DNA from: an uncultured Acidimicrobiaceae bacterium
Lineage (GTDB): Bacteria > Actinomycetota > Acidimicrobiia > Acidimicrobiales > Palsa-688
DNA: 64,000 bases
Assembly (NCBI GenBank): GCA_964481925.1
Contig: CAYZVQ010000002.1
Location: forward strand, 3,867 to 67,866
Reading direction: 5' to 3'
Part shown: in pieces, positions 1 to 64,000 of the stretch
Layout: every line of letters begins with the position of its first letter
Position numbering within the stretch: position 1 is the first letter of the stretch
Translations under genes and position numbers: made by a program
The notes under the pieces: model-generated
What the model saw: the letters and a program-made list of their open reading frames with translations, nothing else
Told to the model about the DNA's origin: nothing
The model's database searches: none

Positions 1-158
1 AGATGAACGCCGGGACTGCGTTTGGCCTACCGACAACCAAGCGCCTCCCGATGACCCGCGGTGGCCGAAGATCCTGCTGTGCATGGCTCTTCTGGCTGGC
101 TGCGCGGCCGCCCTCCTGTTCTTAGTAGTGGTCGTCGCTCCGTCCGCGAGCGCTGCTG

Positions 159-1274
159 GTGGCTGCGGTGGTGGCTGACAACCAACGACCCCTCATGAGC
201 CGATCGACACTCTTGACGACATCGAGGGCCTCCCCTCGGCGGTGCACGGAGAGGCATGGCCGGGTGGGGGCGTGGCTGTGGGCGACGGCCATTGCCACAG
301 CCGGACCGCTCATCGCCGCCGCAGTCTTGGCGCCTCGAGGGTCGGCAACCCCGGTCCACGGCCTTGCGTGGCTTCTCTTTGTCGGGTCGTCTGTTCACGT
401 CGCCTCAACAGGCTGGCTCTATACACTGCCCGATGTTCGCTGGTACGCCCTCCATAACCCAACGCGGTACGTGTGGGCCCCGGCCGGACTGATGGCGGCA
501 GGGGCGGCCGCTGCTGCCGTGCTGTCCCCGGCGACTATCGCATGGCTCCTGTTGCCGTACTTCGCGTGGCAGTTCTTCCACTTCCAAAAACAGAACGTGG
601 GGATGGCCGCCCTGGCAGCAAGATCGCATGGCCTGATGCCTCTCCGACGTCTGGAACGTCGGGCGCTGGTCGTGGCGGGGGTCGCCGGCATCGGCGGGCT
701 GATCGCCGATCCGGAGCTTCTCCAGCTGGGCGTCCACACGCCGTGGGATGGGTTGTTCAAGGTGTCGACCCTCGTTTTCGTGGCGGCCGTTGGAGCTGGC
801 CTGTTGGCGCTCCTACGGCGACCCAGAGGTGAGCGTCCCATCGGTTTCACGGCGATCTACGTCCTGTCGCTGGTGTTCTCGCTCCCGGTCTTCGTCTTCC
901 GGTCCCCCTATGCCGCCGTCGGGGGCATGACGATCGCTCACGGCTTTCAGTACCTGGTCCTCATTGGGCTGGTAGCAGCCGGGAGCGCAAGCGGGACCGG
1001 CAAAGCCGTCAAGCTGGCCGTACTGGGCAATGTGGCCCTGGTCGGCGGGGCGCTGTTGAGCGGAGCATCACATCTGCACGGCTCGGGGCCGTTATTGCGT
1101 ACTCTTTTCGGCGCCTATCTCGGCGCCGTCATGGCCCACTTCGTCGTCGACGCCGGGCTGTGGCGGCTGCGAGACCCCTTCCCACGGGCGTTCCTGGGCA
1201 CCCGTCTCCCCTACCTGGTCCCGGCCCGGCCAGTGGCTCCGGCCACCGATGGATCGTCTGCCGATATAGAATGA
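159..1274 (+). CDS. integral membrane protein, unknown function
   Basis: Long ORF with several hydrophobic helix-like stretches (GLAWLLFVGSSVHV, LVFVAAVGAGLLALL, VLIGLVAAG). Its stop overlaps the start of the next gene (ATGA at 1271-1274). Start uncertain (alternative Met at 195). Confidence 0.45.
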   Translation: MAAVVADNQRPLMSRSTLLTTSRASPRRCTERHGRVGAWLWATAIATAGPLIAAAVLAPRGSATPVHGLAWLLFVGSSVHVASTGWLYTLPDVRWYALHNPTRYVWAPAGLMAAGAAAAAVLSPATIAWLLLPYFAWQFFHFQKQNVGMAALAARSHGLMPLRRLERRALVVAGVAGIGGLIADPELLQLGVHTPWDGLFKVSTLVFVAAVGAGLLALLRRPRGERPIGFTAIYVLSLVFSLPVFVFRSPYAAVGGMTIAHGFQYLVLIGLVAAGSASGTGKAVKLAVLGNVALVGGALLSGASHLHGSGPLLRTLFGAYLGAVMAHFVVDAGLWRLRDPFPRAFLGTRLPYLVPARPVAPATDGSSADIE

Positions 1275-1648
1275 CGTCGGTGGCAAGCTCTCAGCGAGAA
1301 CCTCGGCCAGGCACCGGTCAGGCCGAGCTGTTCGGCGGCTTCGGCCGCTACGCCGGGCCGGCTACCTTGATCCTGTCGAGCCTTGCCGATGGTCCCAAGC
1401 ACGGCTACGCGCTGACCAAGGACATCGAGGCCTTCTCGGACGTGCGCCTGGCTCCCGGAACGCTCTATGAGGCGCTGGCCCGGCTTGAGGGACAGGGGCT
1501 GATCGAAGCGCTCGATAGCGATGACCGGCGCCGTCCGTACCGGCTGACTGCAGTCGGGGCCGAGGCCCTGCGCACTCATCTTGCTGCGCAGCGCCGCGTC
1601 GCTGACCTGGGCCTTCGCCGGCTCGCCGGCAGCTGGGGGGCGGCATGA
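1271..1648 (+). CDS. PadR-family transcriptional regulator
   Basis: Winged-helix PadR signature GPKHGYALTKDIE...PGTLYEALARLEGQGLIE...RRRPYRLT. Internal ATG at 1271 chosen because it overlaps the upstream stop. Confidence 0.8.
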   Translation: MTSVASSQREPRPGTGQAELFGGFGRYAGPATLILSSLADGPKHGYALTKDIEAFSDVRLAPGTLYEALARLEGQGLIEALDSDDRRRPYRLTAVGAEALRTHLAAQRRVADLGLRRLAGSWGAA

Positions 1649-2646
1649 ACCTCCCCCCGGACAAGGCCCGTCGTCGCGCCGAAATGCTTCTGCGCTGCTA
1701 CCCGAGGGAGTGGCGCGGCCGCTATAGCGACGAGTTCACCGAACTGCTCGTGGCCGAGATGTCCGAACAGCCGCGCTCCTGGCGACGTAGTGCGGACGTC
1801 GTATGGAGTGGATGCGTGGCCAGGACCGCCGAAGCTGGCCTCGGCCAAAGAAGGCTCGAGCCCGTCGACCAGGTTCGCAGGTCTCTCGTCGCCCTTGGTT
1901 GCGCCATGGCCGTGTTCCTCGCCTTCGGGGCCGCCATCTGGGCCCAGTTGACCATCGGTTGGCAGTGGTCCGAGCCCGGTACGGCGACCACGACGGCGGC
2001 AATGGTCGTGATGTCTGGCGCAGCGTTGGCCTTCTTCACCTTTGCGGTTGCCGCCGCCGTGCCCGTCTTGTGGGGCGTCCTAGGGCGCGCTATCCGCCGA
2101 GAGTTCCACGGGCTGGTGCGCCCATCTCTTCTGTTCGTTACCGCTGTGAGCGTCTTGGTCGTGGGCGGCCGTCACTTTGCCAACGGCTGGCCCGGTACGG
2201 GAGGCCACCCTTGGGCGCACCAGGGCATCGTGCCTGGAGGCGTGGCCGCCTTCACGTGGGCATCGACTCTCTCGATCACGTCGTACTGGGCTCACCCGGG
2301 GGCGCTCATGGCGTTCCCCGCCAGCGAGATCGCCTGGATGGTGGTCAGCCCGGTCGCCTTGGTGTGCACGGCGGTTGGAGCGCTGAAGGTTGTCCGACGC
2401 CTCGATATACCTAGCTCAACGCTTTGCTACGAGGCGCGCTTGGCACAGGTCGGTGCTGTTGTCATGAGCGTTTTTCTCGTTGGAGCCAGTATGTGGGTCA
2501 TCTACGGCGGACCGGGGCCCCGGGACCTGTTCCACGTCGGGGCCATAGACGTCGCTGGGTTGGTTGTGATGACGCTGGCCCTGGCCGTCGCATATCGAGC
2601 CACGCTGCGGGCCAGGCGCAGTGGGCTGGCTCTGTCGCCGAACTGA
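1645..2646 (+). CDS. membrane protein co-transcribed with PadR
   Basis: ATGA overlap with the PadR stop. Multiple predicted TM segments (AMAVFLAFGAAIW, ALAFFTFAVAAAVPVLW, VVMSVFLVGASMW). Confidence 0.55.
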   Translation: MNLPPDKARRRAEMLLRCYPREWRGRYSDEFTELLVAEMSEQPRSWRRSADVVWSGCVARTAEAGLGQRRLEPVDQVRRSLVALGCAMAVFLAFGAAIWAQLTIGWQWSEPGTATTTAAMVVMSGAALAFFTFAVAAAVPVLWGVLGRAIRREFHGLVRPSLLFVTAVSVLVVGGRHFANGWPGTGGHPWAHQGIVPGGVAAFTWASTLSITSYWAHPGALMAFPASEIAWMVVSPVALVCTAVGALKVVRRLDIPSSTLCYEARLAQVGAVVMSVFLVGASMWVIYGGPGPRDLFHVGAIDVAGLVVMTLALAVAYRATLRARRSGLALSPN

Positions 2647-2664
2647 CCAGACGGTCGCCACGGC

Positions 2665-3696
2665 ATGCGAGACGCGGGTCCCGAGGCCCAGGTAGATGCT
2701 GCTGCCAGCGTGAGCGCAGCAACCGGGCGGACGCCTGACCATTTGCCTGGTCCAAACCAGTTTGATTGGCACGCCGACGACCCAGCCAAGAGCACCTGGA
2801 GTCGCCGAAGGATCTTGGCCCTCGGTTTGGGCGGGGTGGCGGCGGTCATCGCAGCGGGCGCCACCGGGCTCGAGCTCGTATCCCATGGGGTACTTCCTGG
2901 CCAGCAGCGGCTCGACCGGACCGAGGGCGGTTGCTCGGTCCCCAGACCGCCGCTGCGGTTCTCGACGCCCGGGCCATCGATTTCGGGCACCTTCTACTCC
3001 CGCGCTCGCAACCGTACCGTCGGTTACACCATCGCCTATCCGCCGGGGCACGGCGAGGGCAGCTCTCTGCCGCTCATAGTGATGCTCCACGGCTTTGGTG
3101 GCAACCACTCGCATGCTGTGGCCGGTATGTCGCCGGCACAGGCAATGGCGCTGCACGTCGGCGGCTCCCCGCTCCCTCCGATGGCGATGGTGACGGTCGA
3201 CGGAGGAGGCGGGTACTGGAACCCTCATCCCGGTGACAACCCGATGGCGATGGTAGTCGACGAGCTGGTCCCGATGTGCCAACAGCTCGGGCTCGGACTA
3301 CCGCCCCATCACATCGGCACGATGGGCATCTCGATGGGCGGCTACGGGGCTCTGTTGCTGGCAGAGAAGTACCCACAGCTCATCGCCGCGGTCGCAGCCA
3401 TAAGCCCGGCGATCTGGACCAGTTATGCGGAGGCGCGCGGCGTTAATCCGGGCGCATACGCGTCGGCGGCTGACTTCGCGGCTGACGACGCCGTCACCCA
3501 CACGGCTGCACTGGACGGAACACCCGTCAGGGTGGCCTCAGGAGACGACGACCCCTTTCACCCCGGAGTCGTGGCGCTCGCCCACGCTCTCCCGCCCGGA
3601 GCCATCGTCGAGTTCTCCTCGGGTTGCCATACTGGCCCATTTTTCGTGGCGCAGGAGCCGCCATCTCTGGCCTTCCTGGCTCAACACCTCGTGTAG
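2665..3696 (+). CDS. secreted alpha/beta-hydrolase (putative esterase family)
   Basis: Tat-like signal RRRILALGLGGVAAVIAAGATG. LHGFGGNH oxyanion-type motif and nucleophile elbow GISMGGYGA. Confidence 0.7.
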   Translation: MRDAGPEAQVDAAASVSAATGRTPDHLPGPNQFDWHADDPAKSTWSRRRILALGLGGVAAVIAAGATGLELVSHGVLPGQQRLDRTEGGCSVPRPPLRFSTPGPSISGTFYSRARNRTVGYTIAYPPGHGEGSSLPLIVMLHGFGGNHSHAVAGMSPAQAMALHVGGSPLPPMAMVTVDGGGGYWNPHPGDNPMAMVVDELVPMCQQLGLGLPPHHIGTMGISMGGYGALLLAEKYPQLIAAVAAISPAIWTSYAEARGVNPGAYASAADFAADDAVTHTAALDGTPVRVASGDDDPFHPGVVALAHALPPGAIVEFSSGCHTGPFFVAQEPPSLAFLAQHLV

Positions 3697-3816
3697 CCGT
3701 GGCGCGTCGTCCCTATCCTGCGGCCTGGGCCCCGTTGAAAGGCCTGCCGTCCGTTGCTCAGGTCGTCCGCTGCCTTGGCGAGCTCGTTGAGAGCTGGGCA
3801 CAGGTGGCGTAGACAC

Positions 3817-3860
3817 TTCTCTAAGAACAATTTCCCATTTCTCTAAGAACAATTTCCCCA
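3817..3860. repeat. AT-rich 22-bp tandem direct repeat (TTCTCTAAGAACAATTTCCCA x2)
   Basis: Read directly: ttctctaagaacaatttccca t ttctctaagaacaatttcccca. It is conspicuously AT-rich in GC-rich DNA and lies in a roughly 1-kb region without a convincing CDS. Confidence 0.9.
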
Positions 3861-4507
3861 CTGGCAGCTGAGCGATACATCCCTCCTTTTCCACGTGCCA
3901 GCGATCGCGATGGGTGTTCCGACCTCGAACCCCGGGGGGACAAACCACATTTCACATGGAGGGCCACCGTCCCCGGTAGCGTCGCTGTACGACGCCATTC
4001 CATTCCACATCGCCAAGTAGAGCTGTTGACCCGTGGCTAGCTTCCTCGCTACAACTCGTGCAGGCGGCACTACAGGCGCCGAACCCTGGGTGGAAACAAA
4101 ACCTCCAAGATCGGTCGGGACTCGCCAGCCAACGTCAACGGGCCCGCCGACCACGGGATAGCTAACTGACTAGGCAAATATGAACCGGCAGTCGCACCAG
4201 TTGGGGCGGCGTGACCGGTCTGGAACGCGCCCGTGGTCCACCATCTGGCTGAGCAACCCAGCCATGCCCTATCAATGGCTGAACAGTGAAGGTACGCCGA
4301 CTGGCCGGCGACGAGAGTCCCAAGATCCAACGCAGGCTTCGCCTCGCTGCCTCGGCCGATGCCGGACTTTAGGGCCCGGTTGGTCGCCATCGCAGATGTT
4401 CTCGAAGATTGTGGCATTGAATTGCCGGCCAAGTTGAGGGAAATACGATTCCACGCCTTGGTACATCCAAGTGCCATTGCAATTGCCCAAATCAAGGGCG
4501 ACCACCC

Positions 4508-4559
4508 TGACGTATGCCGCCGGGTAAAGCCACGCCGTTGTGGCACGGTAGTGGCACGG
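4508..4559 (+). repeat. conserved intergenic element, copy A (phased GTGGCACG direct repeats)
   Basis: tgacgt...gccacgccgttGTGGCACGgtaGTGGCACGg. A second copy at 34915-34966 has 3 mismatches over the 31-nt core. Octamers are spaced exactly 11 bp (4540, 4551). Confidence 0.8.
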
Positions 4560-4681
4560 CCCACCCCTCGCGACGTACGCACCTGTCCGACCGCCGAGCC
4601 GGCTAGGCGCTCGGGAAAGGCACGCCCGTCGCCCTGCTTGACTTTGCCCTGCCCCTTCGGTAGCGTTCACAATCGGACATC

Positions 4682-4698
4682 TGTTCGCAGTGCGAACA
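4682..4698. promoter_or_regulatory. perfect 17-bp palindrome TGTTCGCAGTGCGAACA (candidate IclR-type operator)
   Basis: 8-bp inverted arms around one central nucleotide, 38 nt upstream of the ABC substrate-binding gene. Related sites at 11592, 15412 and 15514. Confidence 0.6.
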
Positions 4699-4735
4699 AG
4701 GGGACGATGGACCCACGAGGGCAGCGTAAGGAGGG

Positions 4736-6085
4736 ATGGTGGACAGTCAAAAACCTGCAGGGGCCCCCGAGCCATCAGGGCAGACCATGCCGACGATGGA
4801 CCGCCGGCAATTCCTGATGGGTGCCGGCGTCGTGGGCCTCGGCGCCGTCGGGGGCCGCTCCCTGCTGAGCAACGTCTCGCGGGTGCCTGCCAGTGCTTCG
4901 CAGCCGACGATCAAGATCGGCTACGTGACGCCGGAGACGGGCGCGCTAGCACCGTTCGGGCAGGCAGATGCCTTTGTCATAAGCCAGATCCGCGAGTACG
5001 TGAAGAAGTCCGGCGGTATCAAGATCGGCGGGAAGCGGTACGCCATCGAAATCATCACCAAGGACTCGCAGTCAACCGACTCGACGGCTGCTCAGGTAGC
5101 CAGCCAGCTCATACTCGACGACGGCATCGACATCATGCTGGTCACCTCGACCCCGGACACGACCAACCCGGTCTCCGACCAGTGCGAGGCTAACGGCGTC
5201 CCCTGCATATCCTCGGTGGCGCCGTGGCAGTCGTGGTTCATCGGGCGCGGGGGCGTGCCCGGCAAGACCTCGTTCAAGTGGACGTACCATTTCTTCTGGG
5301 GACTGGAAGATCTCGAGGCCGTCTACTACGACATGTGGGACCACGTCCAGACCAACAAGGTCATCGGCGCCCTGTGGCCCAATGACTCCGATGGCAACGC
5401 CTTTTCGGCCAAGGCGACAGGTTTCCCCCCCTTCATCGCCAGCAAGGGCTACGAGGTGGTTTTCCCGGGCAGCTACGCCGACGGGACGTCCGACTTCAGC
5501 GCCCAGATCTCCACCTTCAAGTCCAAGGACGTAGAGATCCTGACGGGGGTGCCCATCCCGCCAGACTTCGTGAACTTCTGGAAGGAGTCGGCTCAACAGG
5601 GCTTCAAGCCCAGCCTGGTGACGGTGGCCAAGGCCCTCCTCTTCCCCTCTGTCGTGTACTCCCTCGGCTCTCTGGGCGAAAACCTCGGTTCTGAGTACTG
5701 GTGGGGGCCTCCGTTCCCCTACGCGTCCTCTCTGACCGGCCAGACCGCCGCCCAACTGGCGACGGCGTTCACCTCTTTCGCCAACCAGCAGTGGACACAG
5801 CCCATCGGTTTCGCCCACGCCGTGTTCGAGGTAGCCTTCGCCGCCCTGGCCAAGACCAACGGGCCCGGCGACAAGGAGGGCTTCATCGACGCCGTCAAAG
5901 ACCTCCACCTGGACACGGTGGTCGGGCCTTTGGCCTGGCCCGGGCCCGTCGCCAACGTGGCCAAGACGCCCCTCGTCGGTGGCCAGTGGCGCAAGGGCAC
6001 GAAGTACCCGTACGAGATAGTGGTGGTATCGAATTCACTGCACCCGAACATCCCCAAGCAAAGCCAGGTCGAACTCATCAAGTGA
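4736..6085 (+). CDS. ABC transporter substrate-binding protein (LivJ / type I periplasmic-binding family)
   Basis: Tat-type signal MDRRQFLMGAGVVGLGAV. About 430-aa mature domain of LivJ-like composition, and first gene of a 5-gene ABC operon. SD AAGGAGGG at 4728-4735; alternative starts at 4787/4796. Confidence 0.75.
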   Translation: MVDSQKPAGAPEPSGQTMPTMDRRQFLMGAGVVGLGAVGGRSLLSNVSRVPASASQPTIKIGYVTPETGALAPFGQADAFVISQIREYVKKSGGIKIGGKRYAIEIITKDSQSTDSTAAQVASQLILDDGIDIMLVTSTPDTTNPVSDQCEANGVPCISSVAPWQSWFIGRGGVPGKTSFKWTYHFFWGLEDLEAVYYDMWDHVQTNKVIGALWPNDSDGNAFSAKATGFPPFIASKGYEVVFPGSYADGTSDFSAQISTFKSKDVEILTGVPIPPDFVNFWKESAQQGFKPSLVTVAKALLFPSVVYSLGSLGENLGSEYWWGPPFPYASSLTGQTAAQLATAFTSFANQQWTQPIGFAHAVFEVAFAALAKTNGPGDKEGFIDAVKDLHLDTVVGPLAWPGPVANVAKTPLVGGQWRKGTKYPYEIVVVSNSLHPNIPKQSQVELIK

Positions 6086-6825
6086 CGGAGGCAGTTCCAC
6101 AACTTGTGGTGGAGGGCCTGCGGAAGTCGTTCGGGGCCCTCTGCGTCGTTGACCAGGTGAGCTTCCAACTCGGGCGCGGTCGCGTGCTGGGCGTCATGGG
6201 GCCCAACGGCGCCGGGAAAACCACCTTGCTGAACGTCATTAGCGGGTCCCTGCCCGCCGATGCCGGCCGGGTCGTCCTCGAAGGCCGCGACGTCACCGGG
6301 CGCAACGTGGTCCAGCGTTGCCGTCTCGGGCTCAGCCGGACCCATCAGGTCCCCCGGCCCTTCGAACGGATGACCGTTTTCGAAAACGTCCTCGTAGGGG
6401 CCACGAACGGGGCGGCCAGCTCGGCTGGCGGCCGGCGCCAGCGCTATGGGCTGGCCGAACGGGCTCTGGCCCGCACCGGCCTGTTGACCAAGGCCAACCG
6501 GTTGGCGGGCACCCTCCCCCTGCTCGACCGGAAGCGCCTCGAGTTGTCGCGGGCACTGGCCACCTCCCCCGATGTGCTCCTGCTCGACGAGATCGCCGGC
6601 GGGCTCACCGAGCCGGAGATGGAAGAGCTCGTGAGCCTCATCGTCGCCATCAGGGACACCGGCGTGGCCATAGTGTGGATCGAGCACGTCGTCCACGCCC
6701 TGGTGGCCGTGGTGGACGAACTGCTCGCCCTCGACTACGGGCGGGTCATCGCCCATGGCCGCCCTGAACTGGTCATGGCCAGCCGGGAACTCCAGGATGC
6801 CTATCTGGGCACGGCTTTCACGTGA
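6082..6825 (+). CDS. ABC transporter ATP-binding protein (LivG-like)
   Basis: Walker A GPNGAGKTT and Walker B VLLLDEIAGGL. GTG start overlaps the upstream stop (GTGA at 6082-6085). The upstream part of the long ORF (from 5701) is out-of-frame overlap with the SBP gene. Confidence 0.85.
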   Translation: MTEAVPQLVVEGLRKSFGALCVVDQVSFQLGRGRVLGVMGPNGAGKTTLLNVISGSLPADAGRVVLEGRDVTGRNVVQRCRLGLSRTHQVPRPFERMTVFENVLVGATNGAASSAGGRRQRYGLAERALARTGLLTKANRLAGTLPLLDRKRLELSRALATSPDVLLLDEIAGGLTEPEMEELVSLIVAIRDTGVAIVWIEHVVHALVAVVDELLALDYGRVIAHGRPELVMASRELQDAYLGTAFT

Positions 6826-7520
6826 GCCTGCTCACGGTGGAGTCGATCGACGTGCACTACGGCGACTTCCAGGCGCTGTGGTCGGTAAGCCTGGACGTCG
6901 CCGTGGGCCGGACGCTGGCCATCATCGGGGCCAACGGCGCCGGCAAGTCGACGCTCTTGCGCACCATCGCCGGAGCGCTGTACCCGAGCTCGGGATCGGT
7001 GCGCTTCGACGACCGTGACATTAGCCGCGTACCTGCTCACGACCGCGTGAAACTGGGCATCACGCTGGTCCCCGAAGGCCGGAGGCTCTTCCCGAGCCTC
7101 AGCGTCGAGGAAAACCTGAAGATCGGAGGGTTCGCTCGCCGGTCCGGCCCCTGGTCCCTAGCCCGGGTGTACGACCTCCTCCCCCTTCTGGGTGAGCGCC
7201 GCCACCGCAGCGCCCATCAGCTCTCAGGGGGCGAACAGCAGGCAGTGGCCATCGGCCGTGCGCTGATGGCCAACCCGCGCTTGCTCCTGCTGGACGAGCT
7301 GTCGCTCGGCTTGGCACCGATCGTGGTCCAGCGCCTCTACGAGGTCTTACCGGACATCACGGCAGGGGGCACGGCAGTGCTCCTGGTCGAACAGGACATC
7401 GGTCGGGCCGTGGCCGCCGCCGACCATGTCCAGTGCCTGCTGGAAGGCCGGGTCACCCTCGAGGGCGACCCGGCCGAGCTCGACCGCGCCGCCGTGCGAA
7501 CAGCCTACTTCGGCATCTGA
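6822..7520 (+). CDS. ABC transporter ATP-binding protein (LivF-like)
   Basis: Walker A GANGAGKST, signature LSGGEQQ, Walker B LLLLDELSLGL. 4-nt overlap with the previous gene. Confidence 0.85.
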   Translation: MSLLTVESIDVHYGDFQALWSVSLDVAVGRTLAIIGANGAGKSTLLRTIAGALYPSSGSVRFDDRDISRVPAHDRVKLGITLVPEGRRLFPSLSVEENLKIGGFARRSGPWSLARVYDLLPLLGERRHRSAHQLSGGEQQAVAIGRALMANPRLLLLDELSLGLAPIVVQRLYEVLPDITAGGTAVLLVEQDIGRAVAAADHVQCLLEGRVTLEGDPAELDRAAVRTAYFGI

Positions 7521-7598
7521 GCGACGATGGCCACCTCAAACCCGGTCCCCGGCGCTGACCCTGGGCCTCCCTCCTCGAGCCGGAGGGCGTAAGGGGAC

Positions 7599-8468
7599 AT
7601 GGTCTGGGTCAACGCCGTCGTCCAGGGCGCCATGCTGGGCGGGCTGTACGCCCTGTTCGCGTGCGGTCTGTCGCTCATGTTCGGGGTGATGAGGGTGGTC
7701 AACCTGGCCCATGGAGACCTGTCGGTGCTGGCGGCCTACGGTTCGGTGGCCATCTTCGATTCCTTCGGCTGGAACCCCTTTGTCACCTTGCTCGTCGTCA
7801 TCCCCGGCATGGCGGTCGTCGGCGCCGGGCTGCAACGGCTGGTCCTGGACCGGGCCTTGCGGATAAGCCCGCTGGCCCCCCTGCTCGCCACCTTCGGGTT
7901 GTCCATCGCCCTGGAGAACCTGCTGCTGCAGATCTTCTCGCCCGACCCGCGTATCCTGCCCATCGGTAATTTTGGTATCAGCAGTTGGCAGCTCACGAGC
8001 CAGCTGTCCATCAGCTGGTTCGGGCTCTTGACCCTGGGCGTGGCCATCGTCGTGCTGGTCGGGATCGAAGCCTTCCTCAAGCGGACCCGGACCGGGCAGG
8101 CCATGCGGGCCACCAGCGACGACCCCGCTACCGCTGAACTGATGGGGATCGACGCCCGCAGCGTCTACACCGTGGCGGCCATGATGGCCATGGCCACGGT
8201 GGCAGTAGCAGGTGTTTTCCTGGCCATGCGGACCACCTTTACGCCCTCGAGCGGGCCCGACTACCTGATCTTCGCCTTCGAGGCGGTCGTCATCGGCGGG
8301 ATCGGCTCGGTGCGCGGCACCCTGGTGGGCGGGCTCCTCCTTGGTATCGCCCAGACGGTGGGCGCTCAGGTCAACACGGCCGACCCCATCCTCGCCGGTG
8401 ACCTTTTCTTCCTCGCCGTGCTGGTACTGCGGCCACGCGGCCTGTTCCGCAGTTCGGTGCTGGCATGA
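7599..8468 (+). CDS. branched-chain-amino-acid-type ABC permease (LivH-like)
   Basis: Polytopic membrane protein of about 289 aa in the LivH position and of LivH size. Stop overlaps the next start (ATGA at 8465-8468). Confidence 0.8.
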   Translation: MVWVNAVVQGAMLGGLYALFACGLSLMFGVMRVVNLAHGDLSVLAAYGSVAIFDSFGWNPFVTLLVVIPGMAVVGAGLQRLVLDRALRISPLAPLLATFGLSIALENLLLQIFSPDPRILPIGNFGISSWQLTSQLSISWFGLLTLGVAIVVLVGIEAFLKRTRTGQAMRATSDDPATAELMGIDARSVYTVAAMMAMATVAVAGVFLAMRTTFTPSSGPDYLIFAFEAVVIGGIGSVRGTLVGGLLLGIAQTVGAQVNTADPILAGDLFFLAVLVLRPRGLFRSSVLA

Positions 8469-9586
8469 CCGGTGCCGGGCCGACCGGTGCCGGGCCGACC
8501 GGTGCCGGCCTGACGGGTGACGAGCCCGGGCGGGTGACACGCACGACCAAAGGCTCTTACCTGGCGTCGGGCTTGGCCCTGGCCATTGTCGGCGCCCTGG
8601 CCGTCGTGCCCGTCGTGTCCGGCCTGAACGTCGTGAACGACCTTACCCAGCTCTTCATCCTCTTCGTGATGGGAACCATGTGGAACCTGCTCGCCGGTTA
8701 CTGCGGGCTGGTGTCCATCGGCCTGCAGGGCTTCCTCGGGCTCGGGGGCTACGCCTTGCTCGCCCTGGCCGACCACAACGGCGTCGAGCCTTACCTGGCC
8801 CTGGTGCTCGGCGCTCTGTTCTGCGGGGTGGCCGCGCTCTTGACGTCCCTGGTCGCCTTCCGGCTGCGGGGGGGCTACTTCGCCGTGGGGACCTGGGTCG
8901 TGGCCGAGATCTTCTCGCTCATCACCGCCCAGATCTCAACCTTGGGCGGGGGCAGCGGGACGGCCCTCATGAGCCTTTCGAACTTCGGGCCGGAGGCTCG
9001 GCTCCACGACACCTACTGGGCGGCATTGAGCTGCGCCGCCGTCGGCTTCGCCGGGGTTTGGCTCCTCCTGCGCACCCGTACGGGATTGACGCTGGTCGCC
9101 AGCCGGGACGACGAGGGAGGTGCCCGCAGCTTGGGCGCCCGGTCCGTCGTCGCCAAACGCACCGCCTTTGCTGTCGCCGGGCTCGGCTGCGGTGCCGCCG
9201 GCGGACTGTTCCTGTTGAGCAACCTCGACATCGTGCCGAGCTCGGCCTACAGCGTCGACCTCTCCGCCTACATGATCTTCATCGTCCTCATCGGCGGCCT
9301 GGGCACCATCGAGGGCCCGGTCATGGGCGCCGTGGTGTTCTGGGCCATCCAGCTCGAGTTCGCCAGTTACGGCGCCTACTACCTCATCGGCCTGGGCGTT
9401 CTCGCCGTTTTCATGACTCTGGTGCTGCCGGGCGGGATCGCCGGCGCTATCCGCCGGTTTACCCATGGCGACCCGTTCCCGATCGGTTATACCCTGCTCC
9501 CGGCTCGCCAAGGGCCCGCCCCCGGCGCCAGGCAAGGCTCACCGCTCGAACAGGACGGCTTGGCCTTGCCCGACGCCCACGCATAA
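8465..9586 (+). CDS. branched-chain-amino-acid-type ABC permease (LivM-like)
   Basis: Polytopic membrane protein in the LivM position. N-terminus carries a TGAGP x3 repeat. Confidence 0.8.
8468..8512 (+). repeat. 15-bp in-frame tandem repeat x3 (ACCGGTGCCGGGCCG)
   Basis: Read directly. Encodes [15 protein letters not shown] at the N-terminus of the LivM-like permease. Confidence 0.9.
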
Positions 9587-10708
9587 GGCCGCCAACCCGT
9601 AGCGCCCGCCCCGCCGGCGCAGCTCGTGCAGGAGGGTGACGACGAGGCGGGCCCCGCTCATCCCCAACGGGTGGCCGAGGGCGATGGCACCGCCGTTGAC
9701 ATTGACGATCTTGTGGTCGAGCCCCAGCTGGCGCACAACGGCGAGGCTCTGGGAAGCGAAGGCTTCGTTCAGCTCGACGAGGTCGACCTGGCTGATATCC
9801 GTCCCCGTGCGGGCCAGCAGCTTGCGCACCGCCGGGACCGGCCCCAACCCCATCAACCGGGGGCTCACCCCACCCACCGCGCTACCGACGAAGCGGCCCA
9901 GGGGCTTGGCGCCGAGCTGGCGGGCCTTGGCCTCCGAGGCGACAACCAGGGCGGCCGCCCCATCGTTCACGCCGGAGGAGTTCCCTGCCGTCACCGTGCC
10001 CCCGGAGCGGAAGGCGGGCTTGAGGGCGGCCAGTTTCTCGAGCGTGGTGCCCGGTCGGGGGTGTTCGTCCTGCGTGGTGGTGCCCACCGGGACCACTTCG
10101 TCGTCCCACCGGCCGGCGGCGCGGGCTTCGGCCCAGCGCCGGTGAGACTCGAGGGCGAAGGCGTCCTGTTCCTCCCGGGAGATGCTGTAGGCCTCGGCCA
10201 CGTTCTCAGCGGTCTCGCCCATTGATTCCAGGGGGAACAGTTCGGCCAACTTGGGGTTTGAAAAGCGCCACCCCAGCGTGGTGTCGTACAGGGTGCGGTC
10301 CCCCCGGGGGAAGCGCGTTTCCGCCCTGTCCATCACCAGGGGCGCCCGCGACATCGACTCGACGCCTCCGGCCACGAACAGATCGCCTTCATCGGCGAGC
10401 ACAGCATGGCAGGCGGAGACCACGGCGGACAGACCCGAGGCGCACAGCCGGTTCACGGTCACGCCGGCGACGGAGTCGGGTAGGCCGGCGAGCAATGCCG
10501 CCATCCGGGCTACGTTGCGGTTGTCTTCGCCGGCCTGGTTGGCCGCCCCGAAATAGACGTCCTCGATCTCGTCCGGCGGCGCCCCCGCCCGCCTCACTGC
10601 CTCCCGTATGGCGAGCGCGGCGAGGTCGTCCGGGCGCTCGCCGGCCAACGCCCCGCCGTAGCGGCCCACCGGGGTGCGCACGGCCGATATGACCACGGGC
10701 CGGCTCAC
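9539..10708 (-). CDS. pcaF: 3-oxoadipyl-CoA / acetyl-CoA C-acyltransferase (thiolase)
   Basis: Thiolase motifs NRLCASGL (active Cys), [14 protein letters not shown] and CVGVGQG. GTG at 10708 overlaps the pcaI stop (GTGA). The upstream 90 aa of the ORF-track entry is Arg/Gly-rich overlap and was rejected. Confidence 0.85.
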
Positions 10709-11508
10709 CGCAGGACCTGAGCGCGCATCCAGGCCAGGAAGCGGTCGCGGTCCCGGCTGATCTGGTCCCAGGCCACGTAGAAGTCGTTGTCCCGGTCGTA
10801 ATACCCGAGGGAGTAAGAGGGCCTGGCACCGCCGGGGGCCAGGGCCACCGCCGTCACCACCCAAGACGGCAGGACCACGGCTCCCGGCCGAGGCACCAGC
10901 TCGTCGACGACCTCCTCGACGGTGACAAGGGAGCGGGCCGAGGCCAGGACGGCCTCCTTTTGGACCCCGGTGATCCCCCACAGCTGCACGTTCCCGTGAC
11001 GGTCGGCTTGCTGGGCGTGCACGACCGCTACATCCGGTCGCAACGCCCGTACGGCCGCGAGTTTCTCCCCCGTAAAGGGGCAGTCGACGGTGGCGATCGT
11101 CGGGGAATGGTGCACCAGGTCCGTCCCCACGTAGCCGCGCAGCACGGCGAACGGGAGACCGGAGGCGCCGGCCACGTAACGGTTGGTGAGCCCGGCGTGG
11201 CTATGCTCGTCGGTCCGCAGCGGGACCGGCCAGCCGTGCTCGATGGCATCACGCATCCTGTGCAGTGACCCCACCCCGGGGTTGCCGCCCCAGGAGAACA
11301 CCAGGGCGCTGGCGCAGCCCATCCCGATCATCTGGTCGAACACGACGTCGGGAGTGAGCCGGGCCAGGGTGAGGCCGCAACGGCCCTGGCGGATGATCTC
11401 GTGGGCGGCAGCGAAGGGTATGAGGTGGGTAAAGCCTTCCAGGGCCACGCAATCGCCGTCGTGCACCAGGCGGGCCACGGCTGTGGTCAGATCGAGGATC
11501 TCGGCCAT
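10705..11508 (-). CDS. pcaI: 3-oxoadipate CoA-transferase subunit A
   Basis: [22 protein letters not shown]...[14 protein letters not shown]...[23 protein letters not shown] closely parallels Pseudomonas-type PcaI as I remember it. Start set at the Met of MAEILDL (11508). Confidence 0.85.
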
Positions 11509-11591
11509 CTCTACTGTCCTTGTCTCTCCCCTGGGCCTTGTCTCTCCTCCGGGCGCAGAAGCTATATTATTGTGTGCGCAGAGTGAATGTC

Positions 11592-11608
11592 TGTTCGCAG
11601 GGAGAACA
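11592..11608. promoter_or_regulatory. operator-like imperfect palindrome TGTTCGCAGGGAGAACA
   Basis: Lies in the 106-bp divergent pcaI/pcaJ intergenic region. TGTTC-N7-GAACA is preserved. A weaker adjacent copy, TGTGCGCAGAGTGAATG, lies at 11573-11589. Confidence 0.5.
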
Positions 11609-11614
11609 CCTTCG

Positions 11615-12379
11615 ATGACCACCGGGTTCACCTCTGACGAGATGATGACCGTGGCGGCGTCGCGCGCCCTTCACGACGGTTTGGCCTGTTTCGTCGGCAT
11701 CGGGCTCCCCAGCACGGCGGCCAACCTGGCCCGCGCCACCCACGCCCCGGGCCTGGTGCTGATCTACGAGTCGGGGACGATCGGGGCCAAGCCCACCCGC
11801 CTACCTCTGTCGATCGGGGACGCCGAACTGGCCGAGACGGCTGACACCGTGGTCTCTGTCCCCGAGATCTTCAATTACTGGCTGCAGGCAGGCCGTATCG
11901 ACGTCGGGTTCCTGTCGGCCGCCCAGGTGGACCGCTATGCCAACCTCAACAGCACCGTTATCGGGCCTTACGACAACCCGACGGTGCGCCTGCCCGGTGC
12001 CGGCGGTGCGCCGGAGATTGCCGCGTCATGCCGCGAGGTCATAATCGTGATCCGCCAATCGCCGCGGACCTTCGTCGAAAGGCTCGATTTCGTAACCTCC
12101 GTCGGTCACCTGAGTGGGCCAGGTGGCCGCGAGCGCCTAGGCCTTAGAGGCAAAGGCCCCACGCTGGTGATCACCGACCTCGGCCTGTTGAGGCCCCGTC
12201 CCGGCAGTCTGGAGCTCGAGCTGACGCACCTTCACCCGGGTGTGACGGTGGACCAGGCGCGCGCCGCCACCGGTTGGGAGCTAAAGGTCTCGCCCTTGAT
12301 CTCCCATACCGAGCCGCCCCGACCGCAAGAGCTCACCGCCCTCAGGAACCTGAGTGCGACGCTCACCGCGCCCGCCTGA
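11615..12379 (+). CDS. pcaJ: 3-oxoadipate CoA-transferase subunit B
   Basis: SDEMMTVAASRAL..CFVGIGLPS.AANLA...LIYESG.IGAKP...LPGAGGAPEIA matches PcaJ-type beta subunits. Start at the Met of MTTGFTSDEMM (11615). Confidence 0.85.
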   Translation: MTTGFTSDEMMTVAASRALHDGLACFVGIGLPSTAANLARATHAPGLVLIYESGTIGAKPTRLPLSIGDAELAETADTVVSVPEIFNYWLQAGRIDVGFLSAAQVDRYANLNSTVIGPYDNPTVRLPGAGGAPEIAASCREVIIVIRQSPRTFVERLDFVTSVGHLSGPGGRERLGLRGKGPTLVITDLGLLRPRPGSLELELTHLHPGVTVDQARAATGWELKVSPLISHTEPPRPQELTALRNLSATLTAPA

Positions 12380-12425
12380 CAGCTCCCGCCCCACAGGCCC
12401 GCCACTACCCTGAGCGCCGGAGCAC

Positions 12426-13877
12426 TCAGGGGACCAGCATCTTCTGCACCCAGGCGCTCAGCTGGCGCAGGTTGCGTACCTCGGCCACTTCGTCACAATG
12501 CGGAGCGTAGGCGGGGACGGCCGAGTCGCCGGTGCCCCACAGCTCTCGAGGCTCAGGGTTGAGCCAGTAGATGTGGCGCACCCGCCGGCTCAGTACCCCG
12601 AGGAGCTCGGGACGGCTCGGCCGATGGTTGGTACGCCCGTCTCCGCAGAAGATCAACGTCGTCTGGGGGCCGATGCAGCGGGCTTGGTCCTCGAGGAGCC
12701 GGCTGAGAGTTGCGCCGTAGTCGCTGTGCCCGTCGTCGCGCACGGCACCCGGGCGGGACAGGAAGAGCCGGGGGTCGATCACTCCGGGGCTGGCCCGCAC
12801 CAGGTCGGTGACCTCTTCGGGGGAGTCGACGAACACGAACGAGCGGGCCCGGGGCAGTTCCTGCTGGAGCGCCTGCAACAGCGACAAGCTGAACTTGGCA
12901 AACTCGGCCACCGACCCCGATACGTCGCATAGGACCACCAGTTCCGGGCGCCGGGGGAGGCGGCGGTGCCATACGGGGTTGAGGGCGACGCCGCCCTGGC
13001 TGAGCGAGAGCCGGACCGTCCGGCGCACGTCGAGACGGCCGGCGCGGGACCGGCGCCGTCGCTGCCGGGCCAGGACGGCCATGCGCCGGGCCAACGGCCG
13101 GACGAGCTGGCGCATCTGGTCCAGCTCCAGGCCGCCGGCCCGCAAGAAGTCGACGTCCAGAGCCGCACCGCGCAGGTTTGCCAGAGCCTGGTCCAACCCA
13201 GCTCGCTCGGCCCAACGGCGTCGAAGGTCGGCGGAAATGGCCTCTTTCAGCCCTTCGAGGCGAGAACTGCGCTGCATGGCCGCGAGTTGTCGCCCGGTCC
13301 CGTTACCTGTTCCTTCATCGCCGCGGCCGTCGTTATCGGCCAGCATGGCTCGGCGCAGGAGCATGCTGAGATCAAGCTGACGCAGTACTCGCTGGCTGTA
13401 GTAGCGCTCGGCGCGCAAGGCCTCACCGTCGGGCAGGCCCCCAAAGGCGGCCACCACTTGCGCGGCCAGGTAATCGAACCGGACGTCCGAACCGGCTCGC
13501 AGCGCGCCCACCAGCTCGTCGAGCAGCTGGCCTTGGCCACCCGCCTGGTCTTCATCCCCGAGGGTGGACGGTCTTGGCGCCTCGCGCCCGGTCGCGCCCG
13601 AGCCAGGCTCGGCCGGGAAGCACAGGTCGAAGGCGCCTTCGAACATGGACAGTTCCTCCGCCCGCTTCACCAGGGTGAGCGCCAACGCCCGCCGTAGTTG
13701 AGAGCGCTCCCGGACGTTTACCAGAGCCGTAGCCCGGGACGCGTCCAGCATCTCGACCATGGACACCGGCATCCCCATCTGGCGCAGCACGGCGGCGAAC
13801 GCCACGAGCGCACGGAGCAACGCGTCTCGGTCCGGGGCGCCTACCGGTCCGTGCGCAGTACTAACATCTGTGCGCAC
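12426..13877 (-). CDS. VWA-domain protein, CoxE-like
   Basis: C-terminal VWA region with LVVLCDVSGSV (MIDAS-like DxSxS) and CGDGRTN. The architecture is typical of partners of MoxR/CoxD ATPases. Confidence 0.65.
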   Translation of the reverse strand: MRTDVSTAHGPVGAPDRDALLRALVAFAAVLRQMGMPVSMVEMLDASRATALVNVRERSQLRRALALTLVKRAEELSMFEGAFDLCFPAEPGSGATGREAPRPSTLGDEDQAGGQGQLLDELVGALRAGSDVRFDYLAAQVVAAFGGLPDGEALRAERYYSQRVLRQLDLSMLLRRAMLADNDGRGDEGTGNGTGRQLAAMQRSSRLEGLKEAISADLRRRWAERAGLDQALANLRGAALDVDFLRAGGLELDQMRQLVRPLARRMAVLARQRRRRSRAGRLDVRRTVRLSLSQGGVALNPVWHRRLPRRPELVVLCDVSGSVAEFAKFSLSLLQALQQELPRARSFVFVDSPEEVTDLVRASPGVIDPRLFLSRPGAVRDDGHSDYGATLSRLLEDQARCIGPQTTLIFCGDGRTNHRPSRPELLGVLSRRVRHIYWLNPEPRELWGTGDSAVPAYAPHCDEVAEVRNLRQLSAWVQKMLVP

Positions 13878-13878
13878 G

Positions 13879-14574
13879 GTGAAGACATTAGGGGGCCACC
13901 TTCGGTCCCCGACGGTCGCGCCGGATCTGGCCCTGAGCGTGGTCCTGGACGGCCGGCTACCTCTCCAGCGCGCCCTTCAGGTCGTTCACCTGGCCGGCCG
14001 CCTCGGGCTGTCCCGGGTTTGGTGGCGCCAACCCCCCCATCTCGGCCCGCAGCCAGCGGACCTCGGGTCGCTGCTGGACGGGCTAATTACGGCCGCCGGC
14101 TCGCTACCGGTGGGCGTCATGGCCGACGACGGGGCCGCGCAGGGCGACGGCGATGACATGCCTGTGCTGCCGGCCCGGCCCGGTCGCCGGCTGGACCGCG
14201 AGCTGGCCGCCCTGGCGGCCCAAGCCGGCGGGCGCCCGGTCCTGGTGGAGGTGTGCGTATCGATCGGGCGGACCACGGCCGAGGCGGCAGCCCGCGCCGA
14301 CGGCGAGGCGCTCTTCGCCCTGCTCGGCCACCCCAGCGAACAGGGCCTGTTCGGGAGCCTCGAGCAGTGCCAGCAAGCCGCCGGTCGGCTCTGGCAGTCG
14401 GGCGCGCGTGAGCTCGCCTGCAACTTGCCCTTGGCCATCGACATCGCCGACGTGCTGGCCCAACTACGGGCGGTCACGGTCGCCGGCGCCGCCTCTCTCG
14501 GCCCGGGAGAGCCGGCTTCGCCCGCCCCGGCGCCGCCCACGGGATGGGGGGGCCGGCCCGGCCGGCGGGTTTAG
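13879..14574 (+). CDS. short luciferase-like (LLM-class) family protein, tentative
   Basis: Very high third-position G/C in this frame. N-terminal LALSVVLDG...LGLSRVWW and C-terminal GSLEQCQQAAGRLWQSGARELACNLP resemble LLM N- and C-terminal signatures. Shorter than typical LLMs; start uncertain. Confidence 0.35.
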   Translation: MKTLGGHLRSPTVAPDLALSVVLDGRLPLQRALQVVHLAGRLGLSRVWWRQPPHLGPQPADLGSLLDGLITAAGSLPVGVMADDGAAQGDGDDMPVLPARPGRRLDRELAALAAQAGGRPVLVEVCVSIGRTTAEAAARADGEALFALLGHPSEQGLFGSLEQCQQAAGRLWQSGARELACNLPLAIDIADVLAQLRAVTVAGAASLGPGEPASPAPAPPTGWGGRPGRRV

Positions 14575-14589
14575 GCACCGGCCGAGGGT

Positions 14590-15399
14590 TCAGATGGCCG
14601 TCAGGCGTCGGGCGCGGATGTCCTCCTCGATGGCCAGACCGGTCTTGCGCAAAAGGGGCAGGTACTCGGCCAGAAGGCGGTCGGCGGGCACGCGGGTAGC
14701 GTTGGTGGAAACGTTCATAGCCGCGAAGACTCGGCCCGCCGAGTCATGCAGCGGTACCGCCACCGAGCGCACGCCAACCTCCAGTTCCTGGTCGACCAGG
14801 CACCATCCCTGCTCCCGGACCTGGCCGAGCAGGTCACGGAGACGGTCCTCCCGGGTCACCGTCGTTGGCGCCAGCGGCTTCAGCTCCGCTTGGAGGAAGT
14901 AGACGCTGAGCTGGTCGTCGGTCAGGTTGGCCAGAAGGACACGCCCCATCGACGTGGCATAGGCGGGCAGGCGGGTGCCGACGTCGATCTGGACGCTCAT
15001 GATCCGCTTGGTCGGGACCCGCACCGTATAGATGACATCAGTGCCGTCGAGCACGGAAGCGGAGGAAGACTCCTGGAGCTGCTGGACCATCGCCTCCATG
15101 TGGGTCTCGACGACGTCGAAAACCGGCACCGACGACAGATAGGCGAAGCCCAGGTCCAGGATGCGCGGCCGTAAGAAGAACTGCCGCCCGTCGGAACCTA
15201 TGTAGCCAAGGGACTGTAGCGTCAGCAGGAAGCGCCGGGCGCTGGCCCGGGTCAGCCCGGTGCGTTCGGCCACTTGGGACAGGGTGAGAGTGGGGCAATC
15301 GCGCCCGAACGTCCTCACGATGGCGAACGCCCTGTCCACGGAGCGGACGAACTCCTTCGACGAGGCTCTGGCCTCCGGACCGGGTGTCCCTGGTGGCAT
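14590..15399 (-). CDS. IclR-family transcriptional regulator (PcaR/PobR-like context)
   Basis: N-terminal wHTH (VRSVDRAFAIVRTF...LTLSQVAERTGLTRASARRFLLTLQSLGYI) plus an IclR effector domain. Start moved to the Met at 15399 so that the operator-like site at 15412-15428 lies upstream. Confidence 0.8.
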   Translation of the reverse strand: MPPGTPGPEARASSKEFVRSVDRAFAIVRTFGRDCPTLTLSQVAERTGLTRASARRFLLTLQSLGYIGSDGRQFFLRPRILDLGFAYLSSVPVFDVVETHMEAMVQQLQESSSASVLDGTDVIYTVRVPTKRIMSVQIDVGTRLPAYATSMGRVLLANLTDDQLSVYFLQAELKPLAPTTVTREDRLRDLLGQVREQGWCLVDQELEVGVRSVAVPLHDSAGRVFAAMNVSTNATRVPADRLLAEYLPLLRKTGLAIEEDIRARRLTAI

Positions 15400-15411
15400 G
15401 TCGGGCCTTTC

Positions 15412-15428
15412 CGTGCGCTGAGCGAACA
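15412..15428. promoter_or_regulatory. operator-like site CGTGCGCTGAGCGAACA
   Basis: 13/17 match to the 4682 palindrome, immediately upstream of the IclR start in the divergent IclR/hydroquinone-operon region. Confidence 0.4.
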
Positions 15429-15513
15429 GATTAGCGGTCGCGGCCCACATGGCCCAGGCGGGCGGACCACGCCTTGACGCCGGCCCGGGCAGCGGGTACG
15501 TTCTCTGAACAAC

Positions 15514-15530
15514 TGTTCGCTAAACGAACT
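15514..15530. promoter_or_regulatory. operator-like palindrome TGTTCGCTAAACGAACT
   Basis: TGTTCG-N5-CGAAC inverted repeat, 16 nt upstream of the ATG at 15546 and overlapping the region just before SD AGGAGG (15532-15537). Confidence 0.55.
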
Positions 15531-15545
15531 CAGGAGGTGGCGCCG

Positions 15546-16037
15546 ATGCGGTGGCAGACCCGGTTCGGGTCGCTGGACAGCTACGAAAAGGGCGGCGTGG
15601 AGGTCATCAACGACGATCCCAAGAACTATGCCTTTTCCAACATCTTCGAAGTTGCGTCTCACGCCCGCCCCTTTGAGCACATCGTGGTGGGAAAAAACTT
15701 CGAGTACGTGCTGGAGGTCGTACGCGTCGAGGGCACTTCGGCCTGGCGGGCGTGCTCGCATGACGAAACCGCCCTGGTGATGGACGGCGAGGTCAAGTTC
15801 GAGTTCCGCACCATGGACGATGCGGTGCCACTACCCGAGGAGGGGTCCGTCACCCTCGCCGACGAGCCCGCCGGCCGGCCCGTTGGCCGCATCGTCGCCC
15901 GTCGGGGGCACATGACCCTGCTGCCGGCGCGACGCGCCTACCGGTACTCGTCTGGGCGGCCGGCGGTGCTGCTCGTCCAAACGGTGGCCGGCCCGGACTC
16001 TCAGTTCCGCTGGGCGGAAATCTGCCAAACGGCTTGA
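15546..16037 (+). CDS. hydroquinone 1,2-dioxygenase small subunit (HapC/PnpC1-type), putative
   Basis: 163 aa (about 18 kDa), followed by a 329-aa cupin-like partner, an aldehyde dehydrogenase and a maleylacetate reductase. This is the gene order and these are the subunit sizes of two-subunit hydroquinone dioxygenase clusters. Start at the ATG after AGGAGG. Confidence 0.6.
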   Translation: MRWQTRFGSLDSYEKGGVEVINDDPKNYAFSNIFEVASHARPFEHIVVGKNFEYVLEVVRVEGTSAWRACSHDETALVMDGEVKFEFRTMDDAVPLPEEGSVTLADEPAGRPVGRIVARRGHMTLLPARRAYRYSSGRPAVLLVQTVAGPDSQFRWAEICQTA

Positions 16038-16094
16038 AGGGCGAGTGCCGGCCCTGCCAGCTCAGCTCAGGCCCACCACGAGGAGGACCCACCG

Positions 16095-17084
16095 ATGACC
16101 ACTTTGGGGACCGCTGCGGAGGTACAGGGCACGGGGCCCAACGAACAGGGCTACCACTCCTTCGTCCTCGGCGAGGTCCATTTCGCCCGGGACGAGTACT
16201 TCGCCTACATCACCTGGCCGACGGGCACGCACGTCATGAGCGTCGATGCCTTCCTGCGCGCCCTGCAGCGGGACGTGGCCTGGGATTTCTTTTACGGCAT
16301 CGTCAACTTCGACGGCGTGGTGGGCACGGTCAACCACTACGGCACCGTCGACCTCTTTGCCGGCCGCTACAACGACGCCTACCGCAAGGCGGAGCTGGAC
16401 CACGTCGAGCGCGTCGGCACGCCCGAAATGCGCGAGACTTTCAAAGCCATCCTGGCCGACTGGACCAACGAGGGTTTTGACCCCTTCGCCAGCCCGGAGG
16501 AGACGGGCTCGGCGTTCGGCCCCAAGCACGGGGACAACCTCGCCGCCATCACCCGCCACCGGGTGACAGCCAAAAGGATCGTCTCGCTCCCGGGCGATGA
16601 GCCCCTGCGCAACGACGACAATGGCCACCCCGTCAACCGCATGTTCGCCGACGTGGCCCTGGACGAACCGGAAGTCCACGCCGAACCGGGCTTCGAAGGC
16701 GAAGTCACCTCGTTCAACCTGTTCGCCTACCTGGCCCGCTCTCCCGTGACCTGGAACCCGAGCGTGGTCAGCGTCTGCCGGGAATCTCTGTACTGCCCCA
16801 CGACCGAGGAGTACATCTTGCCTATCATCCACGGCAACGACCGGGCCGAGTGGTTCGTGCAGCTTTCCGACCAGATCATGTGGGACGTGGAGGACAGGGA
16901 CACCGGGGCCAAGCGGGCCAAGGTCGTGATGAAAGCAGGAGACGTCGCCGCCATGCCCGCCGACATCCGCCACCAGGGCTACTCGCCCAAACGGTCCATG
17001 CTGCTCGTCTGGGAGAACGCCAGCCCCAAGATCCCCGAGCTCATCAGCTCGGGGAAGTTCCCGTCCCAGCCCGTCGAGTTCTGA
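16095..17084 (+). CDS. hydroquinone 1,2-dioxygenase large subunit (HapD/PnpC2-type), putative
   Basis: 329 aa (about 37 kDa). C-terminal cupin-like segment GDVAAMPADIRHQGYSPKRSMLLVWEN. Call rests on operon context as above. Confidence 0.6.
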   Translation: MTTLGTAAEVQGTGPNEQGYHSFVLGEVHFARDEYFAYITWPTGTHVMSVDAFLRALQRDVAWDFFYGIVNFDGVVGTVNHYGTVDLFAGRYNDAYRKAELDHVERVGTPEMRETFKAILADWTNEGFDPFASPEETGSAFGPKHGDNLAAITRHRVTAKRIVSLPGDEPLRNDDNGHPVNRMFADVALDEPEVHAEPGFEGEVTSFNLFAYLARSPVTWNPSVVSVCRESLYCPTTEEYILPIIHGNDRAEWFVQLSDQIMWDVEDRDTGAKRAKVVMKAGDVAAMPADIRHQGYSPKRSMLLVWENASPKIPELISSGKFPSQPVEF

Positions 17085-17104
17085 CCACGGGCCTCGGAAG
17101 GCAC

Positions 17105-18568
17105 GTGCAGGACAAGCTGTTCATCGGGGGCGAGTTCGTAGACGCCCGGGCCGGCGCCACCATCCCTGTGCTGTCCCCGGCGGACGGCAGCACCCTGGCT
17201 GAAGTGCCGGAAGGGCGGGCCGAGGACATAGACCGGGCCGTCGCCGCCGCGGTGCAGGCCGCCCCCGGCTGGGCCGCCACCGCCGCCGCCGAGCGGGGAC
17301 GGTTGCTTCTGAGGCTGGCCGATGCCATCGAAGCGGCCGGCGAGGAGCTTGCCCAGCTGGAGGCGACCGACACCGGCCACCCGATACGGGACACCCGCCT
17401 GCTCGACGTGCCCCGGACAGCCGCCACCTACCGCTACTTCGGAGGGTTGGCCGACAAGTACCAGGGCAGCTTGGTGCCCGTGGAACCCGGCTTTCTCAAC
17501 TACGTGCAACGCGGCCCGATCGGTGTCGTCGGTTCCATCGTCCCCTGGAACTTCCCCCTCATGTTCACGAGCTGGAAGCTGGGGCCGGCGCTAGCGGCCG
17601 GCAATACCACGGTGATGAAACCGTCGGAGCTGACCCCTCTGAGCACGCTGCGCCTGGCCGAGATCATCGCCGCCGTCGGTTTCCCGCCCGGGGTCGTCAA
17701 TATCGTGCCCGGCTTCGGGCACACCGCCGGGGCCAGATTGGCGGAGCACCCCGACGTGGCCAAGATCTCCTTTACCGGGTCTACGGCCACCGGGCGGCGG
17801 GTGGTGGAAGCCAGCGCCGGGAACCTCAAACGGGTACAGCTGGAGCTCGGGGGCAAGGGCGCCAACATCGTCTTCGCCGACGCCGACCTCGAGGCCGCCG
17901 TCAACGGCTCGGCGTTCGCCATCTTCCACAACCAGGGCCAGGCCTGCATCGCCGGCGCCCGCCTGCTACTGCACCAACGCATAGCCGATGACTTCCTCGA
18001 CCGGTTCCTCCGTCTGGCCGCCGGTATCCGGCTGGGCCCGCCTCTGGACGAGCGGACACAGATGGGCCCTCTCACCTCCGCTGTTCACCGCGACCGTGTC
18101 CTGAGCTATGTGAAGGTGGCGCGCGACGAGGGGGCCGAGGTGCTGACCGGCGGTAAGGCCCCCGAGGACGCCGCTCTGGCCCGGGGCTACTACTTCCTTC
18201 CCACCGTCGTGCGAGCACGGCCGTACGACCGCGTATGTCAGGAGGAGGTGTTCGGGCCCTTCGTGACCGTTACCACTTTCGGGGACGACCGCGAGGCCGT
18301 GGACTTTGCCAATTCGTCCAGTTATGGCCTGGGCGCCGGGTTGTGGACCCGCGACCTGGCCCGTGCCCATAAGGTCGCCGCCGACCTGCGCGCCGGCATG
18401 GTGTGGGTGAACTGCTACAAAAGAATAAACCCGGGCTCACCTTTTGGTGGGGTGGGCTTGTCGGGTTACGGGCGGGAGATGGGCTTCGAGGCCATGCACG
18501 AGTACACCGAGGCGAAGTCGGTTTGGGTCAACTTCGACGCCGAGATCCCCCCCTGGTACCCGCGCTGA
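17105..18568 (+). CDS. NAD(P)-dependent aldehyde dehydrogenase (4-hydroxymuconic semialdehyde dehydrogenase by context)
   Basis: ALDH motifs VVGSIVPWNFPL, KISFTGSTATGR, ELGGKG and QGQACIAG (catalytic Cys). GTG start at 17105 gives the typical N-terminus VQDKLFIGGEFVDA. Confidence 0.8.
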   Translation: MQDKLFIGGEFVDARAGATIPVLSPADGSTLAEVPEGRAEDIDRAVAAAVQAAPGWAATAAAERGRLLLRLADAIEAAGEELAQLEATDTGHPIRDTRLLDVPRTAATYRYFGGLADKYQGSLVPVEPGFLNYVQRGPIGVVGSIVPWNFPLMFTSWKLGPALAAGNTTVMKPSELTPLSTLRLAEIIAAVGFPPGVVNIVPGFGHTAGARLAEHPDVAKISFTGSTATGRRVVEASAGNLKRVQLELGGKGANIVFADADLEAAVNGSAFAIFHNQGQACIAGARLLLHQRIADDFLDRFLRLAAGIRLGPPLDERTQMGPLTSAVHRDRVLSYVKVARDEGAEVLTGGKAPEDAALARGYYFLPTVVRARPYDRVCQEEVFGPFVTVTTFGDDREAVDFANSSSYGLGAGLWTRDLARAHKVAADLRAGMVWVNCYKRINPGSPFGGVGLSGYGREMGFEAMHEYTEAKSVWVNFDAEIPPWYPR

Positions 18569-18588
18569 CACCCGAGGTCGGGCTGGCG

Positions 18589-19659
18589 ATGTCCGGTGGG
18601 GACGGGCCGGGCCCGTTCGTGTACGAGGCTCTACCCGTACGGGTGGCCTTCGGGCCCGGCCGGCGGCGGGAGCTGGTGTCCGAGATGCAACGCCTGGGCG
18701 TCAGCAAGGCCCTGCTCATCGCCGGGGAGCATGAGCGGGAGACCGCTGACGAGGCGGCCCGCACGCTGGGGCCGGGGGTCGCCGGGCGCTGGCCCGAAGT
18801 CCGCCAGCACGTCCCTGTCGAGCTGGTGGACAGGGCACGCGCTGAGGCCGCCCGGGCCGGGGCCGACGCCCTGGTCTGTATCGGGGGGGGCTCGGCCATC
18901 GGCCTGGCCAAGGCCATAGCCCTGTCCCTGTCCGTGCCAATACCCATCGTGGCCTTGCCCACGACCTACTCCGGTTCGGAGATGACGCCGATCTGGGGGA
19001 CAACGGCACAGGGGCACAAGACCACTGGTCGCGACGCCCGGGTGCTGCCCAGCGCCGTGATCTACGACCCCGAACTGACGACCACCCTTCCCGTGCGGCT
19101 GAGCGCCACCACCGGCGTCAACGCCCTGGCTCACTGCGCCGAGGCCCTGTACGCGGCCGGGGCCAACCCGGTGACGTCCCTGGTGGCCCTGGAGGGCGCT
19201 CGCGCCCTGTTCGCCAGCCTCCCTCTGGTGACGGCCCGCCCCACGGACGTGGGGGCACGCAGCACCGCCCTGTACGGCGCCTTCCTGGCCGGCCGCGCTC
19301 TGGCCGGCGCGGGCACATCGGTCCACCACAAGGTCTGCCACGTGCTGGGCGGGCGCTACGACCTGCCCCACGCCGAGCTGCACACGGCCGTTCTGGCCCA
19401 CTCGCTGGCCTTGGTGGAGGCGCAACGGCCGGAGCTCCTGGCCCCCCTGGCCGCGGCCACCGGGGCCGCGAGCGCGGCCACCGGCGTCGCCGAGCTCATC
19501 CGTGGGCTCATCGGTAGCGCCTCCGTCGGCGACCTCGGCGTGACCCTGGACCAGCTGCGGGCGGCGGTGCCGGACGTGCTCGCCACCGGGGCTGGGCGGC
19601 CCTGGGCCAACACTGAGGACGAGGTGACCGCCTTCATGGAGTCTCTTTTGTATGCATGA
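18589..19659 (+). CDS. maleylacetate reductase (iron-containing alcohol dehydrogenase family)
   Basis: Fe-ADH family layout (GGGSAIGLAKAIA, LPTTYSGSEMT, histidine-rich HHKVCHVLGG..LPHAELH). Position after the ALDH matches hapF/pnpF-type clusters. Confidence 0.75.
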   Translation: MSGGDGPGPFVYEALPVRVAFGPGRRRELVSEMQRLGVSKALLIAGEHERETADEAARTLGPGVAGRWPEVRQHVPVELVDRARAEAARAGADALVCIGGGSAIGLAKAIALSLSVPIPIVALPTTYSGSEMTPIWGTTAQGHKTTGRDARVLPSAVIYDPELTTTLPVRLSATTGVNALAHCAEALYAAGANPVTSLVALEGARALFASLPLVTARPTDVGARSTALYGAFLAGRALAGAGTSVHHKVCHVLGGRYDLPHAELHTAVLAHSLALVEAQRPELLAPLAAATGAASAATGVAELIRGLIGSASVGDLGVTLDQLRAAVPDVLATGAGRPWANTEDEVTAFMESLLYA

Positions 19660-20509
19660 GTTCCTTGCCGGCCCCGGGCCGGTGGCGGACGCGCTGCTGG
19701 CGGCGGGCTACATGGCCGACGAAGCCACCGCCGATGCCGTCTTTTTTGCCGAACACCTGGCCAAGCCCGTACTCGTCGAGGGCCCCGCCGGGGTAGGCAA
19801 GACCGAGCTGGCCAAGACCGTCGCCCGCGCCGGCGGGTGGCGGCTCATCCGGTTGCAGTGCTACGAGGGGCTGGACGAAGCCCGGGCGCTGTACGAGTGG
19901 AACTACAAGAAGCAGCTGCTGCGCATCCAAGCCGGCTCCGGCAGCACCTGGGCAGAAACCGAGGAAGACATCTTCACCGAAGATTTCCTGTTGGAACGGC
20001 CGCTTCTGGCCGCCATCCGGTCCTCGGAACGGGCCGTGCTGCTCATCGACGAAGTGGACCGGGTGGAGGTGGAGACCGAGGCGCTCATGCTGGAGGTGCT
20101 CTCCGACTTCCAGGTGTCGGTCCCCGAACTGGGCACGGTGGTGGCCACGCACCAACCGTTGGTGTTCCTTACCTCCAACGCCACTCGAGAACTGTCCGAG
20201 GCCCTGCGCCGGCGTTGCCTGTACCTGCACCTGGGCTACCCTGACCGCCAGCGCGAGGAACAGATCATCCGCCTGCGGGCGCCGGAAGTGGGCGCTGACC
20301 TGGCTGGCGCGGTGGCCCGGACCGTGGCCATGGTGCGCCGTTTGGACCTGGTGAAGCCTCCGTCGATCTCCGAGAGCGTCGACTGGGCACGGACGCTCCA
20401 GCTCTTGGGCGTCGCCGATCTCGAACCCGAGGCGGCCCGGCGCACCCTGCCGCTCCTGTTGAAGCACCAAAGCGACATCGAGCTCGTCCGACGCGAGTTA
20501 GCTTTCTGA
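19652..20509 (+). CDS. MoxR/CoxD-like AAA+ ATPase
   Basis: Walker A EGPAGVGKTELAK and Walker B VLLIDEVDR. CYEGLDEARALYEWNYKKQLL is typical of CoxD-like MoxR proteins. 8-nt overlap with the maleylacetate reductase gene. Confidence 0.75.
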   Translation: MHEFLAGPGPVADALLAAGYMADEATADAVFFAEHLAKPVLVEGPAGVGKTELAKTVARAGGWRLIRLQCYEGLDEARALYEWNYKKQLLRIQAGSGSTWAETEEDIFTEDFLLERPLLAAIRSSERAVLLIDEVDRVEVETEALMLEVLSDFQVSVPELGTVVATHQPLVFLTSNATRELSEALRRRCLYLHLGYPDRQREEQIIRLRAPEVGADLAGAVARTVAMVRRLDLVKPPSISESVDWARTLQLLGVADLEPEAARRTLPLLLKHQSDIELVRRELAF

Positions 20510-20510
20510 T

Positions 20511-21383
20511 ATGGCCCCGGTAACTACCCCCCAGGATATAACGGCGGCGGTGAAAGCCAGCTTCGCCGCCGTGCCCGACGCCAGGTTGCGCTACGTCATG
20601 GAGCGCTTGGTAGAGCACCTGCACGCCTTCACCGTCGAGGTCCGCCTGAGCCAGCAGGAATGGGCGGCCGGTATCGACTTTCTAACCCGTACCGGCCACA
20701 TGTGCACGCCCGAGCGCCAGGAGTTCATCCTCCTCTCCGACACCATGGGCGTGTCCATGCTGGTGGACCTGCTGGAAAACGAGGGGGCGACGGAAGCGAC
20801 CGAGTCGACCGTGCTCGGTCCCTTTTATGTGCCGGGCTCGCCGTGGCGGCCGATGGGGTCGTCGATCGTCGAGCAGGCGGGTAGCGGGGAGCCGGCCCGC
20901 GTCTCGGGTACGGTACGCGAACCCGGCGGCACCCCAATCGGCGATGCCGTCATCGACGTATGGCAGAACGCCGCCAACGGCAAGTATGCCGTACAGGACA
21001 GTGGTCAGCCACCGGAAAACCTGAGGGGGCGGTTCCGCACCGGTCCCGACGGCCGCTTTTCGTTTTGGTCAGTGCGGCCGACCGACTACTGCATACCCGG
21101 CGACGGGCCCGTGGGGCGCATGCTGGCCAGCACCGGCCGCCATCCCTGGCGCCCGGCCCATCTGCACTTGATCGTCTCCGCCCCCGGCCACGTTCGCGTC
21201 ACCACCCACCTGTTCGACGGCGAGAGCCCTTATCTGGACAGTGACACGGTGTTCGCCGTCAAGGGGTCCCTCGTCTGCCACTTCGACCGGCATGAGGCGA
21301 GCGAGCCCGGTGCCGCGGCCACCAGCACCGGCCCCTGGTACTCGCTCGAGCACGACCTGGTGCTCCCCCCGGCGTTGCCGTAA
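20511..21383 (+). CDS. hydroxyquinol (1,2,4-benzenetriol) 1,2-dioxygenase, intradiol family
   Basis: Intradiol dioxygenase N-terminal helical domain (RLVEHLHAF..EVRLSQQEW..GIDFLTRTG) and catalytic core (GPFYVPGSP, WQ.NA.GKY, RPAHLHL). Confidence 0.8.
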   Translation: MAPVTTPQDITAAVKASFAAVPDARLRYVMERLVEHLHAFTVEVRLSQQEWAAGIDFLTRTGHMCTPERQEFILLSDTMGVSMLVDLLENEGATEATESTVLGPFYVPGSPWRPMGSSIVEQAGSGEPARVSGTVREPGGTPIGDAVIDVWQNAANGKYAVQDSGQPPENLRGRFRTGPDGRFSFWSVRPTDYCIPGDGPVGRMLASTGRHPWRPAHLHLIVSAPGHVRVTTHLFDGESPYLDSDTVFAVKGSLVCHFDRHEASEPGAAATSTGPWYSLEHDLVLPPALP

Positions 21384-21888
21384 ACGCACCAACCCTGGGT
21401 GCCCCACATCGGCCCCCGCCCACCGCCGCTCGCATCGTCGGGGTGTGCTCAGCTTTGTCGTCGGGCTGGCCCTTCATTAGATTCAGACATCTGCCCTTCG
21501 CTCACCGCGCTCAATGAACTCGACCTGTTGCAGGCACAGGGCATAAACGGCTGCCCAGAGGATCCCTCCCCTAAGGTCGGCAGCATCGTTCACAAAGGGC
21601 CGAGAAAAGAAAAGTGAGCGGCCAGCCGGGTCCTCCCCAATCGCTCGCAAGAACTGCCCGTCGTTCAGCACCTCGTCCTCGATAAGGCAGTGCGCAAGGT
21701 TGGTATCGCGCTGTCACGCCCGCCAGAGCGCGCCTACGAAAATCACAACCGTGGAACAAGCGCGACGATCTAACCCGCCAGGCGGGGAGGGGGTTGGAGG
21801 GGACCGGGGGTCCCGGCGCCAGACTAGCGACGGCCTCAAAAGGCCAAGGAAACGACGGCGTCCGCGGGCAGGGCCGGTGGTACGCGGT

Positions 21889-23211
21889 CTAGTTCAGTTT
21901 GCCTACTCCTGTCCCTTTGGCAACCAAAAAATCGCCTCCCGCCATGGTCGCGCTCGAGAGCTTTTTGCCCGGCGCTTCGCCCAGCCCAATGCACCATGTC
22001 CCGACGTTTATGTCCAAACAACCGATCGCGGCCATGAAACCCATAGTCGGAGCCGTACTCACCGTGAAACTACTGCCGTTCCAGTGAGCCAGAGGGATGT
22101 TGTGGTTGAGAGGGCCGAGGATACTCGGGAAGCCCAGGGCCACCCAGCAATCGGTGGACGCTAAGCAGGAATCGGTGTAAAGGATGTAGGACCCGCCCTC
22201 AGGTGGGCTTGGGGACTTCACAGAGGCCCATGATGTGCCGTCCCAAGTGTCAGCTACGCCGCCGGGGAAATCGGCCCCCGACTGTCCTGCGGTGTAACCG
22301 AGCGCGCTGCCAACGGCCAAGCAACTGTTGTCCTGCGGGCAAGAGAGCCCGTACAAGCCTGTGAGGTTGCCCATATCGAACTTTTGGGTGTTGGGCATGT
22401 TGAACAATGACCACGATGCGCCGCTCAACGCTTCTCCGAAGAAGTAACCCGGGCCCTTGCTGCTGTTGTCGGCGTCGCCCAGCGCAGTACAGCTTGTGGG
22501 ACTGAAGCAGTCGACTGCGTCCAGCACCGTCCACAAAGCGCCCGTAGGTTTGGGGATGGGCAAGGAGGACCACGATTTGCCGTCCCAACGGTAGGCAAGT
22601 GGGACCGTAGAACTGGTAGATAGTTCGCGGTTGCCGACGGCGACGCAGTTCGACGGCGAGGTACAGGAGATCCCGTTGAAGGCGACGCCGTTCGGGTCTG
22701 GCATCGTCGATGGGGACCAAGTCGTGCCGTTGTAATGATCGATCAGGCCTACCGGCTGTTCGAGCAGCTTGCCCACAAAGCTGGCGCCCACGGCCCAACA
22801 GTCTGTGATGCTGGGGCACGCAGTGTCGACTAGCCCGACCGAGCCAGACACGCCCGTCCCCTGGACGGACCAGATCTTGCCATCCCAGTGCCAGATAACG
22901 CCGTGGTACACCTCGGCAGGCCCGGTGGAAACGGTGGCGTAGGACTCCACGTACCCGGCCACCACACAATCGGACCTCGACCGGCAGGTCATGTTGCCCG
23001 TGGACAGCAGGTCCGAGGTGTCGATGCCTCCCTTGGGTGCCTGCACCGGCACAGGCGACCAGTCGAGCGACGCTGGGGCTTGGGCTGGCGGAGTGGGCGC
23101 AGCCTCAGCCATCAGTGTGGAGGAGGCGGGCACCGCAACCGAACCGAGGACCAAACTGCTGCCAACGACAGCCCCTACGAGGAGCCGTCTCGGGTGGCGG
23201 CTTGTGCGCAT
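21889..23211 (-). CDS. secreted repeat protein (beta-propeller-like, Cys-pair repeats)
   Basis: Signal peptide MRTSRHPRRLLVGAVVGSSLVLGSVAVPA. At least 6 repeats of C-x4-6-C-x-A-[VL]-G followed by W-[DN]-G-x2-W-S (for example ACPSITDCWAVG..YNGTTWS, SCTSPSNCVAVG..WDGKSWS). Confidence 0.6.
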   Translation of the reverse strand: MRTSRHPRRLLVGAVVGSSLVLGSVAVPASSTLMAEAAPTPPAQAPASLDWSPVPVQAPKGGIDTSDLLSTGNMTCRSRSDCVVAGYVESYATVSTGPAEVYHGVIWHWDGKIWSVQGTGVSGSVGLVDTACPSITDCWAVGASFVGKLLEQPVGLIDHYNGTTWSPSTMPDPNGVAFNGISCTSPSNCVAVGNRELSTSSTVPLAYRWDGKSWSSLPIPKPTGALWTVLDAVDCFSPTSCTALGDADNSSKGPGYFFGEALSGASWSLFNMPNTQKFDMGNLTGLYGLSCPQDNSCLAVGSALGYTAGQSGADFPGGVADTWDGTSWASVKSPSPPEGGSYILYTDSCLASTDCWVALGFPSILGPLNHNIPLAHWNGSSFTVSTAPTMGFMAAIGCLDINVGTWCIGLGEAPGKKLSSATMAGGDFLVAKGTGVGKLN

Positions 23212-23404
23212 ATCATCTCCTCCTTAAATAGCGGGATGGTGGGCCGGATGGTAACACCGTCCGGGGGCTCGGGGAAGGGCGAAAATAGTGGGCGCTACGC
23301 GATCGGCGGTACTCGGCGAGTGGCTTAGTGGTCCCGTTCGGAACTACACGCGTGTAATCTATAGCTGCCGCATCGCATGGGAGGTGCGGTGTTGAAGCCC
23401 TTTT

Positions 23405-23566
23405 GTGATCGAGTTGGACGACGAGGACCGACAGCAGCTTGAAGCCCTGGTGCGCAAGGGCAAGGCCGAGCAGCGGATGGTGTCAAGGGCCAGGATCGTG
23501 CTCGCGGCGGGCGATGAATACCACCCAGGACCCACGGCCAGTGCTGAGGGTGCGATCCAGCTGTAA
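23405..23566 (+). pseudogene. IS630-family transposase N-terminal HTH fragment
   Basis: VIELDDEDRQQLEALVRKGKAEQRMVSRARIVLAAGDE matches the conserved N-terminal HTH of IS630-type transposases. The frame stops after 53 codons and no DDE domain follows. Confidence 0.55.
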
Positions 23567-24259
23567 GCGAAAAGGCCCAACCGACGAAACCTCCCACAAC
23601 CGACAACACGATCACGAGCCCTAGACGCCAGCGCCATCCCATGGGCTGACCCTACCTAGTCGGTACAGGCCCCGTTCTCGGAGCGACGAGCTGCTTGGGT
23701 GTATCAAGTGACTAATCCTCCACCGCGTCGGGGAGGATAAGGCCAAAAGAGGCGCTCCGATGAACGTACAGACTCACAAGATCACTCCGAAAGGTCTGCG
23801 CGGGTGGTGGGCATCTCCCCCGCGATCGGGCATGCGACGCATCCTCGCGCCATGGGTGTACCGCCACCCCCGTGCCTGGGCAGGCGTGTAGATTGCCAGA
23901 AATCCAGGTCTCCTGGCATGGACGGACGAAACTGTGGAAACACATAGCAAACTTGACTGCACTCGGAAGTTGGTATGGGGGAATCCGCCAGCGCTGTGAA
24001 GTACGAGGGGCTGGCCCACGTGCGGGCTCGCCTCGCTACAGCTTTGACGGGGCGGTACCGGCACAGCAGGATTATCCCACCATGCTGGGAGTCAGATTCT
24101 CGGCGCGTGCGGCCTGAACCGCGATTGGGGTTAGCGCGCGGCCGCCGGACGCGGCCGAGGTAGGCGAGGCTCGATGAGGGGTCGACACCCAGTCGAGAGT
24201 GCGCCTGCGCCCCTTTCCTCCGCGTTGGCCGCAAGCAGGAGTTGCCCGGAGGTGGTCAT

Positions 24260-24610
24260 TAAGACGAGCGCAATGGCGCCCAATAATGGTTATTCGGTCG
24301 TTCGCCTCGTCGGGCACCCTGGTCGCGTCCGTTGCGAGGGCTCACATCAAGGGGGGCCGCGCACTCCCCCTCCGCTGCACCTCCGACAGCGATCGACGAC
24401 TACGTAGCCATAGCGCCAAGCGGCGGGTTCCCAGAACTTGCCTACCGCGAGCGCAGCGAACGGGCACGGGCGACCTGGTTGGCAAGCTACCCCGGCGACC
24501 TCGTCACCCGGGATGCCGCCGCCCTTGACAGCGCCAAGGACCCCGTCAAGCTGCGCCGGTACGTGAGCGCTGTCGACTTGAACAACGCCGGGATGCCGTC
24601 GACGCGACCC
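24260..24610 (+). pseudogene. AAA+ (DUF4143-type) ATPase fragment, frameshifted
   Basis: GGFPELAY..RARATWLASYPGDLVTRDAAALDSAKDPVKLRRYVSAV resembles the linker/DUF4143 region. An upstream piece sits in another frame (FASSGTLV...GGRALPL). No Walker A region is present. Confidence 0.4.
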
Positions 24611-24721
24611 TGTTTGTGTTCACAAGCTCGGGATCGCGTACGGGTCAGTCGGCCAACCTGTCACTATCATCTACCGGTTAACCCGATGGGTTCTGATGTC
24701 GGGTGACTGGGAGAGAGGGCC

Positions 24722-27700
24722 ATGGGTGAGATCTTCATCAGTCACTCCTCGGCTGACCAAGCCGCGGCTGCGACAGTAGCGGAAGCCTTACGCCACGGGG
24801 GCCATAACGTCTTTTTGGACAGCGATCGCAACGACGGCATTGCTCCCGGCGACGTCTGGAGCCGTACCCTCTTCCACGAGCTGCGTGTCTGTGACGCCGT
24901 CCTCTTCTTGAATAGCACCGCGTCACAAGGGTCCAAATGGTGCCACACGGAGCTGGCCGTCGCCGGCGACCTGGGCAAGCGGACCTACTGGCTCGACCTC
25001 GCCGCTAGGCTCGAACCGCACCCCATCGTCCAGTCGGTGCACGGCATCAGGTTTGGGACTTCGCTGGGCGAGAGCACCGAGGTCCTGCTGAGCGCGCTCC
25101 GTCGCGACGGGCTGGCGGATCGGAGCGTGTCCCGCTGGGACGAACGCCGAGCCCCCTACCCGGGGCTGGAGGCCCTGGACATGGAAGATGCAGGGGTCTT
25201 CTTCGGGCGTGAGGCCGAGGTGAACAGGTTGGTCGAGCGCGTCACCGGGCCGTTGGGCCAGCTCGACGGGGACCTGGTGGTGGTCGTCGGTCCTTCGGGC
25301 GCGGGGAAGTCTTCGCTCGTACAGGCGGGCTTAGCCGCCAGGTTGGAAGCCCCCCAGTTCGCGTGGGCAGTCGTGAGGCCGTTCGAACCGGGAGCCCAGC
25401 CCTTGGACCGGCTGGTTAAGCGTCTGGCAGACCTGGGGGGTGGCCAGCTTTCGGAGGTCGACTGCCGCGAACAACTGTTGGCTTCGGGGTTGGCGGCCGT
25501 AGCTGAGTGGCTCATCGAACACAGCGGGGCCCGAGCGAAGCGCCTGCTCGTTGTCGTCGACCAGGCCGAACAGCTCGAGACCGTGGCCCAACCGGCGGAA
25601 AGAGAGGCGTTCCTCCGGTTGCTCGCGCCCGCCATGGGAGCGGGCTCCCCCGTCACGGCGGTGATGACGGTGCGCTCCGACCGCTTCGACGAGGTGCAGC
25701 GGCTGCCATTTATCGGGCCCATCATCCATGAGTCGTTCGTGGTCGCTCCCATGGACCGCAACCAGCTGGGGGCCATAATCGAAGGCCCGGCGAGGCGCGC
25801 CGACTTGAGCTTTGACCCTGGCCTGGTCGTCCGTCTCATCGACGACGCCATGCAAGGGCGCAGCGGGGAGGCCGTCGATTCATTGCCGCTGCTCGCCTTC
25901 ACCCTGCGCGAGATGTACGACCTCGCTGTCAAACAACGGCGCCGAACGATCACCGAAGCCGACTACGAACACGTCGGGCGGATCGAGGGTGCCATCGCCC
26001 GGCGGGCCAAAGCAGCTGAGTCTTTGCTCGCCCCCGATGCCCACGCAGTGCTGGAACGTTTGCTCCCTCGCTTCGTGACCCTGAGCGAAGAACGGCTCCC
26101 AGCTGGCCGCCCTGTTGTTCGGGAGCAGCTGAGCGAGGCCGAAGAAGACGTGGTACAAAAGCTCGAAGACCAACGCCTCTTGACTGGCGCCAGCGATTCC
26201 GTCCGCTTGGCCCACGAACGTCTTATCATCGCCTGGCCGACCCTTGCCCAGGCGGTGGCCGATCGCCGGGAAGACCTGCTGTTACAAGCCCGGTTGGAGC
26301 GGCAGGCCAACGATTGGAAAGACACTGCCGGCGGGGTGCTCGGTCGTGAGGCGCTCGGATCCGCCTTGGCCTGGCTTGAGAGGGCGGGTCCAGCCATTGT
26401 CCAGGGCGTCGTGGGCGAGTACGTGCGCAAATCGAAAGAGGCGGCATCGCGCCGGCGACGGTTGAGGACTGGCGCCCTGTCAGTCATCGTGATGCTCTTA
26501 GTTGTCTCGGTAGTCCTGAGCGTTCTTGCCGTGACCAGTCGCGATCAAGCCATCACGGAGGCGCACGAATCTCAGTCGGTCGCAATGGCGGCGGAGGCGA
26601 GCAACGCGTTAGCGTTAGGAAACGTACCGCTCGGGATGCTGTTGAGCATCGAGGCACGAGAGCGAGCCGACACCTCGCAGGCTGTAAGCGCCGTCGCGAG
26701 TGCCGCAGCTGAGCCATTGCTGTATGCGGCTAGCGGGAGCGTGGTCAACAGCGTCGCATTCAGCCCCGACGGGAACGTGTTGGCGAGCGGGGACAGTGCC
26801 GGTTATGTGGTGCTCTACAACCTGGCGAGCGGTACGACCACCACGCTCTATAACGGGAGCTATGTCAACAGCGTCGCATTCAGCCCCGACGGGAACATGT
26901 TGGCGAGCGGGGACAGTGCCGGAGAGGTGAAGCTTTACGGCCTAGAGAGCAATAAGAGGAACGAGTTCAACCGGGACCTAGGAGTTCGGCGCTGGGCGGG
27001 AGATTTGAGCCCGGTCGACGCCGTCGCCTTCAGTCCCGACGGGAAGACGCTCGCAAGCGTCCACTTTTCGGGCTACGTCGACCTCTACAATCTGGAGAGC
27101 GGTAAGGAAACCACCCTCAACGACGTGAGCCCAGTCGACGCCGTCGCTTTTAGCCCCGACGGGAACATGCTGGCGAGCGGGGACGGGGCTGGCCAGGTAC
27201 TGCTGTACGACCTGGCCAGCGGAAAGACCACCACGCTCAACGACGGGAGCCAGGTCTTCACCGTCGACTTCAGTCCCGACGGGAAGACACTGGCGAGCGG
27301 GGACAAGGCCGGCCAGGTACAGCTCTACGACCTAGCTAGCGGAAAGACCACCACGCTCAACGACGGGAGCATTGTCAAAAGCGTCGCTTTCAGCCCGGAC
27401 GGGAACATGCTGGCGAGCGGGGACGGGGCCGGCCAGGTACAGCTCTACGACCTGGCTAGCGGAAAGACCACCACGCTCAACGACGGGAGCCAGGTCCTCA
27501 CCGTCGCCTTCAGTCCCGACGGGAAGACACTGGCGACAGCGGACATTTACGGCCAGGTACTGCTCTACAACCTGGCGAGGATTCCCTTCAACGACGGGAG
27601 CCAAGTCCTAACCGTCGCCTTCAGTCCCGACGGGAGGGCCCTGGCGAGCGGGGACCAATACGGCCAGGTGCTGCTCTACGACATGGCTAGCGGAAAGACC

Positions 27701-28429
27701 ACCACGCTCAACGACGGGAGCCAGGTCCTCGCCGTCGCCTTCAGGCCTCACGGTGAAACTCTGGCAAGCGGGGACGTTGCCGGTAATTTGTCTTTCTTCG
27801 GGCTGCATAGCGGTAAAACAACCACCGTCGGTTACCCCTACGAAATTCTTTCGATCGACAGTATTGCCTTCAGTCCCGACGGGAGGATGCTGGCAAGCGC
27901 GAATGACTTCGAGGTAATGCTTTACAACATGGCAAGCGGAAAGAGCACAATTCTGAACCCGAACGGCGACAGGTACATCGTCAACAGTATTGCTTACAGC
28001 TCTGACGGGAAGACACTGGCAAGCGGGGACGATGGCGACAAGATCGTTCTGTATGACTTGAAGAACGGAAAGACTACAACGCTCAATGACGGGAAAGTGG
28101 TCAAAAGCGTTGCCTTCAGTCCCGACGGGAAGACCCTGGCGAGCGGGGACCAAGATGGCCAAGTGCTGCTCTACGACATGGCGAGCGGAAAGACCACAAC
28201 GCTCAACGACGGTAGCGCGGTCTACAGCGTAGCCTTCAGCCCCGACGGGAAGACCCTGGCGAGCGGGGACCAGGCCGGCCAGGTGGTCTTCCTTGAGTCA
28301 TCGGTGTGGGCCTCGACCTTTGCTCAAGTCCAACAGCAGTTGTGCCATGAGCTAGGCGACGCCGACATGACCCGCGCCCAGTGGGCGGCTTACGTCCCGG
28401 ACCAGAAGTACCAGCGAACGTGCCCCTGA
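24722..28429 (+). CDS. TIR - STAND P-loop NTPase - TM helix - WD40 repeat protein (1235 aa)
   Basis: TIR: IFISHSSADQ...VFLDSD...SKWCHTELAVA. NTPase: FFGREAEV..VVVVGPSGAGKSSLVQAGL (P-loop about 25289-25315) and LLVVVDQAEQL. Single TM RRRRLRTGALSVIVMLLVVSVVLSVLAV (about 26467-26535). Then about 13 WD40 units (V.FSPDG..LASGD..G.V.LYD). Confidence 0.9.
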   Translation: MGEIFISHSSADQAAAATVAEALRHGGHNVFLDSDRNDGIAPGDVWSRTLFHELRVCDAVLFLNSTASQGSKWCHTELAVAGDLGKRTYWLDLAARLEPHPIVQSVHGIRFGTSLGESTEVLLSALRRDGLADRSVSRWDERRAPYPGLEALDMEDAGVFFGREAEVNRLVERVTGPLGQLDGDLVVVVGPSGAGKSSLVQAGLAARLEAPQFAWAVVRPFEPGAQPLDRLVKRLADLGGGQLSEVDCREQLLASGLAAVAEWLIEHSGARAKRLLVVVDQAEQLETVAQPAEREAFLRLLAPAMGAGSPVTAVMTVRSDRFDEVQRLPFIGPIIHESFVVAPMDRNQLGAIIEGPARRADLSFDPGLVVRLIDDAMQGRSGEAVDSLPLLAFTLREMYDLAVKQRRRTITEADYEHVGRIEGAIARRAKAAESLLAPDAHAVLERLLPRFVTLSEERLPAGRPVVREQLSEAEEDVVQKLEDQRLLTGASDSVRLAHERLIIAWPTLAQAVADRREDLLLQARLERQANDWKDTAGGVLGREALGSALAWLERAGPAIVQGVVGEYVRKSKEAASRRRRLRTGALSVIVMLLVVSVVLSVLAVTSRDQAITEAHESQSVAMAAEASNALALGNVPLGMLLSIEARERADTSQAVSAVASAAAEPLLYAASGSVVNSVAFSPDGNVLASGDSAGYVVLYNLASGTTTTLYNGSYVNSVAFSPDGNMLASGDSAGEVKLYGLESNKRNEFNRDLGVRRWAGDLSPVDAVAFSPDGKTLASVHFSGYVDLYNLESGKETTLNDVSPVDAVAFSPDGNMLASGDGAGQVLLYDLASGKTTTLNDGSQVFTVDFSPDGKTLASGDKAGQVQLYDLASGKTTTLNDGSIVKSVAFSPDGNMLASGDGAGQVQLYDLASGKTTTLNDGSQVLTVAFSPDGKTLATADIYGQVLLYNLARIPFNDGSQVLTVAFSPDGRALASGDQYGQVLLYDMASGKTTTLNDGSQVLAVAFRPHGETLASGDVAGNLSFFGLHSGKTTTVGYPYEILSIDSIAFSPDGRMLASANDFEVMLYNMASGKSTILNPNGDRYIVNSIAYSSDGKTLASGDDGDKIVLYDLKNGKTTTLNDGKVVKSVAFSPDGKTLASGDQDGQVLLYDMASGKTTTLNDGSAVYSVAFSPDGKTLASGDQAGQVVFLESSVWASTFAQVQQQLCHELGDADMTRAQWAAYVPDQKYQRTCP
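26740..28290 (+). repeat. 120-bp in-frame tandem repeats encoding the WD40 blades
   Basis: Exact 120-bp phasing. For example, the sequence lines at 27181, 27301 and 27421 are nearly identical, and 26741-26800 vs 26861-26920 differ by about 1 nt per 60. Confidence 0.9.
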
Positions 28430-28736
28430 GCCCCAGATGGTCCGGCGCGTCCATAGACGGCGACAGCGCCCGACTCTCCTTGGTGGGCCTTCGACGTCAC
28501 ATCGGCGACACTTCGTCCCATTCGAGATCTGGTACTCGACAAAAAGCCCGTTGTCGTTCACTTCGCTCATCCTCCCCAGAATCGGGACTTCCAGACGGTC
28601 ACCACGTTCAGGCCGTTGTCGTCCGAGCCGGCCGCCCAGGCGAGCAGGCCCTCGATGTCCTGGGGCGCGTTGTGCTTGGCCGAGACCGGGCGGAAGTCGT
28701 CGATGGTGCGGCCCTTGGTGGCGGAGATGTGTACGC

Positions 28737-28900
28737 GCCCAGGGCCGACGCCTCGCCGCCGCTGGCGGCGCCGAGCTCGCCCAGGATGTTCGGCACGTGC
28801 AAGCTGGCCGTCTTGGCGAGATAACCAGCTTGTTAGCGATGTCCCGGCTGCCGCGGCCCGCCATAGCCGCAGCGCCTACAGCTCGCATCCGGTCAGACCG
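28737..28900 (-). pseudogene. LuxR-type HTH fragment, frameshifted
   Basis: RGSRDIANKLVISPR in one frame continues as HVPNILGELGAASGGEASALG in another. Together they mimic the LuxR C-terminal HTH (SNREIA..L.IS.RTV..HV.NIL.KLG). Confidence 0.35.
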
Positions 28901-29748
28901 AAGCCACCGGCGGACGGGCGGGCCCCGGCCTGCCGGGCCAAGAACGATTTCCGAGCCGAGCGGCGCGCTCACCGCCGCAGCAGGCCACCGCCCCCGTCGC
29001 TAACCCTTGGTGACCCTCGCTTGTGGTGCAACTGTGGGGCAGCGGCCTCCGGCGGGGGGCACGAGCCGCCATTAGCGTTAGCGCGCCGCCACTGAGCGCC
29101 GCCCGAGGTCCTGCGGGCAGTGCACGCCGTGCCGAGAAGGTACGGGCTGGCTCGCAAAGGTCATGCGCCGCATCATGGACGGTGCCGGGCGAGACCAGGA
29201 CCTGGAGCTGTTGGCCGACATCGGCGACAACATCTCGCGTCGGAACAGCCACGGGCGGACGGACCATTTCGCGATGAGGCGCCTGTCATCGGTCGTGATC
29301 CAGGCCAGCAGGTTTCCGGCGCTGATGACGAGACGGTCGCAGTCATCAACCGCGATGGCCCAGGTGTCCCAAAGGGCGTCACCCATCCAGCCGACCGCGG
29401 AAACAGCATCGGCGAAACCGAAGCGCTTGGTCAGGGCGTCTGCGGGGTCAGCTGACTCCCACAGTAGGCTGAGTAGGGGCGCGGTCGTCACGACCGAACA
29501 GTCAACCAGTTGGGCACCGGTTCGCGGGCGCACATCAGAATGTCAGCGCGGCGGCGAGGCGACAGCACCTCCCTGCCGGCGCGGGCGGCTGCAATTGTGA
29601 CAGTCATTGCCGCCGCGCCAGGTTCCCTACCCAGTGACCGTCAACTTGGCCTGTTACGAGGATCCGTGCAGGATCCTCGCTCACGCTCGGCCCGGAAGGA
29701 CGTTATGGTCGACGCGACGGCCGTTGGCACCGAGGCCGGGCCGAGAGT

Positions 29749-30867
29749 ATGGAGGCAAGCGTGGAGCGGACCATCGAGTTCGGGGACGTCCAGGGGGCCG
29801 TGTCGCTCACGAGCCCAGTACTGCGCTACCCCGCCAACCCGGTCCTGACCCCCGCGGACGTGAACCGGGTGTGGCGTGACCCTGGCCTGCAGGTCGTGAC
29901 CGTCCACAATGCCGGTGCCGCGATAGTCGGCGACGAGACTGCACTGCTGTTCCGATCGCACCTACGCTGCGGGATGAGCATCCTGGGTGTCGCCCGGAGC
30001 CGTGACGGCGTAACGGACTGGAGCGTCGACCCACGACCGGCGCTGGTCCCAGCCACACTGAAGGACTCGTTCGGACTGGCAGTCAGCGCCGACGACATGG
30101 TCGACATGGAGTCGGGAGGAGTCGAAGACGCTCGGCTCAACCCCATCGACGGGACGATCGCCGTCACCTACAGCGCCTACCACGCCCGAGTGAGGAACCG
30201 AGTGAGGGTCGCTTTGGCGACCACCGACGACCTGCGCAGCTTCACCCGCCAGGGGCCCATGCTGGACCGCGACATGCGCAACGTGGTCATCTTCCCCGAG
30301 CGCTTCGTCGGGCGCTACATCGGCCTGTTCCGCCCGAACGATGACCGCCAAGGCGACGTCGGCGGTGACTATACGCAGATCCGCGTGGGCGAGACCGACG
30401 ATTTTCGTACGGGGCCCTGGACGGTCGACGATGAACCGATCATGCGGACCGGCACCGGCCCCAGCGCGTTCTCCGACAAGCTCGGCCCCGGCGCGCCGCC
30501 GGTCCGGACCCCCCACGGCTGGCTCAACCTGTTCCACGGCGTCCGGTCCACGATGGACGGAAACCCTTATGTCTTGGGGGTCGCTCTCCATGACCTCAAC
30601 GACCCCCGCCGGGTGCGCATGTCGAGCATCCCGGTGCTCTTCCCGTCCCGCGCCGACTGCCGCATACCCGAGGACGCATACGTGCACGTCCCTCATGTGG
30701 TGTTTTCCTGTGGGATGCTCCGTCGAGCAGACGGGACCCTCGTTATCTACTACGCCGGTAACGATACCGTCGTCAACATCGGGTTCAGCCACGAAGACGT
30801 CCTCGCCGAGCTGTGCGCCAGCTACGGTCAGGGCCCGCTGACTGGGAGCCTGCTTTACGCACTGTGA
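29749..30867 (+). CDS. glycoside hydrolase family 130 protein (beta-mannoside phosphorylase-like)
   Basis: GH130-type motifs: NPVLTP.DV, VHNAGA, GVEDARL, FPERF.GRY..LFRP, GPGAPPV.T..GWL.LFHGV, Y.LGVALHDL.DP, VPHVVFSCG....DG.L.IYYAGNDT. Confidence 0.8.
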   Translation: MEASVERTIEFGDVQGAVSLTSPVLRYPANPVLTPADVNRVWRDPGLQVVTVHNAGAAIVGDETALLFRSHLRCGMSILGVARSRDGVTDWSVDPRPALVPATLKDSFGLAVSADDMVDMESGGVEDARLNPIDGTIAVTYSAYHARVRNRVRVALATTDDLRSFTRQGPMLDRDMRNVVIFPERFVGRYIGLFRPNDDRQGDVGGDYTQIRVGETDDFRTGPWTVDDEPIMRTGTGPSAFSDKLGPGAPPVRTPHGWLNLFHGVRSTMDGNPYVLGVALHDLNDPRRVRMSSIPVLFPSRADCRIPEDAYVHVPHVVFSCGMLRRADGTLVIYYAGNDTVVNIGFSHEDVLAELCASYGQGPLTGSLLYAL

Positions 30868-31427
30868 GCTGGCGATTGGTCCCCCTGTATGTCCCGCCCA
30901 TGTGGCCGCGTAGACCGACGTTCTTGACCAGCACCGCCGTCCATCGTCAACGGCACCCTCGGCGCAGGAGCCGAACAGGATGGGCACCCAGGTCTCCAGC
31001 ACCGAGTGGCTCCTGCTGGATGGCGCGGGTCGCGCCAGGCCGGAGAACCCCGGCGAGGCCCTCGGACCGGCGCTCGCTTAAACAGCTTCGCGTAATACCG
31101 CGGCGCCCGCGACCCCGACGTTGGGAATACGAATAACCCCCGCCGCCTGGCCACCACCGGGCGGACCGGCCTCAACGACAAACATACGGAGGCCCTCTGG
31201 GAAGGCCGGAGAGGTCCTGAAAGCAGGGGCCTCGCTATTCCGGTGCTTTGTCGTTTCTTTCGTTCCGATGTACCAAGGCCCGTAACCCTGGCCAGACCGC
31301 TCGACGTTGACCTGGACCTCGAAGGTTGGCGCCGCACCTGCCGAGCCTGATGGCACCCTCCGGCACTGGCCAAAGCCAAAGCCAAGACCGGTCCCGAGAG
31401 CCACTACCCCGAGGTAGCCCGCGTGCG

Positions 31428-31676
31428 CTAGTCGCTGGCGCCGGCGCCGGCCAGCTCGACCGGCGGCGGCTCGAAGTGCTCCATGGCCCAGAAGGTGATC
31501 TCGCCGTGCTCGGCCTCCACGATGATGGTGTCGCCGACGCGGAACTCCTTCGAGAGGAGCCGCTCCGAAAGGGGGTCTTCGACCATGCGCTGCAATGCCC
31601 GGCGCAGGGGGCGGGCACCCATCGTCGGGCCGTAGCCCTTCTCGACGACCAGGTACCGGGTGCCTGCCGGTGTCAT
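31428..31676 (-). pseudogene. clpC/clpB-type C-terminal (D2-small) fragment
   Basis: [41 protein letters not shown] matches the extreme C-terminus of ClpC-type ATPases. No AAA modules lie upstream, so it is an isolated roughly 80-aa remnant. Confidence 0.7.
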
Positions 31677-31761
31677 CCGACTGCGAGATCGAGCACGGGG
31701 CACCCACGGTGCGCTGTAACCCCGAGCGGTTGGCCCCCCGCTTGGCCTCCTGGAGCCCGGG

Positions 31762-32805
31762 TCAGTGCCCAGCGTCGACCACCCGCTCGTAAACCTCGAG
31801 GTACGCATCGACCATGCGGTCGCGGCCGAAGCGGGCCACCGCATCTTGGCGGACGGCACAACGGTCGAGCGTGGCGGCTCGGCTGACGGCGAGGAGGGCC
31901 TCGTCAACATCGTTGACCAGGAAGCCGGTGCGAGCGTCGTCGATCAGCTCCGGCATCGACCCCCGACGGGAGGCCACTACCGGCGTCCCGCAGGCCATGG
32001 CCTCGACAACGCTGAAGCCGAAGGGCTCGTCGAAGTTGACGAGATGGAGGAGAGCATAAGCGCCACCGAGGAGGGGGTTGCGTTGCTCTGGGCCCACGGG
32101 CCCGATGTAGCGGACGCGCCTGTCATCGAGGCGGGGCGAGATACAAGAGTCGAAGTAGGCCTGGTCCTGGATGATGCCGGCCATGACGAGCGGCAGGCCG
32201 GCGCGGGTGGCGACATCGATGGCCTCGACCGCCCCTTTGTCCGGATGGATGCGCCCGAAGAACAGGAGGTAGTCCCCGGCGCAAGCTTGCAGGGTAAAGG
32301 CATCGGTGTCGATCCCGTGGTGGATGGTGGCTAGGTAGTCGAGCTCAGGACGGCGGTCGGCGTCGCTGATGGCGACGTAACCGGTACGGGTGTTGTACTT
32401 CTTGAACACAGGCAGGATGCGCGGCGACGAGAACCCGTGGATGGTGGTGAGCACCGGGGTGGTCACCAGCCCGGAATAGGTCAGTGGGAGGAAGTCGAAG
32501 CTGTTGTGGATGATGTCGAACTCGGCTGCCCGTTCGAACACCTCGGCTATGTGCAGGCATTCGGAGACCTTGGGTTCGGCGTCGGTACCCTCCGAGTACC
32601 CGTGTGGGACCACCGACACGAGACGGGCAGCCGTCACGGAGTCGCCGGTGGCGAAGAGCGTGACGTCCACGCCCCGCTCGACGAGGCCCTCGGTCAGTAA
32701 GGAGGCGAACTGCTCCCACGGCCCGTAGTGCCGGGGAGGGGTGCGCCAGGAGATCGGCGCCAGGACCGCCACCCGCAACCGCTCCGCTCTCCGGGTCCTG
32801 GTCAT
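31762..32805 (-). CDS. glycosyltransferase family 4 (GT-B)
   Basis: [21 protein letters not shown]-terminus and C-terminal [29 protein letters not shown] (E-x7-E type motif). Start set at the Met at 32805. Confidence 0.8.
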
Positions 32806-33166
32806 CGATCGGAGGCAGTTATCCGGCTCACGGGCTCGGCCGGGCCGTTCGGCCACAGCACGCGCTCGGCGATGGGCGCGCCAGTAGGGAGCTCGACGGT
32901 GTAGTTGTTCGCTGCGACCCCAGCGGCTGCGCTCAAGGCCCCGGGCCCCCAAAGCGCGTCACGAAGTGCAAAGTAGGCCAGGGCCCCCTCCACGTCAAAT
33001 AGCCAGGCGAGTACCCGAAGAGGGCATTTCGCTGGCCAGGTGCCTCACGATATGTAGGAGCCATTTTGCCCCTGGTCGGCCTTTCCGTATGAACGGCCAC
33101 CATGCCTCACCTCGCCGGTATGCCGAAGCCGGCTCTCCGGCCACCAGGCGAAACTCACGGCGAGGC

Positions 33167-34165
33167 TCAGGCGGCGGCCGCCAAGGCGTCCAGGAGATGA
33201 GCAACTGATGCCGTGGCTGCGCCAACGTAACGGTCGGCTGCGCCGTACGTCAGGTACAGGTGGTCACCGTCGCGATGGGCGCCTTGGACGAAGACCACGT
33301 TGTCGACGTCCCCACGCCGCTCCCATTCGAGCTCCGGTTCGAGGATGGCGGAAGGCAGACGGCTCAGCGTCTCCCCGGTGCTGGGATCCAGCAGTGCCAG
33401 GTTCATCGTGTAGGAGCCATCGGCGCGGCGTTCGTGGAAGAACAGCAGGAGCCCTTCCTCGGTCGCCACGGGCGGGGCGCCGGCGCCCACCCCGAGCGCA
33501 CCCGGGCTCGGGCGCAGCAGGGTGTGGACCTCGAGGTCGGCAAGGTAGAGGTCCCAGTACTCGGGGCCGGCGTTCCATAGATGGTCAAGATCGTCGAACA
33601 CGGCGAGCTGCATGTTGTTATGGATGCGATGGATCATGGCCACCCGCCCGTCGGCCAAGGCGAAGATGACCGCGTCTTTGTTCGGGACACCCTCAGGGCC
33701 AAGCAGCCGCCCGCTGCCGGGCCGGAGAAAGAAACGTCGCCCATCCCAGCCCAGCCGGTGGGCGCCGATCCGCCACGGGAGCCCGCTGCCGGCCGGGGGT
33801 AGGGCGGTGTAGGTGATCACCAGCTGCTCGGCGCCGCCGGAGACCACCCGTTGGACGCGGGGGTCTTCGAAACAGGCGGCGTGCCCTCTCCCGCCTCGGG
33901 CCAGCACGTACTGGAACGCGTAGCCCAGACCGTCGGCGGAGGTGAACACAACGATGTCGGAGATGTAGTCGAGGAACCGGTCGCCAGGGCCCGGGTTTGG
34001 GCGGTAGCCCGAACGCACCCCCCGGGCGAAAAGGTGATAGGCGCCCTCATGGTGAAGCACCCCGGCGTTGAACATGGCCCCGTAGCCGGGCACGGGAACG
34101 GTGCCGACCATCGGACGGTCGGTCAGTCGCCGAACGTGCCCGGGGAGGACTGCCGGCCCAGTCAT
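33167..34165 (-). CDS. GH130-like glycosidase / phosphorylase
   Basis: FNAGVL.HEG.YHLFAR, CFEDPRV, NKDAVIF, GAGAPPV.TEEGLLLFFH, NVVFVQG...DGD.LYLTYGAAD follow the GH130 (five-bladed propeller) pattern. Confidence 0.7.
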   Translation of the reverse strand: MTGPAVLPGHVRRLTDRPMVGTVPVPGYGAMFNAGVLHHEGAYHLFARGVRSGYRPNPGPGDRFLDYISDIVVFTSADGLGYAFQYVLARGGRGHAACFEDPRVQRVVSGGAEQLVITYTALPPAGSGLPWRIGAHRLGWDGRRFFLRPGSGRLLGPEGVPNKDAVIFALADGRVAMIHRIHNNMQLAVFDDLDHLWNAGPEYWDLYLADLEVHTLLRPSPGALGVGAGAPPVATEEGLLLFFHERRADGSYTMNLALLDPSTGETLSRLPSAILEPELEWERRGDVDNVVFVQGAHRDGDHLYLTYGAADRYVGAATASVAHLLDALAAAA

Positions 34166-34783
34166 CTCGTGGTTGCCATTCGGAGGATCTCCTGGTCGTT
34201 GTTAGTCATGTTCTCGTCACCAAGCGCCCAGAGTTGAACAGTCAGGAGAGAAGAGGGGATGGACTGCAAGCGGATCCCCGAGAGCTGCTCCGACGCTTCG
34301 CCGCCAACCCGGCGCCCGTTGACGCCTTGCGCGAGCAACTTTGGGTTGTGCGAGTCACATGCCGCCGGTTCGGCATGGGCTGGTTTTGTCGCGGGCCGGC
34401 GCCCGACTGGCATCACCATGAGGGCCACGGGCAACAGCCCCGGGCCAGACGATCGCCGGGCGCCGACAGCGAGCGCTACAGCTGTGGCAGACTCGGTAGC
34501 TGGCCGGGTACTCCCCCTACGCCCGGGGGGCGCCATCTACCAGAGAGGCCCCCAGCAGGGAGGGCACCCGGTCGATCAGCCCTTTGGGTCGCGTCGGCGG
34601 CACTACCTCAGCCGGGTCGGCGCCAGGGCAGCAATAGGCCACCTTCGCTGGGTCCCGGGGGTATAACTGCGGACATGCCGCGACGGGCTGACGCTGTCGG
34701 AGCTCGGCGTTGGGAGAGGGGCATAGCACCCGCCTTCCTCTCGGTGCTTGGCCGCCCGCACAAGCCCCTGACCAGGACTTTTC

Positions 34784-34848
34784 GGCGCACCCCCAACCGG
34801 ATTCGAACGGGTGCCGCCCCCTTGAAAGAGCGGCTCAGGGGGCCTTTG
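34784..34848 (-). other. tRNA-like 3' fragment / hairpin (non-canonical)
   Basis: The minus-strand sense reads ...GCCGCTCtttcaaggGGGCGGCacccGTTCGAATCcggttgggggtgcgcc. It has a T-loop-like GTTCGAATC and a 7-bp stem, but an 8-nt loop, one T-stem mismatch and no 5' acceptor or D arm. Confidence 0.25.
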
Positions 34849-34914
34849 TGAGGTGGCCGCTTATATCCGCATCCTTTCTGAGCAGCACGGATACTGCCAG
34901 CCTGGACCAGTTCG

Positions 34915-34966
34915 TGACGTGCCGAGCCATGTCGTTGTGGCACGCTAGTGGCACGGATGTGGAACG
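34915..34966 (+). repeat. conserved intergenic element, copy B (three phased GTGG[C/A]ACG repeats)
   Basis: tgacgtgccgagccatgtcgttGTGGCACGctaGTGGCACGgatGTGGAACG. Octamers at 34937, 34948 and 34959 (11-bp period). Matches copy A at 4508-4559. Confidence 0.8.
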
Positions 34967-35059
34967 GCTGGCCAAGCGTCCTTCCCGGAGCTACACCACC
35001 TAGGGACCGTCGTCTCAGACAGGCGCCGGCGCCCAGACTTGAGCAGACGGGGGACGTCG

Positions 35060-35930
35060 GACGTATGGAATTTGAGGTGCGAGACCTACGGGCAATGCGG
35101 TCGCGCTCATCGGCTTCGTCCTCTTCGAACGCCACCAGGCTTACCCCCTGACCTCCTCCGGCTCGGCCCTTCGTTTGACCAGAAGGACGTCGAGATCGCT
35201 GTGCTACGTCACCAGCTAGCCGTGCTACGCCGTCAAGTGGCACGGCCTCGGTACTCGCCGACCGATCGCGCTGTGCTGGCCACGCTCGCCCGTTTTCTTA
35301 GTCGCGATCGCTGGGGCGTCTTCCTGGTCACGCCGGCCCCGCTGCTGCGCTGGCACCGGGACCTCCCCGCCCGGTCCTGGACCTACCCTCGTCGCGGCCG
35401 CATCGCCCCTAACGCCCTTGCGGAAGAGATCGTGGAACTCGTCCTGCGCTTGGCCCGGGAGAACCCCCGTTGGGGCTACCTGCGCATCGTGGGCGAGTGC
35501 CGCAAGCTTGGCGCGACGGTCTCGGCGACAGACGGTCCGTAAACTCCTCCGCCGTCACCGCCTAGGCCCGGCGCCCCGGACCACAGGCCCCTCGTGGTCA
35601 GAGTTCCTAAAAGCGCAGGCCGCTGGCACAATTGCCAGCGATTTCTTTCACGTCGACACGGTCATGCTCCGACGCCTTTATGCTTTGTTCTTCATCGACT
35701 TGGACCGCCGCATGGTCAACTTGGCCGGGGTAACGGCTCACCCGGTCGGGCCGTGGGTCACCCAGCAAGCCCGGAACCTGGTCGCCCACCTGGAGGACCG
35801 GGGACGACCTTTCCGCTTCCTTGTCCGTGACCGGGACGCCAAGTTCGTCGGGCCTTTTGACGAGGTGGTTACATCGGTGGGCGCCCGAACCATCAAAACA
35901 CCCTTCCGAGCGCCCAAGGCGAAAGGGTTG
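35060..35930 (+). pseudogene. rve (DDE integrase-core) transposase, IS481/IS3-like, frameshifted and 3'-truncated
   Basis: DQKDVEIAVLRHQLAVLRRQ...RENPRWGYLRIVGECRKLGATVSAT stops, then continues in the +1 frame as TVRKLLRRHRLGPAPR...FFHVDTV.LRRLYALFFIDL..R.V.LAGVT.HP...FLVRDRD.KF. One extra G lies near 35527. Homology ends near 35925, before the end of the core domain. Confidence 0.75.
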
Positions 35931-35933
35931 GCT

Positions 35934-36620
35934 TCACACTGCACCTCCTGGGGCTTTTCCGGTTGGCTCTCGGTCGGAGAGGTGACGGCCTCGTTTGGGG
36001 ACCAGCCTCTGGTCCCCCGGTGCCGGCCGCTCATAAAAATACTCGCTCCTGTCGTTGGCCTTGTGCCCGACGAGCAGCCCGGCACGGTGCCACTGCTTGA
36101 CTGTCTTTGGTTGCACACGAAGCTCATCGGCGATCTCGACGAGGCTGAGCTTGCCCCCTCGGGCCAGCCGTTCGCTGTGGCTCGGGAGGTCATGGTCGCG
36201 GCGTAGGCGGAGCACGCTGCGAGCGTTGAACAATTGCCCGCCACCGGAGGCCTTCGTTGTTGAGCAGCTCGGCCACCTCGGCGTCGGTGTGGGCATTGAG
36301 GAGCTCGTCGCAGCGGGCAATGGTCTCAGGCGGGGTCGGACCATGCGTTTGCGTTCTCGCTGCGGGGTGGCCGGGTCGTTCCACAATGCGGGGAAGTCGC
36401 TAGCCAGAGAACGGATCTTTGCCTTGTTGCCCTCGCTCAAAGCTGCTCGCGCCGCCTCGGTCGCCCGGTCGTAGTCGTCTTGAGCCTCGGCCAGTTCACG
36501 CAGCGCGCCGTTCCAATCCGCTTCTGAGGTGCCGGCTACGAGGCGCTTGTCGGGGTCGACGCACAGTTCCGCCCGGACGGTGAGGGCTGGGGTGGTCCCA
36601 TCCCGGTGGCAACCGAAACG
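35934..36620 (-). pseudogene. large serine recombinase C-terminal fragment (multiple frameshifts, N-terminal catalytic domain missing)
   Basis: LAEAQDDYDRATEAARAALSEGNKAKIRSLASDFPALWNDPATPQRERKRMVR, then (other frame) PPETIARCDELLNAHTDAEVAELLNNEGLR, then LSLVEIADELRVQPKTVKQWHRAGLLVGH. This matches conserved C-terminal segments of large serine recombinases. No resolvase domain is present. Confidence 0.6.
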
Positions 36621-36662
36621 GAGTACCTAAAATTTAAGCGCGCCACTGGCTAGGGTGAGGAC

Positions 36663-37538
36663 GTGACGCCCGTCGAGCTCATTGAATCCGTCGTGTTGCG
36701 GGATTGTGGTCGCGGGATCGAGCTTCTTGCGGCCTATGCCCAAGGGGACTTGGCTCGTGCCGCTCTTCACCTCCGTTCTGCTTCAAGCGTGGTCGTCGCG
36801 ACAGGAGTTGCTGTCCCCACTCCTCAAGGGCCGGCAGCTGAGACAGACGGCCCCGTCGGAGCAGCCGCTGTCGTTAGCGTATTGAACTCGGTCGGCATTC
36901 ACGCCGCTATTGTGACGGATCAGCTAAATGCATCCGTCTGCGCCGCCTCACTGAGCGCGTACGGGCTATCCGACAACCTGGTCCAGGTCGTGTCGCAGGA
37001 CGGCGTCCCACGGAAGGCGGCAGAGCTATGGGCAAACGGGGCGAGAACAGTACTTTTCATTGAACGGCTCGGACCAAATACCGCGCATCGATACCTTTCG
37101 ATGGGAGGTGTCGATCTAAGCACGTTCACTGTCCCGCTGGATGGGCTGCTGACCCAGCCATTCTATTCGATTGGCATCGGAGACGGCGGGAACGAGATCG
37201 GGATGGGCAGGATTCCCCATGCTGTCGTAGCCGAGACGATCGACCGAGGTGACGAGATCCATTGCTCCACCGCTACTGACGAACTTGTGCTAGCGGGAGT
37301 ATCGAACTGGGGAGCCTGGGCGTTAGTTGGCGCTATGGCCGTCCAGGATCATAACTTTGCAGGCGCTGCTACACAGGCACTGGCGGTCGATCGCTGCGAG
37401 ACTGCCCTGGAGCGAGCAGTCCATGCTGGTGCAGTGGACGGAGTAACCAAGAAGAACGTCGAGTCTGTGGATGGGTTTGATCGGCCGATCCACAGCGCCG
37501 TGCTGGTGGCTGTTGTGGCGCTGGCTGGACTTTCTTAG
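36663..37538 (+). CDS. DUF4392 / D-glutamate cyclase-like protein
   Basis: ETDGPVGAAAV, FIERLGPN...YLSMGGVD and IGIGDGGNEIGMG match my recollection of the D-glutamate cyclase-like (DUF4392) family signature. Confidence 0.55.
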   Translation: MTPVELIESVVLRDCGRGIELLAAYAQGDLARAALHLRSASSVVVATGVAVPTPQGPAAETDGPVGAAAVVSVLNSVGIHAAIVTDQLNASVCAASLSAYGLSDNLVQVVSQDGVPRKAAELWANGARTVLFIERLGPNTAHRYLSMGGVDLSTFTVPLDGLLTQPFYSIGIGDGGNEIGMGRIPHAVVAETIDRGDEIHCSTATDELVLAGVSNWGAWALVGAMAVQDHNFAGAATQALAVDRCETALERAVHAGAVDGVTKKNVESVDGFDRPIHSAVLVAVVALAGLS

Positions 37539-38559
37539 ATGTCCTCCTTATGGTCAAAGCTCTCAGGCCGAACCGCTCCTCGCGATTCCCAAGAAACGCC
37601 TCAGCTCCAAGTCCGACCCGGTGACATTGTGTGCACGGTTGACCGTCGGCTCTCCTTGGAGCACTTCGTTTTCACGGACGTCGATGCTGCTGCACCGACT
37701 GCCGCGACCTCGGCGGCCGATTCCGGTCGGAACCGACGTTGACCCACCAGCAGCGGGGAGGCGCCGCGACTATGACGTTACCGAGCATCGTGCATACCTG
37801 GACCCCCCTGAAACTCCTCGGCGAGAACGATATCGTTAACCGTCTTTTCAACATCACTAGCACTCCAGCAATCAGGGTATGGGGGGACGTCTTACTGGAG
37901 ATCGCGGCTGAACGCTCGGGGATTAGGACTACACCGGACCTGGCCCTCCGTCGCCGCGCCCTTTTCCCCTGGAGATCGTCCGCTCCTCCACTAGAGCGCC
38001 GACGAGTACCTACCGGAAGAACACAAGTGGCTCTCGAAGTTGACGGATCGTCCAGCGCCCTTGCGCGCCACGACCTCATCGACTTCGTACTCGATCTCCG
38101 GTCCTGGATATCGTTTTGCGCCCGATTGAGTGATGACAGCCATGACGCCGCCGTGCTTGCCGAAGAGCTTCCACCGATCACAAATGCGCTGGCCCCTCAT
38201 GAGGACGAACGGAGCCCGCGGCGTCGTCGAGATGACTCCGCCCTGGTTACTGGACGAGCTTCTCGGCTACTTCGGTCAGGCCTTGATTAAGTACGCCGTG
38301 AGTTGGCAAACCCTCAGTGCCGCTTCGACCCGAGACCTTGCCGACGGGGTGTGGGAAGTCTTGGTGCTTCGCGAGGCAGTTCTGAGCGCCGAGATCGTCT
38401 CCTAGGTGGGCGGCGGGGGTTCCAGCTCGGTACCCCCGTGCCAGCTTCGATGAGCCCCTTTGTCAAGATCTACTGAGGCGCCCAACAGCCTAATCATTGA
38501 GTTAGAGGGCGGGGAGAGGCACTCCCCGAATGGCAACGGACGGGATCAGCCCACTGTAA

Positions 38560-39064
38560 TGACGTGCCCAGAAGGCTTTAGGCATGGACAATGACCCTGA
38601 CCCGAGATGCCGGTCAAAGCCCACGGCGCCAGTACTCGGCCCGACATGACACAAAGCCGAGGTGCTAGCTACCTCCGACGGGGTGCCCCAGAACGAACGC
38701 GGGGCCTTCCTGCGGCGACGGCACTCTCAATTGCATCGAACCGGTCATTCGCTGGGCTGAGGATGAACAGCGCCGAATCTGACATCGTTCCGCGTACCAG
38801 TTCTACCGTAACGACCGAATCGAGGCCGCCACCAAACGGGATGAGGGAGCGGCCCTCGGTGTGCCGGTCCGTTCGTGCGGTCTGCCCGGCAAGTGCGCCG
38901 CTCACACCACCGCTTACGATGAGATCGCGGAGGTCGAGCCTGTTGCGGAACGAGAATTCACCGAGACCCTCAATGAAGAAAGCGCGCAAAAACTCGATCT
39001 CTTCGGGGCGCACCGGCGTGTCACCGAGGTCCACGACCGCCGACGCTGCTACCCGGAGCTCCAA
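38560..39064 (-). pseudogene. decayed paralog of the murL-like PP-loop gene at 55896-57248
   Basis: VVDLGDTPVRPEEIEFLRAFFIEGLGEFSFRNRLDL...LIPFGGGLDSVVTVELVR...DRFDAIESA aligns at about 55% identity by eye to aa 85-215 of the 450-aa protein. The N-terminus is missing, and there is a frameshift and stops after 38669 (FVLGHPVGGS*). Confidence 0.6.
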
Positions 39065-39862
39065 GCTGGGCGAAGCCCCTTCTGCTAAGCCGGCCCGTGG
39101 ACGCTCCGATGTCGAGAGTCCCGGGTAGGGACGACACCCAAGTTATCTCCACCTGCGGATATGACCACAAGGATTCTTGTGTTATTCCACGTGGTGTTAC
39201 CGTCGCCCCGTGCAGGACTACGCAGGTGCCTGGTCGGCGAAGCGGGGACGATGTCATCGGTTCGTGTACGGGACGGAGGACGGTCACCCGGAGCACTGCC
39301 CGGGCCCGCCGGTGGTGTCGGGATGGCGACAAGACGGCCGGGCCGCTGGGTACCCAATCGAGGCCGGTGCCCGGCACGGCTCCCAGCTTGAAGCCCGTCC
39401 GGGCCCTCCGCGCACAGGCTGGCCCTGACACACGGCGGCTACTCGTACGTGACTGCGGCCGCCAGCGAAGAGAGCGCCGGGCGGCCCCGACCACGTTCAG
39501 GGGAGGCCACGTCGTTTGCGAGAGTTACAGGGAGCGCATATCTGCCAACTATGTAGTTGCGACGCCGGACGGGATTGATCGATCTCAAGCCGACGGGGGC
39601 CATTAAGCGAAGGAATAGCGGTTTGGGAAGCTTAGGCCCACAGTCGCTAGCGGACGCCGGACAAGTACCGCCGGAACACACCGTTTTCGTATTGACCGCG
39701 TGTTATGGGGCACCACGGGTGCCCCGCTTCGCCGGATACAGGCCCGTGCTTTCCCAGAGACACGCCACCCGAGAGCGTCAACGGCGGCCTGGACGCAGTT
39801 TGCAGAGCTCCATCGGGCCCCCATCGACGGGGACCGGAGCGAAGAAAGAGAGAGGAACAAGC

Positions 39863-41419
39863 GTGGCCTGGAAGAAGCAACCACATGCCGATCACTTGAG
39901 CGCGCCCAACGGCGAGCAGGCGGCTGACGACCGAGGACGAACAGTTCGTCACGGTCTACTAACGTTTCCCGCGACAGTCTTAGCCCTCCTGGTGGCACTC
40001 TGGACCACTCAGGCACCGAGTTTCGCCGCCAACGCGGCGGGCCAAGCGAGCACCAGCGGCTGGTGGGCTGGGTACGTCTCGACCAGCCCTCCGAGCGACG
40101 CCGCTATCTCGTCTCGCGTCCAGTTGCCTACCGTTAGCTGTAGCCAAACCAGCCAGCTCTCCATGTGGGCCGGTTACGACGGTTGGTACAATAACGACGT
40201 CGAACAGGACGGCGCCACGGCATATTGCCCCAGCGCCGGCGCCCCAGCCCAGTTCAGCTTATGGTATGAACTGTACGACCAGCGCGAACTGCCTGGACAA
40301 CCCGATGCGATATGGGGCAACCCTGGTCCCATTACTATAAACGGGAGCTTCCACCCGGCCGCAGGCGACTACGTGAACATGTTTGTGAGCCATTACTCTG
40401 CCGGGCGTAGTATCCACAACGTCACGGCTGCTAACGCCATATTCTTCTCTCTGGAAGTGGTCGCCCCAAATGACCACAAATTGTTCTCGTGGTCCCACAC
40501 CATACTCGAACCCATCCTCTACGATGCGCCCTTTGCCTACTCGGAGTGCATCGCCGAGGCGCCGGGCGCCGCCTACTATCCGCTGGTAAATTTCGGAAGT
40601 GTCACCTTCACTAATTGCAGTGCCATAGATGATGCCCCCAATGACGCCAACCTGATGGTGGTAAATATGGTGGGCAAGTATGGCACCATGGCGACGGTTG
40701 GCCCGGTCACGCGGAACAGCAACGGCGAAAACTCCTTCGTGGTCTCCCAACCATCACCCTCGACGACGACTGGTACAAGTGGGGGCGGCACTGGGACAGG
40801 AGGGACAACTCCCACGACCGGTGGTGGCTCATCAGGCCCAGCATCCATCCAGATCGCGTGGAGCAGCAGCTATCCCGGATGGGTTACCATGGACCTCACA
40901 GGTTTCAACCCCGGGAGCTACAGCTACACCTGCGACTTTTCTAGCGGCGGTGATACTTCGTACACCCTGTATGTCCCAAGCACTTCTTATGTCACCGATA
41001 ACGGGAAGACGTGTTACGACCTACAAAGCGGGGACGTGATCTGGGTCACGATCGGCTCGGTGACCTCCAACCAGTTGACCGTGAATGCCCAAGTACCCCT
41101 GCCGCTCCCTGTTACCGTAACCACGGGGCCGGTGCCGACCTGGCCCGAGACTCCTGGCAGCGTGGTTCATACTTGGACCGACTACGCAGATGCGGGCGGG
41201 GCCGAGGGCTCCTCTATCCCTTCTGAGCAAACCGTAGACGTCTCTTGTAAGGTGCAAGGGTTCGCAGTAGCGGACGGCGATACGTGGTGGTACCGGATTT
41301 CATCGGCGCCCTGGGACAACCAATATTACGGTTCGGCTGACGCCTTTTACAATAACGGCCACACTGGTGGCTCACTTATCGGTACACCCTTTGTTGACCC
41401 GAACGTACCGGACTGCTGA
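39863..41419 (+). CDS. secreted protein with peptidase G1/A4 (eqolisin-like) N-terminal domain and Gly/Thr linker
   Basis: Signal/TM LLTFPATVLALLVALWTTQAPSFAANA. WWAGYV...VQLPTVSCS...SMWAGYDG...VEQDG...FSLWYELY resembles the glutamic-peptidase fold. Linker STTTGTSGGGTGTGGTTPTTGGGSSG. GTG start at 39863 follows a purine-rich SD. Confidence 0.5.
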   Translation: MAWKKQPHADHLSAPNGEQAADDRGRTVRHGLLTFPATVLALLVALWTTQAPSFAANAAGQASTSGWWAGYVSTSPPSDAAISSRVQLPTVSCSQTSQLSMWAGYDGWYNNDVEQDGATAYCPSAGAPAQFSLWYELYDQRELPGQPDAIWGNPGPITINGSFHPAAGDYVNMFVSHYSAGRSIHNVTAANAIFFSLEVVAPNDHKLFSWSHTILEPILYDAPFAYSECIAEAPGAAYYPLVNFGSVTFTNCSAIDDAPNDANLMVVNMVGKYGTMATVGPVTRNSNGENSFVVSQPSPSTTTGTSGGGTGTGGTTPTTGGGSSGPASIQIAWSSSYPGWVTMDLTGFNPGSYSYTCDFSSGGDTSYTLYVPSTSYVTDNGKTCYDLQSGDVIWVTIGSVTSNQLTVNAQVPLPLPVTVTTGPVPTWPETPGSVVHTWTDYADAGGAEGSSIPSEQTVDVSCKVQGFAVADGDTWWYRISSAPWDNQYYGSADAFYNNGHTGGSLIGTPFVDPNVPDC

Positions 41420-41452
41420 CCAGGCAGAGCCCGTCGACTTGCGACCCTGACA

Positions 41453-41480
41453 AGCGAGGTGGCGGTCCCGTCACCTCGCT
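41453..41480 (+). terminator. hairpin after the peptidase-like gene
   Basis: AGCGAGGTGGCG-gtcc-CGTCACCTCGCT (12-bp stem including one G-T), followed by TTTG. Lies 34 nt after the stop at 41419. Confidence 0.5.
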
Positions 41481-41614
41481 TTGTCGAGCAAACGGTGTGA
41501 AGCAGTTGCCCGACAGGCTTCGAGAGCACGAAGACCCCTACGAGGCGGACGCGAACCTGGCTGGACGCGCCTTGCAGAAGAAATGGAGAGCCCGAGAGAG
41601 GAGGTGAGCGAGTA

Positions 41615-41734
41615 GTGGCATCAGAGCGGTTGGGGGGGGACGAGATCCCCGAGGGGACCTTCCACGGTGGGGACGAGATCCCCGAGGGGACCTTCCACGG
41701 TGGGGACGAGATCCCCGCTGGCACGTTCCACTGA
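41615..41734 (+). CDS. candidate 39-aa repeat peptide (VASERLG-[GDEIPEGTFHG]x2-GDEIPAGTFH)
   Basis: GTG preceded by SD GAGGAGG (41598-41604). The reading frame coincides with a 33-bp tandem repeat, and a perfect 13-bp hairpin follows. There is no homology support and the ORF is very short. Confidence 0.3.
   Translation: MASERLGGDEIPEGTFHGGDEIPEGTFHGGDEIPAGTFH
41636..41731 (+). repeat. 33-bp tandem repeat x2.9 (GGGGACGAGATCCCCGAGGGGACCTTCCACGGT)
   Basis: Units at 41636-41668 and 41669-41701 are identical. The third (41702-41731) has 4 substitutions. Confidence 0.95.
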
Positions 41735-41744
41735 GTAGGTGAGG

Positions 41745-41774
41745 GGTCGGCCCGACCTTTTGGTCGGGCCGACC
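41745..41774 (+). terminator. perfect 13-bp stem / TTTT loop hairpin
   Basis: GGTCGGCCCGACC-TTTT-GGTCGGGCCGACC, 10 nt after the small-ORF stop and 87 nt before the operon start at 41861. It has no long U-tract. Confidence 0.4.
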
Positions 41775-41860
41775 TTCGCCGCCAAAGTCTCACACGGTAC
41801 GAGGTCCCGCCGCGGCGACGGGGGCCTGGTCGATCAACACGGAGCCGAAGGAGGCCTGAG

Positions 41861-42319
41861 ATGACGCAGTACAAGCTGAAATACCGGGCCGTTGGGAAGG
41901 CCGACTACGAGTTCACGTTTGCTTGGCTGGCCCCGGACAACTGCTGGCGGGTCTATATAGAGGACCAGCCCCTTTACCGGGGCCGGAACACCAGCGACGT
42001 CAGCACTCACCGATTAGGTCTGGGTTCGCGGCCCTACGTGTGCTGGGACCGCCCGCTGCTGACCTACGAGGACGCGCGAGCAGTCGCCGCATTGTGGGCG
42101 GACTGCACCCAACAATATATCGCCACAGGGTTTTTTGTCGCCCCTCCGGGCCGCGGGCCCGTTAACGACACCACGCCCTGTTCCCGCCTCAGCGAGCAGC
42201 AACTCCGGGCCGGGCCTCCCCCAGGTCCGGGAGCGTTTGTTCGCCCGGTCCCGCTTTCCCCGCCAACTCCGAACCGGTCGTCTGGGCCGATTCGCCGACT
42301 CCTGGAGCGTCTTGGATGA
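41861..42319 (+). CDS. small protein translationally coupled to JAB-E1. Candidate E1 substrate (Gly-terminated flexible tail) or E2-like partner
   Basis: Compact N-terminal domain (YEFTFAWLAPDNCWRVYIEDQP...THRLGLGSRPYVCWDRP...) with His-x11-Cys. Pro-rich tail ending ...RRLLERLG-stop. ATGA overlap with the next gene (42316-42319). No family recognised. Confidence 0.6.
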   Translation: MTQYKLKYRAVGKADYEFTFAWLAPDNCWRVYIEDQPLYRGRNTSDVSTHRLGLGSRPYVCWDRPLLTYEDARAVAALWADCTQQYIATGFFVAPPGRGPVNDTTPCSRLSEQQLRAGPPPGPGAFVRPVPLSPPTPNRSSGPIRRLLERLG

Positions 42320-43932
42320 CACTGGCACGTACCGCCCTCAGCTTTATGACCCGCCCCCAAGCCCTAGCAGAGCTGTTCCTCGGCCGAGCGTTGGCGCTGA
42401 GCCCGCCCTCCCGCTACCGGCGCATGACCCCGGGTGACCTTCGTGGACCAGGGCCGTTGGTCCTGACCGATCAGGTCCACGACCAGATAGCTCGGACGAT
42501 CGGCGATATGCCGGCTGAGCAGGGCGGCATGCTGGGCGGCCGTCGCCGGACCGGCACAGTCACGCATTTTGCCTTCGATGGGTCAGCACGATGCTCGTTC
42601 GCCACCTACACCCCCGACAGAGCGACCCTCAACCAGCTCTTGCGAGAAGAGTGGAACCCCCAGGACGTGGACTTGCTCGGTTTTGCGCACAGCCATCCGA
42701 CAGGGTCATCGAGGCCGAGCCACGGCGACCTCATTTATGCCGACAGGATCCTGGCCGCTATCCCGGCCATGGACCGGCTTGTCCTGCCCATAGTCCAGAC
42801 GATCCCGGGTTCGGGGAACTTCGGGTTGTACGCCTACGTCGCCACCAGGACCACGGGGACGGCGCAGATCGACGATGTCCCGGTCATGGTCGTACCGGCG
42901 GAGCCCGGTGATCCCACCGTTGGCGACGCTGGGTTCGACCGCGTCCGCGACGCCTACGATCTCGCCCTCACGGCGCGGGCGCGCCTGGTGTTGGTCGGCG
43001 TCGGCGGGGCGGCCGGTTTCGCCGAGTCGATGGCTCGGGCCGGGGTTGGCGAGTTCGTCCTGATCGACCCTGATGTCGTCGAGTTGCCTAACGTGGGCAC
43101 GCAGCAGGTCTACCGGTCCGACGTCGGCCGGCCGAAGATCGATGCCGTAGCCGGCCGCATACTGGACGTGAACCCCTACGCCCGGGTGGTGGGGGCTCAA
43201 GTCTCACTTGACGCGCTGAGCGATGACATGGTCCGGCGGCTCGTGCACCGGCCCTTGGCGAACAGTGCCACGCCCGGCCCTGTGACGACGGTGTTGTGCG
43301 GGTTCACCGACGACTTCTGGGCCCAGGCCCGGGTCAACCGCCTAGCACTGCACCTGGGCGTTCCCATGCTGGCCGCCCAGGTGTACCGGGAGGGCAGGGG
43401 AGCCGAAGTCAGCTTCTCCGTCCCCGGTGTGACCCGGGCGTGCGGGCGATGCGTCTTGGGGCCCCGCTACCGCGCCTTCCTGGAACGCGGCTACCGCAAC
43501 ACGGTTAGTTCCCACGGGACCCCGCTGTGGGCCACGGAGCGGCTCAATGCCCTCAAGGCCGAGGTTATTCTCGCCATCCTCCACGGCACGGCCGGGTACG
43601 GCGATGTCGGGCACCCGGCCAGAGCCCGGTACTCCTCGTTGCGCGAGCGGGTCGCCGCCCGCAACCTGGTTGTCGCCCGGCTCGATCCCGACATGGCGGA
43701 GACGCTCGGCGTCACCATGTTCGACAAAGCCTTGGCGGGGGCGGACGGCGAACGCATCGTCGCCGATGAGACCCTCTGGCTGCCACAGGACCCCGAGGGG
43801 CCGGAGACAGGGTTCGAACCATGCCCGGACTGCAAAGGCACCGGCGACCTCACCCTGTGCCAGGGCACGTTCACGGACACCCGGCTCTCGCCGCCGGCCG
43901 TGGTCGAGCTGGAGACGGCCGGCGGGAACTGA
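42316..43932 (+). CDS. JAB/MPN metalloisopeptidase - E1 (ThiF/MoeB-like adenylyltransferase) fusion
   Basis: JAMM motif GFAHSHPTGSSRPSHGD (about 42680-42729) with upstream EQGGMLGG. E1 Rossmann LVLVGVGGAAGFA...VLIDPDVVELPNVGTQ. Two CxxC pairs (CGRC at 43441-43452, CPDC at 43822-43833), as in Zn-binding ThiF/MoeB. Confidence 0.85.
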   Translation: MTLARTALSFMTRPQALAELFLGRALALSPPSRYRRMTPGDLRGPGPLVLTDQVHDQIARTIGDMPAEQGGMLGGRRRTGTVTHFAFDGSARCSFATYTPDRATLNQLLREEWNPQDVDLLGFAHSHPTGSSRPSHGDLIYADRILAAIPAMDRLVLPIVQTIPGSGNFGLYAYVATRTTGTAQIDDVPVMVVPAEPGDPTVGDAGFDRVRDAYDLALTARARLVLVGVGGAAGFAESMARAGVGEFVLIDPDVVELPNVGTQQVYRSDVGRPKIDAVAGRILDVNPYARVVGAQVSLDALSDDMVRRLVHRPLANSATPGPVTTVLCGFTDDFWAQARVNRLALHLGVPMLAAQVYREGRGAEVSFSVPGVTRACGRCVLGPRYRAFLERGYRNTVSSHGTPLWATERLNALKAEVILAILHGTAGYGDVGHPARARYSSLRERVAARNLVVARLDPDMAETLGVTMFDKALAGADGERIVADETLWLPQDPEGPETGFEPCPDCKGTGDLTLCQGTFTDTRLSPPAVVELETAGGN

Positions 43933-43993
43933 GCGGTCGGCGCCTCTGGACGCAACTTGCAAAACCAGGGTCACAGCTTGTTCGGAGGTGAGC

Positions 43994-44512
43994 ATGTCCA
44001 GTGACAACTCGCGGCACCCCGACTACGTCCCCAAGGGTGTTCCCCTCAGTGGCGTAGTGGCGCGTAGCACGGTTTGGGAACGGACCGTTGTCCCCATCGG
44101 CGGTTCGGCCCGGGCGCTGGCCTGGGTCGCCACCCCGGCATTGCTGGCCCTGACACTGACGGTCCTGGTGTGGCCGGCCCCGGGTACCGGTGCTCAGCGC
44201 CCGGGCTTCTTTGTCTTCGGCTGGCCCTGGGTGGCCAGCCTGTTGCGGGTGGCTCACAGCTTTGTACCCAGCGACCTGGTCACTTCGGTGCTGCTACTGA
44301 CCATTTGCTTGTTGACAGCCGGCTTCACCGAGGCTGGTCGACGAGTCCAGCTGGCCCTCGGTGCCGTCCTGGTTTCTGCGCTGGTGGCGCTGGCCTTCCC
44401 GGCTCTCGTGCTGGCCATAGCCGTTGCCAATTTGGCCCTATGGATCCTGGTCGGTGCCCTTATCGCCGCCGCCGTCATCATCGTCATCGCCGCGCTGTGC
44501 TCAGCGCTTTGA
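43994..44512 (+). CDS. membrane protein (4 predicted TM segments), unknown function
   Basis: ATG at 43994 after GGAGGTG. Hydrophobic segments ALAWVATPALLALTLTVLVW, FFVFGWPWVASLL, VLLLTICLLTAGF and ALVALAFPALVLAIAVANLALWILVGALIAAAVIIVIAAL. Confidence 0.6.
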   Translation: MSSDNSRHPDYVPKGVPLSGVVARSTVWERTVVPIGGSARALAWVATPALLALTLTVLVWPAPGTGAQRPGFFVFGWPWVASLLRVAHSFVPSDLVTSVLLLTICLLTAGFTEAGRRVQLALGAVLVSALVALAFPALVLAIAVANLALWILVGALIAAAVIIVIAALCSAL

Positions 44513-44530
44513 CAGGAAAGGACTACTCGC

Positions 44531-44797
44531 ATGACTTCTGCCCTACCCGCACGTGCTCTCGCCTGCCCGCAACCGGCGCCCGTGACGGCCCCTCAGCCCG
44601 CGCTGACGGTGAGCGGTCCGCGGCCCGTGACCGCTGCTCATGCCCAGGCCCCGTCGCCACGCCCGGCGGCCAAAGCCCAGCCAGAAGCCCTGGACCGCCT
44701 GGCCCGCGCCGTCGTACGTCGGGCAGCCGACAAGGGCGTCACCATCGAAGAGGCTCGCTCGTGTGCCCGGAGCGCGCCCGGGCCCGTCGACATTTGA
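44531..44797 (+). CDS. small Pro/Ala-rich protein, unknown function
   Basis: ATG 9 nt after GGAAAGGA. Fits the 18-nt gap after the previous gene. C-terminal helix-like DRLARAVVRRAADKGVTIEEAR. No homology recognised. Confidence 0.4.
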   Translation: MTSALPARALACPQPAPVTAPQPALTVSGPRPVTAAHAQAPSPRPAAKAQPEALDRLARAVVRRAADKGVTIEEARSCARSAPGPVDI

Positions 44798-44834
44798 CTC
44801 CCACCGCACCCTGACCGACGCCGAAGCCTGCCAG

Positions 44835-45116
44835 ATGCTGGCCGCTCCGCCTCCGCCCGGGCCCACCACGAGGATGGCGGCCGGGCTTGATCATGCCGCG
44901 CTCGCCGTGGGCCTGGCCGCCGGTGCGCTCGCCCTGGGCGCCGCCGCCCTTTTGGCTTCGCCCCTCTTCGTCGTCGGGTCGCTTGGCGGGACGCTCGGTG
45001 GGACCGTCGATCCCGCCATCATCGGTGTGCTCACGCTGCCGGGCACGGGCTGGCAGCCGGGAACGCCCGCCGCTTGGTTCCTACTCACCCATTGGGACTG
45101 GAGACTTCTGTTATGA
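44835..45116 (+). CDS. small membrane protein, unknown function
   Basis: High GC3 in this frame. Hydrophobic AALAVGLAAGALALGAAALLASPLFVVGSLGG. Ends 16 nt before the AAA+ gene. Alternative start at 44874. Confidence 0.4.
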   Translation: MLAAPPPPGPTTRMAAGLDHAALAVGLAAGALALGAAALLASPLFVVGSLGGTLGGTVDPAIIGVLTLPGTGWQPGTPAAWFLLTHWDWRLLL

Positions 45117-45132
45117 AATGGAGGCAATAGCA

Positions 45133-46446
45133 ATGAGCCAACTGCTGCAAGCTTCGCCCGAACGCCTGGCCGCTCTGCGCGAACGCGCTGAACGGTCCTG
45201 CCTGGCCTTCTCCGACGAACGACTGCCACCGGGGGCGTCGCCGGGCGTGGGCCGGGTGGGTATCGAGATCGACCCGGTCAGCGGGCGGGCCCTGCTCCAC
45301 GTCGAGCGGGGTATCCATTACACCGGTCCCAGTCCCGACGTGGCGACCTGGTTTGCCAGTGGCACGCTGAGCTTCGCCACCTACGACGAGCTTCGCCGGT
45401 GGCTTTCCGGTCCCCTTGCCGTCGCCTACAACGGCCACGCCGTCTCTACCGGTGATAACGGCAGTGCCGGCGGTGCCGGGCCGGGCGGGGCCGTCGAGGC
45501 CATCGTCATTGAAGACGACCGCCTGGCGGCGGCCCTGGAGCTCGAGGTCATAGGCCAGCACGGCTCCGCCGTGGCCCTGGCCCGAGCCGCCGCCCTCCAC
45601 CTGGCTCGAGTGGCCCCCCGCCGCCCTCTCACGGTCCTCGCCCTAGGCCCGACCGGGGTGGGTAAGACCCTGATGGCCGAAACGCTTGCCGGTGCCATAG
45701 CTAAGACCGCCGGTACCGACTGCGACTACCTTCGCCTCGACATGGCCGAGTTCCAAGAGCGCCACACCGTTTCCAAGCTGCTCGGTGCCCCTCCCGGCTA
45801 CGTCGGCTTCGGTGAAGACCCGCAGATCCTTCGCGCCTTGCGCACGGGTGGACGGGCTGTAGTGCTCATCGACGAGATCGAAAAAGCACACCCCGACGTG
45901 TTCTTGGCACTCATGAACCTTATGGACGCTGGGCGCATCACGCCGGCGTCCGGCGAGGCCATCGATGCCCGTCACGCCATTCTGGTCTTCACCACCAACC
46001 TTGCCGTAGAGGTCATCCGGTCCGTCCTATCCCAAGCGAGCAACCTGGAGCCCGTTAGCCGGGACACCGCCGTGCGGGCCGCGCTGCGGTCCCATGGCAT
46101 CGCCCCTGAGCTCGTCGGCCGTCTCCACGAACTGCTGGTGTTCGACGACCTGGGCCAGGAACACCTGGACGCTCTCATCGCCCGTTCGGTCGAGCGAGAA
46201 GGTCGTACCTTCGGGCTCGAAGTGCTGAAGGTCGCCCCGGAGGTAATCGAGGCTCTTCGGTGCCATCGCTCCGACCCGGGCTCAGGTGCGCGAGCCTGGG
46301 AGCATCTCATCTGCGTCGATATTGGGCCCGCGTTCTTGGACGCACGTCGACGCGGTATCACCGGCATGGTGAGCATCAAGGGCGATCCCATCACAGTCGA
46401 GCCCGAGACGGTGATGACCGAGACGGCCAGGAGTGATGTGCAATGA
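45133..46446 (+). CDS. Clp/Hsp100 D2-type AAA+ ATPase with unrecognised N-terminal domain
   Basis: LALGPTGVGKTLMAETLA (Walker A), LRLDMAEFQERHTVSKLLGAPPGYVGF, VVLIDEIEKAHPDVFLALMNLMDAGRIT (Walker B / AAA_2 signature). The first roughly 190 aa have no match I recognise. Stop overlaps the next start (ATGA at 46443-46446). Confidence 0.8.
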   Translation: MSQLLQASPERLAALRERAERSCLAFSDERLPPGASPGVGRVGIEIDPVSGRALLHVERGIHYTGPSPDVATWFASGTLSFATYDELRRWLSGPLAVAYNGHAVSTGDNGSAGGAGPGGAVEAIVIEDDRLAAALELEVIGQHGSAVALARAAALHLARVAPRRPLTVLALGPTGVGKTLMAETLAGAIAKTAGTDCDYLRLDMAEFQERHTVSKLLGAPPGYVGFGEDPQILRALRTGGRAVVLIDEIEKAHPDVFLALMNLMDAGRITPASGEAIDARHAILVFTTNLAVEVIRSVLSQASNLEPVSRDTAVRAALRSHGIAPELVGRLHELLVFDDLGQEHLDALIARSVEREGRTFGLEVLKVAPEVIEALRCHRSDPGSGARAWEHLICVDIGPAFLDARRRGITGMVSIKGDPITVEPETVMTETARSDVQ

Positions 46447-49400
46447 GCTTGTCGATCCCCGATGACCACCATGCGCGCTCGCTGGAAGCCCTCCTCGGCG
46501 ACGGTCCTCAATCGTTGCACGCCGCGCTCGAGTGGGTGTTCCCCGTCCCGACCACCTCGCTCGGGACGGTCGACCTCGTCGACCTCGAGATAGCGGGGGA
46601 AAGCTACTGGCAGAGCCAAGCCGCCCAGCCTCGATGGGTGCGGCCCGTGCGCGTTGCCGTTGCCGGGCCCGACGAGGGAGACTTGTTCGAGCTGGATCTG
46701 CCGTGGCTGTGCGACGACCGTGCACTGCGGACGACCGCGGGGGACGACTCGATCCAAGTCGGTGCTCACAGGGGGTTATTCCTCGGCCGGCCGTTGCAGC
46801 CCCGGGCCCAGCTTGTGCCCAGACCGGGGCTACGAACCCGCCATTCCGCCACGCTGACGTTCCATGTCCTCGTACCCGACATCGGCCAGGATGTGGGTCT
46901 CGCCCGCAGCCCACGGGGCCTGGTGGTCCAGTTTGGCCGACGCCCGCCCCGGGTCTTGACTATGGCCGTGGTCGACCAGCTGCTGGCTGGGGCGCGCCCG
47001 AGCGAAGTCCCGGGCGACAGCGACCTTCCCACCCTGTCCCGGTTCCGGGCGCTCGCCACCGACGGCGGGTCGTGGGCCCGGCGGTTCAGCCCGACGACGC
47101 TCGAGCTCATCGACAGCGATTTGCGGCTGGCGGAGGCGAGCTGGTCAAGCCGTCTGCGGGCTGTGATCGAAGGTCTTGAAGGTCTAAATGTCGACGGCAG
47201 AGCGGACGTCCCGAGCTCTGGGCTGGTTGACGAGATCTCGGAAGCATCGCTCCAGTTCCGCCTCTACGGTGACATCCTGCGCCGGACCGTCGCCGAGGGA
47301 GTACTTAGGGGAGCTCGGCGGTTCCTCGATGTCGAGGCCGAACTGGTGGACGCCGCGGACCGGAAGCGGACGCGCCAGGAGGGTCACCCGGTCGAGTTGA
47401 TAGCCCGGTTCACGGCCAAGCTGAGGACCGAGGCGCAGGCGAAGGTCGACCATACGGTCCGAGCGTCCACCACTGGGGCGATCGTCGCTCCCGACGACGA
47501 CCGTTGTACCGTGGCCGCGATCGAGAGCCGGCGCATCGTGACCCGCTACGGTCCAGGTGGCGTCGGCCGTCCAGGACCGCACCGGCTGTGGCTCCGGGGG
47601 CTTCATCCCGGGCGACGCGGCCAGCTGTGCCCACTGCTCACGCCCGAGTCGGAGGACATCGGGTTCGTAAGGTCGCTCTGCCTGGGAGCCGACGCCGGAC
47701 CTGAAGCCATTGCCACCTCCGAGCGCGGCGGTGCGTTCGCCGATCTGAGCATTGCCGCCGGCCTGGTACCGTTCGTGAACCACGACGACCCCACCCGTGC
47801 CTCGATCGCCGCTCGCATGTTGCGCCAGGCCGTCCCGATCGTCGGCGCCCAGCGACCTCGCATCGAGACCCCTGTTGCCGACATCGTGGCCGAAGACCAC
47901 GGCGTGGTCCGCGCTCCCATCACGGGCACGGTGGCTGAGGTCGGCAAAGGTTGGCTCTCTATACGCCCCGATCGGGGCCACGTAGAGATCGTCGGCTTGG
48001 GGCCCGGCAAACCATCGCCGAGTACGGTCGTCAGTGACTGGCGGTTGATGGTCAGAAATGGCGATCGTGTCTACGAGGGAGACCCGGTCGCCCACGCTCC
48101 CGATGTGGTGGTCGAGGACGGCCGCCCGCACCTTGCCGCCGGCCGGGATTGTCTGGTTGCGTACACCCCGTGGCGCGGGTGGAACTACGAGGACGCCGTC
48201 GTGGTGTCCGAAGCGATGGCGGCCATGTTCAGTTCCCAGCACGTGGTCCGTTTCGTCGAGCCCCTCGACTTGATTGCCACGGAGACGCCGGTGCTCATGG
48301 CTGAGGTAGGTGACCTCGTCGCCTTAGGGGCCGACCTGGTCAGCGTGGTGTCCCGCCACCGGACGCGACGTGTGGTGCGGGCTAGCGCCGGGGGTGTCCT
48401 CAAACGCCTCGAGATCACCGGTGACCTGGTCACCGTGGAGCTGGAGGTGCCCCGCCCGCTCCAGCTGGGCGACAAGCTCACCAACCGGCATGGTGCCAAG
48501 GGCGTTGTGGCTGCTGTTCTTCCCGTTGACCAGATGCCGCGCCTCGCCGACGGCCGCCCGGTCGAGGTCCTGTTGAACCCGTTGGGGGTCATAAGGCGGC
48601 TCAACATAAGCCAACTGCTCGAGACCCATCTGACCCTGTTGCGTGACCGCCAGGGCCAAGAAGGTACGCAGGTCGTCGGGCGGCGCCTCCCGTCACTTCA
48701 GGAGCTGCGGCATGCGCTGGCGGAGGCGGAGGCACCTGGAGGGAGGCTCCCCCTGTTCGGTCCTGACGGCCGGAGCGTAGGCGACGAGGGGGGAGTCGTC
48801 GTCGGTTGGCAGCACATCCTCAAGCTCGACCACCTGGCGGCTCACAAGCTTCGGGCCCGGAACGCGGGCCGGTTCTCGCCTCGTACTCAGCAGCCCGCCA
48901 AGGGCGGAGGTTGGGTCGCCGGCCGCCTGGTCGGCGGAGCGCAACGGCTGGGCGAGATGGAGATGTGGGCCTTGCAGGCTCTCGGCGCCGACACCGTTGT
49001 CGCTGACGCGATGGAGCGCAGTGACCACGCCGTGCGGTCCCTGGCCGCCGTCAGGGCCCATCTGCTCGTGGCGGGCATTCAACTGGGAGCTGATGAGACC
49101 GGCAATATCATCGTCAGCCGCCACGGCGAGCCGACCGGTCTGGAGCCCATCCCGGCAGAGATAGTGCAAGCCATCACCAACCCCAAGGTGTACGCCGAGG
49201 CACTGTCACCACAACGCGACCCGTTGCACGACCATCACCACGGGGTCGAACCCGGAGAGCCCAGCTGCGCCTGCGGAGATACCGGCGGGCCCGGAGCGGT
49301 CTGTCCCCACTGTGGTAGCCGAACTGCTCGGGCCGCCGGGTACGAGCGGTCAACTCCTCGTTTCGCCATCGATCTGAGCGTCCCTGTCCCGCACCCCTGG

Positions 49401-51317
49401 TTCCCCGACGACGACCGGGCCACCCTGCGTACCGTCCCCTTGCTCCCACCGGCCTACCGGCCCTTCCACGACAACCGCCTTGACATTGCCTACCGTCGCC
49501 TCGTCATTATCAACGAGAAGCTCCGCGGGCGAGGTGCCGACGACCTCGGTGCCCGCCGCCAGCTTGGTGCCGCGGTGCAGCGAGTGCTCGGCCGTCTCGA
49601 CGACCCGCCCGAGCTCGAGACGATCTCGAGCCGGCTGAACGGCAAACGCGGCCTGTTGCGACGCAGCCTGCGGGGCCGGGACACCGACTTCGCGGCCCGG
49701 GGGGTCATGGTGCCCGATCCTGAGGCCGACCCCGAGACGATCGGTGTGCCCGAGGCCGTAATGGCCGTACTCGGGCTCCACCCGGGTACTGACGAGTGGG
49801 GCGACATCGTTATTGTCAACCGCCAACCCACATTGCTCCCCACCAATATCGTCGCCCTGCGGGCCCGGCCCGTGCCGGGGGTGGCGTTCCGGGTCCACCC
49901 GTTCCTCTGCGCTCGGTTCGCCGGAGACTTCGACGGAGACGAGCTGACCGTGCACCGTCCCCTGTCGTCGGCAGCGGCCGCGGAGGCGTGGGCACGGTTC
50001 CGTCCCGCGGCGTCCTACCGCCACCCGGCCAACGGCCGCCCCGTGGCCAAGGTCGACCTCGACGTCGCCCTTGGGCTGTGGTTGACAGGTAGCGACCCGG
50101 CTGGACGAGCCCGACTTGCCTGCCGGCTCGGGCTGGCGGCAGATGACCCCGTCAACTCCGGGACGGGCCCGGTGACCCCGGTCGAGCAGCTCGCGCTTCT
50201 GGCTCGCTGCGCCGAACAAGCCTCGGACGGGCGCATTGCGGTGGAGCGGTTCACGGCCCTTTTCGACGCCGGCGTGGTCGCGGCGACAGGGTGGTCGTTC
50301 TCCGCCGTCGAAGTCGAGCGCGTCCCGGGCTTGGGCCCTGCCGGCGACGCCGCGGTCACCAGCGCGGTCCCCGCCGGCTCGGCCCTGGGCCAAGCCATCG
50401 CCGCCGGGGTGGCCGGTAAGGCGAAAGGTATCGCCCAACTGGTGTGGCGCCGAGGCAGCCTCGACGGTTTCGATGGGCGGCCAACTCCTGAGGTGGAGGA
50501 GTGCTTCCTGACTGGTTTGGACGACGCCGGCTTCTTTCACACCGCGGCGGGCGGCCTGCGGGCGCTCTCCGACAAGAAACTAGTTACCGCCCTCGCCGGG
50601 GGTCTCACCAAAGCCCTGATCGAGGCCGCCTACGACCTCACGGTCGAGGACGAGGACTGCGGCTCTCGGCACCGGGGTTTCGGAGCGGTCCTGAGCTGCC
50701 GGCTGGTTGGCCCTGGCGTGTGCGCCCGGTGCGTCGCCGCGGCCGGCGGTGGCACTGTTGGCGTAGGCGACCGCGTTGGCCTTCAAGCCGGCTTTGCCAT
50801 CGGTGAGCGCTGCACTCAAAACGCCATGAAGGCATTCCAGGGCGGAACGACCCTGGCCGTGGGCGGGAACGTTACCCGTTTGGCTGCTCTCTTCGGCCAA
50901 GGCCCGATAACCACCGGACAACTTGGAGGCAAGCCCGATGGCGCCACCTTGTCGGGCCTACTGGACCTGGACAGGACCCCGCAGGGCCGTACCGCTATGT
51001 TCGAAAGGCTTCGCCACCAGGCCGATGAGGCACTCGAAACCCAAGTGGGCCCGCACCATTTGGAGCTGCTCTGGCGGCGCTTGGTGAGCGCCCATGATAC
51101 CCGGCGACCAGGTGAGCTCAGCCGACGGGGCAATGGCACCCTGCTGGCGAAGGCCCAGGTGGCCGGGACCGCCTTTGTCGACGCCACCAGCAGGGGGCGG
51201 CTCGACCTGCTCTTGGCCGACCAGCCGGATGTCGACGTCGACGCCGCCGGCCCTGAGACGAGCCTGCGCATGAGAGTCATCGGGCACCTCGGCGCCGTTG
51301 CGGGGGTGCGGATGTGA
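46443..51317 (+). CDS. single-chain fusion of RNA polymerase beta-like and beta-prime-like modules (1624 aa, miniaturised)
   Basis: Beta-like: RYGPGGV..LHPGRRGQLCPLLTPESEDIGFV (about 47560-47669), FVNHDDPTRASIAARMLRQAVP (about 47771-47837), VAYTPWRGWNYEDAVVVS, NRHGAKGVV (48483), LNPLGVIRRLNISQLLETHL, GGAQRLGEMEMWAL (48951-48974).
Beta-prime-like: Zn ribbon CACGD..CPHCG (49266-49316), VPHPWF, NRQPTLL, HPFLCARFAGDFDGDELTVHRPLS (DFDGD at 49926-49940), a bridge-helix-like segment, and trigger-loop-like GLQAGFAIGERCTQNAMKAFQGG. Confidence 0.85.
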   Translation: MSLSIPDDHHARSLEALLGDGPQSLHAALEWVFPVPTTSLGTVDLVDLEIAGESYWQSQAAQPRWVRPVRVAVAGPDEGDLFELDLPWLCDDRALRTTAGDDSIQVGAHRGLFLGRPLQPRAQLVPRPGLRTRHSATLTFHVLVPDIGQDVGLARSPRGLVVQFGRRPPRVLTMAVVDQLLAGARPSEVPGDSDLPTLSRFRALATDGGSWARRFSPTTLELIDSDLRLAEASWSSRLRAVIEGLEGLNVDGRADVPSSGLVDEISEASLQFRLYGDILRRTVAEGVLRGARRFLDVEAELVDAADRKRTRQEGHPVELIARFTAKLRTEAQAKVDHTVRASTTGAIVAPDDDRCTVAAIESRRIVTRYGPGGVGRPGPHRLWLRGLHPGRRGQLCPLLTPESEDIGFVRSLCLGADAGPEAIATSERGGAFADLSIAAGLVPFVNHDDPTRASIAARMLRQAVPIVGAQRPRIETPVADIVAEDHGVVRAPITGTVAEVGKGWLSIRPDRGHVEIVGLGPGKPSPSTVVSDWRLMVRNGDRVYEGDPVAHAPDVVVEDGRPHLAAGRDCLVAYTPWRGWNYEDAVVVSEAMAAMFSSQHVVRFVEPLDLIATETPVLMAEVGDLVALGADLVSVVSRHRTRRVVRASAGGVLKRLEITGDLVTVELEVPRPLQLGDKLTNRHGAKGVVAAVLPVDQMPRLADGRPVEVLLNPLGVIRRLNISQLLETHLTLLRDRQGQEGTQVVGRRLPSLQELRHALAEAEAPGGRLPLFGPDGRSVGDEGGVVVGWQHILKLDHLAAHKLRARNAGRFSPRTQQPAKGGGWVAGRLVGGAQRLGEMEMWALQALGADTVVADAMERSDHAVRSLAAVRAHLLVAGIQLGADETGNIIVSRHGEPTGLEPIPAEIVQAITNPKVYAEALSPQRDPLHDHHHGVEPGEPSCACGDTGGPGAVCPHCGSRTARAAGYERSTPRFAIDLSVPVPHPWFPDDDRATLRTVPLLPPAYRPFHDNRLDIAYRRLVIINEKLRGRGADDLGARRQLGAAVQRVLGRLDDPPELETISSRLNGKRGLLRRSLRGRDTDFAARGVMVPDPEADPETIGVPEAVMAVLGLHPGTDEWGDIVIVNRQPTLLPTNIVALRARPVPGVAFRVHPFLCARFAGDFDGDELTVHRPLSSAAAAEAWARFRPAASYRHPANGRPVAKVDLDVALGLWLTGSDPAGRARLACRLGLAADDPVNSGTGPVTPVEQLALLARCAEQASDGRIAVERFTALFDAGVVAATGWSFSAVEVERVPGLGPAGDAAVTSAVPAGSALGQAIAAGVAGKAKGIAQLVWRRGSLDGFDGRPTPEVEECFLTGLDDAGFFHTAAGGLRALSDKKLVTALAGGLTKALIEAAYDLTVEDEDCGSRHRGFGAVLSCRLVGPGVCARCVAAAGGGTVGVGDRVGLQAGFAIGERCTQNAMKAFQGGTTLAVGGNVTRLAALFGQGPITTGQLGGKPDGATLSGLLDLDRTPQGRTAMFERLRHQADEALETQVGPHHLELLWRRLVSAHDTRRPGELSRRGNGTLLAKAQVAGTAFVDATSRGRLDLLLADQPDVDVDAAGPETSLRMRVIGHLGAVAGVRM

Positions 51318-52360
51318 GCCCGGGCAGGCGAAATGTCCGGCCCGGGACCGGCACGGGCAACGCCATCGAGACGGTCAAAGCCGTCGGCCCTGAGACCCGG
51401 AAAGGGCCGAGCCGGACCGTCCGGCTGGCCCGAGCCCTGGCCAGCGGGCTCCTAAACCAAGATGATGGCCGGGACCGCGAAGACGACGACTACGAACCGG
51501 ACCCCTGGGACGAGCTCCCTGAGGAACTCGACCCGGACGACACCGATGCGTTGACAGATGACGATTATGTCGACAATGTTGACGACAAACCTCTGGTCCC
51601 GCGTTCGGCGCGTTCAAGGCCGATTATCACGTTCTCCAAGTCCTCGGGCTGGCACCAACGTCCCGACCCGCTGACGGCGCACGCCGTCCGGCGCCCGACC
51701 AGGTCGGCGCCCATGGCTCGCGGCATGCAGGTCCGCACTGTCAGCTCGCCCGGTGGTGGCCCCGATGGCGACGAGGTGGCGGCGAGCGAGGCGGAAGCCG
51801 AACTGGCGGCGATCGCCCAGGCTCTGGCTGATCGCCAGCCGTCGGCAATCTTGGCGTCCAGCCGGCTCGATGCGTACGACGAGCTCCAGCCGATGACTGA
51901 GCGGGCCCTGGCCGAGGCCGCCGGTTGCGACGTAGCCGCCCTCAGCCGCCGTCGACGGTCCCTGGTCGCCTGCCCCTGGGGCGTAGTGCCCCTTGAATAC
52001 TTCTGGTGGAAACGCCACGACGGGCTCCGGGTCGCCGAGGCCCGCCGGCTCGTCTCGCTCCTGCAGGACCAGCCCCGGACCGCCGACCTCGCCGCCGCGG
52101 CCCAGGTGGTAGCCGCCGACCGCCTCGCTGACCCGGAGGAGAGGCGGCGGCGCACAGATACGATACGCAAGCAAGTGCCCGTCGTTCGCGCCATCCTGCC
52201 GCACCTCGACCTGCTCAACGGCTGGTCGGCGGCGTTCCCGTTCATCGACGAGGAGGAGCTCGAGGAACAACTTGGCCTTACGCCTAGCGTGCGTGGCAAA
52301 GGACTGGTCCGCCTAGCCCTCATAGGGTGCTTCGCGGGAAGGAGCGGCTTGTGCTCGTAG
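51314..52360 (+). CDS. sigma54-like (RpoN-like) protein, short form
   Basis: PMTERALAEAAGCDVAALSRRRRSLVACPWGVVPLEYFWWK (51893-52012) parallels RpoN PM.L.DIA.....HESTISR...KY...P.G.FELKYFF. RRRRTDTIRKQVPVV (about 52142-52186) parallels the RpoN box ARRTVAKYRE. Has an acidic tract like region II. 348 aa vs about 480 for canonical RpoN. ATGA-type overlap with the polymerase gene. Confidence 0.55.
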   Translation: MSPGRRNVRPGTGTGNAIETVKAVGPETRKGPSRTVRLARALASGLLNQDDGRDREDDDYEPDPWDELPEELDPDDTDALTDDDYVDNVDDKPLVPRSARSRPIITFSKSSGWHQRPDPLTAHAVRRPTRSAPMARGMQVRTVSSPGGGPDGDEVAASEAEAELAAIAQALADRQPSAILASSRLDAYDELQPMTERALAEAAGCDVAALSRRRRSLVACPWGVVPLEYFWWKRHDGLRVAEARRLVSLLQDQPRTADLAAAAQVVAADRLADPEERRRRTDTIRKQVPVVRAILPHLDLLNGWSAAFPFIDEEELEEQLGLTPSVRGKGLVRLALIGCFAGRSGLCS

Positions 52361-53964
52361 GAAATCACGGGTGCCCGGACCTGGCGGCACGGCTCGAAAT
52401 GGCGGGCATGGAGGCCCGGGTCATCGACACCCACTCCGACCTGAACACGGACATTGAATACCTGTTCGTGAGGGTGTCGGGTGAGCGCTACCCGCCCGTC
52501 CTGGCCCGTGCGGCCGAGCTCGATATCCCCACCACCGTGGTGGTCGACGTGCTCAGCACGTGGGCGCTGGCGGAACTGTTGCTCCGGAACCCCAACGTCG
52601 AGGAAATCCTTGAGGACGCCACCCTGGGCTCGCTCGACCTGGAGCGCGTACGAGGCACCGTCGCCATGCGCACCGCCGTCGGCCACGGTTTTCGGATCGG
52701 CACCCTCCTGGCCATGCCTGACGATCCCGAGGGTTACGAGGCGCGGCGTTATCTCTCGTTTGTCTCACCGGCGATGGCGGGCTTCTTACGGGAACTTCGT
52801 GCCGCGCTCGGACAGATGGTAAGGCCCCGCCCACCTATCCCCTGGGACCCCACGGACGGCCATGACCCAGTCGAAATAGTGGAGAAAAGTGGTGAGCCGC
52901 ACACTCAGGCCCCCTATAACCTCTCGGACCTCGTTCGTCATGCCAAGAAACCCTGGGCGCGAGAAGTCCTGAGCGCGGCCGATGAACGCCGGTGGCAGCC
53001 CCTGCCACCACCGCTGTTGCTGCTCGGAGAAAGCGGCACCGGCAAAAGCCTTGTGGCCCGGCTCATCCACGAGCAACTAACCGATGCCGTCTCGGACAAA
53101 CGATTGCGTGGGTGCCTTGTACCGGTGAACACCGCGGCCATGGACACCCGCAACTTCGACTACGAGCTGTTCGGAGCGGCCCAAGGCACATGGAACGAGG
53201 TCGACTATCGCGTCGGTGCCATCACCCAGGCCGCCTATGGCACCGTCTTTTTCGACGAGATAGGCGACATGCCCGTCCCGGCCCAGAGCCGCCTGCTGAC
53301 GTTTTTCAACGACTTAGCGGTCAAGATCGAGGGTGCCCGGGCCTTTTTCAGCTTCACCCACGTCCTGGCCGCTACTAACCGTGACCTTGACCATCTTGTC
53401 ACTTCAGGCCGCTTCAAGCACGACCTGTTGGCGCGGTTCCGTTGCCGCGTGACCCTTCCGCCCCTTCGCCAGCGCTCCGCGGACGAGCTCCGGCGGCTGG
53501 TCGATTTCGTGGCCCAGGACCCCGCGGTCAACCCTCGCAGCCCGAGACATGAGCCGGGCACCTCCAGGGCCGAACGTCTCGTCACGCATATTTCCGAGGA
53601 CGCCATGTCCCTCGTGCTCGGTCACCGCTACAGCGAGGGCAATTTCAGGGAGCTCGAAGAGATCATCCATACCGGGATCTGGCGTGCTCGTGGGGCCAAT
53701 AGCCGCACCCTGGAACCCGACCACCTAGAGCTTCGACCCCAGCGGTTCCGTCCCGATGCCGACCGCCGCGTGATCAACGTGCGAGCGCTGCCGGCGGCGC
53801 CGAAAGGAGCGGTCTTCGTCGAGAACATCGACGAGATCAGCCGCTATGCCGACCTGCGCAATTGTCCGATCCTGCGAGCCGGTGGCATTTACGCCATCAT
53901 CGACGGCGACCTCCATCTACGCTTCGGTCCTGTCCCTGAGGCCAACGGTCACGCCGAGCGTTGA
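52351..53964 (+). CDS. bEBP-like (sigma54-interaction-domain) AAA+ ATPase with divergent GAFTGA loop
   Basis: LLLLGESGTGKSLVARLIH (53026-53049), ELFGAAQGTWNEV in the GAFTGA position (53170-53202), GTVFFDEIGDM, VLAATNRDL..V..GRFKHDLLARFR..V.LPPLRQR. GTG at 52351 follows GGAAGGAG and overlaps the upstream stop. N-terminal receiver-like region. No obvious C-terminal Fis-type HTH. Confidence 0.75.
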   Translation: MLVGNHGCPDLAARLEMAGMEARVIDTHSDLNTDIEYLFVRVSGERYPPVLARAAELDIPTTVVVDVLSTWALAELLLRNPNVEEILEDATLGSLDLERVRGTVAMRTAVGHGFRIGTLLAMPDDPEGYEARRYLSFVSPAMAGFLRELRAALGQMVRPRPPIPWDPTDGHDPVEIVEKSGEPHTQAPYNLSDLVRHAKKPWAREVLSAADERRWQPLPPPLLLLGESGTGKSLVARLIHEQLTDAVSDKRLRGCLVPVNTAAMDTRNFDYELFGAAQGTWNEVDYRVGAITQAAYGTVFFDEIGDMPVPAQSRLLTFFNDLAVKIEGARAFFSFTHVLAATNRDLDHLVTSGRFKHDLLARFRCRVTLPPLRQRSADELRRLVDFVAQDPAVNPRSPRHEPGTSRAERLVTHISEDAMSLVLGHRYSEGNFRELEEIIHTGIWRARGANSRTLEPDHLELRPQRFRPDADRRVINVRALPAAPKGAVFVENIDEISRYADLRNCPILRAGGIYAIIDGDLHLRFGPVPEANGHAER

Positions 53965-54602
53965 TCAATGGGATCCGTCGTAACGGCTAAGCTGCGCACC
54001 TTTTCCATCATTCTCTGGACATCGAAGAGCTCGAACTTCCCCGCGACCGCCGTCCCCGCCCACCCTTCCGGTATGAATTGCAACCAGATCTGCGAGGGAT
54101 CCGGTAGCTTCTGGAACCCTCTCTTGCGGATGAGAAGAGCGCCCTCTCGTGTCGCGGTACGAGCCGCCAACACGGATGCGCATGACCTGGCAACCAGGAA
54201 GGACAGGTGGGACACAAACAGCCGCAGCGCCAGGCCACGGCGGCAGGCATTGGCGACCATCGCCAAGTAAAAACCCGCTGCCCCTTCGGCCGAGCAGAGG
54301 TGGTCGGGCTCGAGGTCGGCCCCAGACCTAATTTGGAGTGCCACGATCCGTTCGACCGCCTGCGCAGTGAGGGGGTACACGAGACTGTAGGCCAAAACCC
54401 GCAGTTCGCCCTCCCGCGGCGTCATGATGACGGCCAGCGATTCGGGGGATCTTGCCAGCCGCCGTTCCAGCACTTCGGAAGAGGGGTGTGAATGGCCGAT
54501 CAATGCGGTGCCTAGTTCAACGACCCCGGTTACAACCTCCGGCGCCGTGCCCCCGAGAAGGAGACGCTCACTCGCCGGGTTGTTCATGAGTTTGCGGCAC
54601 AT
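53949..54602 (-). CDS. hypothetical protein (possibly GNAT-like fold)
   Basis: 217-aa ORF, convergent with and overlapping by 16 nt the bEBP-like gene end. Lies downstream of the murD-like gene with a 19-nt overlap. No motif recognised with confidence. Confidence 0.4.
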   Translation of the reverse strand: MCRKLMNNPASERLLLGGTAPEVVTGVVELGTALIGHSHPSSEVLERRLARSPESLAVIMTPREGELRVLAYSLVYPLTAQAVERIVALQIRSGADLEPDHLCSAEGAAGFYLAMVANACRRGLALRLFVSHLSFLVARSCASVLAARTATREGALLIRKRGFQKLPDPSQIWLQFIPEGWAGTAVAGKFELFDVQRMMEKVRSLAVTTDPIDQRSA

Positions 54603-55927
54603 TCTTTCATCGCTCGACGAAAGGCGTTGGCGCGATCTCGGTAGTCCGCAAACCTCCCGAAGCTAGGAGCCGCAGGCGACAACAGCACGACGCCGTCCGG
54701 ACGGGCCCACGCAAAAGCGTCCCGCACCCCGTCCTCCAGGCTCTTGCTCTCGGTCAGGGCCAGGGTCAGGGTTAGGGGACTTGGTAACGATTGTGAACAC
54801 AAGGCGGCGCGAATTCGCCACCCATTGTCAGGCAAAGTCATCACGTGCACCGGAGCGGGGCGGCGGCACAGGTACTCCGCGAGCGGGCCGTAGTCGATGC
54901 CCCGGTCGAACCCACCCACCAACAAGGCGACGCGCCTACCTCCGAACGAGTCGAGCGCGGCGATCGTTGGCAGCACGTTCGTGGACAAACTATCGTCCAC
55001 AAATTCCACGTCGCCAATTCGGCCGATGGTCTGCAACCTGCTCGGCAAGGGGACGAATTCGCCGGCGGCGCGTTCCATCGTCTGGGAGTCGGCCGCCTCG
55101 GGCACCCCCGCCTCCAACAAGCAGGCGCGGGCGATGGCCGCGTTCATCCGATTGTGTTCGCCCCGAAGACCAAGAGCATCGGACCACCCGGTGCCCCTCG
55201 CCTCGTCCTGCCCGACCCACCTCGCTCGCGGCAGCAGAGGTTGCCGTTCCCGCAGTTCAGCGTCGCACCCATTGAGGACGGCGACGGCGACCCCTGGGAG
55301 CTCACAGAGAGAAAGCTTGTCCGCAAAGTACCGGTCCACACGGTCTGCGTGCCAATTCAGGTGGTCTGGGCTGAGAGAAGTGACGGCAACTATCCGCGGT
55401 CCCGACCAAAGGTCAAGGACCTGATAGCTGGAGGTCTCGATGACCCACCAATCGAAGTCCCCGGGAGCCGCTTCGGGGTCGTAGGGGACCATGCCGAGAT
55501 TGCCACCGACGAATGTCCTATACCCAAGACCCTTCAGGAGGTGGCCCATGATCGAAACCGTCGTTGACTTACCCTTGGTGCCCGTTACCATCAGTACACG
55601 ACCAGGGCCCATTTCCTCCATCCACAAACCCAGTCCGCCGACCACGGCAACGCCGCGGCGCTCGAGTTCCCCGACGTCCGCACGGTAGCGGCTAATGCCC
55701 GGGGACTTCAAGACAAAACGGCACCCGTAGAGCGCCTCGAGACCGCCATCAGCGGTGGCGAGCACGGGGACCTCATCTTCGCGGGACGGCTCGTCGTCGA
55801 CCACCAGTGGTTCGGTGCCAAGGGACCGGAGCTTACGGAGGTTGGCGCGGCCCTCGACGCCGAAGCCCCATATGCCGACTGGAGCGCCGGCGAGGTCAGA
55901 CCAGCGAGCCGGTGGGCTGGACGGCAT
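54584..55927 (-). CDS. Mur ligase, MurD-like (candidate MurD2, UDP-MurNAc-L-Ala:L-Glu ligase)
   Basis: N-terminal Rossmann VGIWGFGVEGRANLRKL, P-loop VTGTKGKSTT, and central/C-terminal Mur ligase domains (SPDHLNWH, DDS.STN). Not in a dcw cluster. Coupled to a 450-aa PP-loop protein. Confidence 0.7.
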   Translation of the reverse strand: MPSSPPARWSDLAGAPVGIWGFGVEGRANLRKLRSLGTEPLVVDDEPSREDEVPVLATADGGLEALYGCRFVLKSPGISRYRADVGELERRGVAVVGGLGLWMEEMGPGRVLMVTGTKGKSTTVSIMGHLLKGLGYRTFVGGNLGMVPYDPEAAPGDFDWWVIETSSYQVLDLWSGPRIVAVTSLSPDHLNWHADRVDRYFADKLSLCELPGVAVAVLNGCDAELRERQPLLPRARWVGQDEARGTGWSDALGLRGEHNRMNAAIARACLLEAGVPEAADSQTMERAAGEFVPLPSRLQTIGRIGDVEFVDDSLSTNVLPTIAALDSFGGRRVALLVGGFDRGIDYGPLAEYLCRRPAPVHVMTLPDNGWRIRAALCSQSLPSPLTLTLALTESKSLEDGVRDAFAWARPDGVVLLSPAAPSFGRFADYRDRANAFRRAMKECAANS

Positions 55928-57248
55928 CAGCGTCTGGGTAGGGCACGGGGAGGCTCAGAAGACGAATGGCAGAGCGGCGTGCGCTGTCGCGGACGCTTCC
56001 CAGCTCCTGGACCAACATGGTGAGAACAGGGTCGCCCCTTCGGTCCGGGCGCTCGAAAGCCAGCACGGCCGCCGCTTGGCACTCCTCCACGTCGCCGACG
56101 CACTCCCACGGCTTGGCATCTGGTGAGACGCCGACAAGGGTACGGAAGCGGTCAACCAAGGACTTGTCCCGCAGTGGCTCCTGGCCCGAGAAGACGACCG
56201 CGAGCTCTTGGGCCGAGAGGAACGGGGCCAGGACCAGGTCGATGAAACAACATTTGTCGCATATGCCGCACCAGTCGTCGAGCCGCTGACGCGGGTCGAG
56301 GTGGAATGCTCGGTTGCAGCTGCGGAAAACTCCGTGGTAAGGCCGGGCGCTGGCAAAACGTCGGGCGATCCACAGTTCGCTATAGGGCCGCAGGAGGGAA
56401 AAGCACTCAAACCCGGGGCCGACGGCGTTGCTGACGACCTGGGAGAAAAGTCGCTCGAACTCGGCGCTCTTTGACCACTGATGGTTTACTACCCCATGGT
56501 CGGTCTCGACGTTCCCAGATGAGGCCGACTGCTCGTTCGACATCACAACCTGGCTGCGCCCGTCCAGCAGAGCAGCCAGGACTGCGACGGCGGAAATGAT
56601 CCCGGTAACCGGCACATGGCCTCGCAGGACGCCTTCGGCGGGAGCCAGCACCTTAGGGTCGAGCGAGCGTTCGGCGCGCAATATCGGGAGGCCGGTAACG
56701 GCAGCCGCTCGCTCGATCGCCGCGAACCGGTCGCCGGGTGGGTTGACGACGAAGAGGGCGGGCGTCGGCAGTTTGTTCCGCACCAACTCCACCGTGACGA
56801 CCGAGTCGAGGCCTCCGCCGAAAGGAACAAGCATGCCTGAGCGATGTTGAGGCTCGGCCCGGTGATCAGGCATCTCGGCGCCGCCGACGAAGGCGACCTC
56901 GCTCAGGTCCAACCCGTTTTTGAGGGCGAACTCGCCGAGCCCGTTGACGAAGAAGCTTTGAAGAAAGTCGAGCTCGCCAGGCAGGACGGGCGTGCACGCC
57001 AGGTCGACTACGGGGGGAGCCGCCATCTTGTAGTAAGAAACGCCCGCGAGCAGGTACACGAGCCTCGCCGCCTGCTGTGCACCAGCGCTCCAGGCCAGGC
57101 CGGGCCCGAGTTGAACGGTCTCGACGAAGTCGAGGGGGCCCAGCCTGTAGGTGCACCGTAGACGCCCCGCTTCGGAGTCGACGCTGAACCCGCTGTATGT
57201 GAAGATCTCTCCCAGACGCACCCGATCGGTCATCGCCGAGTCGATCAT
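55896..57248 (-). CDS. PP-loop (adenine-nucleotide alpha-hydrolase-like) protein, candidate MurL-type epimerase
   Basis: FGGGLDSVVT (SGGxDS-like PP-loop), Cys cluster CNRAF...CGICDKCCF, 450 aa. 32-nt overlap with the downstream murD-like gene. The size and pairing fit the MurD2/MurL pathway described in Xanthomonas. The family call is from memory only. Confidence 0.45.
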   Translation of the reverse strand: MIDSAMTDRVRLGEIFTYSGFSVDSEAGRLRCTYRLGPLDFVETVQLGPGLAWSAGAQQAARLVYLLAGVSYYKMAAPPVVDLACTPVLPGELDFLQSFFVNGLGEFALKNGLDLSEVAFVGGAEMPDHRAEPQHRSGMLVPFGGGLDSVVTVELVRNKLPTPALFVVNPPGDRFAAIERAAAVTGLPILRAERSLDPKVLAPAEGVLRGHVPVTGIISAVAVLAALLDGRSQVVMSNEQSASSGNVETDHGVVNHQWSKSAEFERLFSQVVSNAVGPGFECFSLLRPYSELWIARRFASARPYHGVFRSCNRAFHLDPRQRLDDWCGICDKCCFIDLVLAPFLSAQELAVVFSGQEPLRDKSLVDRFRTLVGVSPDAKPWECVGDVEECQAAAVLAFERPDRRGDPVLTMLVQELGSVRDSARRSAIRLLSLPVPYPDADAVQPTGSLV

Positions 57249-57345
57249 ACCGGGGGGAGGCCCGCGGCGTTGCGGTCACAGCACCAGGATGCTACGGTCC
57301 GCCCCATCGCGCCGCGGCTTGGCCGCTGACTGAAAAGCCGGGATT

Positions 57346-60012
57346 TTGGTTTCTTTGGGTTTAATCGACGGCCATTGGCCGGTGTGGTCCCCGCCGCCGG
57401 ACGTCCGCGACGCGGCGCGCACAGGCTATGGCCACATTGCTTGTTTCGTCTCGGTCCCCTCGCTACGGGGGCTGCGCGGGTTGTCCTTTGGGTGGGGCGA
57501 GGAAGCGCGCCGCGCCGATCCTTCGGACCTGGTCTACGCCAACCGGACGATCGCTCGGCACCTCTACAACCAGTTGCGAGACTGCAAGACCCGTTACGAC
57601 CGGGAACCGTGGTACTTGGGTCGGGGCCAACGGCTGCGGGACCCGGGGTGGACACTGGCGCCCGGCGAGAGCGGGACCTGCATGGACCTGGCCATCCTCT
57701 TCGCCGCCATGTGCCTGCGCGAGGGCTTGGCACCGTACCTAGTGATGATGCGCAGCACCGAGGCCGCTCACGCCATGGTCGCACTCGACCTGGCACGGGC
57801 CCCGGACGAGCGGACGGTCTCGCGGGGCCCCAAAGGAGCCGAAGGGGACCTGGCCCCGGGGATGTACCGGGTCGAGGGCGCCAGCGCCATGGCCGCCGAC
57901 GCCGACCTTCTGCTTATCGATTGCGTGTTGGCTACCAGGAGCCATGCCTTGGAGTTCGACGACGCCGCGGCCAAGACGAGGTCCGTGATAGGTGCGTCTG
58001 ACGACTTTGACATTCGTTTGGTCGACATTGCTACCAGGCAGGCGAGTGGGGACACTGAGCTCGACGCACCGCTGACCCGGTCCGCCCTGCGCCGCCGACT
58101 GCCTACGCCGGGACGGCCGCTGACGCGCTTCGCGTCTCGCCAGGCCATAACCGACCAGCTTTTGCAACCGCGAGGGCGGATAGTGCTGCTCGGCCAGCCC
58201 GGAGTGGGGAAAAGCGCACTGGCCAGAGATGCAGCGGCCCGCGTTGACGAGGGTGTCGGCTGGTTTCTCAGCGCCACCAACAAAACGGCGCTGGTTGCCG
58301 CGTTGGCTGAGTCCGAGCTCGACGAGAATGGCCAGCCGGCGCGGGGCGGCGAGGCGGTCGACCCGGCGCCATTTGCCCGAGCGGCCCTGAGACGGCTCAG
58401 CCTGGCGACAACCGCGTGGGCAGTCGTCATCGACAACGCCGACCGGGAGCCGCGAGAGATCGAAACGCTCCTGCCCAGACCCAACCCCGCGGCCGGCCAG
58501 GCCCTCATCATCACCTCAACCAATGACAAGTGGCGTGATTGGGGCGCCGAGGTCATCGACGTCGAGCCCTTGGACGCGGAGGAGTCGGTGGCGCTGTTGG
58601 AAAGCGAAGCCCTGGTCGAGCTCGCAGGTGGCAGGCCACTTCTCACCCAAGCGTTCACTTCCGCCCGCCGTCACCTGGAGCTTGCTCCCGACGAGCTCGC
58701 CGCCCAGCTCAGGCATGTGCTCGACCTCGCGGCCGCGACCGCGGGGCCAGCCGCCTTCTGGGCGCTCCTGACGCGCCGCCTCGACCTCGGTGCACTGAAG
58801 GCGGCGAGGTTGATGGCGTGGCTCGTCCCCGAAGGAACGCCATGGGAGGTCCTGGCCGCATGCGGCGTACCGGAGAGCGCGATGCGAGAGCTTCACGCCG
58901 TGGGCCTGACGGGCGACGTTGTCGAGGATGGCGGGCGCGAAGCCACGCTTCACCGTCTGTTTGGCCAGGTCATCCGCGACGACCTCCGACAGGACCGTCG
59001 CGCCGGACTGGTGGCCGTCGAGTTGCTCGGCACGCCAGCCATTCGCGCCCTGCTGATGTCGCGAGGCGACGGGACGATCACCAAGGAGCTCGCCAAGGCC
59101 TTGACAGACGGCGAAGAACTCTCTGCCCGTGGGCAGGCTGAGCTCGGTATGGCGTTGTGGGCCCTGGGCACTCTCCAGGAGATGTTCGAGACGACCAAGG
59201 TTTCAGCCGCCTCGTTCAAAGCCGCTATGATGCATTTGCGGGAGGACCATCCGGACGACCGCCCGCTCATCGCCGACTGTCTTCACGGCCAGGCTCGCGA
59301 CGTCAACCAGCACCGGTACGAAGACGCCGGCGCCGTGGTCGAAGCGCGCCGTTGGGTGCAACGGGCGTTAGAACTGCGTGACCAGAGCGACGCGGCCGGC
59401 AAGAGCCGCCATCGCGCTCTCGATGGCCTGCTGCAGCAGCGCTATGCGACCAACGCGTTGCCTTTTGGCAGCCCTGAGCAGGTGAGCGAACTCCAAGGCG
59501 CTCTCAAGCTTGTGGACCAGTCCTGGCGGGAGCGCCGGGAGGTGCTCGGCGCCGACGATCTACTCGTCGACCGGGCCTTGTTCAACCGGGGTGGGGTCCG
59601 GATCGACCTGGCCCAGCGTGACCGCGAACACGCCGCGGACTACCTCAGGGTTGCCGACGAAGTCTACCGGGCGACCCTACAGACACGGTCGTGGGCGTAC
59701 GGCGACCCCCACCCGCTGACGGCGGCGTCCCACCACGGGGTGGCGTTGACATGCTATTACCGCGCCTTGCTCGACGACCCGTCGGAGGCGGACGCCTTCC
59801 TGGTCGAGGCGACCCGGGAAGCCAATATTTCCCTGGAACAGAGGCACGAAACTGACGGCGGGACCGACGGCAACGACGCCTCCAAGTCGGCTCGGTTGCT
59901 CGGCAAGATCGCCCTGTTGCGGTGGCAGCTCAGCTGTGGCGATGACCTGCGGAAGGTTTTTGACGAAATCGAACGCGAGCGGGGGACGGGGCCGGCGCCA
60001 AACGCTGGGTAG
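57346..60012 (+). CDS. transglutaminase-like cysteine peptidase domain - STAND (NB-ARC-like) NTPase - TPR protein
   Basis: N-terminal GESGTCMDLAILFAAMCLREGLAP....AAHAMVALDL (Cys 57679-57681, His, Asp). P-loop VLLGQPGVGKSALA (58192-58218). Walker B AVVIDNAD. C-terminal helical/TPR-like repeats. TTG start at 57346 is uncertain. Confidence 0.75.
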   Translation: MVSLGLIDGHWPVWSPPPDVRDAARTGYGHIACFVSVPSLRGLRGLSFGWGEEARRADPSDLVYANRTIARHLYNQLRDCKTRYDREPWYLGRGQRLRDPGWTLAPGESGTCMDLAILFAAMCLREGLAPYLVMMRSTEAAHAMVALDLARAPDERTVSRGPKGAEGDLAPGMYRVEGASAMAADADLLLIDCVLATRSHALEFDDAAAKTRSVIGASDDFDIRLVDIATRQASGDTELDAPLTRSALRRRLPTPGRPLTRFASRQAITDQLLQPRGRIVLLGQPGVGKSALARDAAARVDEGVGWFLSATNKTALVAALAESELDENGQPARGGEAVDPAPFARAALRRLSLATTAWAVVIDNADREPREIETLLPRPNPAAGQALIITSTNDKWRDWGAEVIDVEPLDAEESVALLESEALVELAGGRPLLTQAFTSARRHLELAPDELAAQLRHVLDLAAATAGPAAFWALLTRRLDLGALKAARLMAWLVPEGTPWEVLAACGVPESAMRELHAVGLTGDVVEDGGREATLHRLFGQVIRDDLRQDRRAGLVAVELLGTPAIRALLMSRGDGTITKELAKALTDGEELSARGQAELGMALWALGTLQEMFETTKVSAASFKAAMMHLREDHPDDRPLIADCLHGQARDVNQHRYEDAGAVVEARRWVQRALELRDQSDAAGKSRHRALDGLLQQRYATNALPFGSPEQVSELQGALKLVDQSWRERREVLGADDLLVDRALFNRGGVRIDLAQRDREHAADYLRVADEVYRATLQTRSWAYGDPHPLTAASHHGVALTCYYRALLDDPSEADAFLVEATREANISLEQRHETDGGTDGNDASKSARLLGKIALLRWQLSCGDDLRKVFDEIERERGTGPAPNAG

Positions 60013-60062
60013 GTACCCGCGGATGAGGGTTCGGTAAAAACGGCGCGACGGCTGGTGCCGGC

Positions 60063-61061
60063 CTACGAGGGCCCGGAAAAGGTCACCGAGGCGGCAGCCG
60101 AGCGCAGGGCCCTGACCGCTCGGATAGCGGAGCGCACCTCCTGAAGGTAGTTGGCCGGGGTGAACGACTGGCGCAGCGCGCCCAGGCTCGCCTTGGCGGC
60201 GTCGAGACCTACCGTCTCGACGGCACAGCCATATCGCAGCGTCAAAATCCTTACGGCGTCGACGTGCTGTTGAGGAAGGTAGATGGTCGAAGTGACCAAC
60301 AGCACAACGTCATCCTCGCTCAGGTGGGCACAGTTCTCGGCCCAGTAGCCGTACGTGTCGGCGGTGTTGGCGCGCCGCGAGGTCGGGTCGCTTGACGGGG
60401 CAACGATTAGCCGGACTTCCAGCCGGTCCGTCACCCACGTGCGGACCAGGCTCGTGGCAAATTCGCCTCCAAGACCGTTACCGGGCTCGTCGTCCACCGC
60501 CCGGCCGAGCTTGAACGCCCTGACCAACCCCTCCTCCATCACCTGCATTTCGTTTTGCTTGGCTTTGAGGCCTAGTTGTTCGATCAGCCCGTGCTCGTCG
60601 CCTCCGAGGGGACGATATGCGCTCAAGGCACTTACAGAGCGGGTGCGGATCCCGGACTGCACCAGTTCTGCGGCGCGGACCGGGCGTAGCAGGCAGGCCC
60701 GGACAAGTCCGCCCAGGACGAGAACGTGGCTGTAGGAGCGGCGAGAAGGCGGGAGTGGATCCGTCATCCCGAGAGCTTCAGCGGCGCTCATTATGGTCCG
60801 GGTTGTGGGCTCGTCGAACTCTGCGGCGCGAGCCAGGTTCCGTTCCTGGCCGCCGCGAAAGTCCCAGTGCTCGGCTGAGAAATGGTCCAGCCAATCGAGC
60901 ATGTCGGCCGTCGGCCGGGGTTCAGGGTCGCCACCGAAACAAGACACGAGCGCGGCGAGGGCGGGATTGCCAACCCAGTCGTCGATGCTTTTCAGCAACG
61001 CTCCGGGCGCCCGCGCCGTGGTGCCCCAGCCCGGTGGCTTTATGGTGTCAGAGCGGCTCAT
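60063..61061 (-). CDS. hypothetical protein between the STAND and CHAT genes
   Basis: 332-aa ORF with good GC3, ending 13 nt downstream of the CHAT gene. No family recognised (HVLVLGGLVRACL Rossmann-like strand-loop). Confidence 0.5.
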   Translation of the reverse strand: MSRSDTIKPPGWGTTARAPGALLKSIDDWVGNPALAALVSCFGGDPEPRPTADMLDWLDHFSAEHWDFRGGQERNLARAAEFDEPTTRTIMSAAEALGMTDPLPPSRRSYSHVLVLGGLVRACLLRPVRAAELVQSGIRTRSVSALSAYRPLGGDEHGLIEQLGLKAKQNEMQVMEEGLVRAFKLGRAVDDEPGNGLGGEFATSLVRTWVTDRLEVRLIVAPSSDPTSRRANTADTYGYWAENCAHLSEDDVVLLVTSTIYLPQQHVDAVRILTLRYGCAVETVGLDAAKASLGALRQSFTPANYLQEVRSAIRAVRALRSAAASVTFSGPS

Positions 61062-61074
61062 TGTCTATGCCCGT

Positions 61075-63993
61075 TTAGCTCTGCGAGCGCTCTTCGGCGA
61101 AGCCGATGGCGGCGATGCCGGCCCAGTAGATGGGGGCGGCGTCGGGGTCGCCATCTCGCCATGCGCCGAGCTGGCGGAGCTGAACCTTACGCCATGCCGA
61201 AGCCGTGTCCTCGTCGCCAGTCAAGCACGCCAGACAGTCCAGGGCGAGCCGGTATGTGGGGGTGGCCCACACCAGGTTCCACAAGGCGGCCAGGACCACA
61301 GTGGCACCGGCGTAAATGGCGGCCGGGGCCAAGCCCAACCACTCCGGGCCGGCCTGACGTGCTCCCCCGCAGGCGACCAGGGCCACTCGTTCGGCCATCG
61401 GCCAGGGCGGCCGGTCGCGGTAGACCCGCCGGGCGGGGACCAGCGCGTCGCCGGGGCCCGTGCCGGATAGGACTAAAGAGATCTCGGACGACGGTCTCCC
61501 CCTCTCCCAGGAGATGTGGCCCAAGTAGACAAGCGCTTTGGGACGTGGCTCGGAGAGCTCCTGGCGCAGCTCCTCCGAAGAGGCGAGGCCGGCCCGGTCA
61601 CCCGGCCGGGGGGGACCTGACAGGTGAGCACGCCGGGTGAGAACCCGCCTCGCGCCCGCCCGGGACAAGTCCTGGAGCACCTCGTCGAAGGCGGGAAAAT
61701 CGGTCCCGTAGTTGGGGTCAAAAAGGAGGCCTCCTCCCGGGTCGACGACGGCCACCGTACCGTCACCCGGAGCTCGAGGGCGGGCGCGGCGAGCTTCCGC
61801 CAGCAGTCCCAGCGAGGCCGCCAAGCGCAGCTGAGCCCGCTCCACCACCCGGGTGCCGGCCTGGTCTATAGCCAGCCAGCCCAGTGGCACCGCGGCAATC
61901 TCGGGAGCGGGGGCTACCGCCAAGGACAGGGGATTGTCTGCCGAAGCGGTGGCGAGCAGCCGGACCAGGGGATCGGGGAGCAGGAGCGAGCCCAAGCGCC
62001 GGGCCAGGTCGGTCTCGGAGGCCGGGTCGACGAGACAGCTCTCCGCCATGCGGGCCGAGTAGGCATCCCCGCTCTCGCCGCTGGTCTTTTCGGGGAGGCT
62101 CCGAGCCAGCTCGGCCAGGACGGGCTCCAGGTCCAGCATGGGGACGCGCTCGGCAAACAAGCTTCCGTCGTGGCCGAACAAGAACCAGTAGAGTTGGTCG
62201 CCCACCACCCAGCTACCCCACCACCACCATGCGGGCCCGGCCGCGGCCTGCGCCACTTCGGCCACGCCTAACGCCTCGGCCAGGTCCGACAGGCCGACCG
62301 ACTCGGCTAGGGACGGCCGACCGCGGGCGAGCCGAACGCCGTGGGGCGGGCAGAGCGCCTCCTCTTCGCCCAAAGCAACGTCGACGGCGGACCCTGAGAG
62401 CACCGACGGCTCAAACTTGGCGTCCTTGAGCACAGTGGGCCCTCCCAGCGTCCCGTCGGGATCGGGGACCATGCCCGCCAGGTAAACCTCCAGCGCCCTT
62501 TCCCCCTTGTCCGATAGCTCCCGGGTGGGGACGCCCTGTACACGGGCCGCCTCGACCAGGATGGCCACCCTCTCCCGGTCGCCGACCTCGAGCGCCAACG
62601 AAAGTGCTCGCTCGAGGCTTTCGGTGTGCTGGGCGAGCCAGCGCCGCCGGTCGTCCGGACGCGCCAGGCGGTAACGGAGCTGGTCGAAGCCCACGGCGGA
62701 ACGGATGGCATGGGTCAGAGCTTCGTCCCGGTGCCCCTGAATGAGGGCAATCCCGACCAGGGCCTCCTCTCCGTCGGCCGCATCTTCTTCTCGACCGCTC
62801 TCCTTGAACCAACGACGTCCGGCCTCGTAGTGCCCTTGGGCTTCTTCGTAGGCGCCCAGGGAAAGGGCGACCAGCCCGAGGCGTTGTTCACAGATGGCGA
62901 CTTCTTCGTCCCGACCGTGGTCCCGGTACCAGCGGCGTGCCGCCTCTAGATGCAGCCTCGCTTCCTCGTGGGCATCGACCGCGATCGCGACCAGGCCCAG
63001 CCCGCGCTCACAGCTCGCCACACCCTCGCCGCGGCCCTGGTCCTGGTACCAGCGAAGCGCCGTCTGGTATCGCTGACGGGCTTCGTCGTAGGACTTGGTC
63101 ATGAGGGCGACAGAGCCGAGGTATTGCCCGGAGCGTGCCGCCTCCTGGTCCAGCCCGTTTTCCCGGTACCGACGCGACGCCGCCTCTAGGTGCCGCCTCG
63201 CCTCATCGTAGGCACCCGCTCCGAAGGCGACCGTGCCCAGTCCTTCCTCGCATTCCGCGATCCGCTCTTCCGGCCCGTGGTCCATGTACCAGTCGAGCGC
63301 CGTCCCGTAGCACTGGCGGGCCTCGTCGAAGGCTCCCACTCGGAAGGCACCCCGGCCCAGGTACCACAAACAGCGGGTGGCATCCTCTTCCGGCCCGTGG
63401 GCGCGGTACCAGCTGAGCGCGACTTCGTGGTGGTGCCGAGCCTCGTCGTAGGCTCCCGCGTCCAGCTCGACGGCGCCGAGGTATTGCGCGCTACGGGCGG
63501 CTTGCTCCTGGCGATCATTATCCCGGTACCAGCGCAGCGCCGCCTCGTGGAGATGTCGGGCTTCGTCGTAGGAGTTGGTGTTGTACGCGAGCCGGCCCAG
63601 CACCTGCCAGCACTGAGCGACGTCGTCTTCCCGGCCTTTTTCCCCGTACCAACGAAGTAACACCTGGTACCGGGCCCGGGCCTCTTCGTAATCACCCAAG
63701 CCGTAAGCGACTAGACCCAGGCCTCTCTCGCAGAAGGCCACCTCCTCCTCGGGCCCGTTGTCCCTGTACCAGCGCAGCGCGGCCTCGAAATACCCCCGTG
63801 CCTCGTCGTAGGACCGACGAGCCAGGGCAACCTCTCCCAGGTGGTACCGGGCGGCGGCCGCTCTTTGCTTCAGGGTGGCCAAACCGTGGAAGCGTCTCGA
63901 GCGGCCGCCGGTCCGTCCGCCGTCAGGCGATGCCGGGCTTTGCCCGCGTTTACGCACCGCCCGGTCCGGCCGGCTCAGATTGAACGTGGCCAC
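61075..63993 (-). CDS. TPR-repeat - CHAT (caspase-like) protease domain protein
   Basis: N-terminal half has about 14 units of roughly 40 aa (Y[DE]EAR..[YL]..AL.WYR..G.....A.C...LG.VA). C-terminal CHAT features ALVYLGHISW (His) and VALVACGGARQAG (Cys). The GTG start at 63993 lies 7 nt from the window end, so the gene may extend beyond it. Confidence 0.8.
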   Translation of the reverse strand: MATFNLSRPDRAVRKRGQSPASPDGGRTGGRSRRFHGLATLKQRAAAARYHLGEVALARRSYDEARGYFEAALRWYRDNGPEEEVAFCERGLGLVAYGLGDYEEARARYQVLLRWYGEKGREDDVAQCWQVLGRLAYNTNSYDEARHLHEAALRWYRDNDRQEQAARSAQYLGAVELDAGAYDEARHHHEVALSWYRAHGPEEDATRCLWYLGRGAFRVGAFDEARQCYGTALDWYMDHGPEERIAECEEGLGTVAFGAGAYDEARRHLEAASRRYRENGLDQEAARSGQYLGSVALMTKSYDEARQRYQTALRWYQDQGRGEGVASCERGLGLVAIAVDAHEEARLHLEAARRWYRDHGRDEEVAICEQRLGLVALSLGAYEEAQGHYEAGRRWFKESGREEDAADGEEALVGIALIQGHRDEALTHAIRSAVGFDQLRYRLARPDDRRRWLAQHTESLERALSLALEVGDRERVAILVEAARVQGVPTRELSDKGERALEVYLAGMVPDPDGTLGGPTVLKDAKFEPSVLSGSAVDVALGEEEALCPPHGVRLARGRPSLAESVGLSDLAEALGVAEVAQAAAGPAWWWWGSWVVGDQLYWFLFGHDGSLFAERVPMLDLEPVLAELARSLPEKTSGESGDAYSARMAESCLVDPASETDLARRLGSLLLPDPLVRLLATASADNPLSLAVAPAPEIAAVPLGWLAIDQAGTRVVERAQLRLAASLGLLAEARRARPRAPGDGTVAVVDPGGGLLFDPNYGTDFPAFDEVLQDLSRAGARRVLTRRAHLSGPPRPGDRAGLASSEELRQELSEPRPKALVYLGHISWERGRPSSEISLVLSGTGPGDALVPARRVYRDRPPWPMAERVALVACGGARQAGPEWLGLAPAAIYAGATVVLAALWNLVWATPTYRLALDCLACLTGDEDTASAWRKVQLRQLGAWRDGDPDAAPIYWAGIAAIGFAEERSQS
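62800..63900 (-). repeat. 120-bp periodic coding repeats (TPR units)
   Basis: The GTACCAGC-type motif (W-Y codons on the minus strand) recurs near 62927, 63045, 63165, 63285, 63405, 63525, 63645 and 63765, a spacing of about 120 bp. Confidence 0.8.
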
Positions 63994-64000
63994 CCCGAAA

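What the first reader, a model, noticed from the sequence alone, without database searches (positions are those of the whole stretch)
41861..43932. JAB-E1 fusion coupled to a small protein with a flexible Gly-terminated tail, and no recognisable E2 or GG-ending beta-grasp Ubl
Seen in sequence:
- The 152-aa ORF ends ...GPIRRLLERLG-stop, after a roughly 55-aa Pro-rich and probably disordered tail.
- Its stop overlaps the ATG of a protein that fuses a JAMM isopeptidase (HSHPTGSSRPSHGD) to a ThiF/MoeB-like adenylation domain with two CxxC pairs.
- The small protein also has His-x11-Cys (THRLGLGSRPYVCW), loosely reminiscent of the E2 HPN...C geometry.

Established knowledge:
- E1-type enzymes adenylate a C-terminal Gly on a flexible tail. 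This holds for ubiquitin, ThiS/MoaD and CD-NTase tails in CBASS.
- JAB domains trim or reverse such linkages.

Inference, two alternatives:
(a) The 152-aa protein is the conjugated substrate or Ubl surrogate.
(b) It is a divergent E2, and the substrate is another operon protein such as the polymerase, the sigma-like factor or the AAA+.
Basis: partly seen in the sequence, partly recalled or inferred. Interest (0 to 1): 0.7.

Follow-up and report, generated by a model that had tools for sequence, protein, structure and literature searches.

The report
Peptide, cysteine protein, JAB-E1, AAA+ module
It looks like a ubiquitin-style tagging system built from parts with no known fold.

Summary
In detail: a 152-aa ORF (41861-42319) ends ...RRLLERLG-stop, and its stop overlaps (ATGA) the start of a 538-aa JAB-E1 fusion. 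The JAMM motif is intact. The ThiF-type adenylation site is intact apart from one canonical Arg, replaced by Thr across the family. Two CxxC pairs are present.

New findings:
- **Small protein.** Its first ~92 residues are a large unannotated family ("HC domain"; 773 clusters) with invariant Cys-Trp and near-invariant Thr-His-Arg. A confident AF2 model (pLDDT 93.8) is not a beta-grasp and matches no solved structure, UBC included.
- **Tail.** The Gly-ending tail is clade-specific. About half of the family has no tail.
- **Missed gene.** At 41615-41734 lies a 39-aa peptide, MASERL-(GGDEIPxGTFH)x3, followed by a strong hairpin. It shows a clear coding signature. Thirty loci found from the peptide pattern alone nearly all carry the HC and JAB-E1 genes.
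- **Fourth partner.** An orphan N-domain ("AAA2N"), usually fused to a ClpB-like AAA+ ATPase.
- **E1.** It has no crossover-loop cysteine. The only solved protein with the same layout is BubCD.

Best reading (about 0.4): a Bub-like conjugation pathway. The peptide would be the activated modifier, the HC protein the cysteine carrier, and the Gly-tail an accessory. Function is unproven.

The parts
41600..41734 (+). RBS GGAGG at 41600-41604, GTG start at 41615, TGA stop at 41732-41734. Product: (M)ASERL-GGDEIPEGTFH-GGDEIPEGTFH-GGDEIPAGTFH, 39 aa.
   Evidence: - Sequence and translation.
- TRF finds a 33-bp period, 2.9 copies, 93% matches.
- Coding signature: across 31 distinct unit DNAs from 13 loci, entropy by codon position is 0.27 / 0.17 / 1.34.
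- Homologous peptides lie next to HC/JAB-E1 genes in nearly all related loci.
- L043 (MASNEFGG...) and L042 (MTEHALRGG...) have short leaders of the same kind, which supports the GTG start.
41738..41780 (+). Strong GC-rich hairpin directly after the peptide stop codon. Arms 41745-41757 and 41762-41774, loop UUUU, no T-run. Probably an attenuator or mRNA-stabilising stem between the peptide gene and the enzyme genes.
   Evidence: - RNA fold of 41725-41800: -42.6 kcal/mol, z = -5.5, 0 of 200 shuffles as stable.
- Not called as a canonical intrinsic terminator.
- A comparable 10-20-bp stem follows the peptide stop in most other loci, although the sequences are unrelated.
41861..42319 (+). The 152-aa small protein:
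- HC domain, aa ~1-92.
- Conserved ordered extension, aa 93-119.
- Disordered Pro-rich linker, aa ~120-143.
- C-terminal amphipathic motif GPIRRLLERLG.
   Evidence: - ORF.
- Family alignments.
- Wider family: 773 clusters at E<=1e-3.
- AF2 models: (pLDDT 93.8, pTM 0.88 for aa 1-120).
- No Pfam, NCBIfam, PADLOC or PHROG family.
- No significant Foldseek match in PDB or BFVD.
42316..43932 (+). The 538-aa JAB-E1 fusion:
- JAMM peptidase, aa ~45-190.
- ThiF-type adenylation domain, aa ~205-515, with two Zn-type CxxC pairs.
- No conserved Cys in the crossover loop.
   Evidence: - Domain calls: 4, 5, 7.
- Conservation over 120 and 40 homologues.
- PDB profile search: TcdA, UBA5, MoeB and MccB match the Rossmann part. 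Citrobacter BubCD (9ea4) is the only hit aligned across both the JAB and E1 regions (E=3.8e-6, query 112-273).
43994..44512 (+). 172-aa hydrophobic membrane protein (gene 3). It accompanies the module only in the tail-bearing actinobacterial clade.
   Evidence: - Coordinates and hydropathy.
- Homologues in L001, L004, L005 and L006.
44531..45116 (+). Gene 4, a ~230-aa protein in relatives that ends ...PAAWFLLTHWDW. In this window it is split over two frames and lacks about 65 internal residues.
   Evidence: - Comparison with the L005 229-aa homologue.
- The family is present in L001, L004, L005, L006, L008 and the window.
45118..46446 (+). AAA+ ATPase with two parts:
- An orphan ~105-aa N-domain ('AAA2N').
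- A ClpB-NBD2-like AAA_2 module with Walker A GPTGVGKT, Walker B LIDEIEKA and pore loop GAPPGYVG.
This is the fourth conserved component of the module.
   Evidence: - Pfam AAA_2 at 1.1e-36 and a ClpB partial match.
- AAA2N alignment A6.
- AAA2N has no Pfam or PDB hit.
- It is present beside JAB-E1 in almost all loci, sometimes as a stand-alone ~110-aa protein.
- It is fused to an HC-like domain in L048.
46443..53964 (+). Variable accessory block in the same operon, with overlapping start/stop junctions:
- 1624-aa RNA polymerase beta-beta' fusion.
- 348-aa protein with no family.
- Sigma-54-activator-type AAA+.
   Evidence: - Domain calls: 3, 4, 5.
- The RNAP recurs next to the module in L005, L011, L012, L014, L016, L025 and L027. 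It is absent from L001, L004, L008, L009, L026 and most others.

Best explanation
**What it is**
The region is the core of a conserved four-component module:
1. A short peptide, leader-(GGDEIPxGTFH)n, with n = 1 to 9 or more.
2. A small 'HC-domain' protein of unknown fold, with an invariant Cys-Trp and a near-invariant Thr-His-Arg 11 residues upstream.
3. A JAB-E1 fusion with intact peptidase and adenylation sites but no catalytic cysteine.
4. An orphan 'AAA2N' domain, usually fused to a ClpB-like AAA+ unfoldase.

**Proposed mechanism (inferred, by analogy with Type I Bub)**
- The JAB domain trims the peptide.
- The E1 domain adenylates the peptide's C-terminus.
- The acyl group passes to Cys61 of the HC protein, which acts as an E2 analogue.
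- From there it passes to a target.
- AAA2N/AAA+ binds or unfolds the tagged product.

**Consequence for the 152-aa protein**
- On this reading it is the cysteine carrier rather than the Ubl surrogate.
- Its Gly-terminated tail is an appendage specific to one actinobacterial clade.
- The tail either docks on the E1 (it copies the E1's own LLERIG helix) or is a secondary E1 substrate.

**Shown versus inferred**
- Shown: the gene set, its conservation and order, the conserved residues, that the peptide is coding, the intact catalytic motifs, and the lack of any known fold.
- Inferred: every chemical step and the biological role. The role is probably conflict or defence, judged from the neighbouring genes.
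For: **Module conservation**
- HC-anchored loci L011-L024, from Actinomycetota, Planctomycetota, Acidobacteriota, Myxococcota, Pseudomonadota, Victivallales and 'Rickettsiales', carry HC -> JAB-E1 -> AAA2N(-AAA+).
- Of 6 E1-anchored loci, 5 have an adjacent HC gene and all 6 have AAA2N.
- Of 30 peptide-anchored loci, 25 have HC and 23 have JAB-E1. The exceptions are contig ends.

**The peptide is translated and under selection**
- Variation sits at third codon positions: entropy 0.27 / 0.17 / 1.34.
- An RBS precedes the start codon.
- A hairpin follows the stop codon in most loci.

**Natural fusions**
- Peptide motif-TM-HC in L030/L039.
- Peptide motif-HC in P0187 and P0269.
- AAA2N-HC in L048.
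- The peptide-HC order matches the Ubl-E2 fusion BubAB, which the JAB domain of BubCD cleaves (bioRxiv 10.1101/2024.11.21.623953).

**The E1**
- No conserved Cys lies between residues 357 and 400, while the adenylation residues G228/G230/G231, D251/D253, K274, D332 and R209 are invariant.
- BubCD is the only solved structure aligned across JAB and E1. It also lacks a catalytic Cys.

**The HC protein**
- C61, W62, W79 and Y86 are invariant in 46 diverse members.
- Cys is kept even in the divergent HC2 paralogues.

**The tail is not universal**.

**Context**
- Neighbouring genes include nSTAND, HD-CE, Fic, recombinases and transposases.
Against: - A confident HC model shows no significant similarity to UBC/E2 or to any solved structure. 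The E2 role rests on a conserved Cys/His pair and on context alone.
- About half of the peptides end exactly at ...FH-stop, and single-unit peptides (L010, L025, L006) have no Gly after the conserved unit. A classical Gly-carboxylate substrate is therefore not general. E1 action on a C-terminal His would be unusual.
- Some peptides carry the motif ahead of a zinc ribbon (L011, L013, L014). The motif may therefore be a binding epitope rather than a reactive end.
- AAA2N also has a >=90% conserved Cys and could be the carrier instead.
- The canonical NxxRQ arginine of the E1 is Thr in the whole family.
No biochemical evidence exists.
Confidence: 0.4

Rival explanations
1. Reader's alternative (a). 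The 152-aa HC protein is itself the E1 substrate. Gly152, on its flexible tail, is adenylated and the protein is conjugated to a target or partner, as CD-NTases are by Cap2 in Type II CBASS. JAB trims precursors (G plus 1-3 residues) or reverses the linkage. The repeat peptide would then be a target, a regulator or a recognition element.
For: - In one search, 17 of 20 full-length close homologues end ...ER[LI]G, one ends ...LRELIG and one ends ...QGR.
- Among 58 long-tailed representatives, 26 end in Gly and 31 have Gly within the last 3 residues. Examples are GSN in L008, and GR, GW, GRH, GP, GS and GRS elsewhere.
- The linker is disordered.
- The gene is translationally coupled to JAB-E1.
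- The JAMM site is intact.
Against: - The tail is absent from 71 of 153 family representatives, which still pair with the same JAB-E1 clade.
- Other tails end in R, N, Y, S or A...ERYFR...NLFNY...LPALA.
- The tail's LLERIG motif duplicates an internal E1 helix. LL.RI occurs in 40 of 120 E1 homologues, against a background of 4.5e-5 per residue. That favours a docking role.
- This reading leaves the invariant Cys-Trp unexplained.
Confidence: 0.2
2. RiPP-like pathway. The repeat peptide is a multi-core precursor. The ThiF-type domain chemically modifies each unit, for example at the Asp-Glu pair or at the C-terminus, as MccB and PaaA do. JAB excises the units. The HC protein is a peptide-binding or processing partner. 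The product is a small modified peptide, not a protein conjugate.
For: - A short multi-copy precursor gene is followed by a strong hairpin and then by the enzyme genes, the classic precursor-gene layout.
- MccB and PaaA are among the better PDB matches to the E1 domain (E=1.2e-13 and 1.8e-11).
- Unit number varies from 1 to 9 or more.
- The unit sequence is strongly conserved.
Against: - The conserved core contains no exporter, immunity gene or other tailoring enzyme.
- The E1 has a JAB domain where MccB and PaaA have a peptide-clamp domain.
- The obligate partner is a ClpB-like unfoldase N-domain.
- The motif is fused to a transmembrane segment plus HC domain, or to zinc ribbons, in some loci.
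- The neighbourhoods look like mobile or defence islands rather than biosynthetic clusters.
Confidence: 0.15
3. Recognition-motif model. DEIPxGTFH is a short linear motif, multimerised for avidity, that is bound by AAA2N/AAA+ or by the HC domain. It would act as an adaptor, decoy or degron. JAB-E1 would act on something else, such as a host or phage protein or a sulfur-carrier-type reaction. The HC protein would be a regulator.
For: - The motif works in several contexts: free, tandem, N-terminal to TM-HC, and N-terminal to zinc ribbons.
- The spacers are GG.
- Copy number varies.
- The AAA+ has a ClpB-type pore loop.
- AAA2N is fused to HC in L048.
- In L048 the E1 nucleotide-binding motifs look degenerate, yet the module persists.
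Against: - The JAMM and adenylation residues are under strict conservation in 120 homologues. This implies a dedicated, co-inherited substrate.
- Only the peptide and the HC protein are universally co-inherited.
- About half of the peptides end precisely at FH. That argues the free C-terminus matters.
Confidence: 0.12

Closest known systems
Type I Bub (formerly '6E.1/DUF6527') operons: BubAB (Ubl-E2 fusion), BubCD (JAB-E1 fusion), BubE. Sources: Iyer et al. 2006 (PMC1779556); Ye et al. bioRxiv 10.1101/2024.11.21.623953.
   Same: - An N-terminal JAB/JAMM peptidase is fused to a ThiF-type E1.
- BubCD is the only solved protein that the family profile aligns across both domains (9ea4, E=3.8e-6).
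- Both E1s lack a crossover-loop cysteine.
- In Bub the modifier and carrier are made as one N-to-C fusion cut by JAB. Here, rare peptide-HC fusions have the same order.
   Different: - No beta-grasp Ubl, no UBC-fold E2 and no DUF6527/BubE were found.
- The partner has an invariant Cys, not Ser.
- The candidate modifier is a 9-11-residue repeat unit.
- An AAA2N/ClpB-like ATPase is an obligate partner.
- Sequence similarity to BubCD is weak. TcdA, UBA5, MoeB and MccB score higher on the Rossmann part.
Type II CBASS: Cap2 (E2-E1), Cap3 (JAB) and a CD-NTase whose C-terminus is conjugated.
   Same: - An E1 plus a JAB act on the flexible C-terminal tail of a non-Ubl protein encoded in the same operon.
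- PADLOC 'E1-E2' models give weak hits to the Rossmann region (best 2e-12).
   Different: - There is no CD-NTase, no E2-E1 fusion and no effector.
- Cap2 has catalytic cysteines.
- The Cap2 structure matches only at E=5e-4.
MoeB/ThiF/TcdA/UBA5-type homodimeric E1-like adenylyltransferases.
   Same: - They are the best sequence matches for the adenylation domain.
- The Gly-rich loop, Asp, Lys and the two structural CxxC pairs are all present.
   Different: - The module contains no sulfur-carrier beta-grasp partner and no rhodanese.
- The NxxRQ arginine is Thr.
- The domain is fused to an active JAMM peptidase.
E1-like RiPP enzymes MccB (microcin C) and PaaA (pantocin A).
   Same: - A ThiF-type enzyme is encoded next to a very short precursor peptide.
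- These enzymes show that E1-like domains can act on non-Gly peptide carboxylates.
- PDB hits at 1e-13 and 2e-11.
   Different: - A JAB domain replaces the peptide-clamp N-domain.
- The precursor is a tandem repeat.
- There is no exporter.
- The HC and AAA2N partners are conserved.
Pup-proteasome system (Pup, PafA/Dop, Mpa). Functional analogy only.
   Same: - A small disordered tag is paired with an AAA+ unfoldase and with a processing or deconjugating activity.
- It is common in Actinomycetota.
   Different: - The enzymes are unrelated: glutamine-synthetase-fold ligases versus E1/JAMM.
- There is no Pup-like sequence and no proteasome genes here.

Membership tests
Ubiquitin-like beta-grasp modifiers (Ub/ThiS/MoaD/SAMP), tested on the 152-aa protein | Beta-grasp fold (beta-beta-alpha-beta-beta) | tested here: not met
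   The AF2 model (pLDDT 93.8, pTM 0.88) has the order b1-b2-b3, a long loop, then a 21-residue helix. No beta-grasp protein appears among the Foldseek hits. Pfam and NCBIfam find nothing.
Ubiquitin-like beta-grasp modifiers, tested on the 152-aa protein | Conserved C-terminal Gly(-Gly) on a flexible tail | tested here: inconclusive
   - A single terminal Gly is conserved in the close clade.
- In the wider family only 26 of 153 representatives end in Gly as part of a long tail.
- 71 of 153 have no tail.
Ubiquitin-like beta-grasp modifiers, tested on the 152-aa protein | C-terminus adenylated by the cognate E1 | not testable with these tools
This needs biochemistry or AF-Multimer.
UBC/E2 fold, tested on the 152-aa protein | UBC (or RWD/UEV) fold | tested here: not met
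   Foldseek against the PDB gives no hit at E<=1e-3. The UBC/UEV-like hits are 2a7l (TMq 0.21), VPS37A UEV (0.37) and 6ttu_D (0.34), all with E>2. A profile search of PDB sequences finds no E2.
UBC/E2 fold, tested on the 152-aa protein | HPN motif about 10 residues before a catalytic Cys | tested here: inconclusive
   - T49-H50-R51 is followed by C61 at the right spacing (H-x10-C). Cys is invariant and His is >=90% conserved.
- There is no Pro-Asn.
- His is lost in a few members, such as P0211 and internal repeat copies.
UBC/E2 fold, tested on the 152-aa protein | Forms a thioester with the modifier | not testable with these tools
   Needs a non-reducing gel or MS assay.
E1-like adenylyltransferase (ThiF/MoeB/UBA), tested on the 538-aa protein | ThiF-type Rossmann domain with Gly-rich loop, ribose- and Mg-binding Asp, and Lys | tested here: met
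   Pfam ThiF scores 64.9 bits against a 28.1 cut-off. G228/G230/G231, D251/D253, K274 and T331-D332 are invariant in 40 homologues and align with MoeB G-loop, K86 and D130.
E1-like adenylyltransferase, tested on the 538-aa protein | Arginines that contact ATP (N-terminal Arg finger and the NxxRQ Arg) | tested here: inconclusive
   R209, in F-x-R-V, is invariant and aligns near MoeB R14. The NxxRQ arginine (MoeB R73) is Thr262 in every homologue, giving NxxTQQ.
E1-like adenylyltransferase, tested on the 538-aa protein | Catalytic Cys in the crossover loop (canonical Ubl-conjugating E1s) | tested here: not met
   The only conserved cysteines are C328 (>=90%) and the two CxxC pairs. None lies between residue 357 and the first CxxC pair, or between that pair and residue 400. 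The same is true of MoeB and BubCD.
JAB/JAMM metallopeptidase, tested on the 538-aa protein | E...HxHx7Sx2D zinc site | tested here: met
   Pfam Prok-JAB scores 34.5 bits against a 25 cut-off. E68, H125, H127 and D138 are invariant and S135 is >=90% conserved.
Type I Bub operon | JAB-E1 fusion of BubCD type | tested here: met
   The architecture is the same. The family profile aligns 9ea4 over query 112-273, which spans JAB and E1, at E=3.8e-6.
Type I Bub operon | Beta-grasp Ubl fused to a Ser-type UBC E2 (BubAB) | tested here: not met
   No beta-grasp or UBC protein is present in the operon.
Type I Bub operon | DUF6527 (PF20137) serine protease BubE | tested here: not met
   No PF20137 hit appears in any window operon protein scanned.
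Type I Bub operon | Invariant crossover-loop Tyr used for an oxyester intermediate | tested here: inconclusive
   R384 is invariant and Y385 is >=90% conserved just after the first CxxC pair. S399 and T407 are invariant. Equivalence to BubCD Y370 could not be established.
Type II CBASS | CD-NTase plus Cap2 (E2-E1 fusion) plus an effector | tested here: not met
   PADLOC gives only partial E1 and JAB hits. No CD-NTase or effector model matches.
RiPP clusters with E1-like enzymes (MccB/PaaA type) | Short precursor peptide gene next to the E1-like enzyme | tested here: met
   The peptide gene at 41615-41734 and its homologues.
RiPP clusters with E1-like enzymes (MccB/PaaA type) | Exporter or immunity gene, and a peptide-clamp/RRE N-domain on the enzyme | tested here: not met
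   The conserved core has no transporter. The N-domain of the enzyme is a JAMM peptidase.

The most novel reading that the evidence does not exclude
A ubiquitin-like protein-tagging pathway that uses no beta-grasp modifier and no UBC-fold E2.
- The tag is a genetically encoded tandem 11-residue peptide (GGDEIPxGTFH)n. It is either used whole as a ready-made 'poly-tag', or cut into units by the JAB domain.
- A cysteine-less JAB-E1 activates it.
- A Cys on a new ~90-residue fold carries it.
- A ClpB-like AAA+ reads it through a new N-domain.
- In some lineages, including this window, the module is wired to a stand-alone beta-beta' RNA polymerase. This would be a new kind of bacterial conflict or regulatory system.
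Probability: 0.3. Interest if true: 0.9.

Novelty: new variant of a known kind. Interest (0 to 1): 0.8.

Why it matters
Bacterial E1/E2/JAB operons (CBASS Cap2/Cap3, Bil, Bub) have recently shown that ubiquitin-type chemistry predates eukaryotes and serves antiviral immunity. All of them use either a beta-grasp Ubl or a signalling enzyme as the activated moiety, and a UBC-fold E2.

This module keeps the E1 and the JAMM peptidase but replaces everything else:
- a short repeat peptide;
- a small Cys-bearing domain with no detectable structural relative;
- an orphan N-domain on a ClpB-like unfoldase.

It is found in at least seven phylum- or order-level groups. None of the three partner families matches a model in Pfam, NCBIfam or PADLOC, and the HC domain matches none in PHROGs either. 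Six full-text searches found no description of it.

If it conjugates, it would extend the minimal requirements for E1-driven tagging. It would also give two new protein folds and a peptide tag to study. If it is a RiPP-type pathway instead, it would be a new class with a JAB-E1 maturase. Either way, the predictions are directly testable with three or four small genes.

Tried and rejected
**Tried without result**
- Co-folding E1 with the small protein. A 65-row paired/unpaired alignment of E1-linker-HC chimeras was built.
- First AF2 model from 24 sequences (pLDDT 69.7) and Foldseek on it. Inconclusive, and superseded by the 136-sequence model.
- Profile search of PDB sequences with the HC family and with AAA2N: nothing.
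- Pfam at E<=10 on all members of both families: nothing.
- hhalign of HC against AAA2N: unrelated, probability 0.1.
- The third homologue search, with the AAA2N profile, returned only 2 proteins. No deep alignment or structure of AAA2N could be made, so whether it is RWD/UBC-like or beta-grasp is untested.
- Mobile-element origin:
  - tblastn of JAB-E1 against plasmids and of HC against phages found no match.
  - The HC pattern found no relatives in IMG/VR.
- Literature: six full-text searches, including the literal peptide motif. None found a description of this module.
- The search for related loci with the 46-sequence alignment failed because it was too diverse. It was repeated with 14 sequences.

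**Considered and rejected**
- That L006 lacks the E1. The E1 is downstream of the AAA+ gene.
- That the 33-bp repeat is a non-coding DNA or RNA element. The codon-position pattern says it is coding.
- That the short-form C-terminal Phe is a flexible reactive end. It aligns with F92, a >=90% conserved residue in a confidently modelled stretch.

Full report
**1. Observation**

The window is high-GC (about 0.62-0.70). The 152-aa ORF at 41861-42319 and the 538-aa ORF at 42316-43932 are as described.
- A GGAGG site precedes the first ATG.
- The junction is an ATGA overlap. The same overlap is called in five related loci.
- The large protein passes Pfam's cut-offs for Prok-JAB and ThiF.
- In 120 homologues and a 40-sequence alignment, these residues are invariant:
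  - the JAMM site E68, H125, H127 and D138 (S135 is >=90%);
  - the adenylation residues G228/G230/G231, D251/D253, K274 and T331-D332;
  - the candidate Arg finger R209;
  - both CxxC pairs.
- Two departures from the canonical E1 stand out:
  - The NxxRQ arginine is Thr262 throughout the family.
  - No conserved cysteine lies in the crossover loop.

**2. The small protein**

Close relatives are few: 23 proteins, all unnamed. In this clade the end ...GPIRRLLER[LI]G-stop is strikingly conserved.

A profile search of 1.84 billion representatives changes the picture.
- The first ~92 residues form a large family: 773 clusters at E<=1e-3 and 426 at E<=1e-10.
- No Pfam, NCBIfam, PADLOC or PHROG model matches it.
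- In 46 diverse members, C61, W62, W79 and Y86 are invariant. Y8, R9, F18, R30, I33, P37, Y39, R42, T49, H50, R51, A72, A76, A80, T83 and G90 are >=90% conserved.
- I call this the HC domain.

The C-termini of 153 representatives fall into three groups:
- 71 stop within six residues of the domain. Of these, 55 end exactly at ...RF and 8 at ...FG.
- 58 have tails longer than 25 residues. Of these, 26 end in Gly and 31 have Gly in the last three residues.
- The other tails end in R, N, Y or S.

Many members carry an N-terminal membrane anchor. Some carry a C-terminal membrane block or two to three tandem copies.

**3. Fold**
- With 24 sequences, AF2 gave pLDDT 69.7.
- With 136 sequences and residues 1-120, it gave pLDDT 93.8 and pTM 0.88.
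- The topology is three consecutive strands, a long loop carrying T-H-R and C-W, and a 21-residue helix. This is not a beta-grasp.
- Foldseek found nothing at E<=1e-3 in the PDB or BFVD. UBC/UEV entries appear only as noise, with TM 0.21-0.37 and E>2.
- The domain therefore cannot be filed as an E2, although H-x10-C recalls the E2 geometry.

**4. Conserved neighbourhood**

Loci were collected from three independent anchors:
- HC-protein contigs.
- JAB-E1 homologues. There are at least 362 at E<=1e-10.
- A genome scan with an HC alignment, which gave 14 loci in at least seven phylum- or order-level groups.

My own HMM/phmmer annotation shows a constant set: HC gene(s) -> JAB-E1 -> a ClpB-NBD2-like AAA+.
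- The first ~105 residues of that AAA+ are another orphan domain, AAA2N. It has no Pfam or PDB hit and is unrelated to HC.
- AAA2N also occurs alone in L009, L016, L031, L040 and L044. It is fused to an HC-like domain in L048.
- L006 only appeared to lack the E1; it lies downstream there.

Accessory genes vary:
- The membrane protein (43994-44512) and gene 4 are limited to the tail-bearing actinobacterial clade.
- The beta-beta' RNA polymerase block recurs in 8 loci and is absent from most others.

**5. The missed gene**

All-against-all clustering of locus ORFs exposed a recurrent short ORF made of GGDEIPxGTFH units.
- In the window it runs from GTG 41615 to TGA 41734, behind a GGAGG site.
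- It encodes (M)ASERL plus three units. TRF finds a 33-bp period with 2.9 copies.
- It is coding. Across 31 distinct unit DNAs, variability is 0.27 / 0.17 / 1.34 bits at codon positions 1 / 2 / 3. Units within one locus differ mostly by synonymous changes.
- A relaxed search finds the motif in nearly every locus. This includes:
  - single-unit peptides in L006, L010 and L025;
  - versions followed by a zinc ribbon in L011, L013 and L014.
- A scan of metagenome contigs with only the degenerate 33-nt pattern returned 30 loci. Of these, 25 carry HC and 23 carry JAB-E1. The exceptions are contig ends.
- About half of all peptides end exactly at ...FH-stop. GG precedes the first unit in 10 of 11 cases.
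- Natural fusions exist: motif-TM-HC in L030/L039, and motif-HC in P0187 and P0269.
- A very stable hairpin follows the stop codon in the window (-42.6 kcal/mol, z -5.5) and in most loci, although the sequences are unrelated.
- No Pfam or NCBIfam family covers the peptide. The literal motif is absent from the searched literature.

**6. Comparison with known systems**
- The family profile's best PDB matches are TcdA, UBA5, MoeB and MccB, on the Rossmann part only.
- Citrobacter BubCD is the one solved protein aligned across JAB and E1.
- According to the Bub preprint:
  - BubCD lacks a catalytic Cys and uses a crossover-loop Tyr.
  - Its JAB domain cuts the Ubl-E2 fusion BubAB.
  - A DUF6527 protease completes the operon.
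- Here there is no beta-grasp, no UBC fold and no DUF6527. The carrier candidate has Cys rather than Ser.
- Iyer et al. 2006 described the 6e class, but not this gene set.
- CBASS, Bil, sulfur-carrier and Pup systems each fail defining features (see the membership table).

**7. Mechanism**

The most economical reading is a Bub-like cascade:
- peptide as modifier;
- JAB as trimming or reversing peptidase;
- E1 as adenylating enzyme;
- HC Cys61 as acyl carrier;
- AAA2N/AAA+ as reader or unfoldase.

The reasoning is as follows.
- The peptide and the HC protein are the only proteins universally co-inherited with the strictly conserved E1 and JAMM sites.
- The E1 has no cysteine of its own.
- The Gly-tail is then a clade-specific accessory.
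- Its LLERIG core is also an internal helix of the E1. LL.RI occurs in 40 of 120 homologues, against a background of 4.5e-5 per residue. That suggests docking by mimicry.
- A role as a second E1 substrate is not excluded.

Weak points:
- There is no UBC fold.
- Many peptides end in His, not Gly.
- The motif also works internally, ahead of zinc ribbons.
- AAA2N has its own conserved Cys.

All chemical steps are inference. I give this model 0.4. The alternatives score as follows:
- a RiPP-type pathway: 0.15;
- a pure recognition-motif model: 0.12.

**8. Context and role**
- The operon sits in a lower-GC stretch (0.61-0.63 at 36-42 kb), downstream of IS/recombinase remnants.
- Related loci lie among nSTAND, HD-CE, Fic, LSDAT/SprT, recombinase, transposase and conjugation genes.
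- This fits a mobile conflict or defence island. No phage or plasmid copy was found.

**9. Verdict**

The finding is the visible part of a widespread, apparently undescribed E1/JAB module with three orphan partners. I rate it a new variant of a known kind (bacterial E1-JAB conjugation-type operons), with interest 0.8.

Noticed in passing
window 46443-53964: A 1624-aa RNA polymerase beta-beta' fusion, a 348-aa protein with no family, and a sigma-54-activator-type AAA+ lie in the same operon with overlapping junctions. The polymerase recurs beside the module in L005, L011, L012, L014, L016, L025 and L027, and is absent from most other loci. What it transcribes, and why it travels with an E1/JAB module, is unexplained.
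   Followed up: partly
window 44531-45116: Gene 4 is a ~230-aa protein in L001, L004, L005, L006 and L008. In this window it is split between two reading frames and lacks about 65 internal residues. It may be a pseudogene, or a deletion or assembly error.
   Followed up: partly
window 42316-43932, aa ~438-450, versus 41861-42319, aa 145-152: The C-terminal motif of the small protein (RRLLER[IL]G) repeats the consensus of an internal helix of the E1 family (R[YW]xxLLxRIxxRNL). LLERIG itself occurs in 10 of 120 E1 homologues. This may be docking by mimicry. It remains unexplained.
   Followed up: partly
L048 9473-12802: A variant locus with three unusual features:
- the E1 nucleotide-binding motifs look degenerate;
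- a second, shorter HC paralogue type (..SHVL..YVCW..WV.RYG) is present, also seen in L016, L035 and L055;
- there is an AAA2N-HC fusion plus an extra stand-alone AAA2N.
   Followed up: no
L011 ~9894, L013 8631-8855, L014 ~11612 and ~15548: In Bifidobacteriaceae, Propionibacteriaceae and Micropruina loci, the IPxGTFH motif is followed by G/GG/AG and then an MJ0042-type zinc ribbon, not a stop codon.
   Followed up: no
L009 847-7022: Immediately upstream of the module lies a second, different E1/E2 system: Prok-E2_D, ThiF, DUF6094 and a helicase. This suggests clustering of ubiquitin-type systems in one island.
   Followed up: no
window 35418-36440: Overlapping ORFs on both strands resemble transposase or recombinase remnants with weak HTH hits. 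The GC content drops to 0.61-0.63 from 36 to 42 kb. The operon may sit in an acquired island.
   Followed up: no
window 36663-37538 and 39557-41419: A D-glutamate cyclase-like protein (PF14336, 1e-60) and a 620-aa secreted-looking Peptidase_A4 protein lie between the IS remnants and the module. No link to the module was seen in other loci.
   Followed up: no
L025 8593-14304, L027 8614-15003: In these two loci the HC gene lies downstream of JAB-E1, overlapping it. It is followed by VWA-like, OmpA-like and unknown genes before the peptide, the AAA+ and a 1678-2041-aa polymerase. This is a larger variant of the system.
   Followed up: no

What the first reader, a model, noticed from the sequence alone, without database searches (positions are those of the whole stretch)
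46443..51317. Miniaturised single-chain beta + beta-prime RNA polymerase-like protein with intact catalytic signatures
Seen in sequence:
- A single 1624-aa ORF carries beta-type motifs in canonical order: GPGG/..TPE..IG, HDD..RA....M.RQAVP, NRHGAKG, LNPLG, GEMEMWAL at aa about 837.
- These are followed directly by beta-prime-type motifs: a Zn ribbon at aa about 942, NRQPTL, AGDFDGD at aa 1160-1166 with all three Asp present, a bridge-helix-like segment, and trigger-loop-like GERCTQNAMKAFQGG.

Established knowledge:
- Bacterial beta is about 1150-1350 aa and beta-prime about 1300-1400 aa. Natural fusions (Helicobacter, Wolbachia) are about 2900 aa.
- This protein is a little over half of that, so the lobes, clamp insertions and jaw must be largely deleted.
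- No alpha or omega genes accompany it.
- Small two-barrel RNAPs are known from prophage and phage (for example YonO of SPbeta, and crAss-like and jumbo-phage enzymes). As far as I know those are not sigma54-associated.

Inference: a minimal, probably active DNA-dependent RNA polymerase distinct from the housekeeping enzyme.
Basis: partly seen in the sequence, partly recalled or inferred. Interest (0 to 1): 0.9.

Follow-up and report, generated by a model that had tools for sequence, protein, structure and literature searches.

The report
Mini RNA polymerase with own sigma54-like system
This gene encodes a half-size, single-chain version of the bacterial RNA polymerase, and it always sits next to its own sigma54-like promoter-recognition protein and an ATPase activator, which looks like a previously undescribed, self-contained second transcription machine that switches on neighbouring accessory genes.

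Summary
ORF 46443-51317 (+) encodes 1624 aa with all beta and then beta-prime catalytic signatures, invariant across relatives. It is not an artefact or a decayed rpoBC copy.

The polymerase is the first gene of a conserved three-gene core:
- the fused mini-RNAP;
- a ~300-390-aa protein whose C-terminal half carries the sigma54-specific HTH module (hhalign probability 96.9%, E 1.6e-10);
- a Sigma54_activat AAA+ ATPase in which GAFTGA is replaced by GxWNEV.

A sigma54-like bipartite motif, TGGACGC-NN-CTTGC, lies upstream of genes and points into them. It precedes the module's own operon and adjacent cargo operons in the window (39790, 41562, 43947) and in seven related loci. It has no exact match in 1.54 Mb of other fetched loci.

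The hosts are Actinomycetota (probably Acidimicrobiales; one relative is in Mycobacterium sp.). From my own knowledge, that phylum lacks sigma54.

An exhaustive search finds about 55 clusters at 50% identity in this AGDFDGD clade, plus sister clades of compact fusions in PVC bacteria and others.

Best reading: an autonomous, enhancer-type, ATP-gated transcription module driving variable cargo. I found no description of it in the literature searched. Activity and partner binding are untested.

The parts
46443..51317 (+). Fused mini beta/beta-prime RNA polymerase, 1624 aa. It has a family-specific N-terminal domain (about 1-360), then fork, beta double-psi barrel, Zn ribbon, clamp core, beta-prime barrel with AGDFDGD, bridge helix, second Zn site and trigger loop.
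   Evidence: The start overlaps the stop of the upstream AAA_2 gene and the stop overlaps the start of the next gene, which suggests translational coupling.
51314..52360 (+). Sigma54-like specificity factor, 348 aa. It has a basic N-terminus with a conserved PSRxxRLxRALA helix, an acidic DPWxExPEELEPxDxD segment, and a C-terminal helical domain carrying the sigma54-type HTH and beta-hairpin (MTxRxLAEAAG...LSRRRR...PWG.VPLE(F/Y)FWWK). An RpoN-box-like RRTDTIRKQV follows.
   Evidence: hhalign of alignment A2 against nine sigma54 sequences: probability 96.9%, E 1.6e-10, residues 189-234 aligned to E. coli sigma54 360-406; reversed control E 0.35. Pfam Sigma54_DBD hit in 7 of 9 orthologues, best E 2.8e-4. 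The only PDB profile hit is RpoN. AF2 pLDDT above 80 for residues 160-300. The Foldseek hits with the highest probability are sigma54 chains. It follows the polymerase gene in every locus examined.
52327..53964 (+). bEBP-like AAA+ ATPase, about 520-545 aa. Gene callers on identical contigs place the start at 52351 or 52399. It has an unknown N-terminal domain of about 220 aa, a Sigma54_activat AAA+ core in which the L1 loop reads G(T/V)WNEV instead of GAFTGA, and a conserved C-terminal domain of about 70 aa with no recognised HTH.
   Evidence: Pfam Sigma54_activat 5.5e-29. NCBIfam RtcR/PrdR/NorR/NtrC 1e-38 to 1e-31. L1 loop and invariant W289.
43947..43960 (+). Promoter-like motif TGGACGCAACTTGC. 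It lies 34 nt before the ATG at 43994, in the 61-nt gap after the JAB-ThiF gene. It would drive the 172-aa, 88-aa, 80-aa, AAA_2, RNAP, sigma54-like and AAA+ genes.
   Evidence: Exact match to the family motif. It scores 25.4 bits with a matrix built only from other loci; the highest score in 20 shuffles was 17.5.
41562..41575 (+). Promoter-like motif TGGACGCGCCTTGC, 40 nt before the GTG start of the repeat-peptide gene.
   Evidence: Scores 20.8 bits in the non-circular scan.
39790..39803 (+). Promoter-like motif with one mismatch (TGGACGCAGTTTGC), about 90 nt before the Peptidase_A4-like gene as called on an identical contig.
   Evidence: Scores 18.2 bits in the non-circular scan. This is the weakest of the three sites.
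45133..46446 (+). ClpB-D2-like AAA_2 ATPase (437 aa as called). It is cargo or an accessory gene of this sub-clade.
   Evidence: Pfam AAA_2 1e-36 and NCBIfam ClpB 2e-50. It recurs beside the module in L091 and L103.
43994..45116 (+). Three small ORFs (172, 88 and 80 aa) with no family match, lying between the promoter and the AAA_2 gene.
   Evidence: Gene calls on identical contigs. No Pfam, PADLOC or PHROG hits. The 172-aa gene is conserved in L091 behind the same motif.
42316..43932 (+). JAB peptidase fused to a ThiF/E1-like adenylating enzyme (538 aa). Cargo.
   Evidence: Pfam ThiF 8e-18 and Prok-JAB 2e-8. PADLOC E1-E2 and JAB models. It recurs in L091 and L103.
41861..42319 (+). 152-aa protein of unknown family, directly upstream of the JAB-E1 gene and overlapping it. 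Counterparts of 140-151 aa occur in L091 and L103.
41615..41734 (+). 39-aa ORF made of three tandem GGDEIPEGTFH units.
   Evidence: The same unit is present at the edge of L091.
39896..41419 (+). Peptidase_A4-like protein; the start is uncertain (39896 or 40163). It is the first gene behind the upstream motif.
   Evidence: Pfam Peptidase_A4 1.5e-10. Gene calls.

Best explanation
**What it is.** The ORF is the catalytic core of an autonomous, enhancer-type (sigma54-style) transcription module encoded by three adjacent, translationally coupled genes.

**Proposed mechanism.**
1. The fused mini beta/beta-prime polymerase supplies the two-barrel active site, bridge helix and trigger loop in one chain. 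Fusion presumably removes the need for the alpha-dimer assembly platform (inferred).
2. The 348-aa sigma54-like protein binds the polymerase and recognises a bipartite promoter, TGGACGC-NN-CTTGC(A/T). This resembles the -24/-12 sigma54 promoter TGGCACG-N4-TTGC, but its GG and GC elements are one base closer. The complex is held closed (inferred by analogy).
3. The AAA+ ATPase senses an unknown signal through its N-terminal domain. It uses ATP hydrolysis and its variant L1 loop (GxWNEV) to remodel the closed complex into an open one (inferred by analogy).

**Targets.** The promoters sit in front of the module's own operon, giving a positive-feedback switch, and in front of adjacent, highly variable cargo operons.
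- In this window the cargo is a JAB-E1 ubiquitin-like-conjugation-type cassette, a ClpB-like ATPase, a repeat peptide and a peptidase.
- Elsewhere the cargo includes biosynthetic enzymes, a CHAT protease with a nucleotidyltransferase, and others.

**Why carry a polymerase.** Bringing its own polymerase makes the switch independent of the host enzyme. That allows it to work in Actinomycetota, which (from my own knowledge) have no sigma54.
For: **Shown.**
- Complete, invariant catalytic signatures.
- Strict gene order, polymerase then a ~300-390-aa protein then a Sigma54_activat AAA+, in every full locus of the AGDFDGD clade examined. These span 38-100% polymerase identity: window, L004-L007, L090, L091, L101, L103 and, with one extra small ORF, L092. 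L102 shows the first two genes and is cut inside the third.
- Sister clades mostly carry the AAA+ gene 0.7-1.5 kb downstream.
- The middle protein carries the sigma54-specific HTH module: hhalign 96.9%, E 1.6e-10, reversed control E 0.35. Pfam Sigma54_DBD hits 7 of 9 orthologues. RpoN is the only PDB hit. The most probable Foldseek hits are sigma54 chains.
- The motif TGGACGCNNCTTGC has 10 exact matches in 193 kb of non-redundant family loci, against about 0.05 expected from base composition. It has none in 1.54 Mb of other fetched loci.
- All 20 sites with at most one or two mismatches that I inspected lie in front of the adjacent gene and point into it, mostly 33-140 nt from its start (one 254 nt). 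They form back-to-back divergent pairs in front of the polymerase gene in L004, L005, L006 and L090.
- A matrix built without the window recovers exactly the three window sites as top hits (25.4, 20.8 and 18.2 bits; shuffle maximum 17.5).
- A variant of the motif persists at 43% polymerase identity, in L102.

**Host.** Actinomycetota: a neighbouring gene product is in a 90%-identity cluster with Acidimicrobiales MAG proteins, and one relative is WP_460359122.1 of Mycobacterium sp. ZZG.
Against: - There is no experimental evidence of polymerase activity or of any protein-protein contact.
- Neither the sigma54 core-binding domain nor Region I is detectable in the middle protein. The RpoN-box equivalence is by eye only.
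- GAFTGA, the loop that defines bEBP-sigma54 coupling, is absent.
- The sigma-like protein and the AAA+ could in principle act on the host polymerase, leaving the mini enzyme with another job.
- Middle proteins of the sister clades align to sigma54 only weakly (E 0.026) and have no Pfam hit. No shared promoter was found there.
- No motif site was found in L007.
- The AF2 model of the catalytic core is of low confidence.
- Two NTP-contacting residues are substituted family-wide: E. coli beta-prime N458 becomes Ala, and trigger-loop H936 becomes Gln. Substrate choice could therefore differ.
Confidence: 0.68

Rival explanations
1. It is a duplicated, decaying or chimeric copy of the host's housekeeping rpoB-rpoC, or an assembly artefact, with no function of its own.
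For: It has bacterial-type beta and beta-prime motifs in the canonical order. GC content is similar to the flanks.
Against: - Identity to any canonical RpoB is only about 30-43%, and only in the conserved blocks.
- Scores are about equal against beta subunits of all phyla.
- It is an intact 1624-codon frame, found identically on three independent contigs.
- Twelve full-length orthologues have 65% mean column identity and invariant catalytic residues. About 55 clusters at 50% identity share the AGDFDGD / NRQPTLxP signature and the N-terminal domain.
- Gene neighbours and the promoter motif are conserved.
Confidence: 0.02
2. It is the transcription enzyme of a mobile element or prophage, as YonO is for SPbeta or as the N4, crAss and jumbo-phage polymerases are. 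On this reading it serves the element's own gene programme, not a host-beneficial switch.
For: - Phyletic distribution is patchy and cargo is variable.
- Transposases flank the module in L090 and L006.
- Self-sufficiency is typical of mobile elements.
- It lies next to conflict-type genes such as STAND NTPases, CHAT, Cas10/RAMP and TCAD9.
Against: - No family member occurs in 50,697 phage or 72,556 plasmid records.
- PHROG hits are only to full-size phage beta and beta-prime families.
- The window has no integrase, structural, replication or conjugation gene and no tRNA gene next to the module.
- The surrounding genes are ordinary chromosomal metabolism genes.
- This rival changes who benefits, not the mechanism.
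Confidence: 0.15
3. The polymerase is not a promoter-directed transcriptase. Instead it is an effector that makes an RNA, DNA or mixed product, for example a signal, a primer or a decoy. The sigma54-like protein and the AAA+ would then regulate host-polymerase transcription of the operon.
For: - Family-invariant substitutions at two residues that contact the incoming nucleotide: AGDFDGD instead of NADFDGD, and MKAFQGG instead of MRTFHxGG.
- Lobes, flap and jaw are reduced.
- The sigma54 core-binding domain is not detectable in the partner.
Against: - Three-gene linkage is strict across deep divergence.
- The hosts lack sigma54 (my own knowledge), and their core enzyme has never had to accommodate such a factor.
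- The clamp, Zn ribbon, lid/rudder region, bridge helix and trigger loop needed for templated, processive transcription are retained.
- The promoter precedes many different cargo genes.
Confidence: 0.1
4. The mini polymerase uses ordinary host sigma70-family factors. The adjacent AAA+ and middle protein would be unrelated neighbours or chaperones.
For: The beta-prime clamp-helix region (E. coli 207-374), which is the main sigma70 docking site, is retained.
Against: - The flap region is shortened.
- No sigma70-type promoter was found in the cluster.
- The conserved motif is of the sigma54 type.
- Linkage of the three genes is near-universal.
Confidence: 0.05

Closest known systems
Bacterial housekeeping RNA polymerase beta/beta-prime (RpoB/RpoC), including the natural RpoBC fusions of Helicobacter and Wolbachia-type bacteria
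   Same: - Bacterial-type sequence motifs in the same order.
- Both double-psi barrels, the Mg-binding DFDGD, the beta ED pair, two Zn sites, bridge helix and trigger loop.
- Beta fused N-terminal to beta-prime, as in the natural fusions.
   Different: - 1624 aa, against about 2500-2900 aa for the natural fusions.
- The beta N-terminal lobes are replaced by an unrelated-looking 360-aa domain.
- The flap is shortened. Beta-prime 517-692, SI3 and the jaw are absent.
- It fails all curated equivalog cutoffs by a wide margin.
- N458 becomes Ala and trigger-loop His becomes Gln.
- It is encoded in an accessory operon with its own initiation factors, with no rpoA, rpoZ or ribosomal-protein context.
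Sigma54 (RpoN) with bacterial enhancer-binding proteins such as NtrC, PspF and RtcR
   Same: - A bipartite GG...GC promoter with TTGC at the downstream element.
- A specificity factor with the sigma54-type HTH and hairpin.
- A Sigma54_activat AAA+ ATPase encoded alongside.
- The expected tight off-state and ATP-dependent activation.
   Different: - The factor is about 350 aa, not about 480 aa, with no detectable Region I or core-binding domain.
- Promoter spacing is one base shorter and the upstream element is TGGACGC.
- The AAA+ lacks GAFTGA (it has GxWNEV) and has no recognisable Fis-type HTH.
- The partner polymerase is a private mini enzyme.
- It occurs in Actinomycetota, which from my own knowledge lack sigma54.
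Single-chain two-barrel polymerases of phages and prophages: YonO of SPbeta (PMC5467207), the crAss-like phage virion RNAP (bioRxiv 10.1101/2020.03.07.982082), the P23-45 RNAPs (PMC10770324) and the jumbo-phage multisubunit RNAPs (PMC7598289)
   Same: They are compact, non-housekeeping two-barrel RNA polymerases that work without the alpha and omega subunits and serve a dedicated gene set.
   Different: - Those enzymes are so diverged that standard RpoB/RpoC models barely detect them. This one scores E 1e-38 to 1e-78.
- The papers consulted and my own recollection report no association of them with sigma54-like factors or AAA+ activators. I did not check this systematically.
- They are viral. 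This family was not found in the phage or plasmid collections.
- No direct sequence comparison with YonO was run.

Membership tests
Two-barrel (multisubunit-type) RNA polymerase catalytic core | Beta-type double-psi barrel with the conserved Lys-containing NRHGxKG motif, plus the ED and GEME motifs | tested here: met
   Pfam Rpb2_6 E 1e-38 and Rpb2_7 4e-5. N681-G687, E583/D584 and G837-E840 are invariant in 12 sequences.
Two-barrel (multisubunit-type) RNA polymerase catalytic core | Beta-prime-type barrel with the three catalytic Asp of DFDGD | tested here: met
   Pfam Rpb1_2 E 2e-18. D1162, D1164 and D1166 are invariant. The flanking Asn of NADFDGD is replaced (AGDFDGD).
Two-barrel (multisubunit-type) RNA polymerase catalytic core | Bridge helix and trigger loop | tested here: met
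   Pfam Rpb1_5. The family HMM aligns to E. coli beta-prime 693-817 and 884-940. The trigger-loop Met is kept and the His is replaced by Gln.
Two-barrel (multisubunit-type) RNA polymerase catalytic core | The predicted 3D structure forms the two barrels around one active site | tested here: inconclusive
   AF2 of residues 1-1200 gave mean pLDDT 54, and the core is mostly below 50. Foldseek still ranks bacterial beta subunits first (E 5e-21), but with TM-scores of about 0.24.
Housekeeping RpoB / RpoC / RpoBC equivalogs (NCBIfam) | Score above the curated equivalog cutoff and full-length domain set (Rpb2_1/2/45; Rpb1_3/4) | tested here: not met
   263 against 896 bits (rpoB), 114 against 963 (rpoC), 242 against 5372 (rpoBC fusion). 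No Rpb2_1, Rpb2_2, Rpb2_45, Rpb1_3 or Rpb1_4 hit.
Sigma54 (RpoN), tested on the 348-aa neighbour | C-terminal DNA-binding region with the sigma54 HTH and hairpin | tested here: met
   hhalign probability 96.9%, E 1.6e-10, onto E. coli sigma54 360-406; reversed control E 0.35. Pfam Sigma54_DBD hits 7 of 9 orthologues, but below the gathering score.
Sigma54 (RpoN), tested on the 348-aa neighbour | RpoN box (ARRTVAKYR) | tested here: inconclusive
   RRTDTIRKQV at 279-288, with invariant R280, R285, K286 and Q287, resembles it by eye. The local hhalign alignment does not extend to it.
Sigma54 (RpoN), tested on the 348-aa neighbour | Region I (activator-interacting) and core-binding domain | tested here: not met
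   No Sigma54_AID or Sigma54_CBD hit at E up to 10 in any of nine orthologues. The N-terminal half is predicted to be mostly disordered.
Sigma54 (RpoN), tested on the 348-aa neighbour | Cognate -24 GG / -12 GC promoter | tested here: met
   TGGACGC-NN-CTTGC lies upstream of and points into module and cargo genes. It is a variant: the GG-to-GC spacing is 9 bases, not 10.
Bacterial enhancer-binding protein, tested on the 545-aa neighbour | Sigma54_activat AAA+ domain | tested here: met
   Pfam E 5.5e-29. NCBIfam RtcR 8e-38, below the equivalog cutoff.
Bacterial enhancer-binding protein, tested on the 545-aa neighbour | GAFTGA L1 loop | tested here: not met
   The loop reads GTWNEV in the window and G(V/A)W(N/A)(E/D)(V/I) in orthologues, with W invariant.
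Bacterial enhancer-binding protein, tested on the 545-aa neighbour | C-terminal Fis-type HTH and upstream activator sites | tested here: not met
   No HTH_8 or other HTH hit at the Pfam E-value limit used (0.01). The divergent promoter pairs leave no room for an upstream enhancer. Some genuine bEBPs also lack this domain (my own knowledge).
YonO-like single-chain RNAP | Sequence relationship to YonO, and a prophage context | not tested
   No YonO sequence was compared directly. No phage record holds a family member, and PHROG hits are only to full-size beta and beta-prime families.
Known anti-phage defence systems (PADLOC) | Match of the core proteins to a catalogued system | tested here: not met
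   The polymerase and the sigma-like protein have no hit. The AAA+ hits only the AAA part of the RtcR models. JAB-E1 hits the generic E1-E2 and JAB models.

The most novel reading that the evidence does not exclude
Bacteria of several phyla carry a second, miniature, fully autonomous cellular-type transcription machine (fused beta/beta-prime, a stripped-down sigma54, and an AAA+ trigger). It would work independently of the host polymerase as an all-or-none, self-amplifying emergency switch. On a danger signal such as phage infection or host-polymerase shut-off, it would express otherwise silent cargo: a ubiquitin-like conjugation cassette here, and proteases, nucleotidyltransferases or biosynthetic clusters elsewhere. 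Lacking the jaw, SI3 and most of the flap and lobes, it would also escape phage inhibitors and antibiotics aimed at those parts of the host enzyme.
Probability: 0.3. Interest if true: 0.95.

Novelty: new variant of a known kind. Interest (0 to 1): 0.88.

Why it matters
If the module works as inferred, several things follow.

- **A second polymerase.** Bacterial cells would not be limited to one cellular-type RNA polymerase. A roughly 180-kDa single chain would define a natural minimal beta/beta-prime core. That bears on which parts of the enzyme are dispensable and on how the polymerase and sigma54 evolved.
- **Sigma54 logic in Actinomycetota.** Enhancer-type, ATP-gated initiation would operate in a phylum thought to lack it.
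- **A portable switch.** The three genes plus a 14-bp promoter would be a ready-made orthogonal, tightly off, ATP-gated expression system for synthetic biology.
- **Silent cargo.** Some cargo behind the promoter looks biosynthetic (the L004 operon), and other cargo looks defence-like. The module could therefore be a handle for awakening silent clusters or for finding new immune systems.

Tried and rejected
1. **Word-indexed homologue search.** It suggested only 13 clusters. This was misleading: the exhaustive search shows a large family.
2. **Genome-collection scan with the family alignment.** It returned only canonical rpoBC loci and sister-clade compact fusions. No AGDFDGD-clade member was found among the 185,579 species representatives. 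I first treated all 80 loci as controls, but later found that about 24 encode compact fusions. They still contain no exact motif match.
3. **Profile search for the middle protein in the 5.8-billion-protein set.** It found only family members and no sigma54. The relationship needed profile-profile comparison.
4. **hhalign against E. coli sigma54 alone.** It gave the right region but low probability, so I built a nine-sequence sigma54 alignment from plasmid-borne rpoN genes.
5. **AF2 of polymerase residues 1-1200.** Only the N-terminal domain (10-340) and a beta-rich block at 597-672 were confident. The barrels could not be judged. The protein exceeds the 1200-aa limit, so the C-terminal 424 aa were not modelled.
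6. **Middle proteins of sister clades.** No Pfam hit and weak hhalign (E 0.026).
7. **Promoter search in sister clades with canonical and family patterns.** Nothing consistent.
8. **Other negative or uninformative searches.** PADLOC, PHROGs and the plasmid and phage collections held no family member. The sigma70 promoter and terminator scan was uninformative.
9. **Literature.** Seven full-text searches and two papers queried by term search gave no description of a fused mini polymerase linked to sigma54-like and AAA+ genes. Iyer and Aravind 2012 (J Struct Biol) could not be retrieved under the PMC identifier I recalled, so I could not check whether it mentions the family.
10. **Contig look-up for the Mycobacterium homologue P0012.** It failed.

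Full report
**1. The observation**

ORF 46443-51317 (+) is real and encodes 1624 aa.
- Pfam recognises, in order: Rpb2_3 (359-415), Rpb2_6 (660-821, E 1e-38), Rpb2_7 (832-862), weakly Rpb1_1 (909-998), Rpb1_2 (1120-1182, E 2e-18) and Rpb1_5 (1358-1469).
- NCBIfam bacterial rpoB and rpoC models hit at 4e-78 and 6e-33, but far below their equivalog cutoffs. The rpoBC-fusion models score 242 bits against a cutoff of 5372.
- The identical protein is on three independently assembled contigs. Twelve full-length relatives of 50-61% identity share the architecture, with 65% mean column identity.
- Invariant in those relatives: NRHGAKG, the ED pair, GEMExWA, both four-Cys Zn sites, NRQPTLLPTN, AGDFDGDE, the bridge helix, and the trigger-loop segment TQxAMKAFQGG.

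**2. What is retained and what is lost**

I aligned a family HMM to E. coli RpoB and RpoC.
- Retained in beta: 516-586 (fork), 655-835, 1050-1150 and 1206-1290.
- Retained in beta-prime: 66-117 (Zn ribbon), 207-374 (clamp core), 418-516 (catalytic barrel), 693-817 (bridge helix) and 884-940 (second Zn site, first trigger helix).
- Not matched: beta 1-515, most of 836-1049 (flap and SI2, about 60 residues remain), beta-prime 517-692, SI3, and the jaw/C-terminal part.
- The first ~360 residues are family-specific. AlphaFold models them confidently as a beta-rich domain followed by helices.
- The catalytic core of that model is of low confidence (mean pLDDT 54, 12-sequence alignment). Barrel formation rests on sequence homology, not on the model.
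- Foldseek nevertheless ranks bacterial beta subunits first (E 5e-21, TM about 0.24).
- Two nucleotide-contacting residues are changed throughout the clade. The Asn of NADFDGD is Ala, and the trigger-loop His is Gln (the E. coli numbering N458 and H936 is from my own knowledge).

**3. Not a host copy**

Profile scores against solved beta subunits are about the same for Thermus (257 bits), Clostridium (256), cyanobacteria (250), M. tuberculosis (241-243) and E. coli (238). The enzyme therefore has no special affinity to actinobacterial RpoB. Identity to any canonical RpoB is about 30-43% in the conserved blocks only.

**4. The conserved neighbourhood**

The gene order is the same in every full locus I could fetch: polymerase, then a ~300-390-aa protein with no confident family hit, then a Sigma54_activat AAA+ ATPase, usually with overlapping stop and start codons.
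- Loci: window, L004, L005, L006, L007, L090, L091, and the more distant L101 (48% identity), L102 (43%, contig cut inside the third gene), L092 (41%, with one extra small ORF) and L103 (38%).
- Sources.
- Everything else around the core varies.

**5. The middle protein is sigma54-like**

By eye its C-terminal half resembles the sigma54 DNA-binding region. I tested this four ways.
- Pfam Sigma54_DBD is the top hit in 7 of 9 orthologues, best E 2.8e-4, below the gathering score.
- A profile search of all PDB sequences returns a single hit, RpoN (5ui5), E 0.47, over the HTH.
- hhalign of the nine-member family alignment against nine sigma54 sequences (E. coli plus eight plasmid-borne rpoN genes) gives probability 96.9% and E 1.6e-10. 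It aligns residues 189-234 to E. coli sigma54 360-406, which is the HTH with its following hairpin. The reversed-sequence control gives E 0.35.
- The AF2 model is confident for residues 160-300. Its Foldseek hits with the highest probability (0.69-0.87) are sigma54 chains of holoenzyme cryo-EM structures, although the E-values are weak.

Neither the core-binding domain nor Region I of sigma54 is detectable. The N-terminal half is basic, then strongly acidic (invariant DPW..PEEL.P.D.D), and is predicted to be disordered. The protein is therefore sigma54-like in its promoter-reading part but is not a bona fide RpoN.

**6. The ATPase**

The third gene has a clear bEBP-type AAA+ core: Pfam 5.5e-29, and RtcR, PrdR, NorR and NtrC models at 1e-38 to 1e-31.
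- Its L1 loop reads G(T/V)WNEV, with an invariant Trp, where bEBPs have GAFTGA.
- It has an unassigned N-terminal domain of about 220 aa (a candidate sensor) and a conserved C-terminal domain of about 70 aa, with no recognisable HTH.

**7. A matching promoter**

Reading the intergenic regions revealed a shared motif, TGGACGC-NN-CTTGC(A/T). This is the sigma54 -24/-12 consensus TGGCACG-N4-TTGC with the GG and GC elements one base closer.
- Exact matches are in the window (41562, 43947), L004 (2), L005 (3), L006 (1) and L091 (2). None occurs in the 80 other loci then in memory, 1.54 Mb.
- From base composition, about 0.05 exact matches are expected in the 193 kb of family loci; 10 are seen.
- With one or two mismatches, further sites appear at window 39790, in L090, and in L102, L092 and L103.
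- All 20 sites I inspected in the window, L004, L005, L006, L090, L091 and L102 lie in front of the adjacent gene and point into it, mostly 33-140 nt from its start (one 254 nt).
- In L004, L005, L006 and L090, two copies sit back to back immediately upstream of the polymerase gene. They would drive it and a divergent cargo operon. This also implies that the called starts of those polymerase genes are too far upstream.
- A weight matrix built from 15 sites in other loci only, scanned over the 64-kb window, gives the three window sites as the top three hits: 25.4, 20.8 and 18.2 bits. The next hit is 13.2, and the maximum in 20 shuffles is 17.5.

**8. Layout in the window**
- Motif 39790 precedes a Peptidase_A4-like gene.
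- Motif 41562 precedes a 39-aa repeat peptide, a 152-aa protein and a JAB-ThiF (E1-like) fusion.
- Motif 43947 precedes 172-, 88- and 80-aa ORFs, a ClpB-D2-like AAA_2 ATPase, the polymerase, the sigma54-like protein and the AAA+.
- The polymerase operon therefore carries its own promoter type, which would give positive feedback.

**9. Host and distribution**
- A neighbouring glycosidase (29749-30867) lies in a 90%-identity cluster with proteins of Acidimicrobiales MAGs. One polymerase relative is WP_460359122.1, a hypothetical protein of Mycobacterium sp. ZZG. The rest of the window carries ordinary chromosomal metabolism genes.
- That Actinomycetota lack rpoN is my own knowledge and could not be tested on 64 kb.
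- The exhaustive HMMER search of 1.84 billion representatives changes the picture of rarity. The top 150 hits all have E below 1e-55.
- About 55 clusters at 50% identity, mostly 1450-1810 aa, share the AGDFDGD and NRQPTLxP signatures, and many also share the N-terminal domain.
- Below them lie sister clades of compact fusions (GADFDGDE or NADFDGDT, 1450-2100 aa).
- In the species-representative genomes these sister clades occur in Pirellulales, Victivallales (two copies in one MAG), Kiritimatiellae, Verrucomicrobiota, a Burkholderiales MAG, Ca. Ozemobacter and Neomarinimicrobiota. Most have an AAA+ gene of the same type 0.7-1.5 kb downstream, and their L1 loops vary from GSFTGA to unrelated sequences.
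- Their middle proteins align to the sigma54 HTH region only weakly (E 0.026). I found no shared promoter there.
- No family member is in the phage or plasmid collections, PADLOC or PHROGs.

**10. Mechanism**

*Shown:*
- a complete, conserved catalytic core;
- strict three-gene linkage;
- a sigma54-type HTH in the partner;
- a bEBP-type AAA+;
- a conserved, correctly placed and oriented sigma54-like bipartite motif.

*Inferred:*
- the sigma-like protein binds the mini polymerase rather than the host core;
- the complex is closed until the AAA+ remodels it;
- the N-terminal domain of the AAA+ senses a signal;
- the fusion replaces alpha-mediated assembly.

The variable cargo behind the motif suggests a portable switch for accessory or conflict functions. 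It includes:
- the JAB-E1 plus ClpB-like set, which recurs in the window, L091 and L103;
- a biosynthetic operon in L004;
- a nucleotidyltransferase with a CHAT protease in L005.

Other neighbours, not tied to a motif site, include Cas10/RAMP in L103 and STAND NTPases in several loci. What the cargo does was not resolved.

**11. Comparison and novelty**
- It works like sigma54-bEBP transcription and is built like a bacterial beta/beta-prime fusion. It nevertheless fails the membership tests for housekeeping RpoB/RpoC/RpoBC, for RpoN (no core-binding domain or Region I) and for canonical bEBPs (no GAFTGA).
- It shares the idea of a compact private polymerase with YonO and the crAss and jumbo-phage enzymes, but it is much closer to cellular enzymes and is not viral in context.
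- Seven full-text searches found no description. One potentially relevant review could not be retrieved under the identifier I tried.
- I rate it a new variant of known kinds, whose combination into a second autonomous transcription machine appears to be undescribed.

Noticed in passing
window 41615-41734 (+): A 39-aa ORF, VASERLGGDEIPEGTFHGGDEIPEGTFHGGDEIPAGTFH, made of three 33-bp tandem repeats (93% match). It lies directly behind a promoter motif and ahead of the 152-aa and JAB-E1 genes, and is followed by a G+C-rich hairpin. The same GDEIPEGTFH unit ends an ORF at the edge of L091. The GG-punctuated units next to a JAB peptidase and an E1 suggest a precursor of small GG-ended tags, or a RiPP-like precursor. 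This is untested.
   Followed up: partly
window 41861-46446; L091 204-4876; L103 441-4326 (-): A set of genes recurs beside the polymerase module at 61% and at 38% polymerase identity: a ~150-aa protein, a JAB-ThiF(E1) fusion and a ClpB-D2-like AAA_2 ATPase (plus a conserved 172-aa protein in the window and L091). In L103 the set is divergent. It may be a preferred cargo resembling ubiquitin-like conjugation defence cassettes.
   Followed up: partly
L004 618-8880 (-): Two promoter motifs (8880 and 8807) precede a biosynthetic-looking operon: AMP-binding enzyme, prenyltransferase-like protein, short-chain dehydrogenase, PhyH and TauD oxygenases, and a phosphopantetheinyl transferase. The module may therefore control a natural-product cluster in that organism.
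   Followed up: no
L017-L041 (species-representative genomes): Sister clades of compact fused beta/beta-prime proteins (1450-2100 aa; GADFDGDE or NADFDGDT) occur in PVC bacteria, a Burkholderiales MAG, Ca. Ozemobacter and Neomarinimicrobiota. Most have a Sigma54_activat AAA+ gene just downstream. One Victivallales MAG has two copies (L026 and L036), and a Chloracidobacterium locus (L043) looks fragmented.
   Followed up: partly
window 46443-51317, residues 1160 and 1466: Two substitutions are invariant across the clade at residues that contact the incoming nucleotide in canonical enzymes. The Asn of NADFDGD is Ala, and the trigger-loop His is Gln. These may affect sugar discrimination or catalytic rate.
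   Followed up: partly
L004 10001, L005 10001, L090 10001: The promoter pairs lie inside the 5' ends of the called polymerase genes. The annotated starts of P0006, P0008 and P0005 are therefore probably 35-70 codons too far upstream. A conserved GTGCCAATGT element follows the motif in these leaders.
   Followed up: partly
window 24722-28429 (+) and 61075-63993 (-): An nSTAND1 NTPase with WD40 repeats and a TPR-CHAT protease flank the region. nSTAND1-pentapeptide, ATP-grasp_3 and CHAT genes also recur near the module in L004-L007. No promoter motif was found in front of the two window genes.
   Followed up: no
window 54584-57248 (-): Mur-ligase-like and MurL-type epimerase genes converge on the end of the module. 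A GLUCM-like D-glutamate cyclase-type gene lies at 36663-37538. These may be unrelated peptidoglycan or glutamate metabolism genes.
   Followed up: no
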